From the NCBI GenBank assembly GCA_964579145.1, contig CAZOGB010000002.1, positions 592 to 64,591 of the forward strand: a stretch of DNA of 64,000 nucleotides, in the 5' to 3' direction. The notes beneath the pieces are model-generated. The model was not told the DNA's origin. It was given only the letters and a program-made list of their open reading frames with translations, and searched no databases. Positions 1-64,000 of this stretch are shown here, piece by piece. How positions within the stretch are numbered: position 1 is the stretch's first letter; the number at the start of each line of letters is the position of its first letter. Origin of the DNA: an uncultured bacterium (lineage in GTDB: Bacteria; Armatimonadota; HRBIN16). Position numbers and translations under genes: made by a program.

Positions 1-51
1 CGTTAGAGCGAGAGATATGGTTCCCTCCCCTTCCCACCCTGAAAACGCCGT

Positions 52-2262
52 TTATCGCGCTCCCACGATGCCGACGTCGATGTACTGCCCGCCGGTGGTC
101 TGGCGACAGTGTACCGCAATTGTGTTCTCGCCCTGTTTCAGCGACGCCTTCAGGGCATCAGTGATGATATGCTCCGCGTAGCCGGTGAGAAAGCCTTTGA
201 AGCTCGCTACCAGCCTGCCGTTGACGTAGACCTCCGCGTCCTCATCGTGGTGCACCACCAGCGCGAGGTGTTTAAAATCCACCTCCGACAGATGGAACCG
301 CTTGCGAAGCCAGATGTCGGAGGTGTTCCACACGGTTCGCACCACTGCTCCGGGCGTGCCCGGCGTGCCGAAGCCGCCTTCCCCCTCCGACCATGCGCTG
401 TCGTCATAGTCGGGGCGTGTCCAGCCGTCTCCTGGCTTCTGCAGGGTATAGCGCCACCGCTGTGCGCTGTGCTGTGAGGTAGCCAGTAGTTCCACCCATT
501 GGATGTCCAGCACGCGCGGCGGCTGAGTTTCGTACGCGGCGGGGCGTGCATTGATCGCCTTCAGCAGAGGCGGGTCGTACTTGGGCTGGCGGTCGTAGAA
601 GTACACGCCGTTCTGTTCCTGCTCCACGTCGGTCAGCTGGGTATAGCAGAAGCCGAACATGTTGGGGTTATCCAGCAGAACATCGGTCAGCTCCTTGTAG
701 CGTTTGAGAAACTCCTGCAGGTCGGTTTCGCCATAGCCCCAGCCCTCGCCGGTGGAATGTCCGGTGCGAATGCGCATACCGCCGTACTCGCTCACGAAAT
801 AGGGTTGACCACGATAGGCACTGCGCGGGTCGCCGGGCACGTTATTCCACGCACGGGTTCCCATCTGCTTGAAGGGCTCATACCGTTGCGCAAAGACCTG
901 GGGGTCCTGCGTGTAGTCGTGGCAGTCGTACACGTCTGTTTCGGGTACGAAATGCACGTATCCGCTGGCGTCCAGCCAGGGGCGCGAAGGGTCCATGCTT
1001 TGTGTGGTCGCCAGCAGAATCTGCGCCAGCGCGGAACCCTTACTGCTGTCGGTTTCATTCAACGGACACCAGCCGATGATGCTGGGGTGATTGCGGTCAC
1101 GCTCCAGCACCTCGCGCCATTCCTGTACGGCGTAAGTAACCGCCTCGTAGTCATTCACGTTCAACCCCCACGAGGGGTACTCGCCCCACACGATGTACCC
1201 CAGTTTATCCGCCCAGTAAAGGAAACGTGGCTCGAACACCTTCTGGTGCAAACGCGCCCCGTTAAAGCCAGCCGCCATGGACAGCTCAATGTCCCGGCGC
1301 AGGGCTTCATCGGAGGGTGCGGTGTAGATACCGTCGGGATAGAATCCCTGGTCCAGAACCAGGCGCTGGAAAACCGGTTTACCGTTAATCAGGAAGCGGT
1401 TGCCTTCAATGCTAATCTTGCGCAGACCGAAATAGCTTTTCACGACGTCCACCGGCTTGCCGTTACGCTCTACCGTTATCGTCAGGTCGTACAGGAACGG
1501 CTTACCCGGATGCCACAGTTTGACGGTGGACAGATTGAGCACGCCAATGGTGTTGCGCCAGTTCGCTGGCACCACCTCTTCGCCAACCAGCCTGCCGCCG
1601 GCATATGCTTGCAGACGCACCTTGGTACCCTTCTGTGTGCCATCCACCCAGCCCTGAAAGATTACCCGTCCACCATCGGGGTCGGGGGTCAGCTGGAAGC
1701 TTTTGAGGTAGGTATCCCCCGTCGCTTCCAGCCACACGGTCTGCCAGATGCCTGTGGTGCGGGTGTACACACAGCCGTAAGAATGTCGCTCGTGGCTCTG
1801 TTTTCCTGTTGCCTGCTTGCCGGAGCGCGTTTCATCGATCACATGCACCACCAGTTCGTTGTCGCCCGGGCGCACATGCCGGGTGATGTCAAAACGGAAG
1901 GGCGTATAGCCGCCGCGGTGCTCGCCCAGGAACGTGCCGTTGAGCCATACGCGCGCGTGCCAGTCCACCGCCCCAAAGTGCAGGAACAGGCGTTTCCCTT
2001 TCATGCTGGCGGGCACTCGAAAGTGCCGGCGATACCATACGTGCGTCATGAAGTCGGTGTTGCCGATGCCGGAGAGTTCGCTTTCCGGTGCGAAAGGCAC
2101 CAGAATGCGCTGAGAAAAGCTTTTGCCCGATATCCAGCCCTGTTGTTCGCCGATGCCTTCGTGGTCTATCTCGAACTCCCACTCCCCGTTCAGGTTGAGC
2201 CACAGCTCGCGCTGAAAATCGGGACGCGGATGTTCAGGTCGCGGAATGTTTGTTTGCGCCAT
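52..2262 (-). CDS. glycoside hydrolase family 2 (beta-mannosidase/beta-galactosidase-like), cytoplasmic
   Basis: 754-aa ORF 52..2316 with a GH2-like sugar-binding plus TIM-barrel organisation; start trimmed to the ATG at 2262, preceded by AGGAG with 8-nt spacing; no signal peptide. Confidence 0.7.
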   Translation of the reverse strand: MAQTNIPRPEHPRPDFQRELWLNLNGEWEFEIDHEGIGEQQGWISGKSFSQRILVPFAPESELSGIGNTDFMTHVWYRRHFRVPASMKGKRLFLHFGAVDWHARVWLNGTFLGEHRGGYTPFRFDITRHVRPGDNELVVHVIDETRSGKQATGKQSHERHSYGCVYTRTTGIWQTVWLEATGDTYLKSFQLTPDPDGGRVIFQGWVDGTQKGTKVRLQAYAGGRLVGEEVVPANWRNTIGVLNLSTVKLWHPGKPFLYDLTITVERNGKPVDVVKSYFGLRKISIEGNRFLINGKPVFQRLVLDQGFYPDGIYTAPSDEALRRDIELSMAAGFNGARLHQKVFEPRFLYWADKLGYIVWGEYPSWGLNVNDYEAVTYAVQEWREVLERDRNHPSIIGWCPLNETDSSKGSALAQILLATTQSMDPSRPWLDASGYVHFVPETDVYDCHDYTQDPQVFAQRYEPFKQMGTRAWNNVPGDPRSAYRGQPYFVSEYGGMRIRTGHSTGEGWGYGETDLQEFLKRYKELTDVLLDNPNMFGFCYTQLTDVEQEQNGVYFYDRQPKYDPPLLKAINARPAAYETQPPRVLDIQWVELLATSQHSAQRWRYTLQKPGDGWTRPDYDDSAWSEGEGGFGTPGTPGAVVRTVWNTSDIWLRKRFHLSEVDFKHLALVVHHDEDAEVYVNGRLVASFKGFLTGYAEHIITDALKASLKQGENTIAVHCRQTTGGQYIDVGIVGAR

Positions 2263-2457
2263 CGTGTTTACTCCTACCGTCAGCAAAAGGATCATAACCG
2301 GTACTCTGAAAGCCACTGTGTGACCCTCCGTGTGCCGTTCCGTTGTTAGTTATAATACGGGAGAGGTGTGCTCTATTCCTGTCGACATGAAGAGGAGTAT
2401 CCAACGGGAAATGGAAATATAAGACAACTCTGCGGAAAACCGGAGGGTTCTGGCGCC

Positions 2458-3006
2458 ATGCAAGACGAGATTAAAGAGGCGGTTCGCGATGTGGTAGGCA
2501 TCCTGGATGATTTGAGCAAGGAGATACGCCACCGGGCAGCGGCGCGCGTGGAGGCTCGTGACGACGGCACGGCATCTACGCTGATGGAGTTGGCTCGGCG
2601 GGTAGAGCAGTTTTCCGACAGTATCAGAAGGTGGAAACCAGCACAACAAAAAGACAGCATCAATCCACATCGCCCGGCGAAGGCGATGAAAGGGAAACTG
2701 CCTCGTGGTGTGCGCACCCCAGAGAAGGCTTTTTACCTCCCCATTCTGCAAGCGCTGGTACAACTGGGAGGTGCGGCGCCCGTGCGAAAGGTGCTGAGTC
2801 TGGTGGGCGAGCAGATGAAGGACCAGCTTCGCGACGTTGACTGGCAACCTCTCCAGAAAGACCCGAAAACTCCGCGCTGGGAAAATACGGCGATGTGGGC
2901 ACGCTATAAACTGATACAGCAAGGTCTTCTGCGCAACAACTCCCCGAAAGGCATCTGGGAAATTACTGAGGCGGGGAGACGGTATTTGGAAGAGCATAGT
3001 CAATGA
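2458..3006 (+). CDS. hypothetical protein with a helical N-terminus and a C-terminal Mrr_N-like winged-helix domain
   Basis: C-terminus (LPILQALVQLGG...RWENTAMWARYKLIQQGLL...KGIWEITEAGRRYLEE) matches the restriction-system Mrr N-terminal wHTH pattern; start set to the ATG at 2458 after GGAGGG; its stop overlaps the next gene's start as ATGA (3003-3006). Confidence 0.5.
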   Translation: MQDEIKEAVRDVVGILDDLSKEIRHRAAARVEARDDGTASTLMELARRVEQFSDSIRRWKPAQQKDSINPHRPAKAMKGKLPRGVRTPEKAFYLPILQALVQLGGAAPVRKVLSLVGEQMKDQLRDVDWQPLQKDPKTPRWENTAMWARYKLIQQGLLRNNSPKGIWEITEAGRRYLEEHSQ

Positions 3007-3290
3007 AAGACTATCATAACAACCTGTTCTACAGCGAAGAGGACGTTGGCTATATTGCAGATATTCCTGACCTGCCGGGCTGTTCCGCTTTCGGCGAAAC
3101 CCCGGAAGAGGCTCTGCGCGAGGTGCTTATCGCGAAGCAAGCGTGGCTGGAATCTGCACGCGCGGAAGGCGAGCCAATACCCGCCGCCCCGTTACCGACC
3201 TGTGGTGTATCAGCAGGTGGATTGAACGGCTATCAATCTGCCTCTATCCCATGCCAACGTCGAACCGGTACTCTCCCGAACCGATGTTGA
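3003..3290 (+). CDS. HicB-like antitoxin family protein (UPF0150)
   Basis: N-terminal 60 aa (MKDYHNNLFYSEEDVGYIADIPDLPGCSAFGETPEEALREVLIAKQAWLE) is the classic HicB/UPF0150 signature; the ORF runs to 3290 and overlaps the convergent GH78 3' end, so the true C-terminus is uncertain. Confidence 0.55.
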   Translation: MKDYHNNLFYSEEDVGYIADIPDLPGCSAFGETPEEALREVLIAKQAWLESARAEGEPIPAAPLPTCGVSAGGLNGYQSASIPCQRRTGTLPNRC

Positions 3291-5862
3291 CCACCACAAA
3301 TCCGCGCTCGGCGCCGCGAACCTGTAATCCTTCTGCCTCGTCTAAAGGCTTGCCGCTTTCGGTGACAGCGCCCACATCCACCGCAGGCAGATAGACGGTC
3401 GCGCTGGTGTTGGCGGGAACGGTCACCTTCCAGTGCAGTCGTCCCCCTTCCCTGCACCACTCGCTGAGGATCATTCCGCGTACGGAACGGTAGCTTGCCC
3501 TTGCCCATTCTATGCCCGGCACGAGATGGGGCTTCAGCACGAAATGCCTGAAACCGGGCGTGTTTGCGCAGGGACGTATGCCCGCGATACCGTAGAAAAA
3601 CCACGCATCGAACCCTCCCTGCATGGGATGATTGCAGGAGCGCGGGCCTTCCTGCTGTTCAATCTCAGGCTCGCTCCACCATTCCCACAGCGTGGTTGCA
3701 CCTAACGAGAACAGATATCCGATGCTGGGATAGTCGGTTTGGTGCAGGATAGTCATTGCCACATCCCCATGCCCGTACTCACTCAACGCCCAGAACAGAT
3801 GACGCAGACCCAGAATGCCTGTAGAATGATGCCCGCGATGCCGTTCCATTACATCCCGCGCAAGGCTGTCCGCAACTGCCTGCTCCATCCCCTGCGGCAC
3901 CAGCCCCCATGCCAGCGCGAGCACATCCGCCGTTTGACTGCCATAAGTGCGCTCTTCGGCGTTGAAGAAGCGACGATTGAACGCCTCACGTATCTGCACC
4001 GCAAGCTGTTCAAACGCGCTGGCATCTTCCGTTTTGCCCAGCACCTGCGCCACGCGCTGCATCATGCAGGCATCCAGATAGAAAACCGCGGTGGATGTGA
4101 TGGGAATAGGCGTATTGCCGGGCACCGAGCCGGGCGCACACCAGTCCCCCAGCCCCGCCGACACAATCATGTCCTGCGCGCCGTCCCGCAGGTGTTCCAC
4201 CCACCGTTTCATGGTGTCGTAGTGCTTTTCCAGCACGGCGGTATCGCCGTAGTACACGTAGAGATAGTAGGGTATCTGTACGATAGCCGTTCCCCAGTCT
4301 GGTGACGCCTCACCGATTTTGCGCTTACCGGGCGCCACAAAGGTGGGCAGTCCCTTCTCGGTTAGCGAGGTTTCTATGTCCTCCAGATACTTGCTCCAGA
4401 AAGGCGCCATTTCAAAATTATAGATGGTCATCTCCGCCGAGACGTGCGCGTCGCCCAGCCAGCCACATCGCTCGCGGTGTGGGCAGTCGGTGGGCACGCT
4501 GTGCAGGTTACTCACCTCTGTCCACAGAGCAGTGCGATGGATGCGGTTCAGCATTTCATCAGAGCACTCAAATGTGCCCGCTGGCTGAACAGCGGTGTGC
4601 ACCACCACTCCCTCCAGCATGTCCAGCGTGGGCGTGCCCGGATAGCCTGTCATCTCCACATAGCGGAAGCCGTGATAGGTAAAGCGCGGTTCCCAGACTT
4701 CTACGCCCCTGCCTTTACAGGTGTAACGGTCGGTCTGCACCACATTGGTCGCGAAAACGCCGGTGCTGGCGGGGTCGATGCCGCCATCGGGATGCAGTTC
4801 CTCGGCGAAACGCAGGGTGATGGTCGTGCCTTCGGGAGCCTCCACCTTCAGCCTTGCCCAGCCGGCGAAGTTCTGTCCCATGTCATATACCCACACGCCC
4901 GGCTGTACCTGCCACAGGCTGATGGGCTGAAGTGTTTTTATCCGTTGGATGGGAGGCATCAGCTGGCTTTGCAGTCGCCTGGTCGGGGACGGAATCATCC
5001 GTACGGGCTGACACGCCGAATCGTCAAACGAAGCGGTGCTCCAGCCGGGCACTTCGAGCCGCGCGTCGTACTCTTCGCCAGCGTAGACATTGTTTGTGAG
5101 CACCGGTCCGGGGAAAGTTTTCCACGATCCGTCGGAGCAGATGAGTTCGGTTGTGCCGTCCTCGTACTCCAGAACCATCTGGAAGAGAGCGCACGGAAGC
5201 CCATACGACATTCCACCCCACACCACAGCCTGATGGAACCACCCGTTGCCCAGCATGATGCCCACCGCGTTCTCGCCCGGCGTCAGCAGGTGCGTGATGT
5301 TGTATACCACGTACAGCGTGCGCTGTTCGTAGTCTGTCTGAGCGGGGTCGAGCACATGGTCGCCCACGTGCACGCCGTTCACCCAGAGCTCGTAATAACC
5401 CAGCCCGCATACCAGCGCACGTGCCCGCCTTACCGGTGCACTCACCAGAAACGCTTTGCGGAGCAGAGGAGCCGGTTCCGCCTGCGGCGCCGAAATCCAC
5501 TGCGCCTTCCACTCCTCGGGGTGCAGGATGCCCATCTCCCACCAGGAAATCTCGCTCCACTCGGATGGGTTCCCCAGAGCATCCCACACCTGCACCTTCC
5601 AGTAACATCGCTGAAGCGACTGGAGGGGCTTGCCTGCGTAGGAAATGTGGGTGGTCTGGTCGGTTTCCACCCTGCCCGTGTCCCACAGGTCTCCCTCATC
5701 GCGGGCGAGCAGGTCGGGACTGCTGGCGACCAGAATGCGGTAAGCGGTTTGCCTCTGTGCGCGTTCGCGCGACCACAGCGTCCAGCTCAGGCGCGGCTGT
5801 GGCACATCCACCCCCATCGGGCGCGGCAGATATTCACAGCGAAGGTCCATGGGTATCATCAT
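3244..5862 (-). CDS. alpha-L-rhamnosidase (GH78)
   Basis: About 870 aa with the GH78 N-terminal beta-sandwich and six-hairpin catalytic domain signature; start trimmed to the ATGATG at 5862-5857, 14 nt after the upstream stop. Confidence 0.8.
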   Translation of the reverse strand: MMIPMDLRCEYLPRPMGVDVPQPRLSWTLWSRERAQRQTAYRILVASSPDLLARDEGDLWDTGRVETDQTTHISYAGKPLQSLQRCYWKVQVWDALGNPSEWSEISWWEMGILHPEEWKAQWISAPQAEPAPLLRKAFLVSAPVRRARALVCGLGYYELWVNGVHVGDHVLDPAQTDYEQRTLYVVYNITHLLTPGENAVGIMLGNGWFHQAVVWGGMSYGLPCALFQMVLEYEDGTTELICSDGSWKTFPGPVLTNNVYAGEEYDARLEVPGWSTASFDDSACQPVRMIPSPTRRLQSQLMPPIQRIKTLQPISLWQVQPGVWVYDMGQNFAGWARLKVEAPEGTTITLRFAEELHPDGGIDPASTGVFATNVVQTDRYTCKGRGVEVWEPRFTYHGFRYVEMTGYPGTPTLDMLEGVVVHTAVQPAGTFECSDEMLNRIHRTALWTEVSNLHSVPTDCPHRERCGWLGDAHVSAEMTIYNFEMAPFWSKYLEDIETSLTEKGLPTFVAPGKRKIGEASPDWGTAIVQIPYYLYVYYGDTAVLEKHYDTMKRWVEHLRDGAQDMIVSAGLGDWCAPGSVPGNTPIPITSTAVFYLDACMMQRVAQVLGKTEDASAFEQLAVQIREAFNRRFFNAEERTYGSQTADVLALAWGLVPQGMEQAVADSLARDVMERHRGHHSTGILGLRHLFWALSEYGHGDVAMTILHQTDYPSIGYLFSLGATTLWEWWSEPEIEQQEGPRSCNHPMQGGFDAWFFYGIAGIRPCANTPGFRHFVLKPHLVPGIEWARASYRSVRGMILSEWCREGGRLHWKVTVPANTSATVYLPAVDVGAVTESGKPLDEAEGLQVRGAERGFVVVNIGSGEYRFDVGMG

Positions 5863-5876
5863 GGCGAATGTATTCG

Positions 5877-7001
5877 TCAGTTGCACCAGTAATCCTGCGT
5901 TACAGGACGATTCTGTATCTCCCTCAAAAACGCTTCCGCTTCCTGCACGCTGGCGAACGCCTCTCCAACCGTCAACCACACTCCCTTTCGCCCCACCTGT
6001 TCCAGCACGTCCAGCGCATCCTGAGCGGTCTCTGCCAGCACCTGAACGCTTTTACCGGCACGCAGGCACTGGCGGTATACCTCCACCCATCGCGCCGCCG
6101 GTCCCCTGCCCGCTCCGTATACCCACTGTACGGCATGGAGGTTGGGTAGCTCCAGCAGAAGGGGCAAGTGTTTCAGAGCATCGGGTCCGTCCAGATGGAA
6201 GATGCTACGCTCTAAGGGTTCCATCTCGAACAGGATGTCGGGCAATATCATCTCCCGCGCCATGTCCACCGACACCATGCACCAGAAGTCGCAACTGGGC
6301 ACATAATAGCGTCCCTGATGGTATGCGGTTAGCCACGTCGTGCAACCGAAGCCTGCTTCCGCTATCCGGCGATATGAGCGTTCGAACGCATCCACAAACG
6401 CCTTTGCGACATGCCTGCCCGCCTGAACCACGAGATCTGGGCAGTCGATGAGGTCGGTGCACAGCGCTTGCGGGTCGCGCAGGGCGGCGAGAATATCGTA
6501 ATTGCCGTGCAGGTCAGTAATGCCGACGATGTAGCGACCTTCGCATCGCTGGATGGCATAGTCCGTCATGCGTTCTATCGTTTGCCAGTAGATGTTATCG
6601 AAGTTCGGCGGTGCTTCCAGAATGCGATACCAGTCCTCTGGTTCGTGTACGGCGGGTTTTGACCAGCTCGTGCCCTCCGAGAACTCCAGCTCGCACCCGA
6701 ACAGCGTGGCAGTAGTCTCGGGACCGAGGTTGGGCCAGTACACGGGGAAGCTATCGCCGACGTATTCATGGCATTCCATCCAGGCGATGGCACTCTCTAC
6801 CGCGTACTCCACGTCCATCCACCGTTCGCGCAGAGAGCGATGTTGCTTGACCGGTCCCTGATAGGGGCGCGAGGGTGCCACATACAGAGTGACGGGAGGG
6901 CGGTCAATCACTTCCCCTACCCACCATGCTTCGAACCGTTCCACTGTTTTTTCAAAGTCCGGTTTCCATTCCAGCGTGCGAATCATGAGAGCTTCCTCCA
7001 T
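5877..7001 (-). CDS. uroporphyrinogen decarboxylase (URO-D)-like family protein, paralogue 1
   Basis: URO-D/MtaA-like TIM-barrel family; candidate starts at M83 (7001) or at M88 (6986), the latter overlapping the upstream stop as ATGA; the N-terminal 82 aa of the track ORF are antisense read-through. Confidence 0.6.
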   Translation of the reverse strand: MEEALMIRTLEWKPDFEKTVERFEAWWVGEVIDRPPVTLYVAPSRPYQGPVKQHRSLRERWMDVEYAVESAIAWMECHEYVGDSFPVYWPNLGPETTATLFGCELEFSEGTSWSKPAVHEPEDWYRILEAPPNFDNIYWQTIERMTDYAIQRCEGRYIVGITDLHGNYDILAALRDPQALCTDLIDCPDLVVQAGRHVAKAFVDAFERSYRRIAEAGFGCTTWLTAYHQGRYYVPSCDFWCMVSVDMAREMILPDILFEMEPLERSIFHLDGPDALKHLPLLLELPNLHAVQWVYGAGRGPAARWVEVYRQCLRAGKSVQVLAETAQDALDVLEQVGRKGVWLTVGEAFASVQEAEAFLREIQNRPVTQDYWCN

Positions 7002-8101
7002 CGCCGTGACTGTTTGACCAGTTCGTCTGCCTCTTCGGGCGAGCGTGCCCAGGTGCTTATCAGCACGCCGCGTGTGCCCAGCGCTTCCACCAGCGGCTGT
7101 ACGCTTTCTGGGGGCACGCCCAGCGCCAGTATCCCCTTGCCTGTACGCAGCGCCTTTTGGTACAGAGGATACCAGCACGGGTCGCCTGCATGAGGTTGCC
7201 CGGCGCCTGGCGTCCACTGAATGGCGTTCAGCTTCTTGATACTGCATAGCGCGTCCAGGTGCTTGATCGCGTTCACGCCGTCCAGGTGATAGATGGTGTT
7301 ATCCAGCCGTTCACACTGCTGCTCTAGATACGGCAGGACGAACTCGTTGAACAGCTCAGGGCTGATCATGCACGACATATCGCACTGCAGTTTCGCCGTC
7401 CTTCCGATTCCCCAGATGTTAAATGCCGAGAAGACCGTGCCTCCGTCCCTGTCGCGGATAATCTCGGCGAAGGCGTCATAGTAGTCAAAGTAGCGGGCGA
7501 GGATGTCTCGCTGAAGCCGATGCACGTGTTCGGGATGGTCTACCAGGTCGGTCAGCAGCTCCAGCGTGCCGCGCAGAGACGCCAGAGTATCCAGATTCTC
7601 CACAAAGTCGGGGAAGCTCACCAGCGCTTTGCCCTCGAAATGACGCATCCCCTGGCGCGCCATCTCTGTGTTGATTTTCCAGTACTTTTCTTCGGGGTTG
7701 TACGGCGGTATCTCCGCAGTGGTGATATCGTCAAACACCTTGCCGTACCATACGGTGTTGTGGTCAAAGGTAGGTGGGCTACCAAGATGAATAGCCAGAC
7801 TGCCCGGACCGAGATTGGTATCAAACCAAGGGAAACCGTCACCCCCATGATAAGTATGGGCTATCTGCCACTCGTTGGAGATGATGCGGTATTCGATGTC
7901 CAGCCATTGCTCCTCTGGCGTCGGGTCGGGCTTGGGTGCAGGGACATCCACAACGGGCTTCTCAAGCGGCGCGTATACGATAAGTAGAGGCCCTTCTATC
8001 TCCTCTCGCGCCCACCATGCCATATAGCGAGGTTTCACCTTGTCCCAATCAGGTTTGTACAGCAGCGACACCCCTGTTACCTCCTGTTGTGCTATCCTCA
8101 T
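6983..8101 (-). CDS. uroporphyrinogen decarboxylase (URO-D)-like family protein, paralogue 2
   Basis: Clear paralogue of the downstream gene, sharing motifs such as WWxxE, LGPG, HLDG and QWTPGAG; tandem duplication. Confidence 0.6.
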   Translation of the reverse strand: MRIAQQEVTGVSLLYKPDWDKVKPRYMAWWAREEIEGPLLIVYAPLEKPVVDVPAPKPDPTPEEQWLDIEYRIISNEWQIAHTYHGGDGFPWFDTNLGPGSLAIHLGSPPTFDHNTVWYGKVFDDITTAEIPPYNPEEKYWKINTEMARQGMRHFEGKALVSFPDFVENLDTLASLRGTLELLTDLVDHPEHVHRLQRDILARYFDYYDAFAEIIRDRDGGTVFSAFNIWGIGRTAKLQCDMSCMISPELFNEFVLPYLEQQCERLDNTIYHLDGVNAIKHLDALCSIKKLNAIQWTPGAGQPHAGDPCWYPLYQKALRTGKGILALGVPPESVQPLVEALGTRGVLISTWARSPEEADELVKQSRRWRKLS

Positions 8102-8198
8102 TTTCTGTAAGGGAACGAACGTTTCCTTGCGTCAGGCAGGGTTTTGCCGTCTGCAGGTTTAACCTGATAACCAGCATACGCGAGCGAGGGGGTAAGCG

Positions 8199-10691
8199 AT
8201 GAAACTGCAGCTGTTATGGACGCTAGTGATCACCTTGTTTTGTGCCGCTGCAGGAAGCGCACAGGTGTTGCGAGAGTGTCTGGTACTACCTCTGGAAGGT
8301 GGGATGTCACGGGCGGTAGTGTACACCGACCCCGTTCAGGCGATGCTGGTGTCGGGGACATGGACCGCTCCAAAGGCTGGCGACACTGTAACCTTCCCCG
8401 ACGGCTCTACCCGGCAATGGGAAGCAATCACGGCGAACGCTGATGGCTGGTTTGAGCACCCCGCCCTGCGCAATGGATATGCCTTTATTGCGGTTTCTTC
8501 GGAGCGAGAGAAGGTTGTTCTGCTGGAGTCCTCAGGAAGCGTGACGGTCATCGTGAACGGCGAGCCGCGCGTGGGCGATGTGTACGGGCATGGGTATGTG
8601 CGAATACCTTGCCAGTTGAAGGCGGGCGAAAACCATCTGCTGTTCCGAACCAGTCGGCTGGGCAGACTGACGGCAAAGCTTTCCAACCCCTCGGAAGAGG
8701 TTCTGCTGGATGTGCGCGATGCTACCCTGCCTGACCTGGTGGTGGGAGATGGCTCTGATGTCTGGATGGGCATTGTGGTCATCAACGCCTCCACGCAGAG
8801 CCAGAAAGGGCTGTTTATCCTTGCGAACCATGAGGGAGGACGTACCGTAGAGAGCGCGGTTCCCGATTTGCCCCCGCTCAGCGTGTCCAAAGTGCCCGTA
8901 AGGCTTCGGGTATCCCCGCCGCAGTCAGCAGGCGTGGGCAAGGTACAGCTGCGCCTGATGCGCAGAGAGGGAAAAGAGCGATACACCCTGAGCACCGCCG
9001 AAGTGACCCTGCGCATTCGGGAGCCTCATGAATCGCAAAAGCGCAGCTTTATCAGCGCGATTGACGGCAGTGTGCAGTACTATGCGGTTCTGCCCGCGCA
9101 GAAGGTGGTCAAAGACTCGCCACCACCTGCTCTCGTACTGACCCTGCACGGCGCCGGGGTGGAGGCTATCGGGCAGGTGGATGCCTATTCGCCCAAGAGC
9201 TGGGCGGTGCTTGTTGCGCCTACGAACCGACGCCCCTTCGGCTTCAATTGGGAGGACTGGGGACGGCTCGATGCGCTGGAGGTGCTGGATCTGGCGCAAA
9301 AACAGTGGCGCACCGACCCCTATCGCGTCTACCTGACAGGACACTCGATGGGTGGGCACGGAACATGGCAGGTTGGACTGACGCACCCCGACCGGTTCGC
9401 CGCGATTGCGCCAAGTGCCGGGTGGGTGAGCATCTGGACGTATGCCACCAGCGCGCGGCTTGGACAGCGCGAACGCCCCGCCGATGAAAAGACCGACCCG
9501 ATGGAGGAGTTCCTTCTGCGCTGTGCCTCGCCGAGCGATACCCTCGCGCTGGCGCGAAATAGCTTTCTGCAGGGGGTGTATGTCCTGCACGGTGACGCCG
9601 ACGATAACGTTCCCATCACGCAGGCGCGCATGATGCGTGAAAAGCTAAGCGAATTTCACCGCGATTTTGAATACTACGAACAGCCGGGCGCGGGGCACTG
9701 GTGGGACGTTTCGGATGAGCCGGGCGTGGACTGCGTGGACTGGCTTCCTATTTTTGACTTCTTCGCGCGGCACCGCCTGCCCACTCGCGACAGCGTAAGG
9801 CGCGTCGAGTTCACCACGATGAGCCCGGGCGTATCCGCAAAGTGCCACTGGGTGAGCATCGAAATGCAGGAACAGCCCATGAAGCCCAGCTCGGTGAACC
9901 TGCGCTATGACCCGGGCAAGAGGCGTTTCGTGGGCACTACCAGCAACATCGCACGGCTTGCGCTGAGCCTGGAGCATATGAAACCAGGTGCACCCCTCAG
10001 CGTGGAACTGGATGGGCAGGTCATCGGCAATATCTCCTATCCGGCGCAACAGCGGCAGATATGGTTGCTGAAGGAGGGCGGACAGTGGAAGCTTTCCGCC
10101 GCGCCAGACCCGAAGCTGAAATCGCCCCAGCGCTACGGCGGTTTTAAGAGCGCGTTTAGCAACCGACCGGTGCTGGTGTACGGCACGAAGGGCACTCCCG
10201 AAGAAAACGCCTGGGCGCTGGCGAAGGCGCGGTTCGATTCCGAACAGTTCTGGTATCGCGGCAATGCCACCTTTGAGATTATCGCTGATGTGGAGTTCCA
10301 GCCCGACCGCTACCGCGACCGCAACATTATCCTGTACGGCAACGCTGACACCAACGCCGCGTGGCAGTTGCTGTTAGGCGATGGCCCCGTTCAGGTGCGC
10401 CGCGGAAGCGTCAACATCGGCAGTCGGGCGATTGCGGGAGAAAACCTCGCCTGCCTGTTTGTTCGCCCGCGGGCTGGTTCCGCCACAGCGCTGGTCGGGG
10501 CGGTCGCGGGGACCGGTATCGCTGGGCTTCGCCTCACCGACCGCCTGCCGTACTTCACCGCCGGCGCGGGCTTTCCAGACTGTCTGGTACTGTCCACAGA
10601 TATGCTAACTAAAGGCATGGAAGGTGTGCTGGCAGGAGGCTTCTTCGGCGAGGACTGGAGCGTAGACCGCGGCGAGTTCCTCTGGCGATAG
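8199..10691 (+). CDS. secreted alpha/beta-hydrolase (S9 peptidase/esterase-like) with an N-terminal beta-rich domain
   Basis: Signal peptide MKLQLLWTLVITLFCAAAGSA; GHSMGGHG nucleophile elbow; an LHGDADDNVP acid/His segment typical of dienelactone-hydrolase/S9 folds; 830 aa. Confidence 0.55.
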   Translation: MKLQLLWTLVITLFCAAAGSAQVLRECLVLPLEGGMSRAVVYTDPVQAMLVSGTWTAPKAGDTVTFPDGSTRQWEAITANADGWFEHPALRNGYAFIAVSSEREKVVLLESSGSVTVIVNGEPRVGDVYGHGYVRIPCQLKAGENHLLFRTSRLGRLTAKLSNPSEEVLLDVRDATLPDLVVGDGSDVWMGIVVINASTQSQKGLFILANHEGGRTVESAVPDLPPLSVSKVPVRLRVSPPQSAGVGKVQLRLMRREGKERYTLSTAEVTLRIREPHESQKRSFISAIDGSVQYYAVLPAQKVVKDSPPPALVLTLHGAGVEAIGQVDAYSPKSWAVLVAPTNRRPFGFNWEDWGRLDALEVLDLAQKQWRTDPYRVYLTGHSMGGHGTWQVGLTHPDRFAAIAPSAGWVSIWTYATSARLGQRERPADEKTDPMEEFLLRCASPSDTLALARNSFLQGVYVLHGDADDNVPITQARMMREKLSEFHRDFEYYEQPGAGHWWDVSDEPGVDCVDWLPIFDFFARHRLPTRDSVRRVEFTTMSPGVSAKCHWVSIEMQEQPMKPSSVNLRYDPGKRRFVGTTSNIARLALSLEHMKPGAPLSVELDGQVIGNISYPAQQRQIWLLKEGGQWKLSAAPDPKLKSPQRYGGFKSAFSNRPVLVYGTKGTPEENAWALAKARFDSEQFWYRGNATFEIIADVEFQPDRYRDRNIILYGNADTNAAWQLLLGDGPVQVRRGSVNIGSRAIAGENLACLFVRPRAGSATALVGAVAGTGIAGLRLTDRLPYFTAGAGFPDCLVLSTDMLTKGMEGVLAGGFFGEDWSVDRGEFLWR

Positions 10692-10692
10692 T

Positions 10693-11202
10693 TCAGGCAA
10701 GCTGCGATTCGAGAAACTGCTGGAAGCGTGATAGGTCCTCCTGCACGATGCTCCAGCGATCGAACACTGCCTGCCTCAACTGCGCCACCCGTTGAGGGTC
10801 CAGAGTGTAAGTGTAGGAATGGCGAAACACATGGCGGAAGCCTCGCAGGTCGTCCAGCAGTTTGAAACTGTCGGAAGAGACCAACCGTGGGCGTATCGTT
10901 GGCACATCAATGCTCATGCGCCGTAACAGGTCCCGATGGTAGCTTCCGCCCGGTTCCAGCTGATTCTCAAATGCGCTGGCGACCTCCTCGAACAGGTCTT
11001 CTACAGCCGAATACAGGTTGTGCAGGTAGTAACCTGTGACGACAACGCGCTCCTGATTATCCGGCTGGGTCGCCTGAAGGCTCTGCAGGATGTTATCGAT
11101 GACCTGCATCTGGTTCTGAAAGTAGCCCAGTAACAGGGCGATTGCCTCGCGCTTCACAGAATCCTCAGCCCCCTCTGGATAATCTGCTCCCTGAACAGGC
11201 AT
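10693..11202 (-). CDS. hepT: HepT-like HEPN toxin (DUF86 / nucleotidyltransferase substrate-binding family)
   Basis: Rx4HxY motif (RHVFRHSY) near the C-terminus; immediately downstream of, and overlapping, the MntA-like gene. Confidence 0.65.
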   Translation of the reverse strand: MPVQGADYPEGAEDSVKREAIALLLGYFQNQMQVIDNILQSLQATQPDNQERVVVTGYYLHNLYSAVEDLFEEVASAFENQLEPGGSYHRDLLRRMSIDVPTIRPRLVSSDSFKLLDDLRGFRHVFRHSYTYTLDPQRVAQLRQAVFDRWSIVQEDLSRFQQFLESQLA

Positions 11203-11498
11203 TTCTCCAGTTCAATTAGGTCAACGTCCCTGTCCAGCAGGGCTTCCAGCTCCACAAGGGTACGAAAATAATCGCCCTCAAAGCCCTCCACCGCCACGTC
11301 GATATCAGAAAAGGAGTGAAATCTGCCCTCCGTGAGCACCGAGCCGGTCAGGTAAACCGCTTTGACATTCTTGTCAGCGAAGTAGTCGCGCAGGGCTTCA
11401 ACCGCCTTGGCGAGTACCTGCTGGCGAACCCGTTCGCGCTCGGCATACTTCTCCTGCAAACGCTTTTCCCAGAGTGAAATATCGTACATCAGCACCAT
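11154..11498 (-). CDS. mntA: MntA-like minimal nucleotidyltransferase antitoxin
   Basis: 114 aa; Pol-beta NTase motif LTGSVLTEGRFHSFSDIDVAV (GS...DxD); start trimmed to the ATG at 11498; the 5' part of the track ORF is non-coding. Confidence 0.7.
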   Translation of the reverse strand: MVLMYDISLWEKRLQEKYAERERVRQQVLAKAVEALRDYFADKNVKAVYLTGSVLTEGRFHSFSDIDVAVEGFEGDYFRTLVELEALLDRDVDLIELEKCLFREQIIQRGLRIL

Positions 11499-11576
11499 CT
11501 CCCTGCACCCTGATTTTGCCACAGGTGGAGACAGGATGTCAAACAGTTCTGGTATAATGAAAACACATGCCCACAG

Positions 11577-12308
11577 GTGAGGGTGGTGATCCGAGTGAGT
11601 GTGACGCAACCCAAAACGCAACCTGAAACCGAAACCATCTATCCAGAAAGTGACGGAAAGCCGTTGGCGGACAATACGAAACAGTTTCGCTGGATACTGT
11701 ACATCTACACCGGTGTCGCCAGTCTTTTCAAGGACGACCCCAATGTGTTTATCGCCGGCGACCTGCTGTGGTATCCTGTGGAAGGCGATAACAAAACCCG
11801 CACCGCGCCTGATGTGATGGTGGCTTTCGGCAGACCCAAGGGCGACCGCCCCTCCTACAAGCAATGGGAGGAGGACAACATCCCGCCGCAGGTGGTGTTC
11901 GAAGTGCTCTCTCCCGGCAACCGCCTGAGCGAGCTGATTGAGAAGTTCCTGTTCTACCAGCGGTTCGGCGTGGAGGAGTATTACGTGTATGACCCGGACA
12001 CCGGACGCCTGGACGGATGGATTCGCGAGGGCAACGAACTGCGCCCCATTGAGAACATGGAAGGCTGGGTCAGTCCCCGCTTGGGCATTCGCTTCATGAC
12101 GCGAGGGAGCGACCTCGTGCTGATTCGCCCCGACGGGCTGCCGTTCGTGAACCCGGAGGAGCTGGAGTCATTGCTGACTGAGGCGCAAAAGCGGGCGGAG
12201 GAAGCGGAAACCAGAGCACAGGAAGCAGAGGCACGGGCGAGGGATGCAGAGGTTAGGGCAGAACGACTGGCGCAAAAGCTACGAGAGCTGGGCGTCGAGC
12301 CAGAGTAA
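11577..12308 (+). CDS. Uma2-family endonuclease (DUF820) with a C-terminal coiled-coil tail
   Basis: YPESDGKPLADNTKQFRWI N-terminal signature of Uma2/PD-(D/E)xK putative restriction endonucleases; an A/E/R-rich coiled coil at the C-terminus; an extended -10 (TGgTATAAT) at 11550-11558. Confidence 0.7.
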   Translation: MRVVIRVSVTQPKTQPETETIYPESDGKPLADNTKQFRWILYIYTGVASLFKDDPNVFIAGDLLWYPVEGDNKTRTAPDVMVAFGRPKGDRPSYKQWEEDNIPPQVVFEVLSPGNRLSELIEKFLFYQRFGVEEYYVYDPDTGRLDGWIREGNELRPIENMEGWVSPRLGIRFMTRGSDLVLIRPDGLPFVNPEELESLLTEAQKRAEEAETRAQEAEARARDAEVRAERLAQKLRELGVEPE

Positions 12309-12310
12309 GG

Positions 12311-13015
12311 CTATTCCAGCATCTGCGCCAATTGCACCGCACGTGCAAAGACGCTGTTCAGCATCTCGCGGGTAAGCTTGCCGGTGAAGGTGTTTTGCTG
12401 ACTGGGATGGTAACTGCACAACAGCCAGCGACCGTCTCTAAGTGGTAGCTCTGCCCCATGAGCGAACGCCGATGGCTTCCACGAGTGATCTAAGCCTATA
12501 TCCTTCAGTGCCCGCAGTGTCCACTCAAAAGCCACTCGCCCCAGCACCACAATGACCCTCCATCCATGCACGCACCGGAGAGTGGCTTTCATCCAGTGCT
12601 GGCAGTTCTGCAGTTCTTCGCGGGTGGGCTTATTGGCAGGCGGGACACAGTGCGCCACGGCGGTGATAAACGCATCGCGCAGTTCCAGCCCGTCGTCCCG
12701 CTGGGTGCTGGTAGGCTGATTGGCTAAGCCTGCTTCGTATAGCGCCCGAAACAGCCAGTTGCCGCTCTCGTCGCCGGTGAAGATGCGCCCGGTCCGGTTG
12801 CCTCCGTGAGCTGCTGGCGCCAGCCCGACCACCAGTATTCTTGCATCAGGGTCGCCGAAGTTTGGCACAGGCTTGCCCCAGTACTCCCAGTCGCGATAGG
12901 CACGGCGTTTCGTCTGTGCCACCTGCCTGATATAGTCCACCAGCCGGGGGCACTTCTCGCAGGCGGTGATTGCCACGTTCAGCTTGCGTGCGCACCTGCC
13001 TCCGTCCCCTACCAT
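12311..13015 (-). CDS. uracil-DNA glycosylase, family 5 (UdgB-type, Fe-S)
   Basis: GLAPAAHGGNRTGRIFTGDESG motif (the GLAPA variant that defines family 5) and CEKCPRL cluster cysteines; start trimmed to the ATG at 13015 to remove an Arg-rich antisense extension. Confidence 0.7.
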   Translation of the reverse strand: MVGDGGRCARKLNVAITACEKCPRLVDYIRQVAQTKRRAYRDWEYWGKPVPNFGDPDARILVVGLAPAAHGGNRTGRIFTGDESGNWLFRALYEAGLANQPTSTQRDDGLELRDAFITAVAHCVPPANKPTREELQNCQHWMKATLRCVHGWRVIVVLGRVAFEWTLRALKDIGLDHSWKPSAFAHGAELPLRDGRWLLCSYHPSQQNTFTGKLTREMLNSVFARAVQLAQMLE

Positions 13016-13941
13016 CGCTTCACCTCCACCTGCGACAACAGGTCGCGAATCTGCTCTGCCGCGCCGATATCGGAGCCGTCGGTCATGGCGGTCGCGGCGC
13101 CCGCTGCGGTGCCCCAACGGATGGCTTCCTCGACCCCTCCGCCGCGAATCAGCACGCTCAAAAAGCCCGCTATCATCGAATCGCCCGAACCGATAGTGCT
13201 GATGGCTTTGACCTTCGGAGGTATCGCGTACCAGCAGCCTTCCCCGCTGGCTACCGCCGCGCCCTTCTCGCCGATAGAGACGATAACCACCTGCGTACCT
13301 CGCTGGTGCAGTTCCTGCGCAGCGCGGGCGGCGTCCTCTATGGTGTCAATGGGGCGACCCAGCAGGCGTTCTGTCTCCGTCTCGTTGGGCTTGATCAGGA
13401 AGGGCTGGGCAGTTAAGCCCTGTATCAGCGGCTCGCCGTCGGCGTCCAGTACCACCTTGGCGCCTCCGAACTGTCCAATGCGAGCGAGGGTTGCATAGAT
13501 ATCGGTGGGAACTCCCGGCGGCAGGCTACCGCCCAGCGCAACGAACTCCGCTTCGCGAGCCAGCAACGCCACTGTGTCCAGAAGCCCCTGCAGTTCCTCT
13601 GCCGACACTTGCGGTCCGCGCTCGTTAAGACAGGTGGGCGGTGAACCGTCCTCCTCCTGAATGGCGAGGTTGATGCGGGTATCGCCCTGCACCCACACGA
13701 AGTCGCAGGGGATGCCCTCCTGCTCCTGTAGTTCGCGCTGGATGTAGCGACCTGTTCGCCCTCCCAGAAAACCTGTTGCGGTCACGGGCACGTCCAAGCG
13801 CTTCAGCACCCGTGCTACGTTCACGCCCTTTCCGCCGACGTCCTCCTCTATTTTCAGGATGCGGTTGGTATCGTGTGCCACCAGCTGCTTGACGTAGATG
13901 AGCCGGTCTACCGAAGGGTTCAATGTGACGGTGAGGATCAT
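13009..13941 (-). CDS. 1-phosphofructokinase / tagatose-6-phosphate kinase (PfkB family)
   Basis: Ribokinase/pfkB signatures: GGKGxNVA at the N-terminus and a TIGSGDSMIAGF anion hole. Confidence 0.7.
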   Translation of the reverse strand: MILTVTLNPSVDRLIYVKQLVAHDTNRILKIEEDVGGKGVNVARVLKRLDVPVTATGFLGGRTGRYIQRELQEQEGIPCDFVWVQGDTRINLAIQEEDGSPPTCLNERGPQVSAEELQGLLDTVALLAREAEFVALGGSLPPGVPTDIYATLARIGQFGGAKVVLDADGEPLIQGLTAQPFLIKPNETETERLLGRPIDTIEDAARAAQELHQRGTQVVIVSIGEKGAAVASGEGCWYAIPPKVKAISTIGSGDSMIAGFLSVLIRGGGVEEAIRWGTAAGAATAMTDGSDIGAAEQIRDLLSQVEVKRW

Positions 13942-14008
13942 GCTTCCTTAGTGCCTCCTGCAGTTCAGAGCCTGGATGCGCGAAATCATTGTCTCCTACT
14001 ATCCCCTC

Positions 14009-14971
14009 TCACGATGCCAGCACCTCGTTCAGCTTCAGAAGGCTTTCGTCCAGCACACGAGGCTCCTCCCAGGACAGGCGCAGGGGAACCGCTACCACCT
14101 CGCTTCCGCGCAGGGCGGTCATCATGCCGCTCTCGCCTTTCAGCAGCAGATCTACCGCTAGCGCACCGAAACGACTGCCAATGATGCGGTCGGTAGCTGT
14201 CGGAGAGCCTCCACGCTGGGTATAGCCCAGCACCGTCGCCCGCACCTCTTCGCGCAGGTACATCTCCACAAAGGTCGCCACCTCCGACGCTTTAGCTGCG
14301 CCCTCTGCCGTGACGATAATGGCGGACCTTTTGCCTCGAGCCATGCCTTGCTTCAGCCGCTCGCAAATCTGCACGGGGTCAAACGGGAGTTCGGGCACCA
14401 GGATGGCTTCTGCGCCGCCTGCCAGCCCCACCGCCGCCGCGATGAATCCGCGCGACCGCCCCATCACCTCAATCACGAAGATGCGCTCGAAGCTGTCGGC
14501 AGTATCGCGAATCTTGTCAATAGCATCCATCGCCACCTGCAGGGCGGTATCGTAACCCAGCGTGTATTCGGTTCCGCCGATGTCGTTGTCGATAGTGGCG
14601 GGAATACCTACGACGCAGATTCCGGCAACCTCCTCCAGTCGCGCCGCGCCGCGAAACGAGCCGTCGCCACCGATAACCACCAGCCCCTCGATACCCTGCT
14701 CGTGCAATGCTTTCGCGGCTGTTTGCAAGCCTTCTTCCGTCTTGAAGCGTTCACTGCGTGCGGTGCGCAGGATAGTGCCGCCGCGATTGATGATTCCGCC
14801 TACTGATGACATGTCCATCTTCCTAAACCAGCCGTTCAACAGACCTTCATAGCCTCTCTCAATGCCTACCACTTCCAGCCCGTTCACAATGGCAGTACGT
14901 ACCACCGCGCGCAGAGCAGGGTTCATGCCCGCGGCGTCGCCGCCGCTGGTTAACACCCCGATCCGTTTCAT
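14009..14971 (-). CDS. pfkA: ATP-dependent 6-phosphofructokinase
   Basis: MKRIGVLTSGGDAAGMNPALRAVVR... is the canonical PfkA N-terminus; start at the ATG at 14971 with a GAAGGGGGG RBS. Confidence 0.85.
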   Translation of the reverse strand: MKRIGVLTSGGDAAGMNPALRAVVRTAIVNGLEVVGIERGYEGLLNGWFRKMDMSSVGGIINRGGTILRTARSERFKTEEGLQTAAKALHEQGIEGLVVIGGDGSFRGAARLEEVAGICVVGIPATIDNDIGGTEYTLGYDTALQVAMDAIDKIRDTADSFERIFVIEVMGRSRGFIAAAVGLAGGAEAILVPELPFDPVQICERLKQGMARGKRSAIIVTAEGAAKASEVATFVEMYLREEVRATVLGYTQRGGSPTATDRIIGSRFGALAVDLLLKGESGMMTALRGSEVVAVPLRLSWEEPRVLDESLLKLNEVLAS

Positions 14972-14985
14972 GCTGTCACCCCCCT

Positions 14986-15993
14986 TCACAGGCTTTCCAG
15001 AAGTTTTGCCACCTCGGCATCCGTGGGCAGAGCGGGAATGGCTCCCGGGCGCGTTGCGGTCAACGCCCCCGCGGCATTGGCATACTGAAAGGTGCGCTGG
15101 AGGTCAGTAACGCTCAGGTTACGGATGGAGTCGCGCCCTCGAGCTCGCTTGCGCAACTGCACCAGCATCGCTGCCACAAAGGCGTCACCGCAACCAACGG
15201 TCTCCACCACCTCCACCGGTATCCCAGCCACTGCACTACTGTGCAACGGCGTGGCGTAGTAACACCCCTTCTCCCCCAGGGTGACGGCAATCAGCACCAG
15301 CTGCGGAAAGCGGTTGAACAGGTGGGTCACCGCCACTTCTGGAGTGCGAACTCCGGTCAGGAAATGCAGTTCGGTCTCATTCAGCTTCACCACATCGGCG
15401 TAACGCAGCCCTGTTTCCATCTGCTCCCTGCCTTCATCCTCATTGCGCCACAGGGCGGGACGCATGTTGGGGTCGTAGGAGATAACCGCCCCGGCCTCGC
15501 GGGCAATCTGCAAAGCGTACAGCGTGGCACTGCGCACGGGTTCGTCCAGCAGGGAGATGGAGCCGAAATGGAAGATGCGTGCCCGCCGAACTCGATGTGT
15601 ATCCACATCGCCCGGCTCATACAGCATATCCGCGCTGGGGTTGCGGTAGAAGATGAACTCCGGCACTCCCTCCGCGGTCAGCGAAACGAAGGCGAGCGCG
15701 GTTCGTGCGGTGTCGTCAAAGCGCATACCGCCCACGTCCACGCCGTTTGCCATTAGGGTATCGCGCAGAAGGTAGCCGAACGGGTCATTGCCGACTTTAC
15801 CCAGGAACGCGCTGCGTACGCCCAGTTTTGCCACGCCAGCGGCAACGTTCGCGGGCGCACCGCCGGGTGCAGGGGAGAAACCTTTCGCCTCCTGAATCTT
15901 TACCCCCTTCTGCTGGGCAACCATGTCAATTAACGCCTCGCCGAGGCACACAACCTCCGCCAACTCAAACCCTCCTTCCCCAGTGAACCACAT
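14986..15993 (-). CDS. PfkB-family sugar kinase (fructokinase-like)
   Basis: Ribokinase fold motifs (GGAPANVAAG; GCGDAFVAAML); adjacent to pfkA. Confidence 0.7.
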   Translation of the reverse strand: MWFTGEGGFELAEVVCLGEALIDMVAQQKGVKIQEAKGFSPAPGGAPANVAAGVAKLGVRSAFLGKVGNDPFGYLLRDTLMANGVDVGGMRFDDTARTALAFVSLTAEGVPEFIFYRNPSADMLYEPGDVDTHRVRRARIFHFGSISLLDEPVRSATLYALQIAREAGAVISYDPNMRPALWRNEDEGREQMETGLRYADVVKLNETELHFLTGVRTPEVAVTHLFNRFPQLVLIAVTLGEKGCYYATPLHSSAVAGIPVEVVETVGCGDAFVAAMLVQLRKRARGRDSIRNLSVTDLQRTFQYANAAGALTATRPGAIPALPTDAEVAKLLESL

Positions 15994-16168
15994 CCATAAG
16001 ATTATCCCGATGAGAGGTGGTGTCCTTTTTGCCCTGATAGTTGACGCCTCTGGCGGAGAGAGGGCTAACTACCCTGTTTGACTTCGGTGCACTGGTGGCA
16101 CCGTTTGGAAGCCTGCCCGGGGATGCCAGCTGGGATCCCAACGCCGACATGGACGGCGACGAGTAGCG

Positions 16169-17092
16169 CTATGAGTCTGTGGAGGAGGCACGCTCCGCCT
16201 CATCAGACGGGACGGATTGCCTGGGCGGGGGCAGCACGTGCGTTGCCTCCTCCAGCATCTGACGGTAGATTTTTTCTTTTTCTTTCTTGCTGAGCTGTTC
16301 GCCCGTTGTCCAGAACCAGTACGCGCTCTTGCCCACCACGTAGGTGCCGGCGTAAGCGATGGCTCCTTTAACCAGCACCCCTACCCCGCCCGGCACAATT
16401 CCCACGAACTCCCGGGCAAGCGACCGCCAGCCCATCGCTCCCGCTACCACCGGCACAATCTCTCTGAGCCTATCGCGCGTGTGATACGGCAGACCCAGCG
16501 CCGCCGCGATTTTGAGCAACAGCAGTATCTGGTTTTTCGTCAGCAGGACAATATCTGCCACCGCAGCAGGCGGGAGGAACGCGCTGGCTATCGGGATGAC
16601 GCCCGGTATTGCCGAGAGCATGGCAATCTGCCCGTTCACCCGCGAAGCTTCCCTGATGAGATGCTCTGTCGCGGGCTCGCGAAAGAGAGGAAACCGCCTC
16701 GCCAGGGCGATTGCCAGACCGGGCATGTCGGTGATGATGCGCCTGGCGACCTGTAGGCTCTGCTCGGGCAGGAGCCACTGGTAGTGCTCGCCGAGGATCG
16801 TCTCGGTGCCTCCGCCACAGTCGATAACGATATCGGCTGGCTCGTCGGGCAGATCTGTGGAGCATATCAGATGCTGGCGCGAGCGGTCGCGCTCTGCCGC
16901 AGATAGCCCCTCCAGCAGTTGTTCGCTCACGTCGTGCGTGCGCGTTGGGCTACCCACCAATGCAATACGGAACGGTTTTTCGGCGAGCTCCCGTATCTCC
17001 TCGGTGGAAAGCTCTTTGCTGATTTGCAGTATCTCGCGGATATTACGAGCCAACCTGCCCATCCTTCGCAAAGGTATCACCCCAATCCACAT
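16169..17092 (-). CDS. hypothetical protein, DUF697-like (degenerate GTPase-like N-terminus plus amphipathic C-terminus)
   Basis: ALVGSPTRTHDV resembles a G1 region but lacks the GKS/T; the C-terminal AIPGVIPIASAFLP...LLLLKIAAALGLPY resembles DUF697; last gene of the gyrA operon. Confidence 0.4.
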   Translation of the reverse strand: MWIGVIPLRRMGRLARNIREILQISKELSTEEIRELAEKPFRIALVGSPTRTHDVSEQLLEGLSAAERDRSRQHLICSTDLPDEPADIVIDCGGGTETILGEHYQWLLPEQSLQVARRIITDMPGLAIALARRFPLFREPATEHLIREASRVNGQIAMLSAIPGVIPIASAFLPPAAVADIVLLTKNQILLLLKIAAALGLPYHTRDRLREIVPVVAGAMGWRSLAREFVGIVPGGVGVLVKGAIAYAGTYVVGKSAYWFWTTGEQLSKKEKEKIYRQMLEEATHVLPPPRQSVPSDEAERASSTDS

Positions 17093-18188
17093 AAGGTCGC
17101 AGGTACTCTTTCAGTTCGCTCACTGCCTGCTCGGTGAACTGTCGGCTGGTTTCCATCATGCGCTCCGGCAATGCGGGTGGCGTGCTGTCGCGCAGCGTCT
17201 GCACCTCATCGTAAAGCGCGAACTGCGGTGGTATCTGATTGGGCACCGGCACGCCCTTCAGCGTGGCTAACGCCATCGTCCACATCCGCGTGACCGCTGT
17301 CAGCGAATAACCACCGCCGCCTGTCGCCACGATTGGCAGTCCCTGCTCTACCACCCATTGCACCGCCCGCAGCCAGCCCTGCGTGGTCAGCGAGACGTGG
17401 GCTAACGGGTCCGTGTAGTGCGGGTCTGCGCCCATCTGCAGAACGACCACTTCAGGCTGGAACCAGCGGAACAGTGTCGGCACCACCTGCTGAAACGCCC
17501 ACCACCATATTTCGTCGTCCGCATAGCGTCCCAGCGCGATGTTTGCCGAGGCGCCGCGCCCCTCTCCCGCTCCAATCTCGTCGGGATGCCCCGTTCCCGG
17601 AAAGAGGAACCTGCCCGACTCGTGAATGGAGATGGTCAGCACCTGCGGGTCGCGGTAATACAGCCACTGTACCCCGTCGCCGTGGTGCACGTCTATATCC
17701 AGATAGACAATCCGGCGGTATTTTTGTTTCAGCACGTGGATGGCGACCGCCGGGTCGTTGAAAATACAGAAGCCCGCTGCTTCCTCCCTGCGTGCATGAT
17801 GCAGTCCGCCCGCCAGGTTTACCGCCACCTGTGCGCCGTCCATGACCGCCTGCGCCGCGGCGACAGACGCCCCCACCACTGCCAACGAGGCTTCAAACAT
17901 GCCGCGAAACGGCGGGTTATCTCCGCTCGCGAAGCCGAACTCGTGATAGCCCGGCACGTGCTTGCCCTCGCTCAGCGCCTGTACCACCTGTACGTATCGT
18001 GGCGAGTGTACCTGGGCGACCAGTTCCGGCTCAGCAGGTGAAGCCTCCACAATATCCTCCTCGTGCAGAACACCCAGCATCCGCGCCAGCTCCTGCGAGA
18101 GCGTTACTCGTTCGGGGCGCAAGGGGTGATAGGCGGAAAAACTGTAGCGCTCTACCCCAGGGCAAACTATATACACGAAGGTTCTCAT
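17043..18188 (-). CDS. histone deacetylase-family protein (AcuC/acetoin utilisation-like)
   Basis: HDAC class motifs: GFCIFNDPAVA, DIDVHHGDG and GGGGY. Confidence 0.75.
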   Translation of the reverse strand: MRTFVYIVCPGVERYSFSAYHPLRPERVTLSQELARMLGVLHEEDIVEASPAEPELVAQVHSPRYVQVVQALSEGKHVPGYHEFGFASGDNPPFRGMFEASLAVVGASVAAAQAVMDGAQVAVNLAGGLHHARREEAAGFCIFNDPAVAIHVLKQKYRRIVYLDIDVHHGDGVQWLYYRDPQVLTISIHESGRFLFPGTGHPDEIGAGEGRGASANIALGRYADDEIWWWAFQQVVPTLFRWFQPEVVVLQMGADPHYTDPLAHVSLTTQGWLRAVQWVVEQGLPIVATGGGGYSLTAVTRMWTMALATLKGVPVPNQIPPQFALYDEVQTLRDSTPPALPERMMETSRQFTEQAVSELKEYLRPYVDWGDTFAKDGQVGS

Positions 18189-18258
18189 CGGTGGAAACCC
18201 TTATCCATAATGTCCAGCAATAGTTTCGCCCGGCGCACACCGAGTCCTGGCGCTCGCC

Positions 18259-18693
18259 CTAAACATCCACGTAGAACTCGGCTTCCCAGCCGTCCGGCGT
18301 CTGTTCCACTCTCAGGAGATGGTAGGTAACTGCTTTGACGGGCGCACCATGCAGCTGTGAGTTGTCCTCTACAAGCAGCCCATGCGCCTCGCCCTCAACT
18401 ACTGTGTCGGTTACCTGGTTGACCTTGAAGTCGATAAAGACCACCTTTTGCACATCGGTCAGGTATATCAGTTCGCGAAGCCACTTCACCAGCAGATCAG
18501 AGCAGTCCAGCGGTTCAGGCACTTCCACGCGGATGGGGAGATGAACATCCGCTTGCTTGCCTTCGGGATTAATGACCAGCCGATACATGCCTCGCGAGGC
18601 GTTCTCGAACAGTTCCTCTACGGTTTTGCCACACGCCCGAACGCCCTTATCGGCGGTATGGTCCAGAATCTGGTATTTTTCTGCTTCGTTCAT
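18259..18693 (-). CDS. archease
   Basis: YQILDHTADKGVRACGKT...KAVTYHLLRVEQTPDGWEAEFYVDV matches archease (DUF101) end to end; start trimmed to the ATG at 18693. Confidence 0.7.
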   Translation of the reverse strand: MNEAEKYQILDHTADKGVRACGKTVEELFENASRGMYRLVINPEGKQADVHLPIRVEVPEPLDCSDLLVKWLRELIYLTDVQKVVFIDFKVNQVTDTVVEGEAHGLLVEDNSQLHGAPVKAVTYHLLRVEQTPDGWEAEFYVDV

Positions 18694-18733
18694 GGCTTGC
18701 TCACCTTTCAGGTTCTCTGCGAGCAGGTATCTT

Positions 18734-19177
18734 TCACCCGCGCTCTCTGCGTTGGACAATACCTGTCCTCATCCACTGCTCAAACTGCTGGCGCATGCAG
18801 GCGAAACTGCCGTCATCCACTAACACCAGCCCCTTGTCCAGAGCCTCCAGCATCAGAGGATGATACTCTTCGAACATCATCTGCCACTCGCTTCTACTAT
18901 ACGCAAAGACATCTGCCTCGGTTTTCACAAACTGCTGGAATTCGCCGATACGGTCGATGAAGCGTTTGCCGTCGTCTATGTTCAAACCGATAAGCAGGTC
19001 ATAATCGCTGTAGGGGAGCCAGTTTCCCTTCGCCATCGAGCCGAAGAGCACCATAAAGGGTATCTGGTCTCCCCGCTCTGCAAAGATACGTTCCACTGTC
19101 TGGCGAAACGCCTCATAGCGAGGGCGATTCGATAGCCTGGCAAGCGTACTCGAGCACAGCTTCGGCGAGCGACTCAA
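18734..19177 (-). CDS. minimal nucleotidyltransferase (Pol-beta superfamily, MNT-like) with a short C-terminal helical extension
   Basis: LFGSMAKGNWLPYSDYDLLIG motif; apparent TTG start at 19177 overlapping the gyrA stop as TTGA, so the start codon is uncertain. Confidence 0.6.
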   Translation of the reverse strand: MSRSPKLCSSTLARLSNRPRYEAFRQTVERIFAERGDQIPFMVLFGSMAKGNWLPYSDYDLLIGLNIDDGKRFIDRIGEFQQFVKTEADVFAYSRSEWQMMFEEYHPLMLEALDKGLVLVDDGSFACMRQQFEQWMRTGIVQRRERG

Positions 19178-21648
19178 GAGCTCTCACCCTCTTCCACGCC
19201 TTCGTCGTCGATGCGCTGGACAATACGCGCCAGAGCGTTCACGTAGTCATCCGGGTCGGGAGTCATGATGCGCACGCCCTGCGCCGCACGCCCCGTGCGG
19301 CGAATCTGCTCCACCGGCACGCGGATAGCTTTGCCCTGCGCGGTCACCGCGATAATACGGTCATCGGGCAGAACGCCTTTCGCGTCCACCAGAAAGCCGG
19401 TGCGCTGGGTAACGTTAAAGGTGATGATGCCTTTGCCAGCGCGTCCCTGCAGACGGTACTCGCTGAAGGGTGTGCGCTTGCCGTAGCCCTTCTCGGAGAT
19501 GACCAGCAGGTCGCGGTCTTTGTACACCTTGACCATGGCAACGACGACATCATCCTTAGCCAGCTGGATACCGCGCACACCTCCTGCTGCCCTGCCCATC
19601 GCGCGCACATCCTTCTCGTGAAAGCGCAGGCTCATCCCCTTGCGCGTGACGAACACCAGCTCGTCGTTGCCGGAGGTGACCTGCACCCAGCCCAGCTCGT
19701 CGCCCTCCTCCAGGTCAAAGGCAAACAGCCCGTTCGCACGCAGGTTGGCGAACTCCGACAGGGCAATGCGCTTGACCTCGCCCCGGCGCGTGCCCATCAC
19801 CAGATACTTATCGGGCGAGAAGTCGGCAATGGAGACCGTGGCGGTAATCTTCTCGCCCGGCTCGATGCGAATGAGGTTGATAATCGCAGTGCCCCGTGCC
19901 TGTCGCGTCGCCTGCGGAACCTCATAAGCCTTCAGCCGGTACACGCGCCCGCGGTCGGTGAAGAAAAGGATGTAGTGGTGCGTGCTGACCTGGAAGATAT
20001 GTTCCAGCGTGTCCTCTTCCTTCGTGGTGGTAGCGATAATGCCTTTGCCGCCGCGCCGCTGACTGCGGTAGGTATCCAGCGGCAACCGCTTGATGTAGCC
20101 GTCGCGCGTGATGGTGACCAGCATCTCCTCTTCAGGAATCATATCCTCTTCGCCGATCTCTTCTGCCTCACGCGCGATGATTCGGGTGCGCCGCTCGTCG
20201 CCGTATTTATCCTTCAGCTCCTTCAGCTCCTGCTTGATTATCTGCGCCACGCGCCGCTCGTCCGCCAGGATGTCTTCCAGATAGGCGATTTCTTGCAAAA
20301 GCCCCTTGTATTCATCCTCCAGCCTCTGCTGTTCCAGCGCGGTCAACTGGCGCAACTGCATGGAGAGTATGGCTTCCGCCTGAATCTGAGTGAAGCCGAA
20401 CCGGCGCATGAGGGCGCGGCGAGCCACTTCGCTGTTCTCGGACTGCCGGATGATGCGGATGATTTCGTCCAGGAAGCGCACCACAACCTGCAGCCCTTCC
20501 AGAATGTGCGCTCTCTGCTGGGCACGATACAGCTCGTAGCGCGTGCGCCGAACGATAACATCACGCCGGTGGTTGATGTAGTTCTGCAGTACCTGCTTGA
20601 GGTTGAGCACACGCGGCACGCCGTCCTCCAGCGCGAGCATAATGACGCCAAACGACAGGCGCATCGGCGTGTGCTTCAACAGGAAGTTCAGTACCTTATG
20701 CGGGTTCACGTCGCGCCGCAGCTCGATAACCACCCTCATGCCGGTGCGGTCGGTGAAGTCATCAATGGCGGTGATGCCATCCACGCGCTTGCCCTTCACC
20801 AGGTTGGCTATCTGCTCAATCAGCTTCGCCTTGTTCACCTGGTAAGGTAGTTCGGTAATCACAATGGCTTGTTTGCCACCGTCCATCGGCTCAATCTGGG
20901 TCTTCGCCTGCATGATAATCTGCCCGCGCCCGGTCTCGTACGCCTCGCGAATGCCCTTTGTGCCCAGGATAAGTCCGGCGGTTGGGAAGTCGGGACCCGG
21001 CAGGTATTTCATCAGGTCGGTCACCGTGGCTTGCGGGTGGTCAATCAGATAGGTGATAGCATCTGCCACTTCGCGCAGATTGTGCGGAGGCACATTGGTC
21101 GCCATGCCCACGGCAATACCGCTTCCCCCGTTGCAGATGAAGTTCGGGAACTTGCCGGGCAGGACCATCGGTTCCATCGTTGACTGGTCGTAGTTGGGTT
21201 GCCAGTCCACGGTCTCCTTGTCGATATCCTCCATCATCTCCATCGCCAGCGGCGAGAGTCGGCACTCGGTATACCGCATCGCCGCGGGAGGGTCTCCATC
21301 CACACTGCCGAAGTTCCCCTGTCCGTCGATCAGGGGATAGCGCATGCTGAAGTCCTGAGCCATGCGCACGAGGGTGGCATACAGCGCTTCGTTGCCGTGT
21401 GGGTGGAAGCGTTTCATGGTCTCCCCGCAGACGGCGGCGCATTTCACGTGCGCACTGTTCGGGGTGACACTCATCTCTCGCATGGCGTAGAGGATGCGCC
21501 TCTGCACGGGCTTCAGTCCATCACGCACATCGGGCAGGGCGCGCGCGATGATGGTGCTCATCGCGTAACCGAGGTACGAACGGCTTAACTCTTCCTCAAG
21601 CGGTACGACTTCAATCTCCGGCTGTTGCTCCAGAATCTCCTCAGGCAT
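19174..21648 (-). CDS. gyrA: DNA gyrase subunit A
   Basis: Canonical GyrA N-terminus ([29 protein letters not shown]), the active-site Tyr region, and C-terminal beta-pinwheel repeats; 824 aa. Confidence 0.9.
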
Positions 21649-21703
21649 TCGCGGGTTGTTCCTTTCTTGTGGGCAGAGTACGGTAGACAGAAGCTACCAT
21701 GTT

Positions 21704-21732
21704 ATTATAACAAAAGTGTTCTTCGGTGGCAA
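21704..21732 (-). promoter_or_regulatory. sigma70-type promoter for gyrA (TTGCCA-17-TATAAT)
   Basis: On the minus strand: TTGCCA, a 17-nt spacer, TATAAT; lies about 55 nt upstream of the gyrA ATG. Confidence 0.45.
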
Positions 21733-21746
21733 CCGCCTATGCTGTC

Positions 21747-21771
21747 AAAAAGGGGCGGCTTGCGCCGCCCC
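21747..21771 (-). terminator. rho-independent terminator of the CBS-domain gene
   Basis: On the minus strand: GGGGCGGC-GCAA-GCCGCCCC followed by TTTTT; starts 14 nt after the stop at 21785. Confidence 0.7.
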
Positions 21772-21784
21772 CACCGAACCGATC

Positions 21785-22162
21785 CTACATTGCCTTGTTC
21801 ACGATGTCGCTCAGCGACACCACGCCCATCAGCCGGTGCTCGCCGATGACCGGCGCACGCGACAGCCCCGTGTTCGCCAGCAGTCGCGCCACGTACTTCA
21901 CGTCCAGATTCGGATTGACCACCACCAGCGGCTTGGACATAATCTCGTGTACCTGCACCGACTCGGGCGACAGCCCCTTCGCCACCACCTTGTACACGAT
22001 GTCGCGCTGGGTGATGATGCCATAGGCGTCGTCCTCGCTGCGCCTCTCCACGATAAGCGACCGCACGCCCTTTTGCTTCATCAGCGCGACCGCCTCCGCC
22101 ACGGTGGCAGTGCCCTGAATGGTGACCACGTCGGTGGTCATGATGTCTTTCGCCTTTGGCAT
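21785..22162 (-). CDS. CBS-domain pair protein
   Basis: Two CBS repeats (DIMTTDVVTI...; EIMSKPLVVV...); 125 aa; minus-strand promoter TTGCAC-17-TATAAT at 22266-22294 gives a roughly 100-nt leader. Confidence 0.75.
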   Translation of the reverse strand: MPKAKDIMTTDVVTIQGTATVAEAVALMKQKGVRSLIVERRSEDDAYGIITQRDIVYKVVAKGLSPESVQVHEIMSKPLVVVNPNLDVKYVARLLANTGLSRAPVIGEHRLMGVVSLSDIVNKAM

Positions 22163-22341
22163 GGCGAAGCCCCCCTTTCGTGGTATTGACGTGCGCAGAC
22201 CTGCACGATGCGGAAAAGGCGACTTCCTCTGCTCAGGCGTGCTCGGTGATGCGGTTTACAATTCCATTATAATACACCCCGAGCGAAAGTGCAATAAGCA
22301 GGGCATCGCCCTATACTACTCTTACGATTTTTAACGTCCCA

Positions 22342-23583
22342 CTAATCCGACGCTGACACCGCCGCGATGGCGCCGAGCGACCACCAGATAACCATCGTGC
22401 TCGCTATCAGCATCAGCAGACCGGCGGAAATATAGGGCGCGCTCATGCCTAAATGCCCGAAACTCCAGCCTCCCCAAGTTGGACCAATCACTCGCGCCAG
22501 ACTGGCCAGCGACTGCGTGATGCCAAACACTTCGCCTCGACGGTCGGGCGGCGCCAGCTTGGAAATCAGTCCGTTCAGGCTTGGACCGGCTACCCCGCCG
22601 CCCATTGCCATCATCGCCAGAATCACCATCAGCCAGCCAACGCCAGGCGCGAAGGGAATGAGCATCAGCGCAGGAGCCTGCAGAAGATAACCGCCGATCA
22701 ACAGGCGAACCTCGCCGAAACGTGTGCTGAGCCTGCCCACCAGACCACCCTGTACCACCGCTCCCATAATGCCCAGATAGGCGAACAGATACCCGCAGGC
22801 ACGCTGGTCGAGGCTGTAGCGATGCTTCGCCAGCAGGATAAAGGTCGATTCCAGGTTGGCGATGGCAAAGATGGCGGTAAACAGCACCACTGCCAGCAGA
22901 CCCACGTGAGGCATCGCCAGCACACGGGGCAGGTTACCCAGAGGAAAAGTGTAAAGCCCTTCGGATGGTCTGCGCTTTTCCGCAGGCAGGCTTTCAGGCA
23001 GACGCAGGAACGCGCTTAGCCAGTTCATCCCCGCCAGCAAGGCGCCAGCCAGTCCGATGGCGAAGTTCCCACCCCATGCACCAAGCAGTCCTCCTACCGC
23101 GGGACCAAGAATAAATCCAACACCGAACGCCGCTCCAATCAATCCCATCGCGCGTGTCCGCTCCTGTGCAGGGGTGACGTCGGAGATGTACGCCTGCGCT
23201 GTGGAGAGATTGGCGGCGGTGATTCCTGCCAGCAGACGCGAAAAGAAGATGGTCCATGCATTCTGCGCCAACGCGAAAAGCAGATACGAAAACGCTGACC
23301 CTGCGATACTCAGAAGCAGTATCGGGCGCCGCCCCACCCTGTCCGATAACCTGCCCCAGAACGGGGCAAACAGGAACTGCATCAGAGAGTAAACTGCCTG
23401 AATCAGCCCAATGAAGGTAGGGGTCGCGTGGAAGGCATCCGCATAGTATTGAAGCTGGGGGATGATTAACCCAAAGCCTAAAAGGTCAAGGAATATGGTA
23501 AAGTAAACAATCTTCCGCGCCGATTTGGAAGAGTCAGGCACTGCGACATCCTCCACAGCCAGAGTGCAACACGCAAAAAGCAT
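22342..23583 (-). CDS. MFS transporter (DHA1-like)
   Basis: 12-TM MFS pattern with the GRLSDRVGRRP motif between TM2 and TM3. Confidence 0.75.
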   Translation of the reverse strand: MLFACCTLAVEDVAVPDSSKSARKIVYFTIFLDLLGFGLIIPQLQYYADAFHATPTFIGLIQAVYSLMQFLFAPFWGRLSDRVGRRPILLLSIAGSAFSYLLFALAQNAWTIFFSRLLAGITAANLSTAQAYISDVTPAQERTRAMGLIGAAFGVGFILGPAVGGLLGAWGGNFAIGLAGALLAGMNWLSAFLRLPESLPAEKRRPSEGLYTFPLGNLPRVLAMPHVGLLAVVLFTAIFAIANLESTFILLAKHRYSLDQRACGYLFAYLGIMGAVVQGGLVGRLSTRFGEVRLLIGGYLLQAPALMLIPFAPGVGWLMVILAMMAMGGGVAGPSLNGLISKLAPPDRRGEVFGITQSLASLARVIGPTWGGWSFGHLGMSAPYISAGLLMLIASTMVIWWSLGAIAAVSASD

Positions 23584-23639
23584 ACCCCAAAATGTTTAGC
23601 GAAGGCAAGGGTAAACTGTTCTCGAATTGCTAGGCAGGA

Positions 23640-23668
23640 TTGACTTTCGCCTTCATGACCTGTATAAT
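23640..23668 (+). promoter_or_regulatory. near-consensus sigma70 promoter (TTGACT-17-TATAAT, TG adjacent to the -10)
   Basis: TTGACT at 23640-45, a 17-nt spacer, TATAAT at 23663-68; followed by AGGAGG at 23690-95 and the ATG at 23703. Confidence 0.55.
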
Positions 23669-23702
23669 CCTTGACCGGTGAAACTGAGAAGGAGGCGATG
23701 TC

Positions 23703-23804
23703 ATGCGCATCAGACAGAAGGAGCTGCGCCAGCGACGTAAGCGGAAAGAGGAGAAGCAGAAGGCAGCCCGACGCGAAGCGAGGATGCGGGCAAGGCGAGT
23801 GTAA
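23703..23804 (+). CDS. hypothetical 33-aa hyper-basic small protein (MRIRQKELRQRRKRKEEKQKAARREARMRARRV)
   Basis: Not in the ORF track, because the 23671 TTG ORF is in another frame; it has the best promoter, RBS and ATG geometry in the window; the hairpin CCCCTGC-GCG-GCAGGGG at 23833-23849 lies downstream. Confidence 0.35.
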   Translation: MRIRQKELRQRRKRKEEKQKAARREARMRARRV

Positions 23805-23862
23805 CCGCGTGCTTGTACCCCCTGCCCCGTTTCCCCTGCGCGGCAGGGGGACTGAAAGATGG

Positions 23863-24741
23863 TTATCCCAGCTGTAACTCCAGCTTGATATCGATAGCGG
23901 GAGCAGAGTGGGTTATCGCTCCGACGGAGATGGCGTCCACGCCTGTCTCCGCAATCTGACGCACGGTATCCAGGCGTACTCCCCCGGAGGCTTCCAGCAA
24001 GACGCGCCCTTTTGCCAGTTGAACTGCTTCGCGCATCTGTTCAAGCGTCATGTTATCCAGCAGAACAATATCCGCCCCCGCCTCGATCGCTTCTGCAACC
24101 TGCTGAACGGTGGTACATTCCACCTCTACTTTCATGGTGTGTGGCAGGGCACGCTTCGCGCTCTGCACCGCCGGAGTAATCCCGCCGCACACTGCGATAT
24201 GGTTGTCCTTAATCAATACGGCGTCGTACAGCCCGAAGCGGTGATTGTAGCCGCCGCCCACGCGCACCGCGTAACGTTCCAGATAACGCAGACCGGGCGT
24301 GGTCTTGCGCGTGTCGCAGATTCTGACGGGCAGGTCTTTCACCGCGTCCACAAACCTCGCGGTGAGAGTGGCTATCCCGCTCAATCGCTGAAGAAAGTTC
24401 AGCGCCACCCGTTCGGCGGTCAAAATCCGGCGTGCTTCGCCTCTGACCTCCGCCAAAACGGTACGTGTGCTGAAGTGTTGTCCTTCCTGCAGCAGAGGTT
24501 TTAAACGAATGCGAGAATCCACCTGATGAAAAACCCGCTCCACGACGGGGATTCCGGCCAGGATGCCCTCCTGCGTCGGGATAAACTGCCCGAACGCTTC
24601 CACTCCTTCGGGCACGGTCAGCAGAGTGGTTATATCTCCTGTGCCGATGTCTTCCGACAGGGCGCGGGATACTATCTCATCAACAAGTGGCAGATTGAGT
24701 GCGCTCATCAGTCCCATTTCACCTCCAGGATTCCCTCGCAC
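23863..24741 (-). CDS. nadC: nicotinate-nucleotide pyrophosphorylase (carboxylating) / quinolinate phosphoribosyltransferase
   Basis: Full-length match to the NadC family (motifs LSEDIGTGDITT, RKTTPGLR, LIKDNH); the true start is probably the internal Met (MSALNLP). Confidence 0.85.
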   Translation of the reverse strand: MRGNPGGEMGLMSALNLPLVDEIVSRALSEDIGTGDITTLLTVPEGVEAFGQFIPTQEGILAGIPVVERVFHQVDSRIRLKPLLQEGQHFSTRTVLAEVRGEARRILTAERVALNFLQRLSGIATLTARFVDAVKDLPVRICDTRKTTPGLRYLERYAVRVGGGYNHRFGLYDAVLIKDNHIAVCGGITPAVQSAKRALPHTMKVEVECTTVQQVAEAIEAGADIVLLDNMTLEQMREAVQLAKGRVLLEASGGVRLDTVRQIAETGVDAISVGAITHSAPAIDIKLELQLG

Positions 24742-25364
24742 TGCATCAGCGTCCCAAGCACCTGCACGGTTGAGGTCTGGGCGGGCATCTCCAGCGAGAT
24801 CTCGTAGCGTCGGGCGTGAGGCATCAGCGCAGGCAGAGTGCGAACAGAACTCACGTCTACGCGCAGGGAAGCCAGTACATGCAGTACAGACTCAATGACG
24901 GGTTTGCCCTCCTGAGCGACAATCTCTATGTCCCGCAGTCGCGTCTTCATTTTCAGGCGATTCTCCAGGAGGTGAACCAGCGCAAGCGTGAGGAAAACGA
25001 GCACCGTCGCCAGGGATGCCATCACCCAGAAACGGCGGTCCAGCCCCACAGCCAGCCCGATAGCAGCGGTAGCCCAGATGCTGGCGGCGGTGGTCAGACC
25101 ACGAACAGTTCCGCCCAGGTGGATAATCGTACCCGCGCCGATGAAGCCGATGCCTGTGACTACCTGCGCGGCGATGCGCGTGGGGTCAACATTCGGGTCA
25201 GTCAGTCCTCGCGAGACCGTTCCGAACATCGCTGCGCCCAGCGAGAGCAGGATGTGCGTGCGCAGACCCGCCGGTCTGCCATGCAATTCACGCTCCAGCC
25301 CGACGATTGCCCCCAATGCAGATGCCAGCAGAAGTGGTAGCAGGCTCTCTCCGAGTGAAAACAC
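24708..25364 (-). CDS. mgtC: MgtC/SapB-family membrane protein
   Basis: The conserved MgtC N-terminal membrane domain (LGAIVGLERELHGRPAGLRTHILLSLGAAMF) plus a C-terminal ACT-like domain. Confidence 0.8.
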   Translation of the reverse strand: MFSLGESLLPLLLASALGAIVGLERELHGRPAGLRTHILLSLGAAMFGTVSRGLTDPNVDPTRIAAQVVTGIGFIGAGTIIHLGGTVRGLTTAASIWATAAIGLAVGLDRRFWVMASLATVLVFLTLALVHLLENRLKMKTRLRDIEIVAQEGKPVIESVLHVLASLRVDVSSVRTLPALMPHARRYEISLEMPAQTSTVQVLGTLMQCEGILEVKWD

Positions 25365-25698
25365 TCCGCATTTCCCCTTCCCGAAAGAGGATGACTTTAT
25401 TGTACTGTGGAACTAAGGAAGAGACAAGGGCAAAACAAAAAATCGCCTGCCTCCAGAGCAATCGGGGTTGGGCGAAGCTCCGGGTGCAGGCTCCATCAAG
25501 ACGATGGACAGAGTGAAAAGGAGGACATGCGCTACTACATAATACGAGGGCGGGACACCGAAAGTTCCACAGGATGTAACCCCGCAGGAGGTGCTCGCGT
25601 CTAAATTGCAGTGGATTAGCAGGAATCCGGGTCTGACCTGCTGTATGATAACCCGGATAACCGTGTGTTGAGAAACAAACCCAACGCGAGGAGAGACG

Positions 25699-27357
25699 AT
25701 GATGCGAATGGGCTTGAAAGGCTTCATCTCTAGAGGATGGACCCGTGCGTTGCCAGCCTGTGTGTTGATTCTACCGATGGTATCTGCGGTGCTCGCTCAA
25801 GATGTTGTTGCCTACCGGTTCTCCCCGGCACACAACGGCATCGCTCCCAGTGGCATCCAGATGCCCGCAGCGATGTCCTGGCGATACACCGCATCGCCAG
25901 CGCCTCAGAACCCCGCGGCGCCCGCAGTGGTTGGTAACACGGTGTACTACGCCTGCCGCGACAGGTTCTACGCGCTCGAGGCGGACAGCGGGCGTGTCAT
26001 CTGGCGGTACCCCACCAACCAGCCGCTGGACGCGCAGTTCCGCACCACCCCAGCGGTGGTCAACGGCATTATTTACGTTGGCGCCACCGATGGGAACCTG
26101 TACGCTCTCTCGGCTACCACGGGTAAATACCTCTGGTCGTTTAAGGCGCAGGGCGCTATCCTCTCGCCGCCAACCGTGGTGGACGATGTGGTGTACTTCG
26201 GCTCTGCCGACGGGCGAGTGTATGCCATCAACGCCAGGACGGGCGAACCGATATGGCGCGGAGGCTTTCGTACGCTGGATGCCGTTAACGGAGCCGTAGC
26301 GGTTGCCGACGACGTGGTCTACTTTATCTCTGCGGACCAGACACTGTACGCGGCGGCGGCAGCGACAGGCTTGCTCCTGTGGCGCCAGCGATTGACAGGC
26401 ACACTTTACGCCCTGTCGCCGGTCGTTGCGGATCGCAACCTTTATGTTGTCGCCTCCAACGTGCTTTATGTTCTGCAGGCGCGAAGCGGACGCCAGCTGT
26501 GGGCACGCACCCTGCCCGATGACATCGTGACGGAACCCGTTGCGGGCAACGGAATGCTGTACGTGCTGACGCGCGACGGGCGCGTGTGGGCGTTTGACAA
26601 CACGGGCAAACTGCTGTGGAACACGAAGGAACCGGTGTTCACCAATCAGGTGCTGGCTCCGCCCACGCTGGCTGGTAACGTGCTTATCATCGGCACGGCA
26701 CGAGGTGGCATCTATGCCCTGGATGCTTCCAACGGCTCCATCCTGTGGAAGTATCTGCTGCAGTCGTCTTCCTCTACGCCCGAACGCCCGACCTTCACCG
26801 ACATCACCGCGCCGCCGGTGGTCGCTAATGGCACGCTGTACATCGTCTCGGACGACGGCAGTCTGACCACCTTCCGCGCGGACGCGCCGGATAGCATCCC
26901 GCCAACCATAACCGAGCTGGAGCCGACTCGCGGTTTGGCAATGTCGGGCGCGCCGCCTATCCGTTTCCGTGCGCTCATCAGCGACGACGGTTCCGGCATC
27001 AAGACCGACACCATCCAGTTCCTGCTGGACGACAGGCCGGTGAAATATGAGTTTGACCTTGCGAAGGGCGAAATCAGCTATCTGTGGGGGAGCAAGGAAG
27101 CCTCGGCAACTCCCACAGGGCAGGAAGGTGGTGCCACCACCGTTCGTCCCCTCGCCGATGGACGGCACACGGTGAAGGTCATCGCCGAGGACTGGCGCGG
27201 TAACCGCACGGAATACACCTGGTTGTTCATCGTGGATAACACCCTGCGCAAGCGCACCACCACCACTCAGCCCCGCCAGCAGGGTGTACCCGGCGTTCCC
27301 GGTGGCATTGGCGGTGGTCGCCGTGGACCGGGCGGACGCGACGAGGGCGGCTACTGA
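25699..27357 (+). CDS. secreted PQQ-repeat beta-propeller protein (BamB-like) with a Gly-rich C-terminal tail
   Basis: Signal peptide; at least seven repeats of the form G-x-(V/L)YxxxxDGxLYALxAxTGxxLW; the C-terminus is GGIGGGRRGPGGRDEGGY. Confidence 0.7.
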   Translation: MMRMGLKGFISRGWTRALPACVLILPMVSAVLAQDVVAYRFSPAHNGIAPSGIQMPAAMSWRYTASPAPQNPAAPAVVGNTVYYACRDRFYALEADSGRVIWRYPTNQPLDAQFRTTPAVVNGIIYVGATDGNLYALSATTGKYLWSFKAQGAILSPPTVVDDVVYFGSADGRVYAINARTGEPIWRGGFRTLDAVNGAVAVADDVVYFISADQTLYAAAAATGLLLWRQRLTGTLYALSPVVADRNLYVVASNVLYVLQARSGRQLWARTLPDDIVTEPVAGNGMLYVLTRDGRVWAFDNTGKLLWNTKEPVFTNQVLAPPTLAGNVLIIGTARGGIYALDASNGSILWKYLLQSSSSTPERPTFTDITAPPVVANGTLYIVSDDGSLTTFRADAPDSIPPTITELEPTRGLAMSGAPPIRFRALISDDGSGIKTDTIQFLLDDRPVKYEFDLAKGEISYLWGSKEASATPTGQEGGATTVRPLADGRHTVKVIAEDWRGNRTEYTWLFIVDNTLRKRTTTTQPRQQGVPGVPGGIGGGRRGPGGRDEGGY

Positions 27358-27373
27358 TTGGAGAGGATAGTCG

Positions 27374-28456
27374 GTGGAGGAAGCTCGCTGTCGTGCCCTG
27401 CTCAGACTGGCGTATCTCGAGCTTCCTCCCCGTCGTCTGCTGAGCCTGCTGGAGCACTTTGAGCGACCTGAAGCCATTTTGCACGCATCTCGCCACGAGC
27501 TGCTGCGCGTTGATGGTATGACCGAAGCCGCTGCGGCGCGCATCCTGAACGCTCCCGAGGTCCCCGAAGAGGTCTGGCAGAGGTGGAAGCAGAGCGATTC
27601 GCGACTTCTCACCTGGCGAGATGATGGCTATCCGCCTGCGCTGAGGGAGATTGAAGACTTTCCTCCCATCCTTTTCGTCCGGGGAAGCCTGCAGGAACGA
27701 GACCGCTTCGCGGTGGCCATTGTGGGCACACGCAAACCCACGGCGTACGGGCGACACGTGGCGGAACGCCTGGCGCGAGAACTGAGCCGATACGGATTGA
27801 CCATTATCAGCGGCGGCGCGAGGGGAATTGACACCTCTGCACACACCGGTGCACTGCGTGCGGGCGGGCGCACCATTGCTGTGCTGGGCTGTGGAATTGA
27901 TGTGGCGTATCCTCCCGAATCCGCCGGGCTGTTCAACCGCATCGCCACCCAGGGGGCGATTCTCTCCGAATATCCTCCCGGCGTTCCGCCCGACGCCTGG
28001 CGGTTTCCGGCGCGAAACCGCATCGTGAGTGCGCTGTCGCTGGGCGTACTGGTGGTGGAGGCTCCAAACGACAGTGGCGCGCTCATCACCGCAAACCATG
28101 CACTGGAGCAGGGCAAGCCGGTGTTTGCCGTACCCGGCAACATCGACACGGGGCAAAGTGCGGGCTGTCACCGGCTGATCAAAGAGGGAGCGACGCTGGT
28201 GGATAACGTGGAGGACATCGTGCGAGCGCTGGGCATCGCCCCGGAGCCACCCCCGGAACGCCCGGCGCAAACGCCTTCGCTGACGCCCGTCCAGCAAAAC
28301 GTTTTGCGCGCTCTCTCCCTGACGCCCAAGCATGTGGACACACTGGCGGAAGAGCTGAATCTGCCCGTTGCTCAGCTGAACGCCGAACTGCTGATGCTGG
28401 AGATGTATGGTCTGGTGCGTCGGCAACCGGGAAACACCTACGTTCGGGTACCATAA
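27374..28456 (+). CDS. dprA: DNA-processing protein DprA (Smf)
   Basis: Rossmann-like DprA core (AIVGTRKPTAYGRHVAERLARELSRYGLTIISGGARGIDTSAH...VVEAPNDSGALITA) with a C-terminal winged helix; GTG start. Confidence 0.8.
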   Translation: MEEARCRALLRLAYLELPPRRLLSLLEHFERPEAILHASRHELLRVDGMTEAAAARILNAPEVPEEVWQRWKQSDSRLLTWRDDGYPPALREIEDFPPILFVRGSLQERDRFAVAIVGTRKPTAYGRHVAERLARELSRYGLTIISGGARGIDTSAHTGALRAGGRTIAVLGCGIDVAYPPESAGLFNRIATQGAILSEYPPGVPPDAWRFPARNRIVSALSLGVLVVEAPNDSGALITANHALEQGKPVFAVPGNIDTGQSAGCHRLIKEGATLVDNVEDIVRALGIAPEPPPERPAQTPSLTPVQQNVLRALSLTPKHVDTLAEELNLPVAQLNAELLMLEMYGLVRRQPGNTYVRVP

Positions 28457-28461
28457 TAGCT

Positions 28462-29268
28462 GTGAAGACACTGGATATCAGCATTGCCGACATCGCCCTG
28501 AGGCTCGAATGCATGGAGGAATCGTTCCTGACCGACCTCGTGCAGGAGCGATACGGGGCGTTCTTGCTCGCACGCGCTGAACAGCCGCACATCCGTGTCC
28601 TTCTTCGACCGAAGCCCTCTCCGCCTACCCGGGCACGTATGGAGAGCGTGAAGGTTCGTCAGGCGGAGGGCGGCTGGCGGTTTGTGTATGATACCTTCGT
28701 GGCGGACGTCGCCCCGGAGGCGGATCGTGCGGAGGTGGACTGCCTGCGCAGTGTGTATGCCGTCGATTCTTTCCTTCGTACCCTGCTGGCTCTGTATCTG
28801 CCCCAACGTGATGGGGTGATGGTACACGCCTCCGCAGTGAGGCATGGACACTGGGGATATGTGTTCGCCGGGCGGTCGGGCGCAGGCAAGAGCACGGTGG
28901 CGCGGATACTGTCGGGCGAGACTGAGGTTCTCAGCGATGAGCTGGTCGCCCTGCGGCGCCTGTCAGGGGCATGGCACGTGTACGGCACACCTTTCTGGGG
29001 CGACTTCGCCCGCGCAGGCGTGAATCTCAACGCACCGCTACGCGCCATTTGCCTGCTTCAGCACGCCAGAGAGCCTCGTCTTGAAAGACTATCACGGCGC
29101 GATGCCCTGACCGGCGTTCTGCAATGCAGTTTGCAGTTCGCCGAGGGTCCGCAGGTTGCCGAATGGATGCTGAATGTGGTCTCTGCGCTGGTGCAGGATG
29201 TGGCGGTTTATCGCCTGTATTTCCCGCCCAGCATAGAGTTCTGGGGAGTGGTGCTGGAAGGAGTATAG
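28462..29268 (+). CDS. HPr-kinase C-terminal-domain-like P-loop kinase (HprK-related)
   Basis: Walker A FAGRSGAGKSTVARIL followed by SDELVAL, resembling the HprK/P C-domain; 5 nt after the dprA stop, so co-transcribed. Confidence 0.5.
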   Translation: MKTLDISIADIALRLECMEESFLTDLVQERYGAFLLARAEQPHIRVLLRPKPSPPTRARMESVKVRQAEGGWRFVYDTFVADVAPEADRAEVDCLRSVYAVDSFLRTLLALYLPQRDGVMVHASAVRHGHWGYVFAGRSGAGKSTVARILSGETEVLSDELVALRRLSGAWHVYGTPFWGDFARAGVNLNAPLRAICLLQHAREPRLERLSRRDALTGVLQCSLQFAEGPQVAEWMLNVVSALVQDVAVYRLYFPPSIEFWGVVLEGV

Positions 29269-29274
29269 ACAGGG

Positions 29275-29643
29275 TTACCCTGTGGACCGCCGCAGCTCGC
29301 CGCGGTGGGAGTTGCCCTCCCAGTAATCCACCAGCAGGTCATGTGCGATGTAGTAGTGCACCGAGTACACCGCCGGGCGACACTGGATCAGCCCCTTCGG
29401 TACGCTGTGGAAAAATGCTTCAGCAATGCGCTGAGCCTCCTCGTGGCAGATGGGTTCCCCATCCACCCGCGTGATAGAGAGATGGAGCAGGTCGTCCTCT
29501 CCTTCAAACTGCACCCGGAAGTCGCCGAGCGTTGTGCCATAGCGTTCCCTTCGGTCGAGCAGGATAGGTATTCCCGCCCGCGTGTCCTCAATAATCGCCT
29601 GCAAAATGCGGCGAACTTCCGGGTGCTCGTGCGTCAGCTCCAT
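29275..29643 (-). CDS. hypothetical protein (122 aa)
   Basis: Start trimmed to the ATG at 29643; 1-nt gap (TAAtATG) to the upstream small gene; no recognisable family. Confidence 0.4.
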   Translation of the reverse strand: MELTHEHPEVRRILQAIIEDTRAGIPILLDRRERYGTTLGDFRVQFEGEDDLLHLSITRVDGEPICHEEAQRIAEAFFHSVPKGLIQCRPAVYSVHYYIAHDLLVDYWEGNSHRGELRRSTG

Positions 29644-29644
29644 A

Positions 29645-29857
29645 TTACACCCCTGCACGTCTGCATCGGTCGGGCGCACAGCGGCAGTGTGCCACCCGTA
29701 CCGTGCCGTCCTGTGTCCATGTAACCAGCGGCTCGTCGAACGTGATAGGCTCCTCACATTGCTGGCAGATGAACAACCAGTTCACGTTCTCCTGTGTACC
29801 CGGCTGGGATGACCCTGCCTGCTTCAGCCGCTCCTTGCGCGTCGCCATCTCCGTCAT
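29645..29857 (-). CDS. hypothetical small Cys-rich protein (about 70 aa), possible zinc ribbon
   Basis: CQQCEEP...HCRCAPDRC spacing suggests a Zn ribbon; start set to the ATG at 29857, 10 nt after AAGGAGG; the track's TTG start at 29878 is embedded in that RBS. Confidence 0.35.
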   Translation of the reverse strand: MTEMATRKERLKQAGSSQPGTQENVNWLFICQQCEEPITFDEPLVTWTQDGTVRVAHCRCAPDRCRRAGV

Positions 29858-29965
29858 CGCATCCCAACCTCCTTTCAACGCGGCGTCATCGCGCTGGCAA
29901 AATGCTTAGACGGATGGCGCACCCTGCAGGTTTCACCGGAATCGGCAGTTTGTCATGCTTTCACC

Positions 29966-31150
29966 CTAAATACCGGGTACAGGCATTCCAAAGCGGTCGG
30001 TTGGATGGTCTGCCACGCGCAAACGCACCCGCCCCCGCTCGTTGCCCCGCTGGATGACCAGTGTGACTTCTGTGCCCGCAGGCAAGGAGGCGATCAGGTT
30101 CTTCAACTCGCCCGGTGAGGTCACTCGCTTGCCGTTACACTCGAGAATGATGTCTTCAATGTCCAACCCGGCGAGGTCGGCAGGACTGTTGCGGAACAGG
30201 TTGGCCACAACCACGCCCTGCACCGTGCCTTCGTCCAGCCGTGCGGGGATGATGCCCAGCCATCCACGCGACACCTTGCCGTAGCGAAGCAACTGCTCCA
30301 TCACGCGCCGGGCTTCATGGCTGGGGATGGCAAAGCCGATGCCCACGTTCCCGCCGCTCTGCGACAGAATGGCGGTATTAATGCCCACCAGCTCGCCGCG
30401 GATGTTCACCAGCGCACCGCCCGAGTTGCCCGGGTTGATGGCGGCATCCGTCTGGATGAAGTCTTCGTACACGGAGATGCCTACGTCTCGCCGTCCCTTT
30501 GCGCTGACGATGCCTGCCGTCACCGTCTGGCTCAGTCCATACGGGTTGCCAATGGCAAGCACCCACTCGCCGACCTCCAGCGCCCGCGAGTCGCCCCATT
30601 TGATAGCAGGCAGGTTGTTCGCGCGAACACGCAGGAGGGCAAGGTCGGTCGCGGGGTCGGTCCCCACTACCTGCACATCCGAAAACCTTCGTCCATCCGC
30701 CAGCGCTACCGAAATGCGGCTCGCGCCGGCAATCACGTGATTATTGGTGAGTATCAACCCGTCCCGGCTGACAATAACGCCCGAGCCCAGGCTGCGCACC
30801 ACGCGGTCAGGCTCCCGGAACGGAATGTCCTCATCGCCGAAGAAGTAGCGGAAGAGGGGGTCATCAAACAGTGGCGACCGCCTGCCCGGGATGATGGTCG
30901 CCGCGCTGATGTTCACTACCGACGGCGTTGCCACCTTCGCGACCGCAGCAAAGGCTTCAGACCTGGTCTTAAGCTGCGTGGACGCCTGCTCAAAGGTGAT
31001 TGGCGGCGGCTCTGGAACGCCCGAACCGGTGTGTGTTCTTACACCCAGCCACCATCCCACAAACAGCGCCAGGAGCACCATCGCCACCACCGCGACAGCA
31101 ACACGCCCCTCAACACGATGCATGGTCAGCGTTTTCTCCTGAACCTGCAT
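29966..31150 (-). CDS. htrA: Do/HtrA-family periplasmic serine endopeptidase with a PDZ domain
   Basis: Trypsin-like catalytic motifs (TNNHVI; GNSGGAL) plus a C-terminal PDZ domain; N-terminal TM anchor. Confidence 0.85.
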   Translation of the reverse strand: MQVQEKTLTMHRVEGRVAVAVVAMVLLALFVGWWLGVRTHTGSGVPEPPPITFEQASTQLKTRSEAFAAVAKVATPSVVNISAATIIPGRRSPLFDDPLFRYFFGDEDIPFREPDRVVRSLGSGVIVSRDGLILTNNHVIAGASRISVALADGRRFSDVQVVGTDPATDLALLRVRANNLPAIKWGDSRALEVGEWVLAIGNPYGLSQTVTAGIVSAKGRRDVGISVYEDFIQTDAAINPGNSGGALVNIRGELVGINTAILSQSGGNVGIGFAIPSHEARRVMEQLLRYGKVSRGWLGIIPARLDEGTVQGVVVANLFRNSPADLAGLDIEDIILECNGKRVTSPGELKNLIASLPAGTEVTLVIQRGNERGRVRLRVADHPTDRFGMPVPGI

Positions 31151-32507
31151 AGATGATTCCCTCCTCTGGGGTCGTTGGACGAACTGTTTGCCATTTCTGG
31201 ATGGGTACTTCGCCCACCACGTAGAAACTGCCTGTTACCACCACGAGGTCATCCGCCTGTGCCATGTTCATTGCCCGCTCCACCGCTTCGGGAACAGAGG
31301 GGATAATCTCGTACGGCGGCAGTGGCACGGTGGACGCTTCGGGCAGGTCGGGTGCAGGTCGCCTGCGCTGGTCGCTGGGCTGGGTGAAGATGATGTGCGA
31401 TGCCAGCGGCGCAAGAGTATCCACCACGCCCTGCGGCTCGTGTCCCCTCGTCATACCCAGCACCAATATCAGGCGGCGGTAAAGAAAGGTCTCGGGTATC
31501 GCCTGAGCCAGACACCGCACTGCGTCCACGTTGTGCGCGCCGTCCAGCAGAAGCGTTGGGGAGCGTCGAACTATCTGCATCCTGCCGGGCATCGTGGCGT
31601 GCTCCAGCCCGATTCGAATCGCGCTCTCCGGCACGTTCACTCGATGAGCATGTTGCAGTGCCTCGATGGCGGCGATGGCGACCGCCGCGTTGGAACACTG
31701 GTGTTTGCCTAGCAGGCGCAAGCTCAGATGACGATAAACCCTGTCGGTGGTGCGCACCGATACCTTCTGGCGCATACGATAGACGCCCTCGTTCTGCCAG
31801 TGCACGGTGCGTACAGGCGGCGGGATGACCATGCGCTCTGGTTTCACTTCAGTCAGCGGCACCCCGGCACGTTTAGCGTGTTCCCGAATCACCTCCAGAG
31901 GCTCCGGGTCGGTCACGCCCGTGACCACAGGCGCACAAGGCTTGATGATGCCCGCCTTCTCCGCTGCGATTTTCGCCAGCGTGTCTCCCAGCCGGTCCAT
32001 GTGGTCCCAGCCGATGGAGGTAATCACGCTCACCAGGGGGCGCACGACGTTGGTGGCATCCAGCCTCCCCCCCAGCCCAACTTCCACCACCGCAAAGTCC
32101 ACCCGCTGTTCGGCAAAGCAGGTAAGCCCCACCGCCGTTTTGAGCTCGAACTCCGTGACCTGCCCCAGCGGCGTCTGCGCCAGCTCTTCAATATGGGGCT
32201 TTATCCATGTCACCAGTCGCGCAAAGTCGGCTTCAGGAATCAGGTAACCGTTGACCTGAATGCGCTCGCGCAGGTTGAACACGTATGGCGAAAGGTACAG
32301 CCCCACTTTATAGCCCGCTGCCTGCAGAATGGTGGCGATAAAGGTGCTGGTGGAACCTTTGCCGTTCGTGCCGGCGACGTGAATGACGCGCAACTGGTGA
32401 TGCGGGTTGCCCAGACGCTCCAGCAATGCCTCGAACCGCTCATTACCGAGCTTGATGCCGAAGCGTTTCAAACCCTGCATGTACATGACGGCGCGTGTGT
32501 AGTCCAT
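31110..32507 (-). CDS. folC: bifunctional folylpolyglutamate synthase / dihydrofolate synthase
   Basis: Mur-ligase fold with HVAGTNGKGST P-loop and FolC-specific motifs; about 60-aa C-terminal extension. Confidence 0.85.
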   Translation of the reverse strand: MDYTRAVMYMQGLKRFGIKLGNERFEALLERLGNPHHQLRVIHVAGTNGKGSTSTFIATILQAAGYKVGLYLSPYVFNLRERIQVNGYLIPEADFARLVTWIKPHIEELAQTPLGQVTEFELKTAVGLTCFAEQRVDFAVVEVGLGGRLDATNVVRPLVSVITSIGWDHMDRLGDTLAKIAAEKAGIIKPCAPVVTGVTDPEPLEVIREHAKRAGVPLTEVKPERMVIPPPVRTVHWQNEGVYRMRQKVSVRTTDRVYRHLSLRLLGKHQCSNAAVAIAAIEALQHAHRVNVPESAIRIGLEHATMPGRMQIVRRSPTLLLDGAHNVDAVRCLAQAIPETFLYRRLILVLGMTRGHEPQGVVDTLAPLASHIIFTQPSDQRRRPAPDLPEASTVPLPPYEIIPSVPEAVERAMNMAQADDLVVVTGSFYVVGEVPIQKWQTVRPTTPEEGIIYAGSGENADHASC

Positions 32508-32532
32508 ATGCCCTTCCTGTTAACCTGTGATA

Positions 32533-33777
32533 TTATACCGCAGGCAGGTGGCGCACATCGCGACGTGCGGCAGTCATCGCTACGACCCCGGCGCATATCA
32601 TCGCGCCGGTCACCAGTGCCGTTGTTGCCGTCCAGTGAGAAGCAATCCATCCCATCAGCAGGTTGCCAAACGGCGCCAGCCCCATGAGCGCAAACACGTG
32701 CAGGGACATCGTGCGCCCGCGCAGATGCTCCGGGCTGAGCGACTGAAGCAGGGCGTTGATAGAACCCAGTGTGCTCACTGCCGAGCCGCCAATCAGCACC
32801 AGACAGAGCAGAGAGAGGGGATAACTGCGCGACAGCGCAAACAGCGTTAAGCCGGTACACAACCCCGTGGCAGCGGTGATGACCACTTTGCCTCTGGGCA
32901 CGGTACCCGCCACCTTCGCCAGTATTAGGGCTCCCGTCAACGCGCCAAAACCAGTTGCTGAAAACAGGTTGCCGAGCCCCTGCTTGCCGACCTGAAGCAC
33001 GTCACGGGCGAAAACGGGCATCAGCGTGGTGTACGACATGGCGAAAATACTCAGCGCGCAGTCCAGCAGGATTAACGACCGCAACAGCCCGTCCCGGTAC
33101 ACATAGGTTAAGCCTTCCTTCAATTCTGACCACACGGATAGTCTTTCCACCGGGGACTGAACGGACGATGCAGGTATCCGCCACAGCGCAAAGATGATGG
33201 CAACATAGCTGACCGCGTTGATGAAGAAACACCATCCCGCGTTCACCATCTCAATCAGCTTGCCCGCGATGGCAGGTCCCAGAATACGTGCGGTGTTGAA
33301 GGCCGCGGAGTTCATTGCCACCCCAACGGTCACAAACTGCTCCCCCACCAGGTCCATCACCATCGCCTGGCGGGCGGGCGCGTCGATGGCGGTGATGAAG
33401 CCGTTTAGCATAGCAATCAGCGCGATGTGCCAGAACGCCACCCGACCACTCAGTACGAGTATCGCCAGGATGAACGCATTTATCGCGAACAGGGATTGCG
33501 TAGTGAGAACCAGCCTGCGCTTTTCAAAGCGGTCGGCAACCACTCCGCCAAACAGGCTGAACAGCGTGGTCGGCAGCGACCCCACAAACCCTAGAAGCCC
33601 CAGAAGCATTTTACTGTTGGTGATTTCATAAACCACCCATCCCTGAGCGACCGTCTGCATCCAGCTGCCGAGAAAGGAGACGAACGCTCCAATCCAGTAG
33701 CTGCGATAGACCGTATTCTGCCACAACGCAATCGCGGAGGGGGCTGTGTGGCTTTCTGTGCTCTGCTGACGCTCCAT
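32533..33777 (-). CDS. MFS transporter (enterobactin-exporter EntS-like)
   Basis: 12-TM MFS topology; EntS-like family resemblance. Confidence 0.7.
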   Translation of the reverse strand: MERQQSTESHTAPSAIALWQNTVYRSYWIGAFVSFLGSWMQTVAQGWVVYEITNSKMLLGLLGFVGSLPTTLFSLFGGVVADRFEKRRLVLTTQSLFAINAFILAILVLSGRVAFWHIALIAMLNGFITAIDAPARQAMVMDLVGEQFVTVGVAMNSAAFNTARILGPAIAGKLIEMVNAGWCFFINAVSYVAIIFALWRIPASSVQSPVERLSVWSELKEGLTYVYRDGLLRSLILLDCALSIFAMSYTTLMPVFARDVLQVGKQGLGNLFSATGFGALTGALILAKVAGTVPRGKVVITAATGLCTGLTLFALSRSYPLSLLCLVLIGGSAVSTLGSINALLQSLSPEHLRGRTMSLHVFALMGLAPFGNLLMGWIASHWTATTALVTGAMICAGVVAMTAARRDVRHLPAV

Positions 33778-33942
33778 ACAGTCTTATTCTATCATGGAAC
33801 CCCACACTCGGCAATTCCATGCACGCCGGTGATTTTACACAGCTTGCATTTTGCCAACGGATGTGTTATTTTATTGATTAGAGTAACTGAATTAAACATC
33901 TGCTTCGCCTGCTCCGTTCCGCCTGCCGGGTGGAGGTAGTGG

Positions 33943-35148
33943 GTGCTGGAGGAAGTGTTTATGCCACAGTCGGAAGCGGTTTCAGAAAAGCGGTTTATTC
34001 TGCCCGCCGGGCAGTTTCAGCGGTTGTTTGACGCCCTGCATCAGGGCGGCTATCAGACCATTGCCCCTACCCTGTTGGACGACGCCATCGTGTACGAGAC
34101 GGTGGATTCGGTGAGTGACCTGCCCCTCGGTCTGACCGACGAACAGCGTGCGGGCGCATACAGAGTGAAACGCAACCCCGAGGGGCGAACTTTCTTTCGT
34201 TATGCAGTGGGTCCGCGTTCATGGAAGCACTATCTCTATCCACCCCGGCAGAGGCTCTGGCGGGCACAACGCAACGGCGATGGAGGCTTCCATGTGCTCG
34301 CCGAGCGGGAGGACGTGCCTCGCTATGCGTTCATCGGCGTACGCGCCTGCGAGCTCGCTGCCATCCAGATACAGGACAGGGTGTTTCTGAGCGAGCAGTA
34401 TCAGGACGAGCACTACCAGCGCAGGCGGGAGAACGCCCTGTTGATAGCCCTCAACTGCACCGCCCCGTCGGGAGTTTGCTTCTGCACCTCCCTGGGAACG
34501 GGACCGCGCGCCAAAGACGGCTTTGACCTTGCCCTCACCGAGGTCTTCGGCAATAATGAGCACTTCTTTCTGGTGGAGGTGGGAACGGAGAGCGGCGCTT
34601 CGCTGGTAGAAGATCTTGGCATGCCTCCAGCCACAGAACAACAGTGTCAGATGGCTGAGGCTCTGATAGCAAACGCCGAGCAACGGATACTGAAGCGTCT
34701 GGACATCTCCGACCTGAAGGAATTGCTCTACCGCAATCTGGACAGTCCACACTGGGAAGAGGTGGCGAGGCGATGCCTTACTTGTTCGAACTGCACGATG
34801 GTCTGCCCTACCTGTTTCTGCCACACGGTGGAAGATGTGACGAATTTGCAGGGCACGGTGGCCGAGCGATGGCGTCAGTGGGATTCCTGTTTCCACGTTG
34901 ACTTCTCGTATATTCACGGCAGCGCAGTGCGCATTTCAGAGGCATCGCGTTATCGGCAGTGGATTACCCACAAACTGGCATCCTGGCAGGACCAGTTCGG
35001 CGTGATAGGGTGTGTGGGATGTGGACGGTGCATCACCTGGTGCCCGGTGGGCATAGATATTACCGAGGAGGTGCGCGCCTTGCGACGTCGCGAGGGGAGC
35101 AGAGCCGCTCCAGCATCACCAAAGGAGGAGAACCATGCGAACGCTTGA
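33943..35148 (+). CDS. hydB: group 3b [NiFe]-hydrogenase beta subunit (HydB-like; 4Fe-4S dicluster protein)
   Basis: Two CxxCxxCxxxCP ferredoxin motifs ([12 protein letters not shown]; [12 protein letters not shown]) plus an N-terminal sulfhydrogenase-beta-like domain; first gene of the hyd operon; the start is either the GTG at 33943 or the ATG at 33961. Confidence 0.65.
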
Positions 35149-35596
35149 GACCATCCTGGCAGAACATCCCTTCTTTGAGGGGTTGCCCGACAAGCACCTG
35201 AAAGTCATCGTGGGCTGTGCCTCCAATGTGAGCTTCGAGGAAGGCGAGACCATCTTCCGCGAGGGCGAAGAGGCGAATCGCTTCTACCTCATCCGACAGG
35301 GGCGGGTGGCGCTGCAGGTGTACGCAGCGGGCATTGGCACGATAACCATTCAGACGCTGGACGCAGGAGACATTTTGGGGTGGTCGTGGCTGGTGCCTCC
35401 CTATCGCTGGCACTTCGACGCGCGAGCGGTGGAACCGGTGCGAGCCATCGCACTGGACGGTGAGTGCTTGCGCCGCAAATGCGAGGAGGACCACGATCTG
35501 GGATATGAACTGCTGAAGCGGTTCGCGGAGATAATCACCCAGCGGCTTCAGGCTACTCGCCTGCAGTTACTGGATGTGTACGGTCTCAGAAGGTAG
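35135..35596 (+). CDS. cyclic-nucleotide-binding-domain protein (CAP/Crp effector domain only, no HTH)
   Basis: [48 protein letters not shown] is the cNMP-binding beta-roll signature; 153 aa; overlaps the hydB stop by 14 nt. Confidence 0.6.
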
Positions 35597-35628
35597 CCTA
35601 TCAGGGAGGAGGACGATTTCCCAAAACG

Positions 35629-36444
35629 ATGATACCATGCCCTTTTCGCATACGGACAGTGCGCCGTGAAACGCAGGATACCTTCACGCTGGAGCTGGAG
35701 CCGGCGGGCGGTCCCGAACGATTCGCGTTCAAGCCCGGGCAGTTCAATATGCTGTATGTGTTTGGCGTGGGCGAGATACCCATCTCCATCAGCGGCGACC
35801 CCGCCGACCCCCGAGTGCTCATGCACACCACGCGCGAGGTGGGAACCGTCACCAAAGCGATGGGCAGGTTGAAGCGGGGCGATATTATCGGCGTGCGCGG
35901 ACCGTTCGGCACACCGTGGCCCGTGCAGGAGGCAGAGGGTGCAGATGTGGTGATTGTCGCTGGAGGCATCGGGCTGGCGCCTTTGCGCCCCGCACTCTAC
36001 CACGTGCTGGCACATCGCGACCGCTACGAGAAAGTCGTTCTGCTTTACGGCACGCGCACGCCAAGCGACATCCTGTACCGGCGCGAACTCCAACGATGGC
36101 GAGCACAGTTCGACCTCGAAGTGCACATCACTGTAGACCGTGCAATGAGCGGCTGGCGCGGCAATGTCGGGGTGGTGACCTCGCTGATACCACGTGCACC
36201 TTTTGACCCGCGCAGTGCGGTGGCGCTTGTCTGTGGTCCCGAAATCATGATGCGCTTTACCGTGCTGGAACTGCAGCGGCGAGGCGTTCCCCCCTCGCAG
36301 ATTTACATCTCGATGGAACGCAACATGAAGTGCGGTGTGGGCATCTGCGGGCACTGCCAGCTCGGTCACTGTTTTGTGTGCAAGGATGGTCCCGTGTTCC
36401 GCTACGACACGATACAGCATCTGTTTGAGAGGCGGGAGATATAG
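35629..36444 (+). CDS. hydG: group 3b [NiFe]-hydrogenase gamma subunit (FAD/NAD(P)-binding oxidoreductase, HydG-like)
   Basis: Ferredoxin-NADP-reductase-like fold (RPxS-like FKPGQF; GGIGLAPL) and a C-terminal 2Fe-2S Cys cluster ([17 protein letters not shown]). Confidence 0.7.
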
Positions 36445-36446
36445 CC

Positions 36447-37229
36447 ATGGCGCGTGCAATCAAGCCAAAGCTGGCGGTCTGGAAGTTTGCTTCATGCGAC
36501 GGGTGTCAGCTCAGCCTGCTGGACTGTGAGGAAGAACTGCTGGAGGTCGCTGGCGCAATAGAGATTGCCTACTTTCCCGAAGCGAGCCGGGCGGTAGTGC
36601 GGGGACCCTACGACATCTCGCTGGTGGAAGGTTCCATCACCACTCCACACGATGCCGAGCGCATCCACCAGGTGCGCCGGGCGTCGCGTTTTCTGGTCAC
36701 TATCGGTGCGTGTGCGACTGCCGGGGGCATTCAGGCACTGCGCAATTTTAAGGATGTTCAGGAGTTCATCCGGGCGGTGTATGCGTCTCCGCAATACATC
36801 GAAACCCTGAGCAAATCCACCCCCATCCGCGACCATGTGTTTGTGGATTACGAGCTTCGGGGTTGCCCTATTAACAAATATCAACTGCTGGAAGTCATCA
36901 ACGCTTATCTCAACGGGCGCAAGCCGAACATCGCTCCACACAGCGTGTGCACGGAGTGCAAGCGGCGTGGCATTGTGTGTGTGATGGTGGCGAACGGCAC
37001 GCCCTGCCTTGGACCCGTCACCCATGCGGGATGCGGCGCCATCTGCCCTTCTTATCGGCGCGGATGCTACGGGTGCTTTGGTCCCAAGGAAACGCCCAAC
37101 CCCGCTGCGCTGAGCAAGCGTTGGAAGCAGCTCGGCGTGAAAGAGGATAACCTGGTGCGCGCCTATCGCAGTTTCAACGCCTATTCGGAAGCCTTCCGAC
37201 GAGAGAGTGAAAGCCATGAAAGGTCATAA
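36447..37229 (+). CDS. hydD: [NiFe]-hydrogenase small (delta) subunit, group 3
   Basis: [26 protein letters not shown] is the Nuo20k/hydrogenase small-subunit proximal-cluster motif; 260 aa. Confidence 0.8.
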
Positions 37230-38505
37230 CATCCGGGTAGATTATCTGGCAAGAGTGGAGGGCGAAGGCTCTCTGCATGTTCGCTTCAGGGGCGGAAAAC
37301 TGGAGGAAGTGCATTTTAAGATTTTCGAGCCTCCTCGCTTCTTCGAGGCGTTTTTGCGCGGGCGAAGCTATCATGAAGCACCGGACATCACCGCCCGAAT
37401 CTGCGGCATCTGCCCGGTGGCCTACCAGATGAGCGCAGCGCACGCGATGGAAGATGCCTTTGGCGTGAAAGTGGAAGGGCCCATTCGCGACCTGCGCCGA
37501 CTGATATACTGCGGCGAATGGATAGAGAGCCACGTGCTTCACGTCGCCCTGCTTCACGCCCCGGACTTTCTGGGCTATGAAGACGCCATCCAGATGGCGC
37601 GAGAGCATCCGCAAATCGTGCAGACCGCCTTGCAGCTGAAAAAGGTGGGCAACGACCTGGTGAACCTCATCGGCGGGCGCGAGATACATCCGATAAACGT
37701 GAAAGTGGGAGGCTTCTACAGGGTTCCCCGTCGGCGCGACCTGGACGCGATTGAAGAGCGTTTAAAGTGGGCGCGCGACGCTTCGGTTCAGCTGGTTAAG
37801 TGGGCGGCGAGCCTGCCCATTCCTGACTTCGAGCAGGATTACGAGTTTGTGGCTCTGCAACACCCCGCAGAGTATCCGATGAACGAAGGCAGGCTCGTCT
37901 CGAATAAAGGGTTGGACATCGCCATAGATGAGTTCGAGACTCACATCGTCGAAGAGCATGTGCCCTACTCCAACGCTCTGCACGCGCGTATCGCCAGACG
38001 TGGAGCCTATCTGGTGGGACCGCTGGCGCGGTTCAACCTCAATTTCGCGCGACTATCGCCGCTGGCGCAGGAGGCTGCCAGAGAGGTTGGCGTCGTTCCT
38101 CCCTGCCGTAACCCGTTCCAGAGCATCGTGGTTCGCGCCATCGAAACCCTCTATGCGTGCGACGAGGCTCTGCGTATCATTGAACACTACACCATGCCGA
38201 ACAAGCCGGCTATAGACATACGTCCTTGCGCGGCGACCGGGCATGGATGCACTGAAGCCCCGCGCGGCATCCTCTACCATCGCTATCGCGTGGATGAATA
38301 CGGCACCATTCTGGACGCCCGAATCGTGCCGCCTACTGCCCAGAACCAGAAAACCATTGAGGCGGACCTGCGGAGCCTGATTGAGGCGAATCCTGACCTG
38401 CCGCTGGAACAGCTACAGTGGCGATGCGAGCAGGCGATACGCAACTACGATCCGTGTATCTCCTGCGCCACACACTTCCTGAAAATCAACATACAGAGGG
38501 AATAG
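37207..38505 (+). CDS. hydA: [NiFe]-hydrogenase large (alpha) subunit, group 3b
   Basis: N-terminal [10 protein letters not shown] and C-terminal DPCISCATH Ni-binding CxxC pairs; 432 aa. Confidence 0.85.
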
Positions 38506-38598
38506 ACCGCGCTGGCGTGCCTGTTCATTTGACCGTTAATTCACTCACTGCTGTCTTTCCATCCCCTTTCTTCCCTCTCTGATCCCATCGTTTATCTA

Positions 38599-38628
38599 TT
38601 GAAATATTTCGCATTGCTATGCTATAAT
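38599..38628 (+). promoter_or_regulatory. sigma70-type promoter (TTGAAA-18-TATAAT) in an AT-rich patch
   Basis: TTGAAA at 38599-604 and TATAAT at 38623-628; it drives a roughly 480-nt transcript segment ahead of the ATG at 39106. Confidence 0.45.
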
Positions 38629-39105
38629 TGGGGTGACTTTTGACATAGGGCACAAATGGCTCCATGAACCGCTGGCTTATCTGGCTGATACTTTGCATAC
38701 AGGGCATTTACGACCTGTCGTTAACGGGGCTGGCGCGGATGACCGCAACAGCTGGTCAGGACTCGTTACAACGGCTGCACGCGGTGTACTGCCACTGCCA
38801 ACACTGCTCGGACATCCACAGCTGCTGTTGCGTGCCCCACAAGCAGGTCATCACCGAAGCAGCCGTGCGCCAGTGTGACCCGTCTCCAGCAGCCAAAGTA
38901 GCCAATACGTGGGCATTTCGGCTGGTAAGCCAGCTGCCGACTGAAGTGCCGCTGTGTATCTCGTCTGAAGAGGCTGGTGGCTACGTACCCAGCTATCACG
39001 ATACCTTTGTGCTACCTCCTGAACCTCCTCCGCGTGGTGTCTGAGAAGACTCGTGTCTGCCAACTTTTCTCGGACATTACAAAACCAGCAAGAGGAGGTC
39101 AGGAA

Positions 39106-39846
39106 ATGCTTCGCAAGGGTTTTACGCTCATTGAACTTCTGGTGGTTATCGCGATTATCGCGATACTTGCCGCCATCCTGTTGCCTGTGTTCTCACAGGC
39201 TCGTGAGAAGGCGCGCGCTGCCGCCTGCCTGTCCAACTGCCGGCAGATGGGTATCGCGGTGCAACTCTACGTTCAGGACTACGACGAGACGATGCCGACA
39301 GTGAGGATGATGTGGCCTGGTATGCCTCAACCGCCTGTCAGCTGGCTCGAGCAGCTGCAGCCCTATGTGCGGACGCCTCTGCTACAACGCTGTCCCTCAG
39401 ACAGCAGCCCGGCGTGGCAGGCAAACCCGCCTCGCGTTTCTTCTTACGGGCTGAACGCCTACTTCGATCCCTTCCATGCCCCGTACGGCGACCACCTGGC
39501 GCCTCGTCCGCTGGCGCTTGCGTCCGTTGCTCGACCCGCCCAGTGTATCTACATCGCCGAACTGGCAGAGGTCAACCGCAAAAACGGAATGCCCATTAAA
39601 GCGGACCACTTTATGCCCATGTACTGGGGTAATCCGCCGCGGGTGATGGATATGATGATGAACGCCATGATGTGGGATGCCAATGCGCAGATACCCACCA
39701 CACTCGCCATCGCGCGCCACCAAGGCGGGGCAAACTATGTCTTTGTGGACGGGCATGCGAAGTGGCATCTGTTCGGGCAAACCTGGCAACAGAGAACAGG
39801 TGAAGTACCTCTCGTTGACTGGTACGACCCGATGCGCGCCGAATAG
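39106..39846 (+). CDS. DUF1559 (H-x9-DG) protein with a prepilin-type N-terminal cleavage/methylation domain
   Basis: [49 protein letters not shown] is the type-IV-pilin-like N-terminus typical of DUF1559; start at the ATG at 39106, 7 nt after AGGAGG; the upstream part of the track ORF is removed. Confidence 0.75.
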
Positions 39847-39879
39847 CAATGTGGGGGAGCGTGCGCTCCCCCTCGCCGT

Positions 39880-41013
39880 TCACGCCAGACGTTTGGTGAA
39901 GCGTAGGCTCGCCAGGCTGAACAGCAACAGCCCGATTATTACCAGAGCCAGCGCATCCCCCCACAACACCTCTAACCCCACCCCCTTCAGGAAGATGCCC
40001 CGTACGATGTTCAGAAAATAGCGCAGGGGTATCAGATAGGTGAGCAGCTGGATAACCCGCGGCATGTTTTCGATGGGGAACATGAAGCCCGACAGCAGGA
40101 TGGACGGAAGCATGATGAAGAAAGCGGTCATCATCGCCTGTTGCTGGGTGTGGGAGACGGTGGAGATGAATAAGCCGAGCCCCAGACTGGTCAGCACGAA
40201 GGTAAGCGTGAGCGCGAGCAGGAGCAACAGACTGCCCTTCAATGGTACTTTGAACCACAGAGTTGCAATGGTCAGTATCAACAGCACATCTGCGAAGCCG
40301 ATCAGCACAAACGGCACGGTCTTACCAATCATCAGTTCGTGTGCGCGCACCGGCGTCACTATAATCTGCTCCAGAGTGCCCACCTCACGCTCTCGAACTA
40401 TCGCCATAGAGGTTAGCACCATCGTCACCACCAGCAGGATGGTGCAGAGCACGCCGGGTACCATGTAGTTCACGCTTCGCAGTTCGGGATTGAACCACAC
40501 GCGCGTTCGCTCTTCCACCACAGGCAGGCGTGTGAGCCGGGCGTGGACGCGCTGTAAACGCTCAATCATGGTCTCCTCCGAGTAGCGCCGCAACAGCCCA
40601 GCGGTGTAAGCCTGTACCATCCCCGAAGTGGTGGAGTCTGTGCCGTCCATAATCACCTGCAGGGGCGCACTTTCACCTCTTGCCAGCTGTCGGGCAAAGC
40701 CCCGTGGGATTTCGATGCCCACCATCACCTGTCCGCTGTCCAGCAGGGGAACCAGGTCCTGGGGACGGTTGAGGTAGCATACAACGTCAAAGTAGCCCGT
40801 GTTCTCGAAGCGTGCAATGAGCTCGCGGCTCTCACGGCTGCTGTCCATATCAATAACTGCCGTCGGTATGTGCTTGATGTCGGTTGTCACGGCGTAGCCG
40901 AAGATAATCAGCTGAAGGACCGGCGCAACCAGCACTATCCTCAGCATCCGTGGGTCACGACGGAGCTGGATGAACTCTTTGCGAATGAGATATTTTATCC
41001 GCTGTGTAAACAT
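39880..41013 (-). CDS. ABC-2-type transporter permease
   Basis: ABC-2 family six-TM permease; start trimmed to the ATG at 41013 (MFTQRIKYLIRKEF...), removing a 130-aa antisense extension. Confidence 0.75.
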   Translation of the reverse strand: MFTQRIKYLIRKEFIQLRRDPRMLRIVLVAPVLQLIIFGYAVTTDIKHIPTAVIDMDSSRESRELIARFENTGYFDVVCYLNRPQDLVPLLDSGQVMVGIEIPRGFARQLARGESAPLQVIMDGTDSTTSGMVQAYTAGLLRRYSEETMIERLQRVHARLTRLPVVEERTRVWFNPELRSVNYMVPGVLCTILLVVTMVLTSMAIVREREVGTLEQIIVTPVRAHELMIGKTVPFVLIGFADVLLILTIATLWFKVPLKGSLLLLLALTLTFVLTSLGLGLFISTVSHTQQQAMMTAFFIMLPSILLSGFMFPIENMPRVIQLLTYLIPLRYFLNIVRGIFLKGVGLEVLWGDALALVIIGLLLFSLASLRFTKRLA

Positions 41014-41021
41014 GGAGCACC

Positions 41022-42155
41022 TCACAGTCGCTTTTGGAACTTCATCGCGCTGACCCCCACCGCAATCATCCCAAAGAGCACCAGAGGCAGGGCGTGTTTC
41101 CACAGCACCTCCGGTCCCACCCCTTTCAGGAAGATGCCGCGCAGGATCACGATGAAGTAACGCGCCGGGATGAGGTAGGTTAGCAGTTGCAGAGGCTTTG
41201 GCATGGCGCTGATGGGGAACACGAAGCCCGACAGCAAAACGGACGGAAGCATTGTGCCCAGCATAGCGGCGATAAAAGCGACCAACTGCGTGCGCGCCAC
41301 CACCGAGATGAGCAGTCCGATCCCGAGCGAGGAGAGCAGGAACACGCCTGAATGCACCAGCAACAGCACCACACTTCCGCGAACGGGAACATCGAAGAGC
41401 CACCTCCCCACCGCCAGCACCAGCAACACATCCGCGTAGGCGATAAGCACATACGGGATAACCTTGCCAATCATCAGCTCGTGAGGCATGACGGGCGAAA
41501 CCACCAGCTGCTCAATAGTCCCCCGCTCTCGTTCACGCACGATGGTCAGGGAGGTCAACAGCGCGGCGAGCATCTGCAAAATCACCGCAATCAGCCCGGG
41601 CACGATGAAATAGGTGCTGTTCATTTCGGGGTTGTACCAGACGCGCGGGCGGAAGTCTATCGGCGCCACGATGCGCTCGGCGGGAAGCCCCTTCCGCATG
41701 GCGAACTGGCGCGCGTATTCCACCGAGAACGCCTGTACAAAACCGGAAACATATCCCTGCGCGATGGTAGCAGTGGTGGAATCCGAGCCGTCTACCAGCG
41801 CCTGTATCTGTGGCGTTCTGCCCGACGCCAGGTCTCGCCCAAAGCCGCGCGGAATGACCAGAATCAGCTTCGCCTCTCCGCGATTGAGCAGGTCATCAAT
41901 CTGCCGATGCGTGTCCAAGTAGCGCACCACGTCAAAGTATTCGTTGTGCTGAAGCGAGCGGATGAAGTCACGCGAGGTGGAGCTCCTGTCATAGTCCAGC
42001 ACCGCCGTGCGCAGATGGCGGACGTCCATATTGATGGCGTAGCCGTAGAGGATCAGCATCAGCACCGGCAGTATCACCACGACCGCCATCGTGCGCACAT
42101 CTCGCAGGATATGAATGAACTCCTTGCGCATCACCGCGAGGATTCGGGTTATCAT
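41022..42155 (-). CDS. ABC-2-type transporter permease (paralogue)
   Basis: Paralogue of the downstream permease; start at the ATG at 42155 (MITRILAVMRKEF...). Confidence 0.75.
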   Translation of the reverse strand: MITRILAVMRKEFIHILRDVRTMAVVVILPVLMLILYGYAINMDVRHLRTAVLDYDRSSTSRDFIRSLQHNEYFDVVRYLDTHRQIDDLLNRGEAKLILVIPRGFGRDLASGRTPQIQALVDGSDSTTATIAQGYVSGFVQAFSVEYARQFAMRKGLPAERIVAPIDFRPRVWYNPEMNSTYFIVPGLIAVILQMLAALLTSLTIVRERERGTIEQLVVSPVMPHELMIGKVIPYVLIAYADVLLVLAVGRWLFDVPVRGSVVLLLVHSGVFLLSSLGIGLLISVVARTQLVAFIAAMLGTMLPSVLLSGFVFPISAMPKPLQLLTYLIPARYFIVILRGIFLKGVGPEVLWKHALPLVLFGMIAVGVSAMKFQKRL

Positions 42156-42156
42156 C

Positions 42157-43110
42157 TCAGTTGCCTCCCTCGCCCAGCTCGCGGTCTGTTCGTTCCACCA
42201 GCGCCACGAACACATCCTCCAGCGAGGGCAGTACGGGTTGCAGAGAGCGGATGGTGAACTGCTCCCGGAGAAGCCTTGCCCTCACCTGTTCTGCGGCGTG
42301 CTCGCCTTCGGGGACAACCACGTGCAGTTTTTTGCCGAACACCGCCACATCGCGCACCAGAGGGTCACCAGCCAGAACGTCCAAGGCAGGCATCTGCGGC
42401 TCCACCTCTACCTCCAGCAGTTGCCCCGACGTGTACGCCGATTTCAGCTGAGCCGGTGTGCCCATCGCCACGATTCTGCCCCGGTAGATGAGGCACAGTC
42501 GGTCGCAGTGCTCGGCTTCGTCCATGTAGTGCGTGGTGACGAATACCGTCACGCCCCCCTGCGCCAGCTCGTAGATAAGCTCCCAGAACTGCCTGCGCGA
42601 CACGGGGTCTACTCCTGCTGTAGGCTCATCCAGAAAGAGGATCTCCGGCTCGTGCACAATCGCACAGCCCAACGCCAGCCGCTGTTTCCAGCCCATCGCC
42701 AGCTCGCCGGTCAGCGTCCTTTGCCTTGCCTCCAGCCCTGCCATCTGTATTACCCATCGCTTGCGCTCCTCCATGCGGCTCGGCGGGACACCGTATATCC
42801 CCGCGTAGAACTGGATGTTTTCCTCAACGGTCAGGTCTTCGTACAACGAGAACCTCTGCGACATGTAACCGATGCGCTCCTTAATCTGCTCGGCTTGCGT
42901 TCGGATGTCCAGCCCGGCAACGGTGCCGGTGCCCGAGGTGGGTTCAATGATGCCGCACAGCATGCGAATGGTGGTGGACTTCCCCGCGCCGTTCGGTCCC
43001 AGGAATCCGAAGATTTCGCCACGCCTGACCGAAAAGCTTAACCGGTCCACCGCCGTGAAGTCACCGAACCGCCGCGTCAGCTCGTTGACCTCCACTGCCC
43101 ATTCGCTCAT
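42157..43110 (-). CDS. ABC transporter ATP-binding protein
   Basis: Walker A GPNGAGKSTT, LSGG signature and Walker B; start at the ATG at 43110, overlapping the upstream stop as ATGA. Confidence 0.85.
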   Translation of the reverse strand: MSEWAVEVNELTRRFGDFTAVDRLSFSVRRGEIFGFLGPNGAGKSTTIRMLCGIIEPTSGTGTVAGLDIRTQAEQIKERIGYMSQRFSLYEDLTVEENIQFYAGIYGVPPSRMEERKRWVIQMAGLEARQRTLTGELAMGWKQRLALGCAIVHEPEILFLDEPTAGVDPVSRRQFWELIYELAQGGVTVFVTTHYMDEAEHCDRLCLIYRGRIVAMGTPAQLKSAYTSGQLLEVEVEPQMPALDVLAGDPLVRDVAVFGKKLHVVVPEGEHAAEQVRARLLREQFTIRSLQPVLPSLEDVFVALVERTDRELGEGGN

Positions 43111-44045
43111 CCCCCAGTCCCCCTTTGCGCCTCCATGATGGCAACAAACACGTCCTCCAGACCCGGGCTCATCGGCTGAAGGTGCTCGATGCGGACGTTC
43201 GCCTGAGCAAGTGTCCGCTGGATAAGGGAGACGTCCCTTTCCGCGTTCTGGAGCCAGACATGCAGTCGCTCGCCGAACACCTGAACGCCCTGCACGCCCG
43301 CTGTGTGGCTTAATAGATGCTTCGCTTCGCGCTGGGGATGGCAAATGAGTTCAACCAGGTCGCCCATCATGCGGTTTCGCAGGTTGTCCGGGCTGTCGCA
43401 CACGATAATGCGCCCGGCGTACATGAAGGCTATTCGGTTGCACCGTTCCGCCTCGTCCATGTAGGGCGTGCTGACCACCAGGGTCATGCCCCTGCCCACC
43501 AGGCTGTAGAGTATCCGCCAGAAATCGCGCCGAGAGACGGGGTCCACGCCAGTGGTTGGCTCGTCGAGAAAGAGTATCTCGGGCGTGTGGATGAGCGTGC
43601 AGGCAAGCGCAAGCTTCTGCTTCATCCCGCCTGACAGATTCTGTGCGAGCCGGTGGGTAAACGGAGCCAGCCTGCTGAACTCCAGAAGCTCTTTCTGTCG
43701 TGCGATGCGCTCCTCTTTGGGCACGCGGTAGATGTCGGCAAAGAAGTCCAGATTCTCCTGCACGGTCAGGTCGCCGTACAGGCTGAACCGCTGAGACATA
43801 TAGCCGATGCGCTGTTTGACCTCTTCGGGATGAGTGCGCACGTTGAAGCCTGCCACGATTGCCTCGCCGGCGGTCGGCTCGATGGCTCCTACCAGCATGC
43901 GAAAGGTGGTGGTTTTGCCCGCGCCGTCCGGTCCGACAATGCCGAACACCTCGCCGCGCTTAACCTGCAAATCCACCGAGTCCACCGCGACGACCTCGCC
44001 GAACAGTTTGCGCAGGGCGTGTGCCTCTACTGCGAGCTCGCTCAT
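43107..44045 (-). CDS. ABC transporter ATP-binding protein (paralogue)
   Basis: Walker A GPDGAGKTTT, the ABC signature and Walker B. Confidence 0.85.
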   Translation of the reverse strand: MSELAVEAHALRKLFGEVVAVDSVDLQVKRGEVFGIVGPDGAGKTTTFRMLVGAIEPTAGEAIVAGFNVRTHPEEVKQRIGYMSQRFSLYGDLTVQENLDFFADIYRVPKEERIARQKELLEFSRLAPFTHRLAQNLSGGMKQKLALACTLIHTPEILFLDEPTTGVDPVSRRDFWRILYSLVGRGMTLVVSTPYMDEAERCNRIAFMYAGRIIVCDSPDNLRNRMMGDLVELICHPQREAKHLLSHTAGVQGVQVFGERLHVWLQNAERDVSLIQRTLAQANVRIEHLQPMSPGLEDVFVAIMEAQRGTGG

Positions 44046-44057
44046 CGCCGCCTCCGC

Positions 44058-45479
44058 CTACGGGGAAAGGAAAATGGTGGCATCGGCTGGCATTCCGGGC
44101 TTCAGCTCATGGCGCGGGTTTGCCAGCGTAATCTTCACGCCGAACACCAGCCTCACTCGCTCCTCCCTGGTCTGGACGTTCTTCGGCGTAAACTCCGGCT
44201 TGTCAGCGATTTCGGAGACCTTCCCCTCAAACCGGTTACCGGGAAAGGCGTCCACCACCACCTCGGCGCGGTCGCCCAGCTTCACGCGCATGTCAGGCTC
44301 GGGAACGTACACCTTCAGCCATACGCTATCCAGATTGGCGACGCGAACGATGGGCATTCCGGGCGTGACCAGCTCACCCTGCTCGGCGACCTTGAGGATG
44401 ACTCTCCCTGCCACGGGAGACCGAACGGTCAGGTGCTCGCGAAGCGCCTTTGCCGACTCCAGTGCGCCCCGTGCCTGTTCCACCTGTGCCCTCGCCGCTT
44501 GGATAGTCTCTTCGCGGGCGCCAGCGAGCAGGAGTTGCAGACGGGCGCGGGCAGCCGATACTGCTTCCAGCGCGGTGCGGTACTGTGTGCGCGCCTGTTC
44601 CAGCTGCTGTTTGGTCACCAGGCGGTCGGTATAGAGCTCTTTCACCACCTGCAGGTTGAGGCGTGCCCCTTCCATCTGCGCACGTGCCTGCGCTTCCGCT
44701 GCGCGTGCCTGTTCGCGTTCTTCCACGCGGGCACCAGCCTGCAGTTCTGCCAGCTTTGCCTCCGCCGCCGCAAGCGCCGCCCACGCGGTATCCCGTCGTG
44801 CGATGGCGGAGTCCATCTGCTGTCTGGAAATGGCTCCCGTTGCGAACATGTTCTGGGCACGCTCCACATCCTGCTGTGCGTTGATATACTGTGCTTTTGC
44901 CTGTTCAACGGCGGCGCGAGCCTGCTCTATCTGCTCCACACGCGCCCCGGCTTCCACCATCTCCAATCGCGCCTTCGCCTGCTTGTAGGCGTTCTCGGCA
45001 ACCTCATAAGCGGATTGGGCGTTGACCAGCTGTGCTTTCAGCTCCGTCGCTTTGGCGAACATCTCCTGAACCGTTGCCAGCGTCCGGCGTGCTCCCTCCG
45101 CGGCTGCCTCCGCCTGCGCCAGGTTCGCCTGCGCCTGACGTATCTCTTCTTCCCGCGCTCCCTTCAGCAGCTCTGCCAGCCGTGCCTGAGCCGCTCGGTA
45201 GGCTCCCTCCGCCTGAAGCACCTGTGCCTCCAGCTCCCTGCCGTCCAGAACGGCGATAACCTGCCCTGCCTGCACCTCGTCGCCCTCGTCAACCAGCAGT
45301 TTGAGGATGCGCCCTGTGGTTTTCGCGCTGACGTCTACCTCGGTGGCTTCAATGGTGCCGCTGGCGAGGATAACGTTGCCCGGCGGAGCAGGGCGCGAAA
45401 GCACCACACGCCACACCGCAAAGCCCGCTATCACCAGCGCAATCAGCACCAGCACACGAGACGCCCTGCCGTGTTTCAT
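44058..45479 (-). CDS. HlyD-family membrane-fusion (periplasmic adaptor) protein with a long coiled coil
   Basis: N-terminal TM, biotinyl-lipoyl-like halves, an extended A/E/R/Q-rich coiled coil, and a C-terminal beta-barrel. Confidence 0.75.
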   Translation of the reverse strand: MKHGRASRVLVLIALVIAGFAVWRVVLSRPAPPGNVILASGTIEATEVDVSAKTTGRILKLLVDEGDEVQAGQVIAVLDGRELEAQVLQAEGAYRAAQARLAELLKGAREEEIRQAQANLAQAEAAAEGARRTLATVQEMFAKATELKAQLVNAQSAYEVAENAYKQAKARLEMVEAGARVEQIEQARAAVEQAKAQYINAQQDVERAQNMFATGAISRQQMDSAIARRDTAWAALAAAEAKLAELQAGARVEEREQARAAEAQARAQMEGARLNLQVVKELYTDRLVTKQQLEQARTQYRTALEAVSAARARLQLLLAGAREETIQAARAQVEQARGALESAKALREHLTVRSPVAGRVILKVAEQGELVTPGMPIVRVANLDSVWLKVYVPEPDMRVKLGDRAEVVVDAFPGNRFEGKVSEIADKPEFTPKNVQTREERVRLVFGVKITLANPRHELKPGMPADATIFLSP

Positions 45480-46114
45480 CGCCGAATGCCCTCCAGAAGC
45501 AGATTCGCGAACACCTCCGCGTACTCTTCCGCACTGTGCCTCGGCAAAATCTGTTCTTTGGTCCCCTCACTGCACGCCAGCAGATGGTCAAACAGGATGG
45601 TCATCCAGAACGCCCCCACCAGCATCCGCGCGGCAATCTCCACCGGCACCTCGCGAAAAGCCCCCTCCTGCATCCTTCTGGAAAGGTACTCCTTCACTAT
45701 GCTCGATGCGGGGCGAATGACCTCCTGCATCAACTGCTCGGCTACCTGCTCGTCGTGCATCGCCTGGGGAAGCAGTGCCCTCAGAAGGTCGGCGTACCGC
45801 TCTCCAAAGCGTATCCTGTCCCGGAAGAGCGAGCGCAATACCTCCGGGTCATTCGTTTCCTGCGACGCCGAGAGGATGTCTTTCAATACCGGCAGGCTTG
45901 CCTGCCCCAGCAGGGCGAAAAGCAAGTGGCGCTTGGAGGGGAAATGAATGTAAATGGTTCCTTCCGCCACTCCGGCTTCCTGAGCAATCATGCGCGTGGT
46001 GGTGGAATCGTATCCCCGCTGGGCGAACAGCCGCAACGCTGCCTGAAGGATTGCCTCTTTTGTGTCTTTTGCTCCTCTGCGTCTGCCTTTTTGTGATGGT
46101 GCGGCGCACATCAT
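45476..46114 (-). CDS. TetR-family transcriptional regulator
   Basis: TetR HTH (TKEAILQAALRLFAQRGYDSTTTRMIAQEAGVAEGTIYIHF); first gene of the efflux operon. Confidence 0.8.
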   Translation of the reverse strand: MMCAAPSQKGRRRGAKDTKEAILQAALRLFAQRGYDSTTTRMIAQEAGVAEGTIYIHFPSKRHLLFALLGQASLPVLKDILSASQETNDPEVLRSLFRDRIRFGERYADLLRALLPQAMHDEQVAEQLMQEVIRPASSIVKEYLSRRMQEGAFREVPVEIAARMLVGAFWMTILFDHLLACSEGTKEQILPRHSAEEYAEVFANLLLEGIRR

Positions 46115-46125
46115 TTCTCCTTATG

Positions 46126-46145
46126 ATGAGTGAGCACTCACTCAT
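46126..46145. promoter_or_regulatory. probable TetR operator (perfect 9-2-9 palindrome ATGAGTGAG-CA-CTCACTCAT)
   Basis: Perfect inverted repeat 12 nt upstream of the tetR start codon, in the divergent tetR / hycI intergenic region. Confidence 0.55.
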
Positions 46146-46219
46146 ATATTACTCGCCACCTCTGGCATTGTCAAGAGGAGCGGGGCGCGTGCAGAACAAA
46201 TTATGCCGAGGAGGATTCC

Positions 46220-46684
46220 ATGCACAGGACACTTCTTATCGGGATTGGCAACGTTTACCGCAGAGACGACGGCGTGGGCATCGTGGCGGTGCGTCGGGCG
46301 CGCTCCCTGCTCCCCCCGTCGGTGGAGGTGTTGGAGTGGACGGGCGACCTCATGACGCTTCTGGAGATATGGCAGGGTTCCCGCTGTGTTGTGGTGGATG
46401 CGCTTCGTTCAGGAGGCACGTCAGGACAGATACTCCGCATGGAGGCGCACCGTGAACCGTTGCCTGTGGAAGGGCGCTTCTTCTGCACGCACTCGATTGG
46501 GCTGGAGGAGGTTATTGCTCTGGCGCATGTGCTGAACAAACTGCCGGTGGAGCTGATACTGTACGGCGTGGAGGGTAGCGACTTCGGCGAAGGCGAAGGG
46601 TTGTCGCCAGAGGTCGAAAAGGCAACGGATGATGTGGTACGATATATCCTGCAGGACGTTATGAAGGACAGGGCAGATGCATGA
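46220..46684 (+). CDS. hycI: hydrogenase maturation endopeptidase (HycI/HybD family)
   Basis: LLIGIGNVYRRDDGVG...HSIG motifs of the hydrogenase C-terminal maturation proteases; start at the ATG at 46220 after GAGGAGGA. Confidence 0.75.
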   Translation: MHRTLLIGIGNVYRRDDGVGIVAVRRARSLLPPSVEVLEWTGDLMTLLEIWQGSRCVVVDALRSGGTSGQILRMEAHREPLPVEGRFFCTHSIGLEEVIALAHVLNKLPVELILYGVEGSDFGEGEGLSPEVEKATDDVVRYILQDVMKDRADA

Positions 46685-47036
46685 GTTCTCGATAGCCGAG
46701 GCAATCGTGCGCACCAGTGAAGAGGTGCTGAGAGCGAACGGCGGCGGCAAGGCGGAAAAGGTGCATTTGCGCATCGGCGAGCTGCGTCAGGTGGTTCCCG
46801 ACGCGCTGACCTTTGCCTTTGACATCCTGAAAGAAGACACCCTGCTGGCGGATGCGTCGCTGGAGTGGGAGACCGCACCTGCGCAGGTGCGCTGCAGGTC
46901 CTGCGGGACGGAATATCATCCGAGAGATGTTTTCTGGGAGTGTCCTTCATGCGGCGCGATAGGCGCGGAGGTGGTGGCAGGCGAGGAGCTGGAGATACTG
47001 GCCATTACTCTGGCAGGAGGTTCAGATGGAGATTAA
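46677..47036 (+). CDS. hypA: hydrogenase nickel-incorporation protein HypA
   Basis: MHEFSIAEAIV N-terminus and the CRSCG...CPSCG zinc site. Confidence 0.85.
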   Translation: MHEFSIAEAIVRTSEEVLRANGGGKAEKVHLRIGELRQVVPDALTFAFDILKEDTLLADASLEWETAPAQVRCRSCGTEYHPRDVFWECPSCGAIGAEVVAGEELEILAITLAGGSDGD

Positions 47037-47688
47037 GGTTGTGCGGCGAATAATGGAGGCGAACGAACAGCACGCGGAGGTGGTGCGCCAGCGGCTGCGA
47101 GAGGCAGGCGTGGTGGCACTAAACCTCATCAGCGCACCCGGCTCAGGCAAAACGTCGTTAATCGAGTGCGCTATTCGCGAGCTGAAGGGCAAGGTGAACA
47201 TAGGCGTTATTGAAGGCGACCCCGACACCACCCGCGACGCCGAACGCATCGCCCGGCTGGATGTACCCGTCGTGCAGATTAATACCGAGGGCGGCTGTCA
47301 CCTGGAGGCGACGATGGTTCTGCGCGCGCTGGATGAAATAGACCTGAACGCCCTGCAGTTGCTATTTATCGAGAACGTGGGCAATCTGGTATGTCCGGTA
47401 GTGTTTGACCTGGGCGAAACGCATCGGGTGGCGGTGGTCAGCGCCGCGGAGGGTCACGATAAGCCCGCTAAATACCCTGCCCTGTTCCGCACCGCGCAGG
47501 TGACTGTGTTAAACAAAGTGGACCTGATACCCTATCTGGACTTTGACGAGTCGCAGTTTACCGCCGACGTACGCCGGCTGAACCCCGATATGCCGATACT
47601 GCGCGTGTCCTGTCGCACCGGCGAGGGAGTGGTGGAATGGGTCCGTTGGCTGGAGGGCTTGTTGAATAAAGAGGCTGTCACGCAGTAG
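47026..47688 (+). CDS. hypB: hydrogenase nickel-incorporation GTPase HypB
   Basis: P-loop SAPGSGKTSLIE, ENVGNLVCP and NKVDL G-motifs. Confidence 0.85.
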   Translation: MEIKVVRRIMEANEQHAEVVRQRLREAGVVALNLISAPGSGKTSLIECAIRELKGKVNIGVIEGDPDTTRDAERIARLDVPVVQINTEGGCHLEATMVLRALDEIDLNALQLLFIENVGNLVCPVVFDLGETHRVAVVSAAEGHDKPAKYPALFRTAQVTVLNKVDLIPYLDFDESQFTADVRRLNPDMPILRVSCRTGEGVVEWVRWLEGLLNKEAVTQ

Positions 47689-47708
47689 GTCTTACGAGAC
47701 AGCACCTG

Positions 47709-49979
47709 TTGAGCATGTCACATTCGGTCCAGCGCGTTCGTCTGGTTATTCGAGGGGCGGTACAGGGCGTGGGGTTTCGCCCGTTTGTGTTCCGCCTGGC
47801 GACCGAGCTCGACTTGCGGGGGTGGGTGCTGAACTCGGCGCAGGGCGTCTTCATCGAGGTGGAGGGCGAACCGGCTCTGCTCCAGCAGTTCGTGAAACGT
47901 CTCTATCACGAGTTGCCCCCACGCGCTTTCATCCAGAGCATGGAGCAGTCGGTTCTTGACCCCGCTGGCTACACCGCTTTCGAAATCCGTCACAGCGAAG
48001 AGACTGGCGAAAAGAGCGCACTCATCCTGCCCGACATCGCCACCTGCGCCGATTGCCTGCGCGAAATCTTCGACCCCGCCAACCGCCGCTACCGCTATCC
48101 CTTCACCAACTGCACAAACTGCGGTCCGCGCTACAGCATCATTGAGTCCCTGCCCTACGACCGCCCGAACACCACCATGAAGGCGTTCACCATGTGCGCG
48201 AAGTGCCGGGAGGAGTACGAGAACCCGCTGGACCGGCGATTCCACGCTCAACCGAACGCCTGCCCAGAGTGCGGTCCACGTCTGAATCTCTGGGACGAGC
48301 AAGGCGGTGTGCTGGCACAGTATGACGAGGCTCTGCGCAGGGCGGCGGATGCCATCCGCGAGGGGCGTATTGTGGGAGTAAAGGGGCTTGGGGGCTTCCA
48401 TTTGATAGTAGACGCCCGCAATGAGCAGGCTGTTCGTCGGCTCCGTGAGCGCAAGCGACGGGAGGAGAAGCCATTTGCGCTGATGTATCCCTCTCTGCAG
48501 ATGGTGCGGGCACACTGCTGGGTAGACGAAGCGGAAGAACGCGTGCTCACCTCGCCCGAATCGCCGATTGTCCTCCTGCGCCGCAAGGGGGATGCCGACA
48601 TTGTTCCTTCGGTTGCGCCCGTCAACCCCTATCTGGGCGTGATGCTCCCCTACACTCCCCTGCACCACCTCCTGCTTGCCGAACTGGGCTTTCCGGTTGT
48701 TGCCACCAGCGGGAACCTGTCGGATGAGCCTATCTGCACGGACGAATACGAGGCACTCCAGCGTCTCGCCGGCATCGCCGACCTGTTTCTGGTGCACAAC
48801 CGACCGATTGCCCGTCATGTGGACGACTCGGTGGTGCGCGTGCTAATGGGGCGTGAAATGGTGTTGCGGCGGGCGCGCGGCTATGCGCCTCTGCCTGTTC
48901 TGGTAAAGGAGCCTCTGCCTCCCCTGCTGGCCGTGGGTGCGCACCTGAAAAACACCGTCGCGCTGAGCGTGGGCAGGCAGGTTTTTATCAGCCAGCATAT
49001 CGGCGACCTGGAGACCCCACAGGCGCTGGAGGCGTTCCGGCGCGTGATTGCCGACGTGCGTGCCCTTTGGGAGCACCAGCCGCAGGCGGTAGCGTGTGAC
49101 ATGCACCCCGATTACCTCTCCACGCAGTCTGCGCACCGCATGGGGCTTCCCCTCGTGAGCGTTCAGCATCACTACGCGCACGTGCTGGCGTGCATGGCGG
49201 AGAACGAGGTCGCACCTCCCGTGCTGGGCGTCTCGTGGGATGGCACGGGCTACGGCGCCGACGGCACGGTGTGGGGCGGCGAGTTCCTGCTGGTGACCGA
49301 AACAGGCTTCGAGCGGGTGGCGCACCTGCGACCATTCCGCCTGCCCGGTGGTGACCGCGCCCCCAAAGAGCCTCGCCGCTCCGCGCTGGGAGTGCTGTAT
49401 GAAATGCTGGGCGAGCAGGCGTTTGACCTGCTGGGCAACCTGTTCACCCCTCGCGAGCGGCATCTTCTGGCGCAGATGCTCAGGCAGGGCGTGAACGCTC
49501 CCATCACCACCAGCGCGGGCAGGCTGTTTGACGCGGTGGCATCGCTGGTCATCGGGCGGCAGGTGGTGAACTTCGAAGGGCAGGCGGCGATGGAGCTGGA
49601 GTTCCTCGCCCATTCCGCACAGGGTGACGACTCGTATCCCTTCAGGTTGTCAGAGGGAACTCCGCGCGTGCTGGACTGGTCACCGACGGTGGAGGCAATC
49701 TTGCAGGATGTCCAGCAGGGTGCGGAGCCTTCATGGATTGCCCTGCGCTTTCACAACGCCCTGGTGGAGATGGTGGTGGCGGTGGCGAAGGCGGTCGGTG
49801 TGGAGCGGATTGCGCTCAGCGGGGGCTGTTTCCAGAACGCCTATCTGACCGAGCGGGCGGTGCGTCGCCTCACCGAAGAGGGCTTTCGCATGTACTGGCA
49901 TCAGCGCGTTCCTCCCAACGACGGCGGCATCGCGCTAGGACAGTTGGTGGGGGCAGGACACCTGCTGCCTAAAGGTTGA
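47709..49979 (+). CDS. hypF: [NiFe]-hydrogenase maturation carbamoyltransferase HypF
   Basis: Acylphosphatase domain, two CxxC Zn fingers, a YrdC-like domain and a Kae1-like domain; 756 aa. Confidence 0.9.
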   Translation: MSMSHSVQRVRLVIRGAVQGVGFRPFVFRLATELDLRGWVLNSAQGVFIEVEGEPALLQQFVKRLYHELPPRAFIQSMEQSVLDPAGYTAFEIRHSEETGEKSALILPDIATCADCLREIFDPANRRYRYPFTNCTNCGPRYSIIESLPYDRPNTTMKAFTMCAKCREEYENPLDRRFHAQPNACPECGPRLNLWDEQGGVLAQYDEALRRAADAIREGRIVGVKGLGGFHLIVDARNEQAVRRLRERKRREEKPFALMYPSLQMVRAHCWVDEAEERVLTSPESPIVLLRRKGDADIVPSVAPVNPYLGVMLPYTPLHHLLLAELGFPVVATSGNLSDEPICTDEYEALQRLAGIADLFLVHNRPIARHVDDSVVRVLMGREMVLRRARGYAPLPVLVKEPLPPLLAVGAHLKNTVALSVGRQVFISQHIGDLETPQALEAFRRVIADVRALWEHQPQAVACDMHPDYLSTQSAHRMGLPLVSVQHHYAHVLACMAENEVAPPVLGVSWDGTGYGADGTVWGGEFLLVTETGFERVAHLRPFRLPGGDRAPKEPRRSALGVLYEMLGEQAFDLLGNLFTPRERHLLAQMLRQGVNAPITTSAGRLFDAVASLVIGRQVVNFEGQAAMELEFLAHSAQGDDSYPFRLSEGTPRVLDWSPTVEAILQDVQQGAEPSWIALRFHNALVEMVVAVAKAVGVERIALSGGCFQNAYLTERAVRRLTEEGFRMYWHQRVPPNDGGIALGQLVGAGHLLPKG

Positions 49980-50005
49980 CTTTTCTTCCCCCTTCGTGGT
50001 AAAAT
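49976..50005 (+). promoter_or_regulatory. sigma70 promoter with an extended -10 (TTGACT-18-TGgTAAAAT)
   Basis: The -35 overlaps the hypF stop codon; a hairpin (CCCCA-TGTT-TGGGG) lies in the 5'UTR, then AAGGAGG and the GTG at 50113. Confidence 0.45.
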
Positions 50006-50112
50006 GCACGAGCGTTACAACGCCCGTAAAAAGGCGGGAGTAACTTGACAATCTGCGTCCCGACGGCACCGAAAAAGCCCCATGTTTGGGGTGCCCGAAA
50101 GGAGGTACCGAC

Positions 50113-50925
50113 GTGCACTTGCGTTACGCGCACGGCAGAACGCTTTCTGTCGCTCTGCTGATAGCTGCAACCCTGTGTGCGTTCGTGACCGCAGACGCAG
50201 GTCGCCGGTTCTCAGTGCGCCTGCGCGAAGGTGGCACGGTGCGTACATTGGACACACAAGCCGCAACCGTCGCAGAACTCTTGCGCGAAGCGGAGATACG
50301 CCTGGAGAAGTTGGACCGCGTCCAACCGCCTCCGGCAACACCTCTTGCCGATGGGATGGAAGTGGTGGTCACCCGGGTGCGCCAGCAGGTGGTTACCGAA
50401 GAGCAGACCATTCCGGCGCCCGTCAAGCGTTTCGCCGACCCCGCACTGCGGGCAGGGGTGAAACGGGTGGTGCAGGAAGGGCAGGACGGGAAAAAGCGCA
50501 TCCAGTGGCTGGTCACCATCAAAGACGGGCAGGAGGTGTCCCGAAAGGTGTTAGCGTCCAAAGTTATCTCGCAACCCAAGCCTCGCATTGAGCGGTACGG
50601 GGCGGGCGGCTCGCTGCCCGCGCGAGGTTTCTTTAGCGGACGGCGTGTGCTGACTATGATCGCTACAGGCTACGCACCTTATGTCTGTGGCGGCAGCCGC
50701 TCGGGACGCACCGCGACCGGGATTAAGGCGGGTTACGGAACCGTTGCCGTGGACCCCCGCTATATCCCGCTTGGCACGCGCCTGTACATCGAAGGATATG
50801 GCTATGCGATTGCTGCAGATACCGGTCGAGCGATTAAAGGCAATCGCATTGACCTTGGGCACGACACTTATCAACAAGCGAAGCGGGTCGGTATGCGCAA
50901 GGTCAAAGTGTATATATTGGACTAA
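50113..50925 (+). CDS. secreted DUF348/G5/3D-domain cell-wall-binding protein (YabE/Rpf-like)
   Basis: Signal/TM at the N-terminus; C-terminal 3D-domain motifs (TATGYAPYVCGGSRSGRTATG...AVDPRYIPLGTRLYIEGYG...IDL); GTG start with RBS. Confidence 0.6.
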   Translation: MHLRYAHGRTLSVALLIAATLCAFVTADAGRRFSVRLREGGTVRTLDTQAATVAELLREAEIRLEKLDRVQPPPATPLADGMEVVVTRVRQQVVTEEQTIPAPVKRFADPALRAGVKRVVQEGQDGKKRIQWLVTIKDGQEVSRKVLASKVISQPKPRIERYGAGGSLPARGFFSGRRVLTMIATGYAPYVCGGSRSGRTATGIKAGYGTVAVDPRYIPLGTRLYIEGYGYAIAADTGRAIKGNRIDLGHDTYQQAKRVGMRKVKVYILD

Positions 50926-50983
50926 CACCTGAACGTGGGCGGAGCCTCTGCGCTCCGCCTTTTCCATCCATGGGGGACGGGAC

Positions 50984-51841
50984 GTGAAACTGACCTCGCC
51001 ATCGCAGATACGGTTGCTGTTACTGCAGTTCGGGCTGTATCCCGATAAACGCAAGGGACAGCACTTCCTCGGCGATTATAACGTCCTGCAAAAGATTCTG
51101 CATGCCGCAGACCTCTCCCCCGACGAGGGCGTACTGGAAATCGGAAGCGGTATCGGCACGCTGACCCGTGCGCTGGCGGAACGAGCCAGACAGGTGTTGA
51201 CCTTTGAAATCGACGCCAAGCTCCTGCCCGTCGTCCAGCACAACCTGCAGGGCTACGCGAACGTTCGGCTGGTGCATGGCGACTTTCTGCGCGAAAACCT
51301 GCCCCAGCTGATACAGGAGACCTTTGGCGAATCTCCGTTCAAGGTGGTGGCGAACATTCCCTACGGCATCACCAGCCCCATACTGGACCGCCTGTTCGGC
51401 GTTGCCAGCGGATGGCGTCTCGCCGTGCTGATGATTCAATATGAGGTTGCGCTGCGGCTTGTTGCCCAGCCGGGCACGCCTGAATACAGCTCCATCACCG
51501 TCTTTGCGCAGTACCACTCCCGCGTGGAAATCGTCTCGCGCGTTTCGCATACCGTTTTCTACCCCCCGCCGGAGGTAGACAGCGCTATCGTGCGCTTCAC
51601 TCCCCTGCCCAACCGGCTGCCTCCGGAGGAGGAACGCCATCTGTTCCGCGTGGTGCGTGCAGCCTTCGCCCAGCGGCGCAAGACCCTGCTGAACACGCTG
51701 AGCGGAGGGCTGAACCTGCCGCGTCAACAGGTGGAGCGAACTCTGCGGGAGGTGGACGTAGACCCTCAGCGCCGCGGCGAGACGCTGTCGCTGGAAGAGT
51801 TTATCACTCTGGCTCACGCGCTATATCAACCGAAGGGATAA
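50984..51841 (+). CDS. rsmA: 16S rRNA (adenine1518-N6/adenine1519-N6)-dimethyltransferase
   Basis: KsgA/Dim1 family (KGQHFL; LEIGSGIGTLT; NIPYGITSPIL). Confidence 0.85.
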   Translation: MKLTSPSQIRLLLLQFGLYPDKRKGQHFLGDYNVLQKILHAADLSPDEGVLEIGSGIGTLTRALAERARQVLTFEIDAKLLPVVQHNLQGYANVRLVHGDFLRENLPQLIQETFGESPFKVVANIPYGITSPILDRLFGVASGWRLAVLMIQYEVALRLVAQPGTPEYSSITVFAQYHSRVEIVSRVSHTVFYPPPEVDSAIVRFTPLPNRLPPEEERHLFRVVRAAFAQRRKTLLNTLSGGLNLPRQQVERTLREVDVDPQRRGETLSLEEFITLAHALYQPKG

Positions 51842-51987
51842 ACAGACGCCTCTCCGGTGCGCAGCGCATCTCTGCCATTTTTGTGCGTGCAGATGTCATT
51901 TGACCAAACACAAGCAAGAAATGAAACTTTTTTATCGCGCACGAGTCTAAATAAGCACTTCGGTAACACAAAAAGGAGGGTGCTGAG

Positions 51988-53907
51988 ATGCTCTTTACCA
52001 GAGATGGCTCTGACTTTTTGACACTGCAGGAGAAGACCGAAGAGGCTCTCTACTCCATTGCACACGGAATGAATCTCCACCTGCTCGACACGCCAGTACG
52101 CGAGAGGATGCTGGATGCCCTCGACACCCTGTCCCTCGTGTGGGAACGCCTCCGTCAGATGCCGGCGAACAATAGCCTGTCCAACCACGACCTGCATCTG
52201 CTGAACACCGTCTGCGAGATATGCACGCTGACCCGCCACGCCACCGCCGAGGAGATACAGCGGCTGAGCGAAGTTATCACTCGCCTGGCAAGGGGGCTGA
52301 CAGAACGGTTAACGCCGGAAGTCACAACCGCGGTACAGCAGCATACGGTAACCGACGCGGAGCAGAGCGCACCGCCTCTCGCTGTCGCCGAACACGAGGT
52401 TGCACAACAGGCAACCCCAGCGTCTGTCGAACCGGAGACGGTTGAACCCGTGCAGGCAGAAGCGCCGCCAGAGGAACTCGCGACCGCAGTGGAAGCCCCC
52501 GCTGAGATGCTCTCGGAAGAAGCGGCGACGGTAGAGGCGTCTACGGAACCTGCCCCGCAAGAACAACCGCCCGCTCCTGCCCCACAGGAACAACCTACGC
52601 CTGTTCAGCCAGAGCGGGAGCCGTACGCTGGTCTTGCCGAAAAGCTGGACGAGCTCAGCGCGGTGCTGGATGACGTTGCCAACCATTCAATGCGCAGGGA
52701 GAGGGCGATTGCGCGTCTGATGTACGCCGCCTGTCTGTATCGCTTTCTGCGACCACGCGCAACAGGCTGGCATCGCGAGTGGGAGCTGGAGCAGACCAGG
52801 CGCCAGATTGACCAGCTGTCTGACGAGAAGCGGATAGGCGTATGGTTGCCCCCGTTTGACCCAAAGATAGAGTTCAGTGAGCATGAGCTGCAAACGCTGG
52901 AGATGGGCTACGGGGCGCTGAGCAAGAGCTGGGAGATGTGGGAATGGTACAAACAGCACGGACAGGTGCTGGATAAGGGCGCAGGTGCTCCCCTGCTGGA
53001 AAGCATCGCCGCCCCGATCCCGATGATTTACCAGATATACAATGCCCGCAATATGGCCCAGCGTGCTATGGATGTTGACCGTTCCCAGCATCTGTATGAT
53101 GAGGTTGCTGAAGAAGCGAAGGCGCGCAAATGGAGCCTGAATATGCTTAACCTGACATGCGCCCGCCAGAAGCAGGTTCACTACCTCAACACAGCGGATG
53201 AACACTGGCAAACTGCGCAGGAACAGGCACGCAAAAAGCGCGCACAGGACAAGGCACTGGGTAACCTCGAGCGAATCCTCGCCAACCCTGATCCAGCGCG
53301 ATTTGAGGAGAGCTTGCTGTGTGCGCTGATAGAGTGTCACAGGGCGCAGGTTCCCCATTCCAACCTGCGGCTGCGCCAGATTATGCAGGGCTATGACTGG
53401 CTTCTGGAAAACCCCGCCGTGCCCGACTGTTGCCAGTTGTCGCCATCCGAAAGCAAGTCCGCTCGCAGCTTTCTGGTGAACCTGGGCAAGTATCTGATTA
53501 AGGACATGCAAAAGGGCACGCAGGAGGAATCCACGGAGGAAGAGGAACCCACAGCAGAGCACAACGGCGACCTGTTGAAGCAGGCGCGACGCCTGACGAA
53601 GGGCAAGAAGCTCTTCCTGCTTTGCTTCAACCGGCGGGCGGAAGCGGAACAACGCATCAAGCAAGCCCTCCAGTTCTCTGAGGTGGACTGGCCCGACCTG
53701 GACGGCTCGGAAAGTTTGAACGACATGGAAGCGCACATCCGCAACGCCGATATGACCATCGTGGTGGTACGCTACAGCCGGACCCACTGGAAGGACGCCG
53801 ACAAGCTGGCGAAACAACACGGCAAGCTGTTCGTGATGGCGCCCAAGGGCTATGGGGTGACGCATCTGGCGGAGCAGATTGTGAAGCAGTGCCAGGCAGG
53901 AGGTTAA
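51988..53907 (+). CDS. large hypothetical protein (639 aa) with an acidic A/E/P-rich linker and a C-terminal Rossmann-like (DUF2325-like) domain
   Basis: Strong AAAGGAGGG RBS; no TM or signal; an N-terminal helical region, a roughly 80-aa low-complexity acidic linker, a central helical domain, and a C-terminal KKLFLLCF...DMTIVVVRYSRTHW...GKLFVMAPKG beta-alpha pattern. Confidence 0.45.
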   Translation: MLFTRDGSDFLTLQEKTEEALYSIAHGMNLHLLDTPVRERMLDALDTLSLVWERLRQMPANNSLSNHDLHLLNTVCEICTLTRHATAEEIQRLSEVITRLARGLTERLTPEVTTAVQQHTVTDAEQSAPPLAVAEHEVAQQATPASVEPETVEPVQAEAPPEELATAVEAPAEMLSEEAATVEASTEPAPQEQPPAPAPQEQPTPVQPEREPYAGLAEKLDELSAVLDDVANHSMRRERAIARLMYAACLYRFLRPRATGWHREWELEQTRRQIDQLSDEKRIGVWLPPFDPKIEFSEHELQTLEMGYGALSKSWEMWEWYKQHGQVLDKGAGAPLLESIAAPIPMIYQIYNARNMAQRAMDVDRSQHLYDEVAEEAKARKWSLNMLNLTCARQKQVHYLNTADEHWQTAQEQARKKRAQDKALGNLERILANPDPARFEESLLCALIECHRAQVPHSNLRLRQIMQGYDWLLENPAVPDCCQLSPSESKSARSFLVNLGKYLIKDMQKGTQEESTEEEEPTAEHNGDLLKQARRLTKGKKLFLLCFNRRAEAEQRIKQALQFSEVDWPDLDGSESLNDMEAHIRNADMTIVVVRYSRTHWKDADKLAKQHGKLFVMAPKGYGVTHLAEQIVKQCQAGG

Positions 53908-53966
53908 AGAACCCATCGCGAAACGCTGTGCGGTGGGTTCATCACACGCAACAGAGGAGGAATCCG

Positions 53967-55022
53967 ATGGATGGTTTACACCTGTTGAATCTGGGACTGG
54001 GTAGTCTGCCTCTGCTCTCGTCGGCGGAAACGCGCTCCATCTCTGCCGAGAACCCCACCGGCGAGCGCGGAGGCGGCGCCAAAGCGGAACCCGATGAGCA
54101 TAACGCCGCGTCCATGCTGGGTAAAGGCTGGAAGGTGCGTCCCTGTATCACACTTGACCCAGGTACCGTCACTACCTTAGCCGACATCACCGGACCGGGT
54201 ATTATCCAGCACATCTGGATTACGGTGGACGTGAAGGCATACCGGGATACGATACTGCGCATGTACTGGGATGACGAGACCTCGCCCTCCGTCGAGGTGC
54301 CACTGGGCGATTTCTTCTGCAACGGTCATGGCTTGCGCTATAACGTTGTCTCCATCCCGATTGCGGTCAACCCGTCGGGCGGGTTCAACTGCTACTTCCC
54401 GATGCCGTTCCGCAAGCGGGCAAAAATCACTATCGAGAACCAGCGCTGGGAGCCGATAGGCGGCTTCTTCTACCAAATTACCTACGCCCTCACTGAAGTG
54501 CCCGACAACGTCGCCTATCTGCACGCTCAATGGCGACGCTCAATGACCACGCGCGAACGCCCCGAGCATGTGATTCTGGACGGCGTGAAGGGTCAGGGAC
54601 ACTATGTGGGCACTTTTCTGGCATGGACGCAGCTTTCCGATGGCTGGTGGGGCGAAGGCGAAATCAAGTTCTATATGGACGGTGATACCGAGTATCCCAC
54701 CATCTGCGGCACGGGCACGGAGGACTACTTCTGCGGGGCGTGGTGTTTTGGCGAAACGTTCAACGCGCCGTTTACGGGCTATCCCCTGTGGCAGCGCGAG
54801 CCGGGCGCCGTGCCCAAACACGGGCTGTATCGCTGGCACATCATGGACCCCATCCGCTTCAAGCAGAGCCTGAAGGTGACCATTCAGGCGTTAGGCTGGT
54901 GGCCCAACGGTAAGTTCCAGCCGCTGACCGACGACATCGCCTCGGTCGCGTACTGGTATCAGGCGGAACCGCACGCACCCTTCCCCGTCCTGCCGCCGCC
55001 GCATGAACGCTGGTCGCGTTAG
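53967..55022 (+). CDS. DUF2961 / glycoside hydrolase family 172-like protein
   Basis: Jelly-roll DUF2961 signature stretches (GPGIIQHIWIT...; GEGEIKFYMDGD...GTGTEDYF); start at the ATG at 53967 after GAGGAGGA. Confidence 0.6.
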   Translation: MDGLHLLNLGLGSLPLLSSAETRSISAENPTGERGGGAKAEPDEHNAASMLGKGWKVRPCITLDPGTVTTLADITGPGIIQHIWITVDVKAYRDTILRMYWDDETSPSVEVPLGDFFCNGHGLRYNVVSIPIAVNPSGGFNCYFPMPFRKRAKITIENQRWEPIGGFFYQITYALTEVPDNVAYLHAQWRRSMTTRERPEHVILDGVKGQGHYVGTFLAWTQLSDGWWGEGEIKFYMDGDTEYPTICGTGTEDYFCGAWCFGETFNAPFTGYPLWQREPGAVPKHGLYRWHIMDPIRFKQSLKVTIQALGWWPNGKFQPLTDDIASVAYWYQAEPHAPFPVLPPPHERWSR

Positions 55023-55029
55023 CACACAG

Positions 55030-55051
55030 CCCCTGCGACGGGTCGCAGGGG
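55030..55051. terminator. bidirectional intrinsic-terminator-like hairpin (CCCCTGCGAC-GG-GTCGCAGGGG)
   Basis: Perfect 10-bp inverted repeat 8 nt after the GH172 stop, in a convergent gene gap. Confidence 0.5.
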
Positions 55052-55112
55052 CTTAGGACGTCCCCCTGCTTGCGGGGGGACTACAGGGGGGCGGACCACA
55101 TCCGTCATGGAG

Positions 55113-55240
55113 CAAACCCCTCTCCCGACCTCTCCCCGACGCGGGGAGAGGTGATGCGCCCCTTCCTTCGCAGGGAAGGGGCTGGGGGTTAGGTTGGCTC
55201 AAACCCCTCTCCCGACTTCTCCCCAACGCAGGGGAGAGGT
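55113..55240. repeat. two copies of a roughly 40-nt hairpin-forming direct repeat (CAAACCCCTCTCCCGACyTCTCCCCrACGCrGGGGAGAGGT), 87 nt apart, with another hairpin between them
   Basis: R1 at 55113-55152 and R2 at 55200-55240 differ at 3 positions; each folds as a 9-bp stem (CCTCTCCCC / GGGGAGAGG); an intervening hairpin CCCCTTCC-TTCGCAG-GGAAGGGG lies at 55159-55181. Confidence 0.6.
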
Positions 55241-55244
55241 AGCG

Positions 55245-57935
55245 TCAACGTGGGTTAACCGGACGGCGCACCTGAGCTGTTACCTCATACCACAGCGTCT
55301 GGTACTGGGGACCAATCTCAATCACCGCCCTGCCGTTAAAATCGCTGGATATTGGCAGTCGCGTCTTGCGTGCACCGCGGCCGTCCAGCGCCCATGCCTG
55401 TACCATGCTGGCTGGCATCGGCAGGGTGATGCGGGCTTGAATGCCCTCCACCAGCGAAGGCGCACTGCCCCAGTTATTGCGCACCGTCACACGGTTATCG
55501 CCCAGCTCCTCCCAGCCCCAGCCGGTGTTCTGGACGTAACCTGTGGCGGTAATCAGCACCTGCACCGTCTGGGTGGGATTCGCGCTCAGCGCGCCCTGCT
55601 TGACCGTCAGCGTGATGACGCCGAAGCCGTTCTGGCGGGTATCGCCGGGCTCCACGCGCACGCCGTCGCCCAGATCAAACGTTCGCCCTCCACCGAAACC
55701 GACCACCGCCTTGGAGCGGGGCGCGGAGAGCGTAACCACTCCCCTGCCCGCGGTGGCCAGGTCCCACACCAGCTGTCCCGTGTCCGCCACGAAGAGACTG
55801 GTGTTGACGTTGACCTGCTCTGGTCGCAGGGCATCGGCAGGCACGCTCTGTCCCTCTACCGCTACCGCCAGCCGGTGCAGAAGCCCCATCTCGCCGCGCA
55901 AGCCTGTGTCCGCTCCGTCTACCAATCGCCACGCCCAGCTGCCTCGCAGAGCCTGCACTTCCTGCTCCTTGCTCAGGGAGACCACCACCTGCCTCTGCGC
56001 GGGGGCAACGTCCCCTCGCAGGAACATCGCCGCCGCGGCAACCATAGCAATCCACTGTGTCGGGTGCTGGTCGATGTCAAAGAAACCGGTAATCATGCGC
56101 GCGTCGAGGTGATCGTTGCGATGGGCGTAGGTGTAGAAGTAGATGGCATCCCAGTCCTGCAGAAGCCCGTAGGCGGCAGCGAGTATCAGGCCCTCGCTGG
56201 TATAGGTGTTGGGCGCGGGATGGTTGTACTCGCTGACGGTGTGTGGCTTGCCCAGCACGCGCTTGGTCGACAGCCACGATAGAGTGCCGCCGCGTTCGTT
56301 CACCATTGGGATGTTGCGGATGTACCAGTTGTTCATGTCCCAGCTTCCGCCCGGGAACTCGGGATGCTGCCAGTAAGCATGGGTATCCACGAGGTCCATC
56401 GTCGTCATCAGATTGGGAGTGGTACATCCGATGATGGTGCCGGTCACCAGCGCGCGCACGCCGAGAGTGCTCTTCAGATATTCGCGCATCTCCGTCCAGT
56501 AGCGTGCTTCGGTGTCCCACAGGAAGCGGAGCCAGTCTTTCTGGATGGCTTCTGGCGTGCTGCCCCAATTACTGCGCAGGACGTTCGCCACGCTTTTTGT
56601 TTCCAGATTCTGGTCGGGTGGGAGCACGCGCAATGTGCCTCCCGGGCGCAGCGAAACGCCCGTAATCCAGTAGGTTCCAGTCTGGGTGCCCATGTTGGTA
56701 AAGAGCACGCGGGCGTTGTTATCGCTCTGGGAGACCATAAAGGTAATCTCGAAGCGGCGCCATTGCGTGTTCAGGCTGAACGTGTGCCAGCCGTCCAGAG
56801 CCTGCCAGGGGTCATGTGCCATCGTGACAGTGGCGATGATGTTGCGCGAAGTGTTTGCCTTTGCCCAGAACGAGAGCGTGTAGAGCCGCCCGCCTTCTAC
56901 CGTGAGACCCGGTTGTGTCCACTGCACATGCCAGCTTTCGGTGCCCGGCTGGGTGACCTGTATTCTGACAGAGCGGGTGTAGCCTGATGGAGCATCAGTG
57001 CTCTGGGTAGCGGATGCAACCGCGCCTGCGTGTTGCTCCAGATACCAGCCGTTCAGCCCATTCGTGTAGTTGCCGTTGGTGAGCATTTCGTTGCCCAACG
57101 GCTCCGAGCGTTCACCCCATGCCTGACGCAGGTTCTCGGTGTTGCCGTATTTAGCGATGAGCCACTCGTTCCACTGTCGCTGAAGGTCGGCACGAAAGAT
57201 GGCGGGGATGCGGTCAGTGACGCCTCCCAGGAAGCCGTGTATCAGCCCGTTTTCGTTGTTTATCTCCACGAACGCCACCGCCGGGTCCTGGGCGTAGGTC
57301 AGCCCGGTATAGGGGTTGCGGTGCGTGAGCACCAATCGCGCGTATTCCTTCTGCAGTTCCGTCAGGGGCTGATAGAAGAAACCGATGACATGCTGGTCCT
57401 TCATGTCGGTCACGCTGTCTATCTCCTGTGGCAGTCCGTCCTGCGAGGAGAACAGCCGGTGCACCACCAGGTTGATGTTGGCGTAAACACCCAGCTTCTT
57501 CAACTGCGCGAAGAAGTAGTCCAGCCGGTCTAAGGCATCGGGATTCAGAGTGCGTGAACCGCCTGCGGCGTAGTTGATCAGGGATGGACTGGACCACGGC
57601 GCGTCCATGTGGTGGAAGCGTACTACGTTCACCCCTGCCTTTGCCAGCCGCATTGCCACTTTCGGCGCGTTCGTTTTCTGCTGGAAGCAGGCGTTTGCCG
57701 TCATGTTCACGCCCCAGAAGCGGATGCGCTGTGCGCCGACGTAGAAGTGTCCATCCTGCCCGACGTGCACGTAGCCAAACTTGCCCGCCGGTCGGTGCAG
57801 GAAAACGCTCATATCCGCCACACCCGAAGGCGTGGAATCCCATGGTACCCAGAAAGGAAAGACGTTGTCCTGACCCTGTGCACCCATCGTCAGCATCAGG
57901 ATGAGACACGACGTCAGCCCAATGCTTCTTATCAT
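55245..57935 (-). CDS. secreted GH5-like (cellulase-family) glycoside hydrolase with an inserted carbohydrate-binding-module-like domain
   Basis: Signal peptide; GH5 (beta/alpha)8 motifs (VVRFHHMD; NENG); a central CBM4/9-like beta-sandwich; 896 aa. Confidence 0.55.
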   Translation of the reverse strand: MIRSIGLTSCLILMLTMGAQGQDNVFPFWVPWDSTPSGVADMSVFLHRPAGKFGYVHVGQDGHFYVGAQRIRFWGVNMTANACFQQKTNAPKVAMRLAKAGVNVVRFHHMDAPWSSPSLINYAAGGSRTLNPDALDRLDYFFAQLKKLGVYANINLVVHRLFSSQDGLPQEIDSVTDMKDQHVIGFFYQPLTELQKEYARLVLTHRNPYTGLTYAQDPAVAFVEINNENGLIHGFLGGVTDRIPAIFRADLQRQWNEWLIAKYGNTENLRQAWGERSEPLGNEMLTNGNYTNGLNGWYLEQHAGAVASATQSTDAPSGYTRSVRIQVTQPGTESWHVQWTQPGLTVEGGRLYTLSFWAKANTSRNIIATVTMAHDPWQALDGWHTFSLNTQWRRFEITFMVSQSDNNARVLFTNMGTQTGTYWITGVSLRPGGTLRVLPPDQNLETKSVANVLRSNWGSTPEAIQKDWLRFLWDTEARYWTEMREYLKSTLGVRALVTGTIIGCTTPNLMTTMDLVDTHAYWQHPEFPGGSWDMNNWYIRNIPMVNERGGTLSWLSTKRVLGKPHTVSEYNHPAPNTYTSEGLILAAAYGLLQDWDAIYFYTYAHRNDHLDARMITGFFDIDQHPTQWIAMVAAAAMFLRGDVAPAQRQVVVSLSKEQEVQALRGSWAWRLVDGADTGLRGEMGLLHRLAVAVEGQSVPADALRPEQVNVNTSLFVADTGQLVWDLATAGRGVVTLSAPRSKAVVGFGGGRTFDLGDGVRVEPGDTRQNGFGVITLTVKQGALSANPTQTVQVLITATGYVQNTGWGWEELGDNRVTVRNNWGSAPSLVEGIQARITLPMPASMVQAWALDGRGARKTRLPISSDFNGRAVIEIGPQYQTLWYEVTAQVRRPVNPR

Positions 57936-57965
57936 ACGGTTAGCCCTCCCTGTCCGTATAAATTA

Positions 57966-58622
57966 TCAGCGACCCAGGCGCAACCCCGGCAGTCGCTGCT
58001 GCATGGATTGCATCGCCTTTTCGATGAACGGTTGGAAGGTTGCGAAGAAGTCGCACTTCCATGTGCCGTCGTTCTGCTTGACCATGACCACATCCATGTC
58101 ATTACTCTTGCCGCCGCTGGTTATCTCCGTTTTCACTCTTGCTCGGTCCTGGTTCACGGAGACGTCTTTGATTTTGTAGGTGTCGAGGAACCTTATCTGC
58201 TGTCCAGTCAGGCGTTCTACCATCTCGAAGCCCTGTTTGAGCTGCTGTCCACTGGTGATGAAGGAGCCAAGCGGACCTGTCCACACGCACGCCTGGTAGA
58301 TTTTGTCGTAGTCTTTGGCTTTCATTGCCTCCAGGAACACTTTCGCACCGTACTGGGGCGAGCGCAGGTAAATCAGGTAGTACCAGCTGGCTCCTCCAAC
58401 CGCTGCCAGCAGGATGAGCACCAGTATCGCCGCGATAACGCCGCCGCCCTTGCCTCTGGAACGCGCTGGTTCCGCTGCTTGACGGGGCTGAGGCGTGGGC
58501 TGTGGCGTTTCCTTCGCGATTTTTGCTACACGCTCGGCTTCTTCACCGGTGAGGGGAGCGAAGCACACACTGCACGCAGCCAGCCCCTCCTTCACTTCGG
58601 CGCCGCATTTAGGACACTTCAT
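57966..58622 (-). CDS. membrane-anchored zinc-ribbon protein
   Basis: N-terminal CPKCG...CSVC ribbon, a Pro-rich linker, one TM, and a C-terminal roughly 120-aa domain. Confidence 0.5.
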   Translation of the reverse strand: MKCPKCGAEVKEGLAACSVCFAPLTGEEAERVAKIAKETPQPTPQPRQAAEPARSRGKGGGVIAAILVLILLAAVGGASWYYLIYLRSPQYGAKVFLEAMKAKDYDKIYQACVWTGPLGSFITSGQQLKQGFEMVERLTGQQIRFLDTYKIKDVSVNQDRARVKTEITSGGKSNDMDVVMVKQNDGTWKCDFFATFQPFIEKAMQSMQQRLPGLRLGR

Positions 58623-58643
58623 GGCTGAGAATCCTCCTTCGTA

Positions 58644-59042
58644 CTAAATTAACCCTTCGCGCAGGCGGCGGTCATATTCCGCCCGACGGTCAGGGTCGGA
58701 CAGTATCTCGTAAGCCGCGTTGATTGCCTTCATCTGTTCCTCCGCTCGCTGTCGCGCCCGCGCATCGGTCTGCCTGTCGGGGTGATACTTTATCGCCAGC
58801 TGCCGATAGGCTGCCTTGATGACCTCCGGTGAGGCGTTCGGACTGACCTCGAGCAGCTCATACAGGGTATTCCCACGTGGAGGCTCGGTGCGCGGCGGAG
58901 GAGTGTTGTCGTGCACCTGCTCGTATTGCGCACGAGGTTGGCCGCTCTGGTGCGCCATTGCCCATAGCGACCAGAAAAAGACCAGCCAGAAGAACGGCAT
59001 CTTCCACGCCAGAATGAACGAAATAATCGCTACCAGGCACAT
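58644..59042 (-). CDS. J-domain (DnaJ-like) membrane protein
   Basis: C-terminal J domain ([31 protein letters not shown]) and an N-terminal TM segment. Confidence 0.65.
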
Positions 59043-59094
59043 GCTTACCAGTACCTTCGTAAGGGTATGCGCCTGCGGGCAGGCGCATACCCAT

Positions 59095-60630
59095 TTATTC
59101 CATCAGCCCTGCCACCTCGGCGAAGTCCGCCTTCAGATGCTGATACAGTTTGCGATACAGGACATAGTATGGCTCGTAGGCGCGATGCGCGTCGGCATTG
59201 GCAGGCGTGTTGCTGACCACCTGAATCGTCGCGTGGCACGCCTCGGGCACGCTCTGCCAGACCCCTGTGCCCACGCCTGCGAGCAACGCCACACCGAACG
59301 CCGGACCCTCGTCCACGTTGATGGTCACATGGTCATAGCCCGACACGTCGGCGAGAATCTGCCTCCAGACCGCGCTGCGCGCCCCGCCGCCAGAGGCTCG
59401 CACCTGCGTGATAGGCAGTCCCATCTCGCGCAGGATTTCAAACGAGTCGCGTAAGCCAAACGCCACGCCCTCCAGTATCGCCCGGGCGAAGTGCGAGCGG
59501 TCGGAGCGCAGGGTGATTCCGAAGAAGACGCCGCGCGCATGGGGGTCGGCGTGCGGGGTGCGCTCGCCCGTCAGGTACGGCAGGAATATCATCCCCTCCG
59601 TACCCAATGGAGCCGGCGCCGCCTCGGCGGTTATCAGCTCATACGGGTCTACGCCCATCGCCGCGGCGACGTTCTTCTCTTCGGTAGCGAACGCATCGCG
59701 CCACCACCGCAGGCTTCCCCCTGCAGACAGCATCACGCCCATCACATGCCACTTGCCGGGCACGGCATGGCAGAAGGTGTGCGTGCGCAAGCCGGGGTCT
59801 ACCACCGGTTCGTCCGCGAAGGCGAACACCACTCCCGACGTGCCCACGGACACCGACACCACGCCTGTCTCCACGATGCCGTTGCCCACTGCGCCCGCCG
59901 CCTGGTCGCCACCGCCGCCCACGACCGGCGTTCCTTCCTTCAGACCGGTGGCGTTGGCCGCCTGCGCGGTGATGCGCCCCGTGATTTCGGGCGATTCGTA
60001 CACCTTCGGCATCCACTCGCGCGGCACACCGATGGCGTCCAGCACCTCGTCCGCCCACTGCCGGCGACGCACGTTGAACAGCGACGTGCCCGAAGCATCC
60101 GATACCTCGGTGGCGTATTCGCCGGTCAGCAGGTAGCGGATGTAGTCTTTGGGAAGAAGCACTTTGCGCACACGGGCGTATGCCTCCGGCTCGTTGTTGC
60201 GAAGCCAGATAATCTTGCCCGCCTGAAAGCCCGTAAGCACGGGGTTGGAGGTCAGTTCCACGATGCGCTGGCGCCCAACCGTTTCGGTAATCCACTCGCA
60301 CTCAGCGGCGGTGCGCTGGTCGCACCACAGGATCGCGGGGCGGATGACCTGGTTGTTCTCGTCCAGGAACACCGAGCCGTGCATCTGCCCCGACAGCCCG
60401 ACGCCTTTCACCTCATCGCCTGTGACGCCCGCCCTGCTCAGCACCTCCCGAATGCTTTCGCACGTGGCACGCCACCAGTCGGCAGGCTCCTGCTCTGCCC
60501 AGAGTGGCTTCGGCGTGTACAGCGGATACTCGCTGACCGCACGAGCCACCACCTTCCCGCTCGCGTCAATGAGCAGGGCTTTGGTGCCGCTGGTGCCGAC
60601 GTCAATGCCCAGCAGGTATGCCATAGACAC
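59095..60630 (-). CDS. xylB: xylulokinase (FGGY carbohydrate kinase family)
   Basis: FGGY N- and C-domain motifs ([14 protein letters not shown]; [16 protein letters not shown]). Confidence 0.8.
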
Positions 60631-60633
60631 CTC

Positions 60634-61479
60634 CTAAATGAACTGGCTGAGGTAGCGTTTGCCGGCAAGGAAGCCCTCTTCCCGCCCGAACGCGCTGTCC
60701 TCGTGCTCGATAGACAGCACACCATCATAGCCGACCGAACGCAGGGCGCCGATGTACTCGCCCCAGCGCACCGCGCCGAAGCCGGGTATCACGTAGCGCC
60801 ACCAGCCCATCTGCTGGTTGCCCAGCCAGCGCAGTTTGTCTTCGCGGATTTCAGTGTCTTTGGCGTGCGTATGGAAAATGCGCTTGCCGAAGTGATGCAC
60901 CGCCGCAATGTAGTCGATCCCCTGCCAGATGAGGTGCGACGGGTCGAAGTTCAGCCCGAAGTTCTCGTGCGGTACGGCGTCGAACATGCAGCGCCAGTGT
61001 TCCAGCCCCTGCATGTTGGTGGCAAACCAGTTCTCCAGCGCAATCTTCACACCGCGCTCGCCCGCGTACTCCGCCACCTGTGTAAAGACCTCTTTACATT
61101 CCGTTTCAATGGTCTTGAACTTGTCCTTGCCGGGCACAGGCATTCCGCCCAGGGTGCACACCACGTCCACATCCAGCATCTTCGCGGCGTCCACGGCTTT
61201 CTTCAGCAGGTCAACCACCTTAGCACGCTCCTGGGGGTCGGCCGGAGTGGTGTTGGTGTAAAACGCCACACTGCTGATGCGCAGGGCGCGTCGCTCCATC
61301 AGCTCCAGCACCCGCTCGGCGTCTGCCTGGGTGAAGCTGGTGATGTCAATGTGCTTGGAGCCGGGTCCCGATGCTACCTCCAGTGCAGCGAATCCGTGTT
61401 CGCCGGCGAAGGCGGCAACCACCTCCAGCGGCTCTCCTCCAAACGGCGCGGTCAATATGCCGATTTCCATCCTTTGCAC
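60634..61479 (-). CDS. sugar-phosphate isomerase/epimerase (xylose-isomerase-like TIM barrel)
   Basis: AP-endonuclease-2/xylose-isomerase-like TIM-barrel family; 3 nt downstream of xylB. Confidence 0.7.
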   Translation of the reverse strand: MQRMEIGILTAPFGGEPLEVVAAFAGEHGFAALEVASGPGSKHIDITSFTQADAERVLELMERRALRISSVAFYTNTTPADPQERAKVVDLLKKAVDAAKMLDVDVVCTLGGMPVPGKDKFKTIETECKEVFTQVAEYAGERGVKIALENWFATNMQGLEHWRCMFDAVPHENFGLNFDPSHLIWQGIDYIAAVHHFGKRIFHTHAKDTEIREDKLRWLGNQQMGWWRYVIPGFGAVRWGEYIGALRSVGYDGVLSIEHEDSAFGREEGFLAGKRYLSQFI

Positions 61480-61552
61480 AATCCTCCTTCGTCCATGCTG
61501 ACGGTGTTACGGTACGCTTTCGGGGGCGAAGGGAGGGATTCCTGCAAACAGG

Positions 61553-62068
61553 CTACCGTCTCCTGTGTTCCCGGCGAAACTCCCAGGGCGGGACCGGATT
61601 CTTATCCCGCCACAAGCCGCGTCGTTCGCGCCGCGCCTCCTCCTCGAGCTGCTGTAAAACCGGGTCGTTCGAGTAGCGGCGATACCACCAGGCGTAGCCG
61701 TTGCGCACCAGCTCGCGGTTGAGGCTTCGACCGTCGGGCAGGATGACCTCGCCCAGAATACGCCCGTACTGGTCGGTTCCGTATACCTGCACCGCCACCG
61801 TTTTGCCGAAGACCAGTTCCGCGGTGAACTGCTTGGCGCGTGTGCCGAACGCCTGCCTGCTTTCGGGGCAGTCGATACCCTGCAGGCGTACCCGAACGGC
61901 TCGCCCTGCACGCATGACCTCAATGGTATCGCCGTCGGAGACACCTACCACTTTGCCGGTGAAGTCGCCGCGAGCGGGCATCCAGCGGTACCACAGCGCG
62001 GATATCGCCAGGATAAGCACTATTGCGGCGAGAGGATATGTTCTTCTCAAACGTTGAGCCTTTCGCAT
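61553..62068 (-). CDS. thermonuclease (staphylococcal-nuclease-like), membrane-anchored or secreted
   Basis: SNase motifs GDTIEV...VRLQGIDCPE...YGRILGEV; N-terminal hydrophobic anchor. Confidence 0.75.
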   Translation of the reverse strand: MRKAQRLRRTYPLAAIVLILAISALWYRWMPARGDFTGKVVGVSDGDTIEVMRAGRAVRVRLQGIDCPESRQAFGTRAKQFTAELVFGKTVAVQVYGTDQYGRILGEVILPDGRSLNRELVRNGYAWWYRRYSNDPVLQQLEEEARRERRGLWRDKNPVPPWEFRREHRRR

Positions 62069-62148
62069 AGCAATGGTAAGTTAGCGAGCGAGCGAAACTT
62101 ATCCTGCTCGTGGAAAGGTGGCAGAGGCGCGCGCCTCTGCCACAACAC

Positions 62149-63348
62149 CTACTGCGGGAGGGAAGCGGTAGAGGAAACTGCCGACGATGTGGCGGGCGGC
62201 ATGGGAGGCTCGGAAAGGATCCCCTTCAGCGTCAGCGTGCCGATGAGAAAGATGACGATTAGCCCCGCTTCAACCACCCACATCCGGCGGGCGGGATGCC
62301 GGGAGGGCGAACGGTCCAGCCAAGGCAGAAGGATCATGCCCAGCGCCACCAGCCCCGGGATGACCACCGTGCCCAGTATCTCCAGCTTCGGCGGCATCAG
62401 CTTCAGCAGTTCGTACAGTCCCAGGAAATACCATTCGGGGCGCGGAGTGAAGTTTGTGCCAGAGGGGTCGGCGACGGGATACAACGCGGGTTTGAACAGC
62501 AGAGCACAGGTTACCAGTGTGCCCACACCGACCATCACCACTACGGCGTCGCGGAAGAGCTGGTAGGGGTAGAACGGCTGAGGCTTGCCCTTCTGCGGTA
62601 CCACAGGTCCCGCGATATGCAGTCGTCTCACCAGGTACAGGTGCGCCGCCGTCAGCAGCACCAGAACCACCGGCAGAAGCATAATGTGGATAGCATAGAA
62701 GCGGGTGAGGGTCAACGCGCCCACCTCTTCGCCACCGCGCAGGAAGTGCATCAACCAGTCGCCGAGGATGGGCACCGTCTGGGCGATTCGCGTGCCCACC
62801 ACCGTTGCCCAGTACGCTTTTTGGTCCCAGATGAGCAGGTAGCCGGTAAACGCGAACGCCATCATGACCTGAAAGATTGCCACGCCCACCAGCCAGGTCA
62901 GCTCGCGCGGCTTCTTGTACGCGCCCCAGAAGAACACGCGCAGGATATGCAGTATCACCACCAGCATGATGAACGAGGAACCCCAGTGGTGCAGTCCGCG
63001 GATGAACGACCCCAGTGGTACTTTCTCCATAATATGCTGCACGCTTTCGTGGGCGTGGTCCGGCGTAGGCGCGTAGAACATGGCGAGCGCAAAGCCGGTG
63101 ATGAACTGGAATATCAACAGGGTCAACAGCAGGTTGCCCAGCGTCTGCCACCACCCGACGCCCGGGGGCATCGGCTCGTCCAGATGGTGCTTGGCGAAGG
63201 CGAAGATGCCTGTTCGTTCCTCAATCCAGTCGCGCAGGCGACCTATCCACCCTGCCTCTTGCCGGGGCGATACTGGTTCCATCGGCTGTCCATCCGAACG
63301 CGATGGCGTCGGTTCTCTCTCCACGGGTTTTTCGATAAGGTGTGCCAT
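62149..63348 (-). CDS. cytochrome b (fused cytochrome b6 / subunit IV-type) of a bc-type complex
   Basis: Haem-ligating His pairs in the TM helices and a PEWY-region equivalent; 399 aa. Confidence 0.8.
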   Translation of the reverse strand: MAHLIEKPVEREPTPSRSDGQPMEPVSPRQEAGWIGRLRDWIEERTGIFAFAKHHLDEPMPPGVGWWQTLGNLLLTLLIFQFITGFALAMFYAPTPDHAHESVQHIMEKVPLGSFIRGLHHWGSSFIMLVVILHILRVFFWGAYKKPRELTWLVGVAIFQVMMAFAFTGYLLIWDQKAYWATVVGTRIAQTVPILGDWLMHFLRGGEEVGALTLTRFYAIHIMLLPVVLVLLTAAHLYLVRRLHIAGPVVPQKGKPQPFYPYQLFRDAVVVMVGVGTLVTCALLFKPALYPVADPSGTNFTPRPEWYFLGLYELLKLMPPKLEILGTVVIPGLVALGMILLPWLDRSPSRHPARRMWVVEAGLIVIFLIGTLTLKGILSEPPMPPATSSAVSSTASLPQ

Positions 63349-63352
63349 ACGT

Positions 63353-63859
63353 TTACACCCTCCGTATCCAGATTTTGCCCGCGTCCACCCGGACAGGCAG
63401 TTTCGTCAGACCGGTTGGCGGTGGACCCGACACCAGGTTGCCATCGGCATCAAACACCCCGCCATGGCAAGGGCAAACGTAGCGCTGTTTGCGTTCTCGA
63501 AACTCTACCCGGCAGCCCAGATGGGGACATGAAGGGTCAAAAGCCACCACCGAACCGTCTAACCGGCGATACAGGTAGACGCTGTACTTGCGCTGTGCGT
63601 TCATGTAGCCGTCCTGTATCGTTATCTGGTAGTTGACCGAAAGCGTTTCGCCCGGTCGCAGGCGGTGCTCATCGAGAACGGGTATCCATTCCTTTCTGCG
63701 CTGTCGCCAGTTTGCGGGCGAGCTGATGAACCCCAGAACGGGCGCAACAATACCCCCGAGCACTGCGAGGTTGATGACGCCTACCAGCCATCCCAGCACC
63801 GTGCGCCGGAGGACGGCGTTCGGCTGGTCGTCGTTATGTTCAAATCCGTTATTACTCAT
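63353..63859 (-). CDS. Rieske [2Fe-2S] iron-sulfur protein
   Basis: CPHLGC...CPCHGG boxes; N-terminal TM; GAGGAGG RBS. Confidence 0.8.
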   Translation of the reverse strand: MSNNGFEHNDDQPNAVLRRTVLGWLVGVINLAVLGGIVAPVLGFISSPANWRQRRKEWIPVLDEHRLRPGETLSVNYQITIQDGYMNAQRKYSVYLYRRLDGSVVAFDPSCPHLGCRVEFRERKQRYVCPCHGGVFDADGNLVSGPPPTGLTKLPVRVDAGKIWIRRV

Positions 63860-63877
63860 CGCTGATAGCCTCCTCTC

Positions 63878-64000
63878 TTATGGGTAGTAACGCAGACGGA
63901 ACTGCCCTGCCACCTCCGGTGCTACCTGCTGTAACACGTCGACGGCGATACGCTCGGACTTGTGGTGGCGTCCCGGCGAGGGTTCATCCAGAAAGCCTGC
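63878..64000 (-). CDS. partial CDS (3' end only) of an unknown gene upstream of the Rieske gene
   Basis: Open minus-strand frame running to the window edge and ending at TAA 63880-63878 (...LRYYP*); cannot be classified from 40 codons. Confidence 0.3.
   Translation of the reverse strand, partial: AGFLDEPSPGRHHKSERIAVDVLQQVAPEVAGQFRLRYYP

What the first reader, a model, noticed from the sequence alone, without database searches (positions are those of the whole stretch)
2458..3290. Mrr_N-type winged-helix protein translationally coupled to a HicB-like antitoxin, with no HicA present
HicB antitoxins normally pair with the small dsRBD-fold HicA mRNA interferase. Here the upstream partner, coupled by an ATGA stop/start overlap at 3003-3006, is a roughly 180-aa protein with a coiled-coil N-terminus and a C-terminal domain matching the Mrr restriction-protein N-terminal wHTH (RWENTAMWARYKLIQQGLL...GIWEITEAGRRYL). 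I saw no HicA-like ORF in any frame nearby. The pair sits between two glycosidase genes, as a small inserted module would. It may be an undescribed toxin-antitoxin or defence-type pairing in which a nucleic-acid-binding wHTH protein replaces HicA.
Basis: partly seen in the sequence, partly recalled or inferred. Interest (0 to 1): 0.6.

Follow-up and report, generated by a model that had tools for sequence, protein, structure and literature searches.

The report
Decayed hicAB locus, toxin gene replaced
The two genes are real, but the evidence points to the remains of an ordinary HicA/HicB toxin-antitoxin module whose toxin gene was overwritten by an unrelated small DNA-binding gene, not to a new toxin-antitoxin system.

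Summary
A 182-aa protein (2458-3006) has a helical-hairpin N-terminus and a C-terminal Mrr_N winged helix (Pfam E=2e-17). Its stop overlaps by ATGA the start of a HicB-like ORF (3003-3290), and the 64-kb window contains no HicA.

The functional reading is not supported.
- The HicB belongs to a very large 72-73-aa family matching Gerdes' Class 1 hicAB. Its usual upstream partner is an ~84-aa HicA, most often joined by the same ATGA overlap.
- Sister Chthonomonadetes genomes have the same GH2/rhamnosidase slot. There HicB is preceded only by a 26-codon C-terminal stump of HicA.
- In the window's lineage the Mrr_N coding sequence replaces that stump almost exactly, from the start codon to ...CAATGA. 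The coupling is therefore inherited from the old hicA-hicB junction.
- In 80 genome loci of the Mrr_N family, only 3 have any HicB-like ORF. The one recurrent neighbour is a type IIG-like methyltransferase and/or an HKD-SNF2 helicase (24 of 80).
- HicB is frameshifted in this window by an extra C at 3180-3182. In a 97%-identical relative it is a pseudogene while the Mrr_N gene stays intact, which argues against Mrr_N being a HicB-neutralised toxin.

Verdict: an orphan, decaying antitoxin next to a selectively maintained gene (dN/dS about 0.2). Low to moderate interest.

The parts
2317..2457 (+). Divergent intergenic leader between the GH2 start and the Mrr_N start. It presumably carries the old hicAB promoter and leader. 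The GGAGGG Shine-Dalgarno-like motif lies about 10 nt before the ATG.
   Evidence: Identity to the Mrr_N-less relative L009 is 100% for 2300-2359 and then falls: 26/30, 23/30, 19/30 and 15/30 towards the start codon. In L009 the homologous last ~60 nt belong to the HicA remnant (tblastn, HicA aa 45-84, E about 5e-4). The consensus scan found no sigma-70 match here.
2458..3006 (+). Gene for a 182-aa helical-hairpin plus Mrr_N winged-helix protein. Hairpin aa 1-57 = nt 2458-2628; basic disordered linker aa 58-88 = nt 2629-2721; winged helix aa 89-181 = nt 2722-3000.
   Evidence: Pfam Mrr_N E=2.1e-17. AF2 model pLDDT 86. Foldseek matches are only generic winged-helix DNA binders. Full-length family of about 180-200-aa proteins, with 801 50%-identity clusters at E<=1e-30. 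dN/dS is 0.20 against L175 at dS 0.41.
3003..3006 (+). ATGA stop/start overlap giving translational coupling.
   Evidence: Read directly from the sequence. The same junction is present between HicA and HicB in 35 of 80 family loci and between the HicA stump and HicB in L009.
3003..3225 (+). Class 1 (no DNA-binding domain) HicB antitoxin gene at its canonical extent. It is frameshifted in this window.
   Evidence: The first 60 aa are 100% identical to P0037, a 73-aa protein. The canonical C-terminus is found in the +1 frame at 3136-3222. The AF2 model of the intact protein shows a beta-beta-beta-alpha core at aa 7-55.
3180..3182 (+). CCC run containing one extra C relative to L008, L009 and L010. 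This is the frameshift that creates the 95-aa ORF 3003-3290.
   Evidence: Alignment A2. The lost tail includes the >=90%-conserved residues P62, Y64, P66 and Y69.
52..2316 (-). Context only: GH2 glycosidase, the syntenic left flank.
   Evidence: Pfam Glyco_hydro_2 domains on the orthologues in L008 and L009. dN/dS 0.08 against L009.
3244..5979 (-). Context only: alpha-L-rhamnosidase, the syntenic right flank, convergent with HicB.
   Evidence: Pfam Bac_rhamnosid domains on the L009 orthologue. dN/dS 0.10.

Best explanation
This is a degenerate Class 1 hicAB toxin-antitoxin locus.

Shown:
- The ancestral module was an ~84-aa HicA followed by a 73-aa HicB lacking a DNA-binding domain, joined by an ATGA overlap. 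It sat between the GH2 and rhamnosidase genes.
- In this Chthonomonadetes clade the toxin gene was destroyed. Sister genomes keep only its last ~24-40 codons.
- In the window's lineage the coding sequence of a stand-alone hairpin plus Mrr_N winged-helix gene replaced that stump almost exactly. The left junction is at or next to the ATG and the right junction is at CAATGA. It therefore inherited the old leader and the coupled junction to hicB.

Inferred:
- The two genes are probably still co-transcribed, but they are not a functional toxin/antidote pair.
- The Mrr_N protein is a selectively maintained, non-enzymatic DNA-binding protein. The hairpin probably mediates dimerisation and the winged helix DNA contact.
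- Its family lives in defence and TA islands, most recurrently as the last gene of operons that encode a type IIG-like methyltransferase plus an HKD-SNF2 helicase. Its most likely role is DNA-binding accessory or regulator.
- HicB is an orphan antitoxin. At most it could neutralise HicA paralogues in trans. In this window it carries a frameshift and so appears to be decaying.
For: 1. Usual partner. Of 72 assessable metagenome loci of this HicB family, 39 have a full HicA directly upstream, 18 have a fragmented one and 15 have none. The partner passes Pfam HicA_toxin at 33.3 bits against a cut-off of 27. ATGA is the predominant junction.
2. Synteny. L009-L014, including GCA_037478795.1 and GCA_013314755.1, have GH2, HicB and rhamnosidase in the same arrangement with no Mrr_N gene. 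In its place is MQPYQLRQIVQLIQKYNLSVREESDQ*, which matches HicA profile positions 61-83 and HicA aa 45-84 by tblastn at E about 5e-4.
3. Junctions. The right junction is sharp at CAATGA. On the left, identity decays up to the ATG.
4. No conserved linkage. Among the Mrr_N family's immediate neighbours, 11 of 45 upstream are Eco57I/MmeI-type methyltransferases and only 2 of 46 downstream are HicB-like. A HicB profile finds HicB-like ORFs in only 3 of 80 loci. A type IIG methyltransferase and/or HKD-SNF2 helicase lies within 5 kb in 24 of 80 (PADLOC names). The other contexts checked are defence or TA islands.
5. HicB is dispensable when Mrr_N is present. L001 has a frameshift at HicB codon 6 and substitutions at invariant or near-invariant columns (F30L, P34R, E36Q), yet its Mrr_N ORF is an intact 182 aa. 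The window itself carries a HicB frameshift.
6. The Mrr_N gene is under purifying selection (omega 0.20) and has no catalytic domain.
7. Literature. Class 1 hicAB is described as compact, lacking a DNA-binding domain, and overlapping (PMC10865869, section 6). Orphan antitoxins from degrading TA pairs are common (PMC7192599).
Against: - The pair has persisted with the overlap intact across substantial divergence (Mrr_N dS 0.41 between the window and L175). Both genes are intact in two of the four copies, and intact HicB copies are under purifying selection (omega 0.12-0.16).
- All three HicB-like ORFs found in the 80 Mrr_N-family loci lie immediately next to the Mrr_N gene (+49, +253 and -63 bp). 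This is more than a random scatter within 10 kb would give. One of them, L055, has no HicA and sits inside a type IIG/HKD-SNF2 operon.
- The frameshifts in the window and L001 are in short homopolymer runs and could in principle be assembly errors. The L001 substitutions argue otherwise for that copy.
- No function of the Mrr_N protein was demonstrated. 'Regulator or accessory' is an inference from fold and neighbourhood.
Confidence: 0.72

Rival explanations
1. A real new two-gene toxin-antitoxin or defence module. The Mrr_N winged-helix protein is the effector or sensor, for example toxic through DNA binding, and the DBD-less HicB is its antidote or partner.
For: - The gene occupies the toxin slot exactly and keeps translational coupling in four independent assemblies.
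- Both genes are under purifying selection where intact.
- Mrr_N and a HicB-like ORF are also adjacent, independently, in Caldisericota (L055, no HicA), Patescibacteria (L074) and Anaerolineales (L024).
- The literature accepts that non-toxin-domain genes next to orphan antitoxins may be novel toxins (PMC7192599). 'Guilt by association' has found new toxins before (PMC3141249).
Against: - 77 of 80 family loci have no HicB-like ORF.
- L074 has its own HicA and the L024 HicB is truncated.
- HicB is a pseudogene in L001 and frameshifted in the window while the Mrr_N gene stays intact. That would be lethal or strongly counter-selected if Mrr_N were a HicB-neutralised toxin.
- The protein has no enzymatic domain and matches only generic winged-helix folds.
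- The overlap is inherited from hicA-hicB.
Confidence: 0.12
2. A functional partnership of a different kind. The winged-helix protein supplies the DNA-binding function that Class 1 HicB lacks. Together they would act as a split regulator or antitoxin, autoregulating the operon or answering to HicA toxins encoded elsewhere in the genome.
For: - Class 1 HicB has no DNA-binding domain, and how such operons are regulated is an open question (PMC10865869, section 6).
- The Mrr_N protein is a DNA binder by fold.
- The two genes are coupled.
- Orphan HicB is under purifying selection in this clade even without a HicA in cis.
Against: - Sister genomes keep HicB under selection without any Mrr_N gene.
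- HicB is lost in L001 while Mrr_N is retained.
- There is no family-wide linkage.
- No interaction evidence of any kind is available here.
Confidence: 0.08
3. An assembly or annotation artefact: a chimeric contig or spurious ORFs.
For: The 95-aa HicB ORF is indeed a frameshift product, and the extra C could be an assembly error.
Against: - The same Mrr_N-HicB arrangement occurs in four independent assemblies from different samples: the window, SRR24079451, SRR11582145 and SRR12999147.
- Both proteins have strong family support.
- The Mrr_N gene shows purifying selection.
Confidence: 0.02

Closest known systems
Class 1 hicAB modules (small, compact hicAB; Gerdes 2024, mBio, PMC10865869)
   Same: - HicB is about 73 aa with a partial RNase-H-like beta-beta-beta-alpha core and no DNA-binding domain.
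- The gene order has the partner upstream.
- The genes overlap, which suggests translational coupling.
- In 39 of 72 related loci the upstream partner is a bona fide ~84-aa HicA.
   Different: - There is no HicA here.
- The toxin slot holds a hairpin plus Mrr_N winged-helix gene.
- The HicB copy in this window is frameshifted after codon 60.
Orphan antitoxins and degrading TA loci (e.g. the Klebsiella population survey, PMC7192599)
   Same: - An antitoxin is retained at the original site after loss of its toxin, and an unrelated CDS sits in the toxin context.
- In this HicB family 33 of 72 loci have a fragmented or absent HicA.
- Sister genomes show the HicA stump.
   Different: - The replacement is unusually exact, from start codon to stop codon, so the incoming gene inherits the coupled junction.
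- The replacement gene is itself conserved (omega 0.2).
Mrr-type (type IV) restriction endonucleases, which carry the Mrr_N domain at their N-terminus
   Same: The C-terminal half is a clear Mrr_N winged helix (Pfam E=2e-17). PADLOC gives a weak hit to the N-terminal part of mREase_IV (E=0.0046).
   Different: - There is no Mrr_cat / PD-(D/E)xK nuclease domain.
- The winged helix is C-terminal and is preceded by a helical hairpin.
- The protein is only 182 aa.
Type IIG-like methyltransferase plus HKD(PLD)-SNF2 helicase operons (PADLOC REase_MTase_IIG and 'C3a139 HKD+Snf2'; DISARM DrmMI/DrmD-like components)
   Same: Homologues of the 182-aa protein are the last gene of such operons or lie beside them in 24 of 80 genome loci and in several metagenome contigs.
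   Different: The window contains no such methyltransferase or helicase. Here the gene stands alone in a former TA slot.

Membership tests
Class 1 hicAB toxin-antitoxin module | HicB antitoxin with a partial RNase-H-like fold (Pfam HicB_lk_antitox/UPF0150), 60-90 aa, no DNA-binding domain | tested here: met
   Pfam scores 28.5 bits against a cut-off of 27. The protein is 100% identical over 60 aa to 73-aa family members. The AF2 model shows a beta-beta-beta-alpha core. Caveat: the window copy has a frameshifted tail.
Class 1 hicAB toxin-antitoxin module | Adjacent HicA toxin gene (Pfam HicA_toxin, dsRBD fold with a catalytic His) | tested here: not met
   tblastn of six HicA sequences finds no hit in the window. 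The HicA profile finds nothing upstream of HicB in L008, L001 or L175, and only a stump (positions 61-83) in L009 and L010.
Class 1 hicAB toxin-antitoxin module | Closely linked or overlapping genes (translational coupling) | tested here: met
   ATGA overlap at 3003-3006, but with a non-HicA upstream gene.
Type II toxin-antitoxin system (generic) | The two genes co-occur as a conserved pair across lineages | tested here: not met
   Only 3 of 80 Mrr_N-family loci have a HicB-like ORF, and 2 of 46 immediate downstream neighbours are HicB-like. No locus in the HicB sample has an Mrr_N partner. The pair is restricted to one syntenic site in one clade.
Type II toxin-antitoxin system (generic) | The upstream protein is growth-inhibitory and is neutralised by the antitoxin | not testable with these tools
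   Indirect evidence is against it: L001 keeps an intact Mrr_N gene with a dead HicB.
Mrr_N domain (PF14338) proteins | Significant match to the Mrr_N winged-helix profile | tested here: met
   E=2.1e-17, aa 91-178, profile positions 3-86 of 87. A winged helix is seen in the AF2 model.
Mrr-type type IV restriction endonuclease | C-terminal Mrr_cat / PD-(D/E)xK nuclease domain | tested here: not met
   Pfam finds no domain other than Mrr_N in the 182 aa. PADLOC mREase_IV matches only aa 142-181 at E=0.0046.
Small hairpin plus Mrr_N family (uncharacterised, about 180-200 aa) | Full-length alignment: N-terminal helical hairpin, basic linker, RG(L/V)RT...RW.N...GIWEIT winged helix | tested here: met
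   36 homologues. Invariant G84, T87, R140, W141, W147, W167, E168, I169 and G173. 801 clusters at E<=1e-30, mostly 180-210 aa matched end to end.
Small hairpin plus Mrr_N family (uncharacterised, about 180-200 aa) | Typical context: downstream of a type IIG-like methyltransferase and/or next to an HKD-SNF2 helicase | tested here: not met
   tblastn finds no such gene in the window. The association holds for only 24 of 80 family loci anyway.

The most novel reading that the evidence does not exclude
The hairpin plus Mrr_N winged-helix protein and a small DBD-less HicB-like protein form a real, recurrent two-gene unit. It would have arisen or been captured independently in at least four phyla: Armatimonadota, Caldisericota, Patescibacteria and Chloroflexota. 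In it the winged helix would act as the DNA-binding or sensing partner, or as an unconventional toxin, of the HicB fold, possibly as an add-on to type IIG/HKD-SNF2 restriction-like systems. The main observation not explained by chance is that every HicB-like ORF found in the 80 family loci lies directly next to the Mrr_N gene.
Probability: 0.1. Interest if true: 0.6.

Novelty: new member of a known kind. Interest (0 to 1): 0.3.

Why it matters
As it stands, this is a clean worked example of how TA loci decay. The toxin goes first and the antitoxin lingers under selection. The vacated, translationally coupled toxin slot can then be taken over by an unrelated gene, which produces gene pairs that look like new TA systems. 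That is a useful caution for 'guilt by association' toxin discovery.

Two by-products may be worth more than the original finding:
- A large uncharacterised family, at least 800 clusters at 50% identity, of hairpin plus Mrr_N proteins. It recurs as a possible third component of type IIG-like methyltransferase plus HKD-SNF2 helicase operons and is absent from PADLOC.
- Quantitative evidence that nearly half of sampled Class 1 hicAB loci have a broken or missing toxin.

If the minority reading were true, it would add a non-nuclease partner class to the HicB fold.

Tried and rejected
- A missed HicA ORF. tblastn of six HicA sequences against the whole window gave nothing, so this is rejected.
- A conserved Mrr_N-HicB linkage. 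I tested it with tblastn, Pfam on small downstream ORFs, aggregated Pfam on the immediate upstream and downstream neighbours, and a custom HicB HMM on six-frame translations of 80 loci. Only 3 of 80 loci were positive, so it is rejected as a family trait.
- A toxin-like or enzymatic fold in the 182-aa protein. Pfam, NCBIfam and PADLOC, a PDB profile search and Foldseek against PDB gave only Mrr_N or generic winged-helix matches. The hairpin gave a weak UVR/ClpC-M-domain-like hit (E=0.07), which I did not pursue.
- Phage origin of the Mrr_N family. Only 4 hits were found in 2.9 million viral contigs, so it is not phage-typical.
- A nearby restriction system that the Mrr_N gene might serve. The window contains no type IIG methyltransferase, HKD-SNF2 helicase or GmrSD.
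- Promoter and terminator consensus scan of 2250-3400. It found one weak promoter-like site inside hicB and no terminator, which was uninformative.
- Whether the window's frameshift destroys the HicB fold. The AF2 monomer model leaves the tail (aa 61-73) disordered. I can say only that a conserved tail is lost, not that the fold is broken.
- Which allele is ancestral. L175, the most divergent copy, carries Mrr_N, while the closer L009 does not (short sequences). This suggests the two alleles are exchanged by recombination, but the data are too thin to resolve it.
Full report
**1. What is there**

On the + strand, ORF 2458-3006 encodes 182 aa and ORF 3003-3290 encodes 95 aa. They share the tetranucleotide ATGA at 3003-3006.

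The 182-aa protein:
- It matches Pfam Mrr_N over aa 91-178 (E=2.1e-17, 63.5 bits against a cut-off of 29.5).
- Nothing else matches in Pfam or NCBIfam. In PADLOC there is only a weak hit to the N-terminal part of a type IV restriction enzyme model.
- The ATG at 2458 is the right start, not the GTG at 2368, because all homologues align from that Met.
- AlphaFold2 with a 32-sequence alignment (mean pLDDT 86) gives an antiparallel helical hairpin (aa 2-32 and 36-57), a disordered basic linker, and a winged helix (aa 89-181).
- Foldseek against PDB returns only generic winged-helix DNA binders such as STIV F93, MarR, PadR and IclR.
- A PDB profile search gives only a weak resemblance of the hairpin to the UVR-like hairpin of ClpC (E=0.07).

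The 95-aa ORF passes Pfam HicB_lk_antitox narrowly (28.5 bits against 27). However, its first 60 residues are 100% identical to a 73-aa protein from a family with more than 3000 detectable members that are about 75-95% identical to each other across phyla. No HicA is detectable anywhere in the 64-kb window.

**2. The HicB ORF is frameshifted here**

Contig L008 (Logan SRR11582145) is identical to the window across the aligned stretch of the locus, except that the window has CCC at 3180-3182 where L008, L009 and L010 have CC. Without the extra C the gene ends at 3225 and encodes the canonical 73 aa.

With the extra C, the conserved tail is replaced by 35 unrelated residues. That tail contains P62, Y64, P66 and Y69, each conserved in at least 90% of 41 family members. 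The ORF then runs 47 nt into the convergent rhamnosidase gene.

The AF2 model of the intact protein has a confident beta-beta-beta-alpha core (aa 7-55) and a disordered tail. The frameshift therefore removes a conserved but, in the monomer, unstructured segment. Whether the extra C is real or an assembly error cannot be decided here.

**3. What HicB is normally paired with**

I fetched 80 metagenome loci of this HicB family. Of these, 72 have enough upstream sequence to assess:
- 39 have a full-length ~84-aa protein directly upstream (...GFRLSRVxGSHHIF...KPYQ[VI]RQFLxLVERYNLxL...).
- 18 have a frameshifted, truncated or internally deleted version of it.
- 15 have none.

The intact partner passes Pfam HicA_toxin (33.3 bits against 27). 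The hicA stop overlaps the hicB start by ATGA in 35 of the 80 loci, which makes it the predominant junction.

This matches 'Class 1 hicAB' of Gerdes (2024). That class has HicA of 60-85 aa, HicB of 60-90 aa without a DNA-binding domain, and overlapping genes, and it has not been tested experimentally (PMC10865869, section 6).

**4. What the sister genomes show**

HicB protein P0038 (95% identical) is encoded in several Chthonomonadetes assemblies, L009-L014, including GCA_037478795.1 and GCA_013314755.1. It lies in the same slot between the orthologous GH2 and rhamnosidase genes, and there is no Mrr_N gene there.

Upstream of HicB these genomes have only a 26-codon ORF, MQPYQLRQIVQLIQKYNLSVREESDQ*, again overlapping hicB by ATGA. 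It matches the HicA profile at positions 61-83. By tblastn the similarity extends to HicA aa 45-84 (E about 5e-4). It is therefore the C-terminal stump of a destroyed hicA. Similar C-terminal-only stumps occur elsewhere in the family (L112, L117, L141).

Aligning the window to L009 shows the following:
- Identity is 100% from the GH2 start up to 2359.
- It then declines steadily to about 50% at the Mrr_N start codon. Both sequences read ...CATGCA there.
- There is no similarity through the Mrr_N coding sequence.
- Similarity returns sharply at CAATGAAAG, the last Mrr_N codon plus the hicB start.

The Mrr_N coding sequence thus replaces the hicA stump almost exactly.

**5. How old and how constrained the arrangement is**

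The Mrr_N-HicB arrangement occurs in four independent assemblies, all at this syntenic site: the window, L008, L001 (97% nt identity) and L175 (Mrr_N 85% aa identity).

| Comparison | dS | dN/dS |
|---|---|---|
| Mrr_N, window vs L175 | 0.41 | 0.20 |
| Mrr_N, window vs L001 | 0.084 | 0.40 |
| HicB, intact copies | not listed here | 0.12-0.16 |
| Flanking glycosidases | not listed here | 0.08-0.10 |

The window-L001 Mrr_N comparison rests on 14 non-synonymous and 10 synonymous differences.

In L001, hicB carries an extra A at codon 6. It also has substitutions at invariant or near-invariant family positions (F30L, P34R, E36Q). No ORF of 40 aa or more remains in the right frame, yet the Mrr_N ORF is an intact 182 aa.

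So HicB can be lost while the Mrr_N gene is kept. That is the opposite of what a HicB-neutralised toxin would allow.

GC content is 56% for both small genes against 60% for the flanks, which fits accessory DNA.

**6. Where the Mrr_N family normally lives**

The 182-aa protein belongs to a well-defined family of about 180-200-aa proteins with the same hairpin-linker-winged-helix layout. An exhaustive profile search finds 801 clusters (50% identity) at E<=1e-30, mostly matched end to end, with some tandem duplications.

In 80 genome loci spanning many phyla:
- The only recurrent neighbour is an upstream, same-strand Eco57I/MmeI-type N6-adenine methyltransferase, in 11 of 45 immediate upstream neighbours.
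- By tblastn, 24 of 80 loci have that methyltransferase and/or a fused HKD(PLD)-SNF2 helicase within 5 kb.
- PADLOC calls these proteins REase_MTase_IIG and 'C3a139 HKD+Snf2', and it has no model for the small Mrr_N protein itself.
- Immediate downstream neighbours are heterogeneous.

Other contexts checked include GmrSD, an OLD/AAA_15-type ATPase, PIN, MNT-HepT and DUF2283, which are typical of defence and TA islands. The family is rare in viral contigs, with 4 hits.

A custom HicB HMM run over six-frame translations of all 80 loci finds HicB-like ORFs in only three:
- L055 (Caldisericota): 49 bp downstream of Mrr_N, with no HicA, inside a methyltransferase/HKD-SNF2 operon.
- L074 (Patescibacteria): 253 bp downstream, followed by its own HicA.
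- L024 (Anaerolineales): a truncated copy 63 bp upstream, in a cluster of TA fragments.

There is thus no family-wide linkage. I note as unexplained that all three lie directly beside the Mrr_N gene.

**7. Interpretation**

Best-supported account (confidence about 0.72):
- A Class 1 hicAB module was inserted between two glycosidase genes before this clade diversified.
- hicA was destroyed.
- In one allele lineage the stump was overwritten by a promoter-less hairpin plus Mrr_N coding sequence, which now uses the old leader and remains coupled to hicB.

Shown: the synteny, the HicA stump, the junctions, the lack of conserved linkage, selection on the Mrr_N gene, and the decay of HicB in two of the four copies.

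Inferred: co-transcription, that the Mrr_N protein is a dimeric DNA binder acting as accessory or regulator, and that orphan HicB survives because it can neutralise HicA paralogues in trans. The literature discusses that last role for orphan antitoxins (PMC7192599).

Rival readings:
- A true new TA or defence pair, about 0.12.
- A split regulator in which the winged helix supplies the DNA-binding function that Class 1 HicB lacks, about 0.08.
- An artefact, about 0.02.

**8. Comparison with known systems, and novelty**

- The locus works like, and descends from, a Class 1 hicAB module. It fails the defining test of having a HicA, so it should be filed as a degenerate hicAB locus with an orphan HicB, not as a hicAB system.
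- The upstream protein carries the Mrr_N domain but is not an Mrr restriction enzyme, because it has no nuclease domain.
- It is a member of an uncharacterised small-protein family whose typical partners, a type IIG-like methyltransferase and an HKD-SNF2 helicase, are absent here.
- Orphan antitoxins with unrelated genes in the toxin context are common. In Klebsiella, 49% of orphan antitoxins have such a gene (PMC7192599). The kind is therefore known and this is a new instance of it.

**9. Scores**

Interest is about 0.3. The case is instructive as a warning for association-based toxin discovery and yields two side leads, but it is not a new system.

The most novel reading the evidence does not exclude is a recurrent Mrr_N/HicB-like unit. 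It has a probability of about 0.1 and would merit about 0.6 if true.

Noticed in passing
L002/L003 553-4579; L005 1-4558; L015 1340-5534; L055 184-8768; L064 175-5755; L187 1-3585: The small hairpin plus Mrr_N protein recurs as the last gene of operons that encode a type IIG-like Eco57I/MmeI methyltransferase and a fused HKD(PLD)-SNF2 helicase, or lies beside them. This holds for 24 of 80 genome loci. PADLOC has models for the two large proteins ('REase_MTase_IIG', 'C3a139 HKD+Snf2') but none for the small one. It may be an undescribed third component of that restriction-like system.
   Followed up: partly
L055 5344-5598; L074 5542-5778; L024 4735-4911: All three HicB-like ORFs found by HMM in 80 loci of about 10 kb lie immediately next to the Mrr_N-family gene (+49, +253 and -63 bp), in three different phyla. 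This is too few to call an association, but they are not scattered as chance would predict. In L055 the HicB-like gene has no HicA and sits between the Mrr_N gene and the HKD-SNF2 gene.
   Followed up: partly
L107 744-1394 and L114 1713-2363: A 216-aa ORF with no Pfam match overlaps the HicB start by ATGA in place of HicA. This is another apparent takeover of the toxin slot in the same HicB family, or possibly a novel partner.
   Followed up: partly
L095-L174 (80 metagenome loci of the 73-aa HicB family): Toxin decay is frequent in this experimentally untested Class 1 hicAB family. Of 72 assessable loci, 39 have an intact HicA, 18 have a frameshifted, truncated or internally deleted one (L118 and L163 share the same internal deletion), and 15 have none. 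HicB stays about 75-87% identical to the query throughout.
   Followed up: yes
window 3180-3182; L001 about 4561-4563: Two different single-base insertions in short homopolymer runs disrupt hicB in two close relatives: CC to CCC in the window and AA to AAA in L001. The L001 copy also has substitutions at invariant positions, so at least that one is a real pseudogene.
   Followed up: yes
window 2458-2628 (aa 1-57 of the 182-aa protein): The N-terminal helical hairpin (consensus AFEILLEEIE...DF..A..L...A..L..FR.KV..LQ.EW) weakly resembles the UVR-type hairpin of the ClpC M-domain (PDB 6emw_D, E=0.07).
   Followed up: no
L009/L010 143-842 and 844-2425 (left of the GH2 gene; beyond the window's left end): In the sister genomes a HEPN/nucleotidyltransferase (MNT-type) TA pair, an N6_N4 DNA methyltransferase and a 112-aa unknown gene lie just beyond the GH2 gene. 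The hicAB relic therefore sits at the edge of a small TA/modification cluster interleaved with glycosidase genes.
   Followed up: no
L175 versus L009 versus the window (rhamnosidase 3' end, hicB): The most divergent genome, L175 (dS about 0.4-0.6 to the window), carries the Mrr_N allele, while the closer L009 (dS about 0.2-0.3) carries the HicA-stump allele. This suggests that the two alleles are exchanged by homologous recombination within the clade and are not inherited strictly vertically. It is based on short sequences only.
   Followed up: partly

What the first reader, a model, noticed from the sequence alone, without database searches (positions are those of the whole stretch)
16169..21648. 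gyrA operon continues into a nucleotidyltransferase - orphan archease - HDAC-like deacetylase - DUF697-like module
The gyrA stop overlaps a TTG start (TTGA) of a minimal Pol-beta nucleotidyltransferase. This is followed by a bona fide archease (DUF101), an AcuC/HDAC-family deacetylase and a degenerate-GTPase/DUF697-like protein, all co-directional with gaps of 40 nt or less, or overlaps. Archease is normally the cofactor of the RtcB RNA ligase, and MNT-type NTases normally pair with HEPN proteins. Neither partner is present here, so this looks like an uncharacterised RNA or nucleotide-modification module attached to gyrA.
Basis: partly seen in the sequence, partly recalled or inferred. Interest (0 to 1): 0.55.

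Follow-up and report, generated by a model that had tools for sequence, protein, structure and literature searches.

The report
Decaying toxin-antitoxin remnant beside archease cluster
The small nucleotidyltransferase behind gyrA is the leftover half of a HEPN/nucleotidyltransferase toxin-antitoxin-type cassette whose HEPN gene has been deleted, sitting in front of a lineage-specific archease-deacetylase-unknown gene string, so this is not a new four-gene RNA-modification module.

Summary
One correction: the archease-HDAC gap is 70 nt, not 40 or less. No rtcB, rtcA or cognate HEPN gene lies in the 64 kb.

Comparative data overturn the "module" reading. Relatives carry gyrA-HEPN-NTase-archease-HDAC-protX. 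Outside this clade, 26 of 30 assessable NTase homologues have the HEPN gene directly upstream, in unrelated contexts. This is a Class II HEPN/MNT pair (PF05168/PF01909).

In the window the HEPN gene is deleted. The NTase has lost its own ATG and is fused in frame to the old HEPN start, and a TGG-to-TGA change removes its last 11 residues. The closest genome (Chthonomonadia Ch118) shares that junction but has lost nearly all of the NTase.

The constant core is archease-HDAC-protX, found only in this Armatimonadota clade. The archease keeps every residue shown to be needed for RtcB activation. In 17 of 18 other Armatimonadota loci it sits beside rtcA. It most likely serves an RtcB encoded elsewhere, which I could not test.

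Verdict: largely explained, low novelty.

The parts
19174..21648 (-). gyrA (824 aa). Its TGA stop (19176-19174) overlaps the downstream TTG.
   Evidence: Pfam DNA_topoisoIV plus DNA_gyraseA_C; NCBIfam gyrA equivalogs above cut-off.
21704..21732 (-). Sigma-70-like promoter candidate for gyrA (TTGCCA-17-TATAAT with an extended TG), about 56 nt upstream of the gyrA ATG.
   Evidence: 11 of 12 matches. This is a consensus match only and is not proof of function.
19167..19177 (-). Relic of the deleted HEPN gene: its TTG start and first ~11 nt (TTGAGTCGCTC), now fused in frame to NTase codon 2. The NTase's native ATG is lost.
   Evidence: L003 has cTTGAGACGTCC... as the HEPN start overlapping the gyrA stop. 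Relatives begin the NTase with ATGCCGAAG/ATGCCGACG (MPKL/MPTL). L057 shares the same junction.
18734..19177 (-). Orphan minimal nucleotidyltransferase (147 aa), the MNT half of a Class II HEPN/MNT cassette. The GSX10DXD motif is intact (G46 S47 ... D58 x D60).
   Evidence: Pfam PF01909/PF18765; family alignment A1; HEPN upstream in relatives.
18701..18736 (-). Truncated NTase tail. A premature TGA at 18736-18734 replaces the near-invariant Trp codon (TGG). The former last 10 codons and the ancestral stop (18703-18701) still read in frame (KIPARREPER*).
   Evidence: Direct reading against L009/P0002, which reads ...RRERGWKIPARREPER.
18259..18693 (-). Archease (144 aa from the conserved ATG). 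His12, Asp15, Lys120, Asp143 and the C-terminal residue directly after Asp143 are all conserved.
   Evidence: Pfam PF01951; alignment A3; alignment to P. horikoshii archease 4n2p; mutagenesis data in PMC3973293.
17043..18188 (-). Class-I-type Zn-dependent deacetylase (381 aa) with the GGLHHA, DIDVHHGDG, GAD and GGGGY motifs.
   Evidence: Pfam PF00850; best solved relatives are HDAC2, Clr6, RPD3 and HDAC8 at E about 1e-61. No NCBIfam family hit.
16169..17092 (-). protX: a vestigial G-domain (Walker A lost) plus a conserved helical C-terminal region remotely like DUF697. Possible starts are 17092, 17062 or 17053; gene callers use TTG 17053 (294 aa).
   Evidence: AF2 model with pLDDT 84 and no significant PDB fold match.

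Best explanation
The region is two things laid side by side.

(1) A gene string, CBS-gyrA-archease-HDAC-protX, is conserved in a Chthonomonadia-like clade of Armatimonadota.

(2) A HEPN/minimal-nucleotidyltransferase cassette was inserted exactly at the gyrA/archease junction in an ancestor of the clade. It is a Class II HEPN/MNT pair (PF05168 + PF01909), a toxin-antitoxin-type module. Its HEPN start codon overlaps the gyrA stop, so the cassette rides on gyrA transcription and translation.

In the window's lineage the HEPN gene was deleted, leaving only its first ~11 nt. The NTase lost its own ATG and is now read from the old HEPN TTG. A TGG-to-TGA change then removed its last 11 residues. It is an orphaned MNT partner on the way to loss, and the nearest sequenced relative has already deleted it. 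It still has an intact GSX10DXD active-site motif and may still be made by coupling to gyrA translation, but it has no cognate target nearby.

The archease is an ordinary RtcB-type activator. It most likely works in trans on an RtcB ligase encoded elsewhere in the genome.

The HDAC-type deacetylase and protX are probably co-expressed with the archease. There is no evidence that they share a pathway with it or with the NTase.

Shown: gene identities, the deletion junctions, the variability of the cassette, and the distribution of neighbours. Inferred: toxin/antitoxin roles (by analogy to HepT/MntA), co-transcription, and an RtcB encoded elsewhere.
For: Relatives with the full arrangement gyrA-HEPN-NTase-archease-HDAC-protX: L003-L005, L013, L021, L065. 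The HEPN is PF05168 (101.9 bits).

Outside the clade, 26 of 30 assessable NTase homologues (44-57% identity) have a full HEPN directly upstream. None has gyrA or archease next to it. One copy sits between nuoH and nuoI.

Within the clade the cassette is present in 9 loci and HEPN-less in 10. States seen:
- fragments of both genes (L058)
- NTase codons 5-35 only (L059)
- none (L057, gyrA 99% identical)

Junction sequences:
- Window: TTGAGTCGCTC|GCCGAAGCTGTGC
- L057: TTGAGGCGTCC|GCCGAAGCTGTGCTCGAGTACGC, then straight into the archease ribosome-binding region

The NTase tail lesion is visible against the 96%-identical L009. The same lesions occur in three run assemblies and an NCBI MAG.

L060-L063 carry VWA and MerR genes on the opposite strand between the NTase and archease. 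L061 has SecA instead of gyrA upstream.

The archease residues required for RtcB activation are all conserved. Archease neighbours:

| Group | Loci | With RtcB nearby | With convergent RtcA |
|---|---|---|---|
| Other phyla | 53 | 46 | 2 |
| Other Armatimonadota | 18 | 0 | 17 |
| This clade | 9 | 0 | 0 |

The Class II definition and the GSX10DXD motif come from PMC7641770.
Against: The orphan NTase is not evolving neutrally. dN/dS is 0.22 between the window and L009, both of which lack HEPN, although this rests on few substitutions. It may therefore retain some use.

Toxicity of Class II HEPN proteins has not been demonstrated. PMC7641770 notes that they lack the RX4H RNase motif, so "toxin-antitoxin" is an analogy.

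Whether any rtcB exists in this genome is untested. Only 64 kb of it and about 10-kb flanks in relatives were searched.

The archease-HDAC-protX trio stays together in every clade genome, even where gyrA linkage is broken (L061). A purely accidental neighbourhood does not explain that.
Confidence: 0.8

Rival explanations
1. NTase, archease, HDAC and protX act together as a new RNA or nucleotide-modification module co-expressed with gyrA, with the NTase and archease replacing their usual HEPN and RtcB partners.
For: The genes are tightly packed and co-directional, with no predicted terminator. Both usual partners are absent locally. The NTase active-site motif is intact and dN/dS is below 1.
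Against: The NTase is absent or fragmentary in the closest genomes, while archease-HDAC-protX are intact there (L057, L058, L059). Many clade members have the HEPN partner present. Opposite-strand genes separate the NTase from archease in L060-L063. No NTase of this family lies near archease in 71 other archease loci, and no archease lies near the NTase in more than 30 other NTase loci. The window's NTase has lost its start codon and its C-terminus.
Confidence: 0.03
2. Archease-HDAC-protX is a true functional unit specific to this clade. The archease has left the RNA-repair context and acts as activator or chaperone of a non-RtcB client: the deacetylase, protX, or gyrase, whose gene lies upstream.
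For: The trio is contiguous in all 9 species-level genomes of the clade and in many metagenome contigs, including L061 where gyrA is not upstream. Archease and HDAC abut in L003, and HDAC and protX overlap. The clade's archease has neither RtcB nor RtcA nearby, unlike 63 of 71 other loci. Archease has a second documented client, a tRNA m5C methyltransferase, and is reported to sit beside DNA/RNA-processing genes (PMC3973293).
Against: The linkage is confined to one clade of fairly close relatives (gyrA 94-99% identical). No HDAC-family gene lies within 10 kb of archease in 71 other loci. More distant protX homologues (37-41% identity) sit in unrelated contexts without HDAC or archease. All RtcB-activation residues of the archease are retained, including the exact C-terminal position. 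The literature searched links archease with neither deacetylases nor gyrase.
Confidence: 0.12
3. The orphan NTase is retained because it is still useful on its own. It might neutralise HEPN proteins encoded elsewhere or arriving on mobile elements (an anti-addiction role), or it might have been co-opted for another adenylylation. This is compatible with its origin as a cassette remnant.
For: dN/dS is 0.22 (window vs L009) and 0.39 (L011 vs L064) between HEPN-less genomes. The GSX10DXD motif is intact. HEPN-less but otherwise intact NTases occur in several sub-lineages: L008, L011, L062, L064.
Against: Complete or near-complete loss in L057, L058 and L059 shows it is dispensable. The window copy has lost its native start and the near-invariant Trp with the tail. 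The substitution counts behind the low dN/dS are small, and part of the divergence may predate HEPN loss. No PF05168-type HEPN is found in the window.
Confidence: 0.25

Closest known systems
Class II HEPN/MNT two-gene modules (PF05168 HEPN + PF01909 MNT), as defined by Yao et al. 2020 (PMC7641770). [quoted passage not shown]
   Same: The NTase has the PF01909 domain and the GSX10DXD motif. Its homologues are paired, with overlapping reading frames, with a PF05168 HEPN gene in 26 of 30 assessable loci outside the clade and in about half of the clade. The pair occurs as a compact cassette in unrelated genomic contexts.
   Different: In the window the HEPN half is deleted and the NTase is damaged. 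The gene order is HEPN first, then NTase, whereas in the characterised Class I pairs the MNT gene is upstream of the HEPN gene (PMC7641770). The NTase scores far below the NCBIfam MntA equivalog cut-off (26.7 vs 60). Toxicity of Class II HEPN proteins is unproven.
The archease-RtcB "tRNA splicing/RNA repair" operon (Desai et al. 2014, PMC3973293).
   Same: A bona fide archease fold family member with all residues needed for RtcB activation. In 46 of 53 loci from other phyla sampled here, archease is next to rtcB.
   Different: No rtcB within the 64-kb window or within up to 10 kb in 9 clade genomes. The downstream neighbours are an HDAC-type deacetylase and protX instead.
   Same: Same phylum. 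The archease is the nearest outgroup (42-43% identity) and is likewise unlinked to rtcB.
   Different: The window's clade has lost the rtcA neighbour. Its archease lies behind gyrA and in front of HDAC-protX.
Class I HDAC / bacterial AcuC-like deacetylases (Pfam PF00850).
   Same: Full-length Hist_deacetyl domain with the catalytic His-His dyad, the Asp/His/Asp zinc ligands and the GGGGY tyrosine. The closest solved relatives are HDAC1/2/3/8 and Rpd3.
   Different: No NCBIfam family assignment, and the substrate is unknown. Calling it AcuC is not justified by any test run here.
DUF697 (PF05128) proteins and GTPase-DUF697 fusions. That E. coli YcjF belongs here is from my own memory and was not checked.
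   Same: JGI labels relatives as "DUF697 family". There are weak PF05128 hits in 4 of 24 relatives. A distant relative (P0250) has an intact GTPase domain in front of the same C-terminal region.
   Different: The window protein has no PF05128 hit at E<=10, has lost the Walker A and NKxD motifs, and has no significant fold match among solved structures.

Membership tests
Class II HEPN/MNT module (PF05168/PF01909; PMC7641770) | The MNT partner carries the NTP_transf_2 (PF01909) domain. | tested here: met
   33.3 bits against a cut-off of 21.
Class II HEPN/MNT module (PF05168/PF01909; PMC7641770) | GSX10DXD motif in the MNT partner. | tested here: met
   G46 S47 - 10 residues - D58 Y D60. These columns are invariant in alignment A1.
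Class II HEPN/MNT module (PF05168/PF01909; PMC7641770) | An adjacent PF05168 HEPN gene. | tested here: not met
   There is none in the window; only about 11 nt of its 5' end remain. The feature is met in relatives. The window therefore holds a remnant, not a complete module.
Class II HEPN/MNT module (PF05168/PF01909; PMC7641770) | HEPN toxicity that is neutralised by the MNT partner. | not testable with these tools
   This needs expression experiments. It is unproven for Class II in general.
MntA antitoxin (NCBIfam NF047752 equivalog) | Score at or above the curated cut-off. | tested here: not met
   26.7 bits against a cut-off of 60.
Archease (PF01951) | Pfam domain above the gathering score over the full length. 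| tested here: met
   114.9 bits against a cut-off of 25, covering profile positions 1-136 of 136.
Archease (PF01951) | Residues required for RtcB activation: His9, Asp12, Lys117, Asp141 and a C-terminus one residue after Asp141 (P. horikoshii numbering). | tested here: met
   The window has H12, D15, K120 and D143, with V144 as the last residue.
Archease-RtcB operon | rtcB adjacent to archease. | tested here: not met
   Searches found no hit in the window or in 9 clade loci. The same queries detect RtcB at about 30% identity in 46 other loci.
Archease-RtcB operon | An RtcB encoded somewhere in the same genome. | not testable with these tools
Histone deacetylase family (PF00850), class I type | The domain plus the catalytic His-His dyad, the zinc ligands and the catalytic Tyr. 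| tested here: met
   279.9 bits; the alignment to HDAC2 shows GGLHHA, DIDVHHGDG, GAD and GGGGY.
AcuC (acetoin utilisation deacetylase) | A specific family assignment. | tested here: inconclusive
   No NCBIfam hit at E<=0.01. Only the general Pfam domain matches.
DUF697 (PF05128) | A Pfam match. | tested here: not met
   No hit for the window protein at E<=10. Four of 24 relatives give weak hits, the best at E 0.0029. JGI names relatives DUF697.
P-loop GTPase | Walker A GxxxxGK[ST] and NKxD motifs. | tested here: not met
   the window reads GSPTRTHD and has no NKxD. The distant relative P0250 reads GEPGAGKT and NKAD and hits GTP_EFTU/RsgA.

The most novel reading that the evidence does not exclude
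In this Chthonomonadia-like clade the archease has left the rtcA/rtcB RNA-repair neighbourhood kept by the rest of the phylum and by most other bacteria. It has become locked to a class-I-type deacetylase and a pseudo-GTPase/DUF697-like protein directly behind gyrA. It might therefore activate or chaperone a non-RtcB client (the deacetylase, protX or gyrase). That would make this a second bacterial role for archease.
Probability: 0.1. Interest if true: 0.6.

Novelty: new member of a known kind. Interest (0 to 1): 0.2.

Why it matters
Mostly as a caution. A tidy-looking operon of "orphan" RNA-enzyme genes turns out to be a housekeeping gene string with a decaying cassette wedged into it, and only comparison with relatives reveals this.

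Two small positive points remain.

- The locus gives an unusually clear stepwise series of how a HEPN/MNT cassette embedded in an essential operon is dismantled. The stages are: complete pair; HEPN deleted; NTase fused to the HEPN start and truncated; NTase deleted.
- Armatimonadota archeases are systematically unlinked from rtcB. They lie next to rtcA in most of the phylum, and next to gyrA and a deacetylase in this clade. That would be worth a look if complete genomes of the clade prove to lack rtcB.

Tried and rejected
- **Diverse archease alignment.** I repeated it with the 8-sequence alignment A4.
- **Fold search for protX.** The afdb50 library was unavailable. The PDB Foldseek search gave nothing significant (best E 0.45), so there is no functional lead from the fold.
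- **Pfam on protX.** No hits even at E<=10.
- **PADLOC.** Nothing for archease, HDAC, protX or the L003 HEPN. The NTase gave only weak hits to candidate families PDC-S09 and PDC-M05A.
- **RNA genes.** The Rfam gathering-threshold scan and the tRNA scan of the window found nothing.
- **Literature.** No paper in the library holds both "archease" and "gyrase". The archease plus deacetylase co-mentions are incidental.
- **Other archease partners in the window.** I looked for a NOL1/NOP2/Sun m5C methyltransferase or an RtcA/RtcB gene. None was found among 30 further ORFs or by tblastn.
- **An alternative NTase start.** I considered that the NTase starts further downstream and is unlinked to gyrA. 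The next in-frame starts (GTG at codon 28, ATG at codon 41) would remove conserved N-terminal residues (R18, P19). TTG 19177 is therefore the only start that preserves the domain.
- **The HEPN Arg-to-Gly change.** I considered reading it as toxin inactivation in the gyrA-linked copies. I did not adopt this, because Class II HEPN proteins are reported to lack the RX4H motif anyway, and the retained copies are under strong purifying selection.

Full report
**What is there.** On the minus strand of the window, ORF listing, direct reading and Pfam/NCBIfam scans give the following:

| Gene | Coordinates | Size | Family evidence |
|---|---|---|---|
| CBS-domain gene | 21785-22162 | 125 aa | PF00571 |
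| gyrA | 19174-21648 | 824 aa | gyrA equivalog, 1177 bits |
| NTase | 18734-19177 | 147 aa | PF01909/PF18765 |
| archease | 18259-18693 | 144 aa | PF01951, 114.9 bits |
| HDAC-family deacetylase | 17043-18188 | 381 aa | PF00850, 279.9 bits |
| protX | 16169-17053/17092 | 294-307 aa | no Pfam hit |

The NTase TTG overlaps the gyrA TGA as TTGA. After the NTase stop there are 40 nt before the archease ATG at 18693. That ATG is the start shared by relatives, not the TTG 18759 used by gene callers. Archease to HDAC is 70 nt, not 40 or less. HDAC and protX overlap.

A 175-nt gap then precedes a sugar-kinase/PFK block. A strong promoter-like site lies about 56 nt upstream of gyrA, and no terminator-like site separates gyrA from protX. 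The same DNA, with the same 147-aa NTase, occurs in three independent run assemblies and an NCBI MAG.

**Whose genome.** The closest named relatives are Armatimonadota. "Chthonomonadia bacterium Ch118" (L057) has gyrA 99%, HDAC 97%, protX 94% and archease 90% identical. HRbin16 and several hot-spring MAGs follow.

**The NTase is half of a HEPN/NTase cassette.** A homologue search found a small family. Its genomic contexts are decisive.

- On a 775-kb JGI contig (L003) the order is gyrA-HEPN(132 aa, PF05168)-NTase-archease-HDAC-protX. The HEPN start overlaps the gyrA stop, and the HEPN 3' end overlaps the NTase start.
- A 50%-identical NTase sits with the same HEPN family between nuoH and nuoI in an unrelated genome.
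- I ran tblastn over 46 metagenome loci plus the others. Outside the gyrA-linked clade, 26 of 30 assessable NTase loci have a full HEPN immediately upstream. None has gyrA or archease beside it.
- PF05168 plus PF01909, with GSX10DXD in the NTase, is what Yao et al. call Class II HEPN/MNT pairs (PMC7641770). The window's NTase has that motif (G46 S47 ... D58 x D60).
- It is not an MntA equivalog by NCBIfam (26.7 bits against a cut-off of 60).

**The cassette is being dismantled in this lineage.** Within the gyrA-linked clade, 9 loci keep HEPN and 10 do not. Among species-level genomes:

| Locus | State of the cassette |
|---|---|
| L063, L065 | Both genes present (L065 HEPN has an in-frame stop) |
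| L062, L064 | NTase only |
| L058 | Fragments of both genes |
| L059 | NTase codons 5-35 only, followed by unrelated sequence |
| L057 (closest genome) | gyrA stop, 46 nt, then archease |

- In L003 the gyrA stop overlaps the HEPN start (cTTGAGACGTCC...).
- The window reads TTGAGTCGCTC|GCCGAAGCTGTGC. That is the HEPN start and about 11 nt joined to NTase codon 2.
- Relatives start the NTase with ATG-CCG-AAG (MPKL...). The window's NTase has therefore lost its own ATG and borrows the HEPN TTG.
- L057 carries the same junction (TTGAGGCGTCC|GCCGAAGCTGTGCTCGAGTACGC) and then jumps straight to the archease ribosome-binding region. The HEPN deletion thus predates the split of the two lineages, and L057 later deleted the NTase.
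- L009 (NTase 96% identical) has a different junction, with a 34-nt spacer and the native ATG. The three lineages are each about 92% identical at the DNA level.

The window's NTase also ends at TGA where L009 and nearly all relatives have an almost invariant Trp (TGG). The former last ten codons and the old stop still read in frame, seven nt before the archease ATG.

The orphan NTase is not yet neutral. dN/dS is 0.22 between the window and L009, based on few substitutions. Some residual use cannot be excluded.

**NTase and archease are neighbours by accident.**

- In L060-L063 two opposite-strand genes (VWA, MerR) lie between the NTase and archease. In L061 SecA, not gyrA, is upstream. There, archease-HDAC-protX must have their own promoter.
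- In L008 the NTase follows gyrA with no archease directly after it: a Sua5-like gene lies on the opposite strand, and the contig ends about 0.5 kb downstream.
- None of 71 archease loci outside the clade has this NTase family or an HDAC-family gene within up to 10 kb.

**The archease.** It keeps the residues whose substitution abolishes RtcB activation in P. horikoshii: His9, Asp12, Lys117, Asp141 and the C-terminal residue right after that Asp (PMC3973293). In the window these are H12, D15, K120, D143 and V144, the last residue.

A genome-contig scan gave 80 archease loci, with these neighbours:

| Group | Loci | RtcB adjacent | Convergent RtcA |
|---|---|---|---|
| Other phyla | 53 | 46 | 2 |
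| Other Armatimonadota | 18 | 0 | 17 |
| Window's clade | 9 | 0 | 0 |

E. coli RtcB detects those RtcB genes at about 30% identity, so the negative result for the window is meaningful. That negative result used 8 RtcB and 3 RtcA queries at E<=1. Pfam on 30 further window ORFs also found no RtcB, RtcA or NOL1/NOP2/Sun methyltransferase.

The phylum-wide pattern is an archease unlinked from rtcB but still in an RNA-repair setting. Together with the conserved activation residues, this makes "RtcB encoded elsewhere" the most economical reading. I could not search whole genomes, so this remains an inference.

**HDAC and protX.** The deacetylase is class-I-like. Its best solved relatives are HDAC2, Clr6, Rpd3 and HDAC8 at E about 1e-61. 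It has the His-His dyad, the zinc ligands and the GGGGY tyrosine. It has no NCBIfam assignment, so "AcuC" is not established.

ProtX has a vestigial G-domain. It reads GSPTRTHD where the distant relative P0250 has GEPGAGKT and NKAD. Its helical C-terminal region is strongly conserved. JGI labels relatives "DUF697 family", but Pfam support is weak: 4 of 24 relatives, best E 0.003, and none for the window protein. The AF2 model is confident (pLDDT 84) yet has no significant match among solved structures.

More distant protX homologues (37-41% identity) sit in unrelated contexts: TGT-protX-TatD, next to an M16 peptidase, and others. None has HDAC or archease nearby. The archease-HDAC-protX linkage is therefore confined to this clade.

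**Verdict.** The proposed four-gene RNA or nucleotide-modification module is not supported.

- The NTase is a damaged remnant of a Class II HEPN/MNT cassette that inserted at the gyrA/archease junction and is being lost.
- The archease looks like a normal RtcB cofactor.
- What remains unexplained is a clade-restricted archease-deacetylase-protX synteny. It could reflect shared regulation, or, with low probability, a non-RtcB client for archease.
- The single check that would change the score is whether complete genomes of this clade encode rtcB.

Noticed in passing
window 10693-11489 (-), with 11577-12308 (+): A second, complete and unrelated MNT/HEPN pair lies about 7 kb from the finding. A 111-aa Polbeta/NTP_transf_2 NTase (11154-11489) is followed by an overlapping HepT-like_2 protein (10693-11157/11202). 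This is the Class-I-like order, NTase first. A Uma2-family endonuclease gene lies next to it on the other strand.
   Followed up: partly
L003 9658-10056; also L013, L015, L020, L060, L063, L065 (HEPN genes): All gyrA-linked HEPN copies have Gly (HFG-x-x-Q-T-G-H-NLN) where almost all copies in other contexts have Arg (HFR-x-P-Q-F-G-H-NLN). L013 also has His changed to Arg, and L065 has His changed to Cys plus an in-frame stop. Yet the retained copies are under strong purifying selection (dN/dS 0.03-0.12). Whether this Arg is catalytic in Class II HEPN proteins is unknown.
   Followed up: partly
L006 9637-10459 (NCBI GCA_054032375.1, contig JBPNPS010000020.1): A 50%-identical HEPN/NTase cassette is wedged inside the NADH dehydrogenase operon. 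It starts 23 nt after nuoH, and the gene after it (a 4Fe-4S ferredoxin-domain, nuoI-like gene) starts at the last base of its stop codon. Like the gyrA insertion, it sits promoterless inside an essential operon.
   Followed up: no
L071-L124 (18 Armatimonadota loci), e.g. L086 9995-11557 (Fimbriimonadales KatS3mg018, AP024673.1): In 17 of 18 other Armatimonadota genomes the archease gene is tail-to-tail with rtcA (RNA 3'-phosphate cyclase), with no rtcB within the flanks (up to 10 kb). I did not find this arrangement described in the papers I read.
   Followed up: partly
L095 6096-10414 and L136 5839-10414: In two related MAGs from outside Armatimonadota, the string gyrA - TPR-like lipoprotein - nucleoside diphosphate kinase - archease is co-directional, and no rtcB lies downstream in L136. 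The TPR-like and Ndk labels are read from the ORF translations only. This is a second, independent case of archease in a gyrA gene string.
   Followed up: no
L063 3876-6043 and L061 5141-7328: A VWA-domain gene (489 aa) and a MerR-family regulator (204 aa) lie on the opposite strand, inserted between the NTase and archease in one sub-lineage. The gyrA/archease junction appears to be a recurrent insertion and rearrangement point.
   Followed up: partly
L026 1031-1402 and L027 614-985: Some distant cassettes carry a second, divergent HEPN gene (about 35% identical) directly downstream of the NTase, giving HEPN-NTase-HEPN.
   Followed up: no
window 33943-38505 and 47709-49979 (+): A NiFe-hydrogenase-type cluster (4Fe-4S protein, NAD-binding/FeS subunit, small subunit-like Oxidored_q6, large subunit NiFeSe_Hases), with the maturation factor HypF about 9 kb further on.
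   Followed up: no
window 5877-7247 (-), 6983-8101 (-), 51988-53907 (+), 28462-29268 (+): Long ORFs (268-639 aa) with no Pfam hit at E<=1e-4. The first two overlap each other, so at most one of them is likely to be real.
   Followed up: no

What the first reader, a model, noticed from the sequence alone, without database searches (positions are those of the whole stretch)
27374..29878. dprA co-transcribed with an HprK-C-domain-like P-loop kinase, facing a convergent Cys-ribbon plus unknown two-gene cassette
The dprA stop is 5 nt before the GTG of a 268-aa protein with a GRSGAGKST Walker A motif resembling the HPr kinase/phosphorylase C-domain. Such HprK-related kinases are usually found in peptide-modification or PqqD-type systems, not with DprA. 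Converging on it is a tightly coupled pair (TAAtATG): a roughly 70-aa Cys4/His putative zinc ribbon and a 122-aa protein with no recognisable family. The three unknowns form a compact, possibly functionally linked unit.
Basis: partly seen in the sequence, partly recalled or inferred. Interest (0 to 1): 0.5.

Follow-up and report, generated by a model that had tools for sequence, protein, structure and literature searches.

The report
Orphan ScmC-type kinase behind dprA
A kinase-like gene that in other bacteria belongs to peptide-modification gene cassettes is fixed directly behind the DNA-uptake gene dprA in a group of hot-spring Armatimonadota, while the two small genes facing it belong to a separate protease operon; this is a modest curiosity, not a new system.

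Summary
The sequence facts are correct. dprA (27374-28456) ends 5 nt before a 268-aa P-loop protein (28462-29268). A TAAtATG-coupled pair, a 70-aa zinc ribbon and a 122-aa protein, converges on it with a 6-nt gap.

The 268-aa protein belongs to the ScmC family (Pfam PF27840). Its predicted fold matches PEP carboxykinase and HPr kinase, and all catalytic motifs are intact.

In about 90 loci from other phyla, ScmC homologues sit in cassettes with a radical-SAM/SPASM enzyme, PqqD and a nucleotidyltransferase. These cassettes also encode a ~55-aa peptide ending in Ser. None has dprA nearby.

In a clade of thermophilic Armatimonadota (55-93% identity, 15 lineages including the window), the order beta-propeller, dprA, scmC-like is never broken, although the flanks differ. 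No cassette partner lies nearby.

The small-gene pair always follows MFS-FolC-HtrA. It lies next to the kinase gene in about half of the lineages, and about 190 kb away in one 3.25-Mb contig.

So there are two independent units, not one three-gene cassette. The kinase is probably active, but its substrate is unknown. Interest is moderate to low.

The parts
25699..27357 (+). First gene of the conserved trio. It encodes a secreted PQQ-like beta-propeller (552 aa) with a signal peptide, an Ig-like domain and a Gly/Arg-rich tail ending in an invariant Tyr.
   Evidence: PQQ_2 E=1e-64. It lies upstream of dprA in every clade-A locus with enough flank. The tail and C-terminal Tyr are shown. dN/dS is 0.05-0.08.
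27374..28456 (+). dprA, a canonical three-domain DprA (HhH/SAM, Rossmann and winged-helix domains), 360 aa.
   Evidence: PF02481 E=2.5e-79 and PF17782 E=4.5e-17. TIGR00732 scores 268.5 bits against a cut-off of 191. dN/dS is 0.06-0.10.
28462..29268 (+). ScmC-family P-loop kinase-like protein (268 aa). The N-domain spans roughly residues 1-97 and the PEPCK/HprK-type nucleotide-binding domain roughly 98-268. Key motifs are H122, GRSGAGKST (137-145), D159-E160 and TPFWG (176-180).
29275..29643 (-). p122, a small alpha/beta protein of unknown function with an invariant FEGEDDLLH motif. It is the last gene of the HtrA block.
29645..29857 (-). p70, a C2HC zinc-ribbon-like small protein. It is translationally coupled to p122 through TAAtATG.
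   Evidence: Five homologous clusters. Invariant residues are C31, C34, H57 and C60. It always precedes p122 and follows HtrA.
29966..31150 (-). HtrA/DegP-like serine protease (Trypsin_2 plus PDZ). It is the gene upstream of the p70-p122 pair in every locus.
   Evidence: Trypsin_2 E=2.2e-35 and PDZ_2 E=1.6e-11. Synteny is shown.
31110..33777 (-). FolC-like Mur ligase (31110-32507) and an MFS transporter (32533-33777). These form the head of the block that carries HtrA, p70 and p122.
   Evidence: ORFs are listed.
25463..25650 (+). Conserved leader region upstream of the propeller gene. It includes an invariant AAAGGAGGACATGCGCTACT block, that is, a Shine-Dalgarno sequence plus an ATG at 25527.
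   Evidence: Alignment of six lineages. There is no Rfam match and no convincing covariation.

Best explanation
The window shows the ends of two independent, converging gene blocks.

Block A (+ strand) is a probable operon: a secreted PQQ-like beta-propeller, then DprA, then a 268-aa ScmC-family protein.

The ScmC-family protein is a compact two-domain ATP-binding kinase of the PEP-carboxykinase/HPr-kinase fold. It keeps the His, P-loop and Asp-Glu catalytic constellation. Elsewhere this family is built into radical-SAM/SPASM-PqqD peptide-maturation cassettes, whose precursor peptides end in Ser.

In this thermophilic Armatimonadota clade the gene has left that cassette. It has acquired its own invariant N-domain signature and has become fixed behind dprA.

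The most likely mechanism is inferred, not shown: it transfers the gamma-phosphate of ATP to a hydroxyl group of a protein or peptide substrate that is not a neighbouring RiPP precursor. Its conserved position reflects co-transcription with the propeller gene and dprA.

Block B (- strand) is MFS, FolC, HtrA protease, a C2HC zinc-ribbon protein (70 aa) and a 122-aa protein. The two small proteins form a lineage-restricted, translationally coupled pair that belongs to this block, not to the kinase.
For: Family and fold:
- All 120 listed homologues carry PF27840 ScmC.
- Weak NCBIfam hits go to ScmC and to HprK-related kinases B and A.
- The AF2 model has pLDDT 93.9.
- A family profile aligns the HA...F.G.SGxGKT motif to Thermus PEPCK.
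- H122, G137, S139, G142, K143, T145, D159, E160 and TPFWG are invariant across 71 sequences.

Cassette context elsewhere:
- In clade-B loci with enough flank, ScmC is almost always followed by PqqD and an rSAM/SPASM gene. NTP_transf_5 and a peptide ending in Ser are usually present. None has DprA.

Conserved trio:
- 14 clusters plus the window have DprA directly upstream in all 12 clusters with enough flank, and the propeller upstream of that.
- The downstream neighbour is of at least five kinds, and the upstream neighbour differs once.
- Clade-specific invariant block: AEGGWRFVYDTFVAD.
- There is purifying selection, with dN/dS 0.13-0.17.
- No rSAM, PqqD or NTP_transf_5 homologue occurs in the 64-kb window.

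Independence of the pair:
- The pair always follows HtrA.
- It lies at 1.85 Mb versus 2.04 Mb for dprA-scmC on the same 3.25-Mb contig.
Against: - No biochemical data exist for any ScmC-family member, so kinase activity and substrate class are inferred from fold and motifs only.
- The best structural match is PEPCK, a small-molecule enzyme, so a non-protein substrate is possible.
- Whole genomes could not be searched, so cassette partners could exist elsewhere in these genomes.
- Conserved order within one fairly narrow clade may be inherited synteny rather than functional coupling.
- In one lineage, 54-1012 nt of repeats and a GIY-YIG gene sit between dprA and scmC. Tight coupling is therefore not required.
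- The p122 adjacency appears ancestral on a neighbour-joining tree, so a functional link with the pair is not rigorously excluded.
Confidence: 0.55

Rival explanations
1. One reading: the kinase-like protein, the zinc-ribbon protein and the 122-aa protein form one compact functional cassette next to dprA.
For: The genes converge with a 6-nt gap or a 4-nt overlap. This arrangement occurs in 7 of 13 lineages, down to 59% kinase identity, and looks ancestral on a neighbour-joining tree.
Against: Six lineages have unrelated genes downstream of the kinase gene: PfkB, MoxR, MucB/anti-sigma, a permease and others. In one 3.25-Mb contig the pair lies about 190 kb away, still behind HtrA. The pair is on the opposite strand, in another transcription unit.
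Confidence: 0.08
2. The kinase acts on DprA or on the recombination/transformation machinery. This would give these bacteria a phosphorylation switch on DNA processing.
For: dprA-scmC adjacency on the same strand is invariant in all 12 testable clusters, mostly with 5-14 nt gaps, despite rearranged flanks. The clade has its own invariant N-domain block, suggesting a new partner.
Against: The linkage is confined to one clade. No other ScmC homologue lies near dprA. No paper in the library links DprA to HPr-kinase-like proteins. Insertions of up to 1 kb are tolerated between the two genes. Bacterial operons often mix unrelated functions.
Confidence: 0.15
3. The kinase still works in a dispersed peptide-maturation pathway whose PqqD, radical-SAM and precursor genes lie elsewhere in the genome. 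Its position behind dprA is incidental.
For: Nearly every homologue outside the clade is cassette-bound. The catalytic motifs are unchanged.
Against: No partner lies within about 6-8 kb in any clade-A locus or anywhere in the 64-kb window. RiPP genes are normally clustered. The N-domain has diverged into a clade-specific form.
Confidence: 0.15
4. The old functional pair is the kinase plus the secreted PQQ-like propeller, and dprA is a passenger. The kinase would modify the propeller protein, for example its Gly/Arg-rich tail with the invariant C-terminal Tyr.
For: The propeller is as invariant a neighbour as DprA. 37 clade-B cassettes also carry a secreted CBM96 plus PQQ-like propeller protein. 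The clade-A tail always ends in Tyr. Cassette peptides end in Ser, and lasso-peptide HprK homologues phosphorylate a C-terminal Ser (PMC8498205).
Against: The two propellers are only marginally similar (E about 1e-4), and such propellers are common. The propeller protein is exported whereas the kinase is cytoplasmic. Other clade-B subtypes lack a propeller.
Confidence: 0.08
5. The gene pair is a DprA-like antitoxin with a toxin, as in the ShosTA or PsyrTA defence systems. The kinase would take the toxin role.
For: DprA matches the PADLOC models ShosA (E=6e-63) and PsyrA (E=9e-34).
Against: Any true DprA matches those models, because ShosA is a DprA homologue. This protein passes the dprA equivalog cut-off. 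It also has the C-terminal winged helix, which is absent from the two-domain architecture described for ShosA (PMC11961720). No phosphoribosyltransferase toxin is adjacent. The locus is core, syntenic and under strong purifying selection, unlike a defence island.
Confidence: 0.03

Closest known systems
ScmC (SynChlorMet cassette protein C; TIGR04249 / Pfam PF27840)
   Same: Same Pfam family according to the precomputed hits of all homologues. Same length class, two-domain build and invariant motifs.
   Different: It scores 27.6 bits against the equivalog cut-off of 125. It has no PqqD, radical-SAM/SPASM or precursor gene nearby and sits behind dprA instead. Its N-domain signature is clade-specific.
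HPr kinase/phosphorylase (HprK/P) and the HprK homologues of lasso-peptide clusters
ATP-dependent PEP carboxykinase
   Different: The protein is half the size (268 versus about 510-540 aa). Sequence similarity is marginal (E about 0.01). NCBIfam PEPCK E=0.038 against a cut-off of 369 bits.
HprK-related kinases A and B (TIGR04352, TIGR04355)
   Same: Weak local matches around the P-loop region (E=1.3e-3 and 1.2e-5). These families are also accompanied by PqqD-like proteins (my own knowledge of the TIGRFAMs descriptions).
   Different: Scores are 17.9 and 24.6 bits against cut-offs of 200, and their partner genes are absent here.

Membership tests
Pfam PF27840 ScmC family | Match to the family model | tested here: inconclusive
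   The model is not in the local Pfam copy, so the window protein could not be scored. All 120 listed homologues carry the precomputed hit, including one at 93% identity. Membership is therefore very likely.
SynChlorMet cassette ScmC (TIGR04249 equivalog) | Score at or above the curated cut-off (125 bits) | tested here: not met
   27.6 bits, E=1.7e-6, covering residues 114-225 only.
SynChlorMet cassette ScmC (TIGR04249 equivalog) | Adjacent PqqD homologue and radical-SAM/SPASM maturase(s) | tested here: not met
   tblastn finds none in the 64-kb window and none within about 6-8 kb in any clade-A locus. Nearly all clade-B loci with enough flank have them.
HPr kinase/phosphorylase | C-terminal P-loop kinase domain fold with His, Walker A and an acidic pair | tested here: met
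HPr kinase/phosphorylase | Sequence match to Hpr_kinase_C/Hpr_kinase_N models and the HprK-type N-domain | tested here: not met
HprK-related kinase A / B (TIGR04352 / TIGR04355) | Score at or above the curated cut-off (200 bits) | tested here: not met
   17.9 and 24.6 bits.
ATP-dependent PEP carboxykinase | Full-length enzyme (about 510-540 aa) that matches the PEPCK family models | tested here: not met
   The protein is 268 aa. NCBIfam PRK09344 E=0.038 against a cut-off of 369 bits. The similarity is structural only.
Any of the above kinases | ATP-dependent phosphotransfer activity | not testable with these tools
   This needs a biochemical assay.
DprA (TIGR00732) | Equivalog score plus the HhH/SAM, Rossmann and winged-helix architecture | tested here: met
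   268.5 bits against a cut-off of 191. PF02481, PF17782 and HHH_5 all match.
ShosTA / PsyrTA defence systems | DprA-like antitoxin adjacent to a phosphoribosyltransferase-type toxin | tested here: not met
   The neighbours are a PQQ-like propeller and the ScmC-like protein. The kinase, p70, p122 and the propeller have no PADLOC hit. The architecture includes DprA_WH, unlike the two-domain ShosA (PMC11961720).

The most novel reading that the evidence does not exclude
A kinase recruited from a radical-SAM peptide-maturation cassette now phosphorylates a co-encoded cellular protein. The target would be DprA itself or the Tyr-terminated tail of the secreted propeller. This would give these thermophilic Armatimonadota a previously unknown post-translational control linked to DNA processing or to the cell envelope.
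Probability: 0.12. Interest if true: 0.6.

Novelty: new variant of a known kind. Interest (0 to 1): 0.3.

Why it matters
ScmC-family proteins have no experimentally known function. I found no paper on them in the searchable library.

This locus shows that the family is not restricted to peptide-maturation cassettes. One clade has kept an intact, selected kinase core in a completely different and stable context.

That makes it a clean, partner-free member for biochemical work on the family. If it acts on DprA, it would reveal a new way of regulating recombination.

The comparison also sharpened a testable idea for the cassette-type members. They are paired with peptides that always end in Ser, like the substrates of lasso-peptide HprK homologues.

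As a genome feature of this window, however, it is a modest finding.

Tried and rejected
- Exact look-up of the window's kinase protein in the assembly index found nothing on record.
- Literature searches gave nothing useful. 'ScmC' returned only unrelated acronyms, 'SynChlorMet' matched 0 papers, and 'DprA' with 'HPr kinase' matched 0 papers.
- The Deinococcus RqkA papers hold no evidence that DprA is phosphorylated, so I did not use that as a precedent.
I compensated with a clade-specific metagenome scan.
- Sequence search of the kinase against PDB sequences found only P-loop noise.
- p70 has only a sub-threshold DUF7576 hit.
- PADLOC finds nothing for the kinase, p70, p122 or the propeller. 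I rejected the DprA hits to ShosA/PsyrA as simple homology.
- Promoter and terminator scans show nothing convincing between the genes.
- Rfam and tRNA scans of the window are empty.
- The conserved leader upstream of the propeller gene shows no convincing covariation.
Full report
**1. Observation**

The ORF map and the raw sequence confirm every stated fact.
- dprA occupies 27374-28456 (+) and ends in TAA. Five bases later a GTG at 28462 opens a 268-aa ORF ending at 29268, with GRSGAGKST at residues 137-145.
- On the minus strand, a 70-aa ORF (ATG at 29857, AAGGAGG 10 nt upstream, stop at 29645) is joined by TAAtATG to a 122-aa ORF (29643-29275).
- The stop codons of the 268-aa and 122-aa genes are 6 nt apart.
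- DprA is canonical: PF02481 E=2.5e-79, DprA_WH E=4.5e-17, and TIGR00732 268.5 bits against a cut-off of 191.

**2. What the 268-aa protein is**

Sequence evidence:
- Local Pfam sees only P-loop noise.
- NCBIfam gives sub-threshold hits to ScmC (TIGR04249, E=1.7e-6), HprK-related kinase B (1.2e-5) and HprK-related kinase A (1.3e-3).
- A database search finds 446 homologues. All 120 listed carry the precomputed Pfam family PF27840, which the context tables name ScmC.

Structural evidence:
- An AlphaFold2 model built on 71 sequences is confident (pLDDT 93.9, pTM 0.91).
- Foldseek against the PDB ranks ATP-dependent PEP carboxykinases first (E about 2e-9), then HPr kinase/phosphorylases (E 3e-6 to 1e-4).
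- A family profile aligns 'lHAaa.vvregrayvFaGrSGaGKsT' to Thermus PEPCK '[26 protein letters not shown]'.

Conservation:
- H122, G137, S139, G142, K143, T145, D159, E160 and T176-G180 (TPFWG) are invariant across the family.
- From established knowledge of PEPCK and HprK/P, the His, the P-loop Lys/Thr and the acidic pair form the phosphotransfer site. Their equivalence here rests on these alignments and is an inference.
- The gene is under purifying selection (dN/dS 0.13-0.17). This is looser than for dprA (0.06-0.10) or the propeller gene (0.05-0.08).

**3. Where the family normally lives**

I collected 118 loci and scored their neighbours by tblastn. The homologues split cleanly into two groups.

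Clade B (25-46% identity, about 90 loci):
- The loci whose record titles name an organism come from Acidobacteriota, Nitrospirota, Polyangiaceae, Chloroflexia, Verrucomicrobia, Syntrophus and Thermomonas.
- Nearly every locus with enough flank has a PqqD gene abutting the 3' end of scmC, followed by a radical-SAM/SPASM gene. An NTP_transf_5 nucleotidyltransferase is usually present.
- These loci also encode a ~55-aa peptide of the type '...KPYxKPxFRxExVFETMALACGKV..TQ..C..NRKNS'. Every recovered copy ends in Ser.
- 37 of these loci also encode a secreted 752-aa CBM96 plus PQQ-like propeller protein, a 164-aa protein and a signal-peptidase-like protein.
- None has dprA.
- No NCBIfam model names this cassette.
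[quoted passage not shown] The parallel suggests, but does not show, that cassette-type ScmC proteins are peptide Ser kinases.

**4. The dprA-linked clade**

- Clade A (55-93% identity) comprises 14 clusters at 97% plus the window. Where named, they come from hot-spring Armatimonadota/Chthonomonadetes MAGs.
- The closest relative is GCA_013314755.1, with 92-99% protein identity across the block.
- In all 12 clusters with enough upstream sequence, DprA lies directly upstream on the same strand, and the PQQ-like propeller lies upstream of that.
- The downstream neighbour is p122 (7 lineages), PfkB, MoxR, a MucB/anti-sigma/ECF-sigma set, a permease or something else. The upstream neighbour is MgtC/QRPTase, or a helicase in one lineage.
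- The two internal junctions of the trio are therefore never broken, while the two outer ones were broken at least five times.
- No PqqD, rSAM, NTP_transf_5 or precursor homologue lies near any clade-A gene or anywhere in the 64-kb window.
- Clade A has its own invariant N-domain block, AEGGWRFVYDTFVAD.
- One caveat applies. In one lineage the dprA-scmC spacer grows from 54 to 1012 nt, filled by a short repeat and, in L043, a 109-aa GIY-YIG ORF. Adjacency survives, but tight coupling is not required.

**5. The convergent pair**

- p122 has 26 close homologues without any Pfam domain. It has 54 clusters among 1.84 billion representatives, so it is a small family with an invariant FEGEDDLLH motif.
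- Its model is good (pLDDT 87.7), but no informative structural neighbour was found.
- p70 has five homologous clusters and an invariant C31/C34/H57/C60 set.
- Wherever the flank is available, the pair follows MFS-FolC-HtrA on the same strand.
- On the 3.25-Mb contig Ga0669692_00001 the pair lies at 1.84-1.86 Mb behind HtrA, while propeller-dprA-scmC lies at 2.04-2.05 Mb.
- A neighbour-joining tree suggests that the adjacency to scmC is ancestral and was lost several times. Both units stay intact when separated.
- The pair is therefore the tail of the HtrA block, not part of a kinase cassette.

**6. Mechanism**

What is shown:
- the fold, the motifs and purifying selection;
- the conserved propeller-dprA-scmC order;
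- the absence of cassette partners nearby;
- the independence of the small-gene pair.

What is inferred:
- the protein is an active ATP-dependent kinase;
- its substrate is a protein or peptide hydroxyl, by analogy with HprK/P, the lasso-peptide kinases and the Ser-terminated cassette peptides;
- it is co-transcribed with dprA. The gaps are 5-14 nt in most lineages, and no terminator is predicted.

The substrate is unknown. Candidates, in my order of preference, are:
- an unlinked cellular protein;
- DprA;
- the propeller's Gly/Arg-rich tail with its invariant C-terminal Tyr;
- a small molecule, given the PEPCK-like two-domain build.

A ShosTA/PsyrTA-like reading is rejected, although DprA hits those PADLOC models. 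ShosA is simply a DprA homologue with a two-domain architecture, whereas this protein has the winged helix and passes the dprA equivalog cut-off. No phosphoribosyltransferase is present, and the locus is core and syntenic (PMC11961720).

**7. Verdict**

It is wrong about the three-gene unit.
- The feature is a new variant of a known kind: an orphan ScmC-family kinase outside its cassette.
- It is of moderate to low interest unless a link to DprA or to the propeller is demonstrated.

Noticed in passing
L005:4651-11739 and about 80 further loci (e.g. L054-L118, L006-L013): A widespread cassette that no NCBIfam model names, in loci whose named records are mostly Acidobacteriota. It encodes NTP_transf_5, ScmC, PqqD, rSAM/SPASM and a ~55-aa peptide '...VFETMALACGKV..TQ..C..NRKNS' that always ends in Ser. 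It often also encodes a secreted CBM96 plus PQQ-like propeller protein, a 164-aa protein and a signal-peptidase-like protein. It looks like an undescribed RiPP family with possible C-terminal Ser phosphorylation.
   Followed up: partly
window 25463-25650 (+), between mgtC and the propeller gene: A strongly conserved non-coding block in six lineages. It includes an invariant AAAGGAGGACATGCGCTACT, that is, a Shine-Dalgarno sequence plus an ATG at 25527 encoding MRYY.... The reading frame is not conserved beyond about 7 codons. There is no Rfam match and no clear covariation. It may be a leader peptide or a regulatory element of the propeller-dprA-scmC operon.
   Followed up: partly
L043:4990-6000; L044:5852-6000; L048:1447-1584; L047:5948-6000: In one lineage the dprA-scmC spacer holds copies of a repeat (GTCATTCTGAGCGCAAGCGAAGAATCTCAGAGATGCTTCA...). 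In L043 it also holds a 109-aa GIY-YIG-type ORF. This looks like a small mobile element inserted inside the operon.
   Followed up: partly
window 27250-27357 (C-terminus of the propeller protein): The secreted PQQ-like propeller ends in a low-complexity Gly/Arg/Pro tail whose last residue is Tyr in all seven lineages examined (..GRDEGGY..GDEGY..GEEGY..REGDY..GDLGY..GDLEY).
   Followed up: no
window 31110-31150: The FolC-like gene and the HtrA-like gene overlap by 41 nt on the minus strand. The same overlap is called in relatives, for example L025 4504-4544.
   Followed up: no
L028:7820-7993: The p70 orthologue in this Logan assembly is split between two reading frames and was not called as a gene. 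This is either a frameshift or an assembly error.
   Followed up: no
P0155, P0161, P0172 (distant p122 homologues): Several distant p122-family proteins carry N-terminal extensions such as 'EWSKERDWKSRIRQRIVGSNPTRSA' or 'GFESLPLRQ'. From my own experience these look like read-through of an upstream tRNA gene. If so, those homologues sit directly after a tRNA.
   Followed up: no
window 27374-28456: The housekeeping-type DprA scores strongly against the PADLOC models ShosA (E=6e-63) and PsyrA (E=9e-34). Defence-system annotation pipelines could therefore mislabel this gene.
   Followed up: yes
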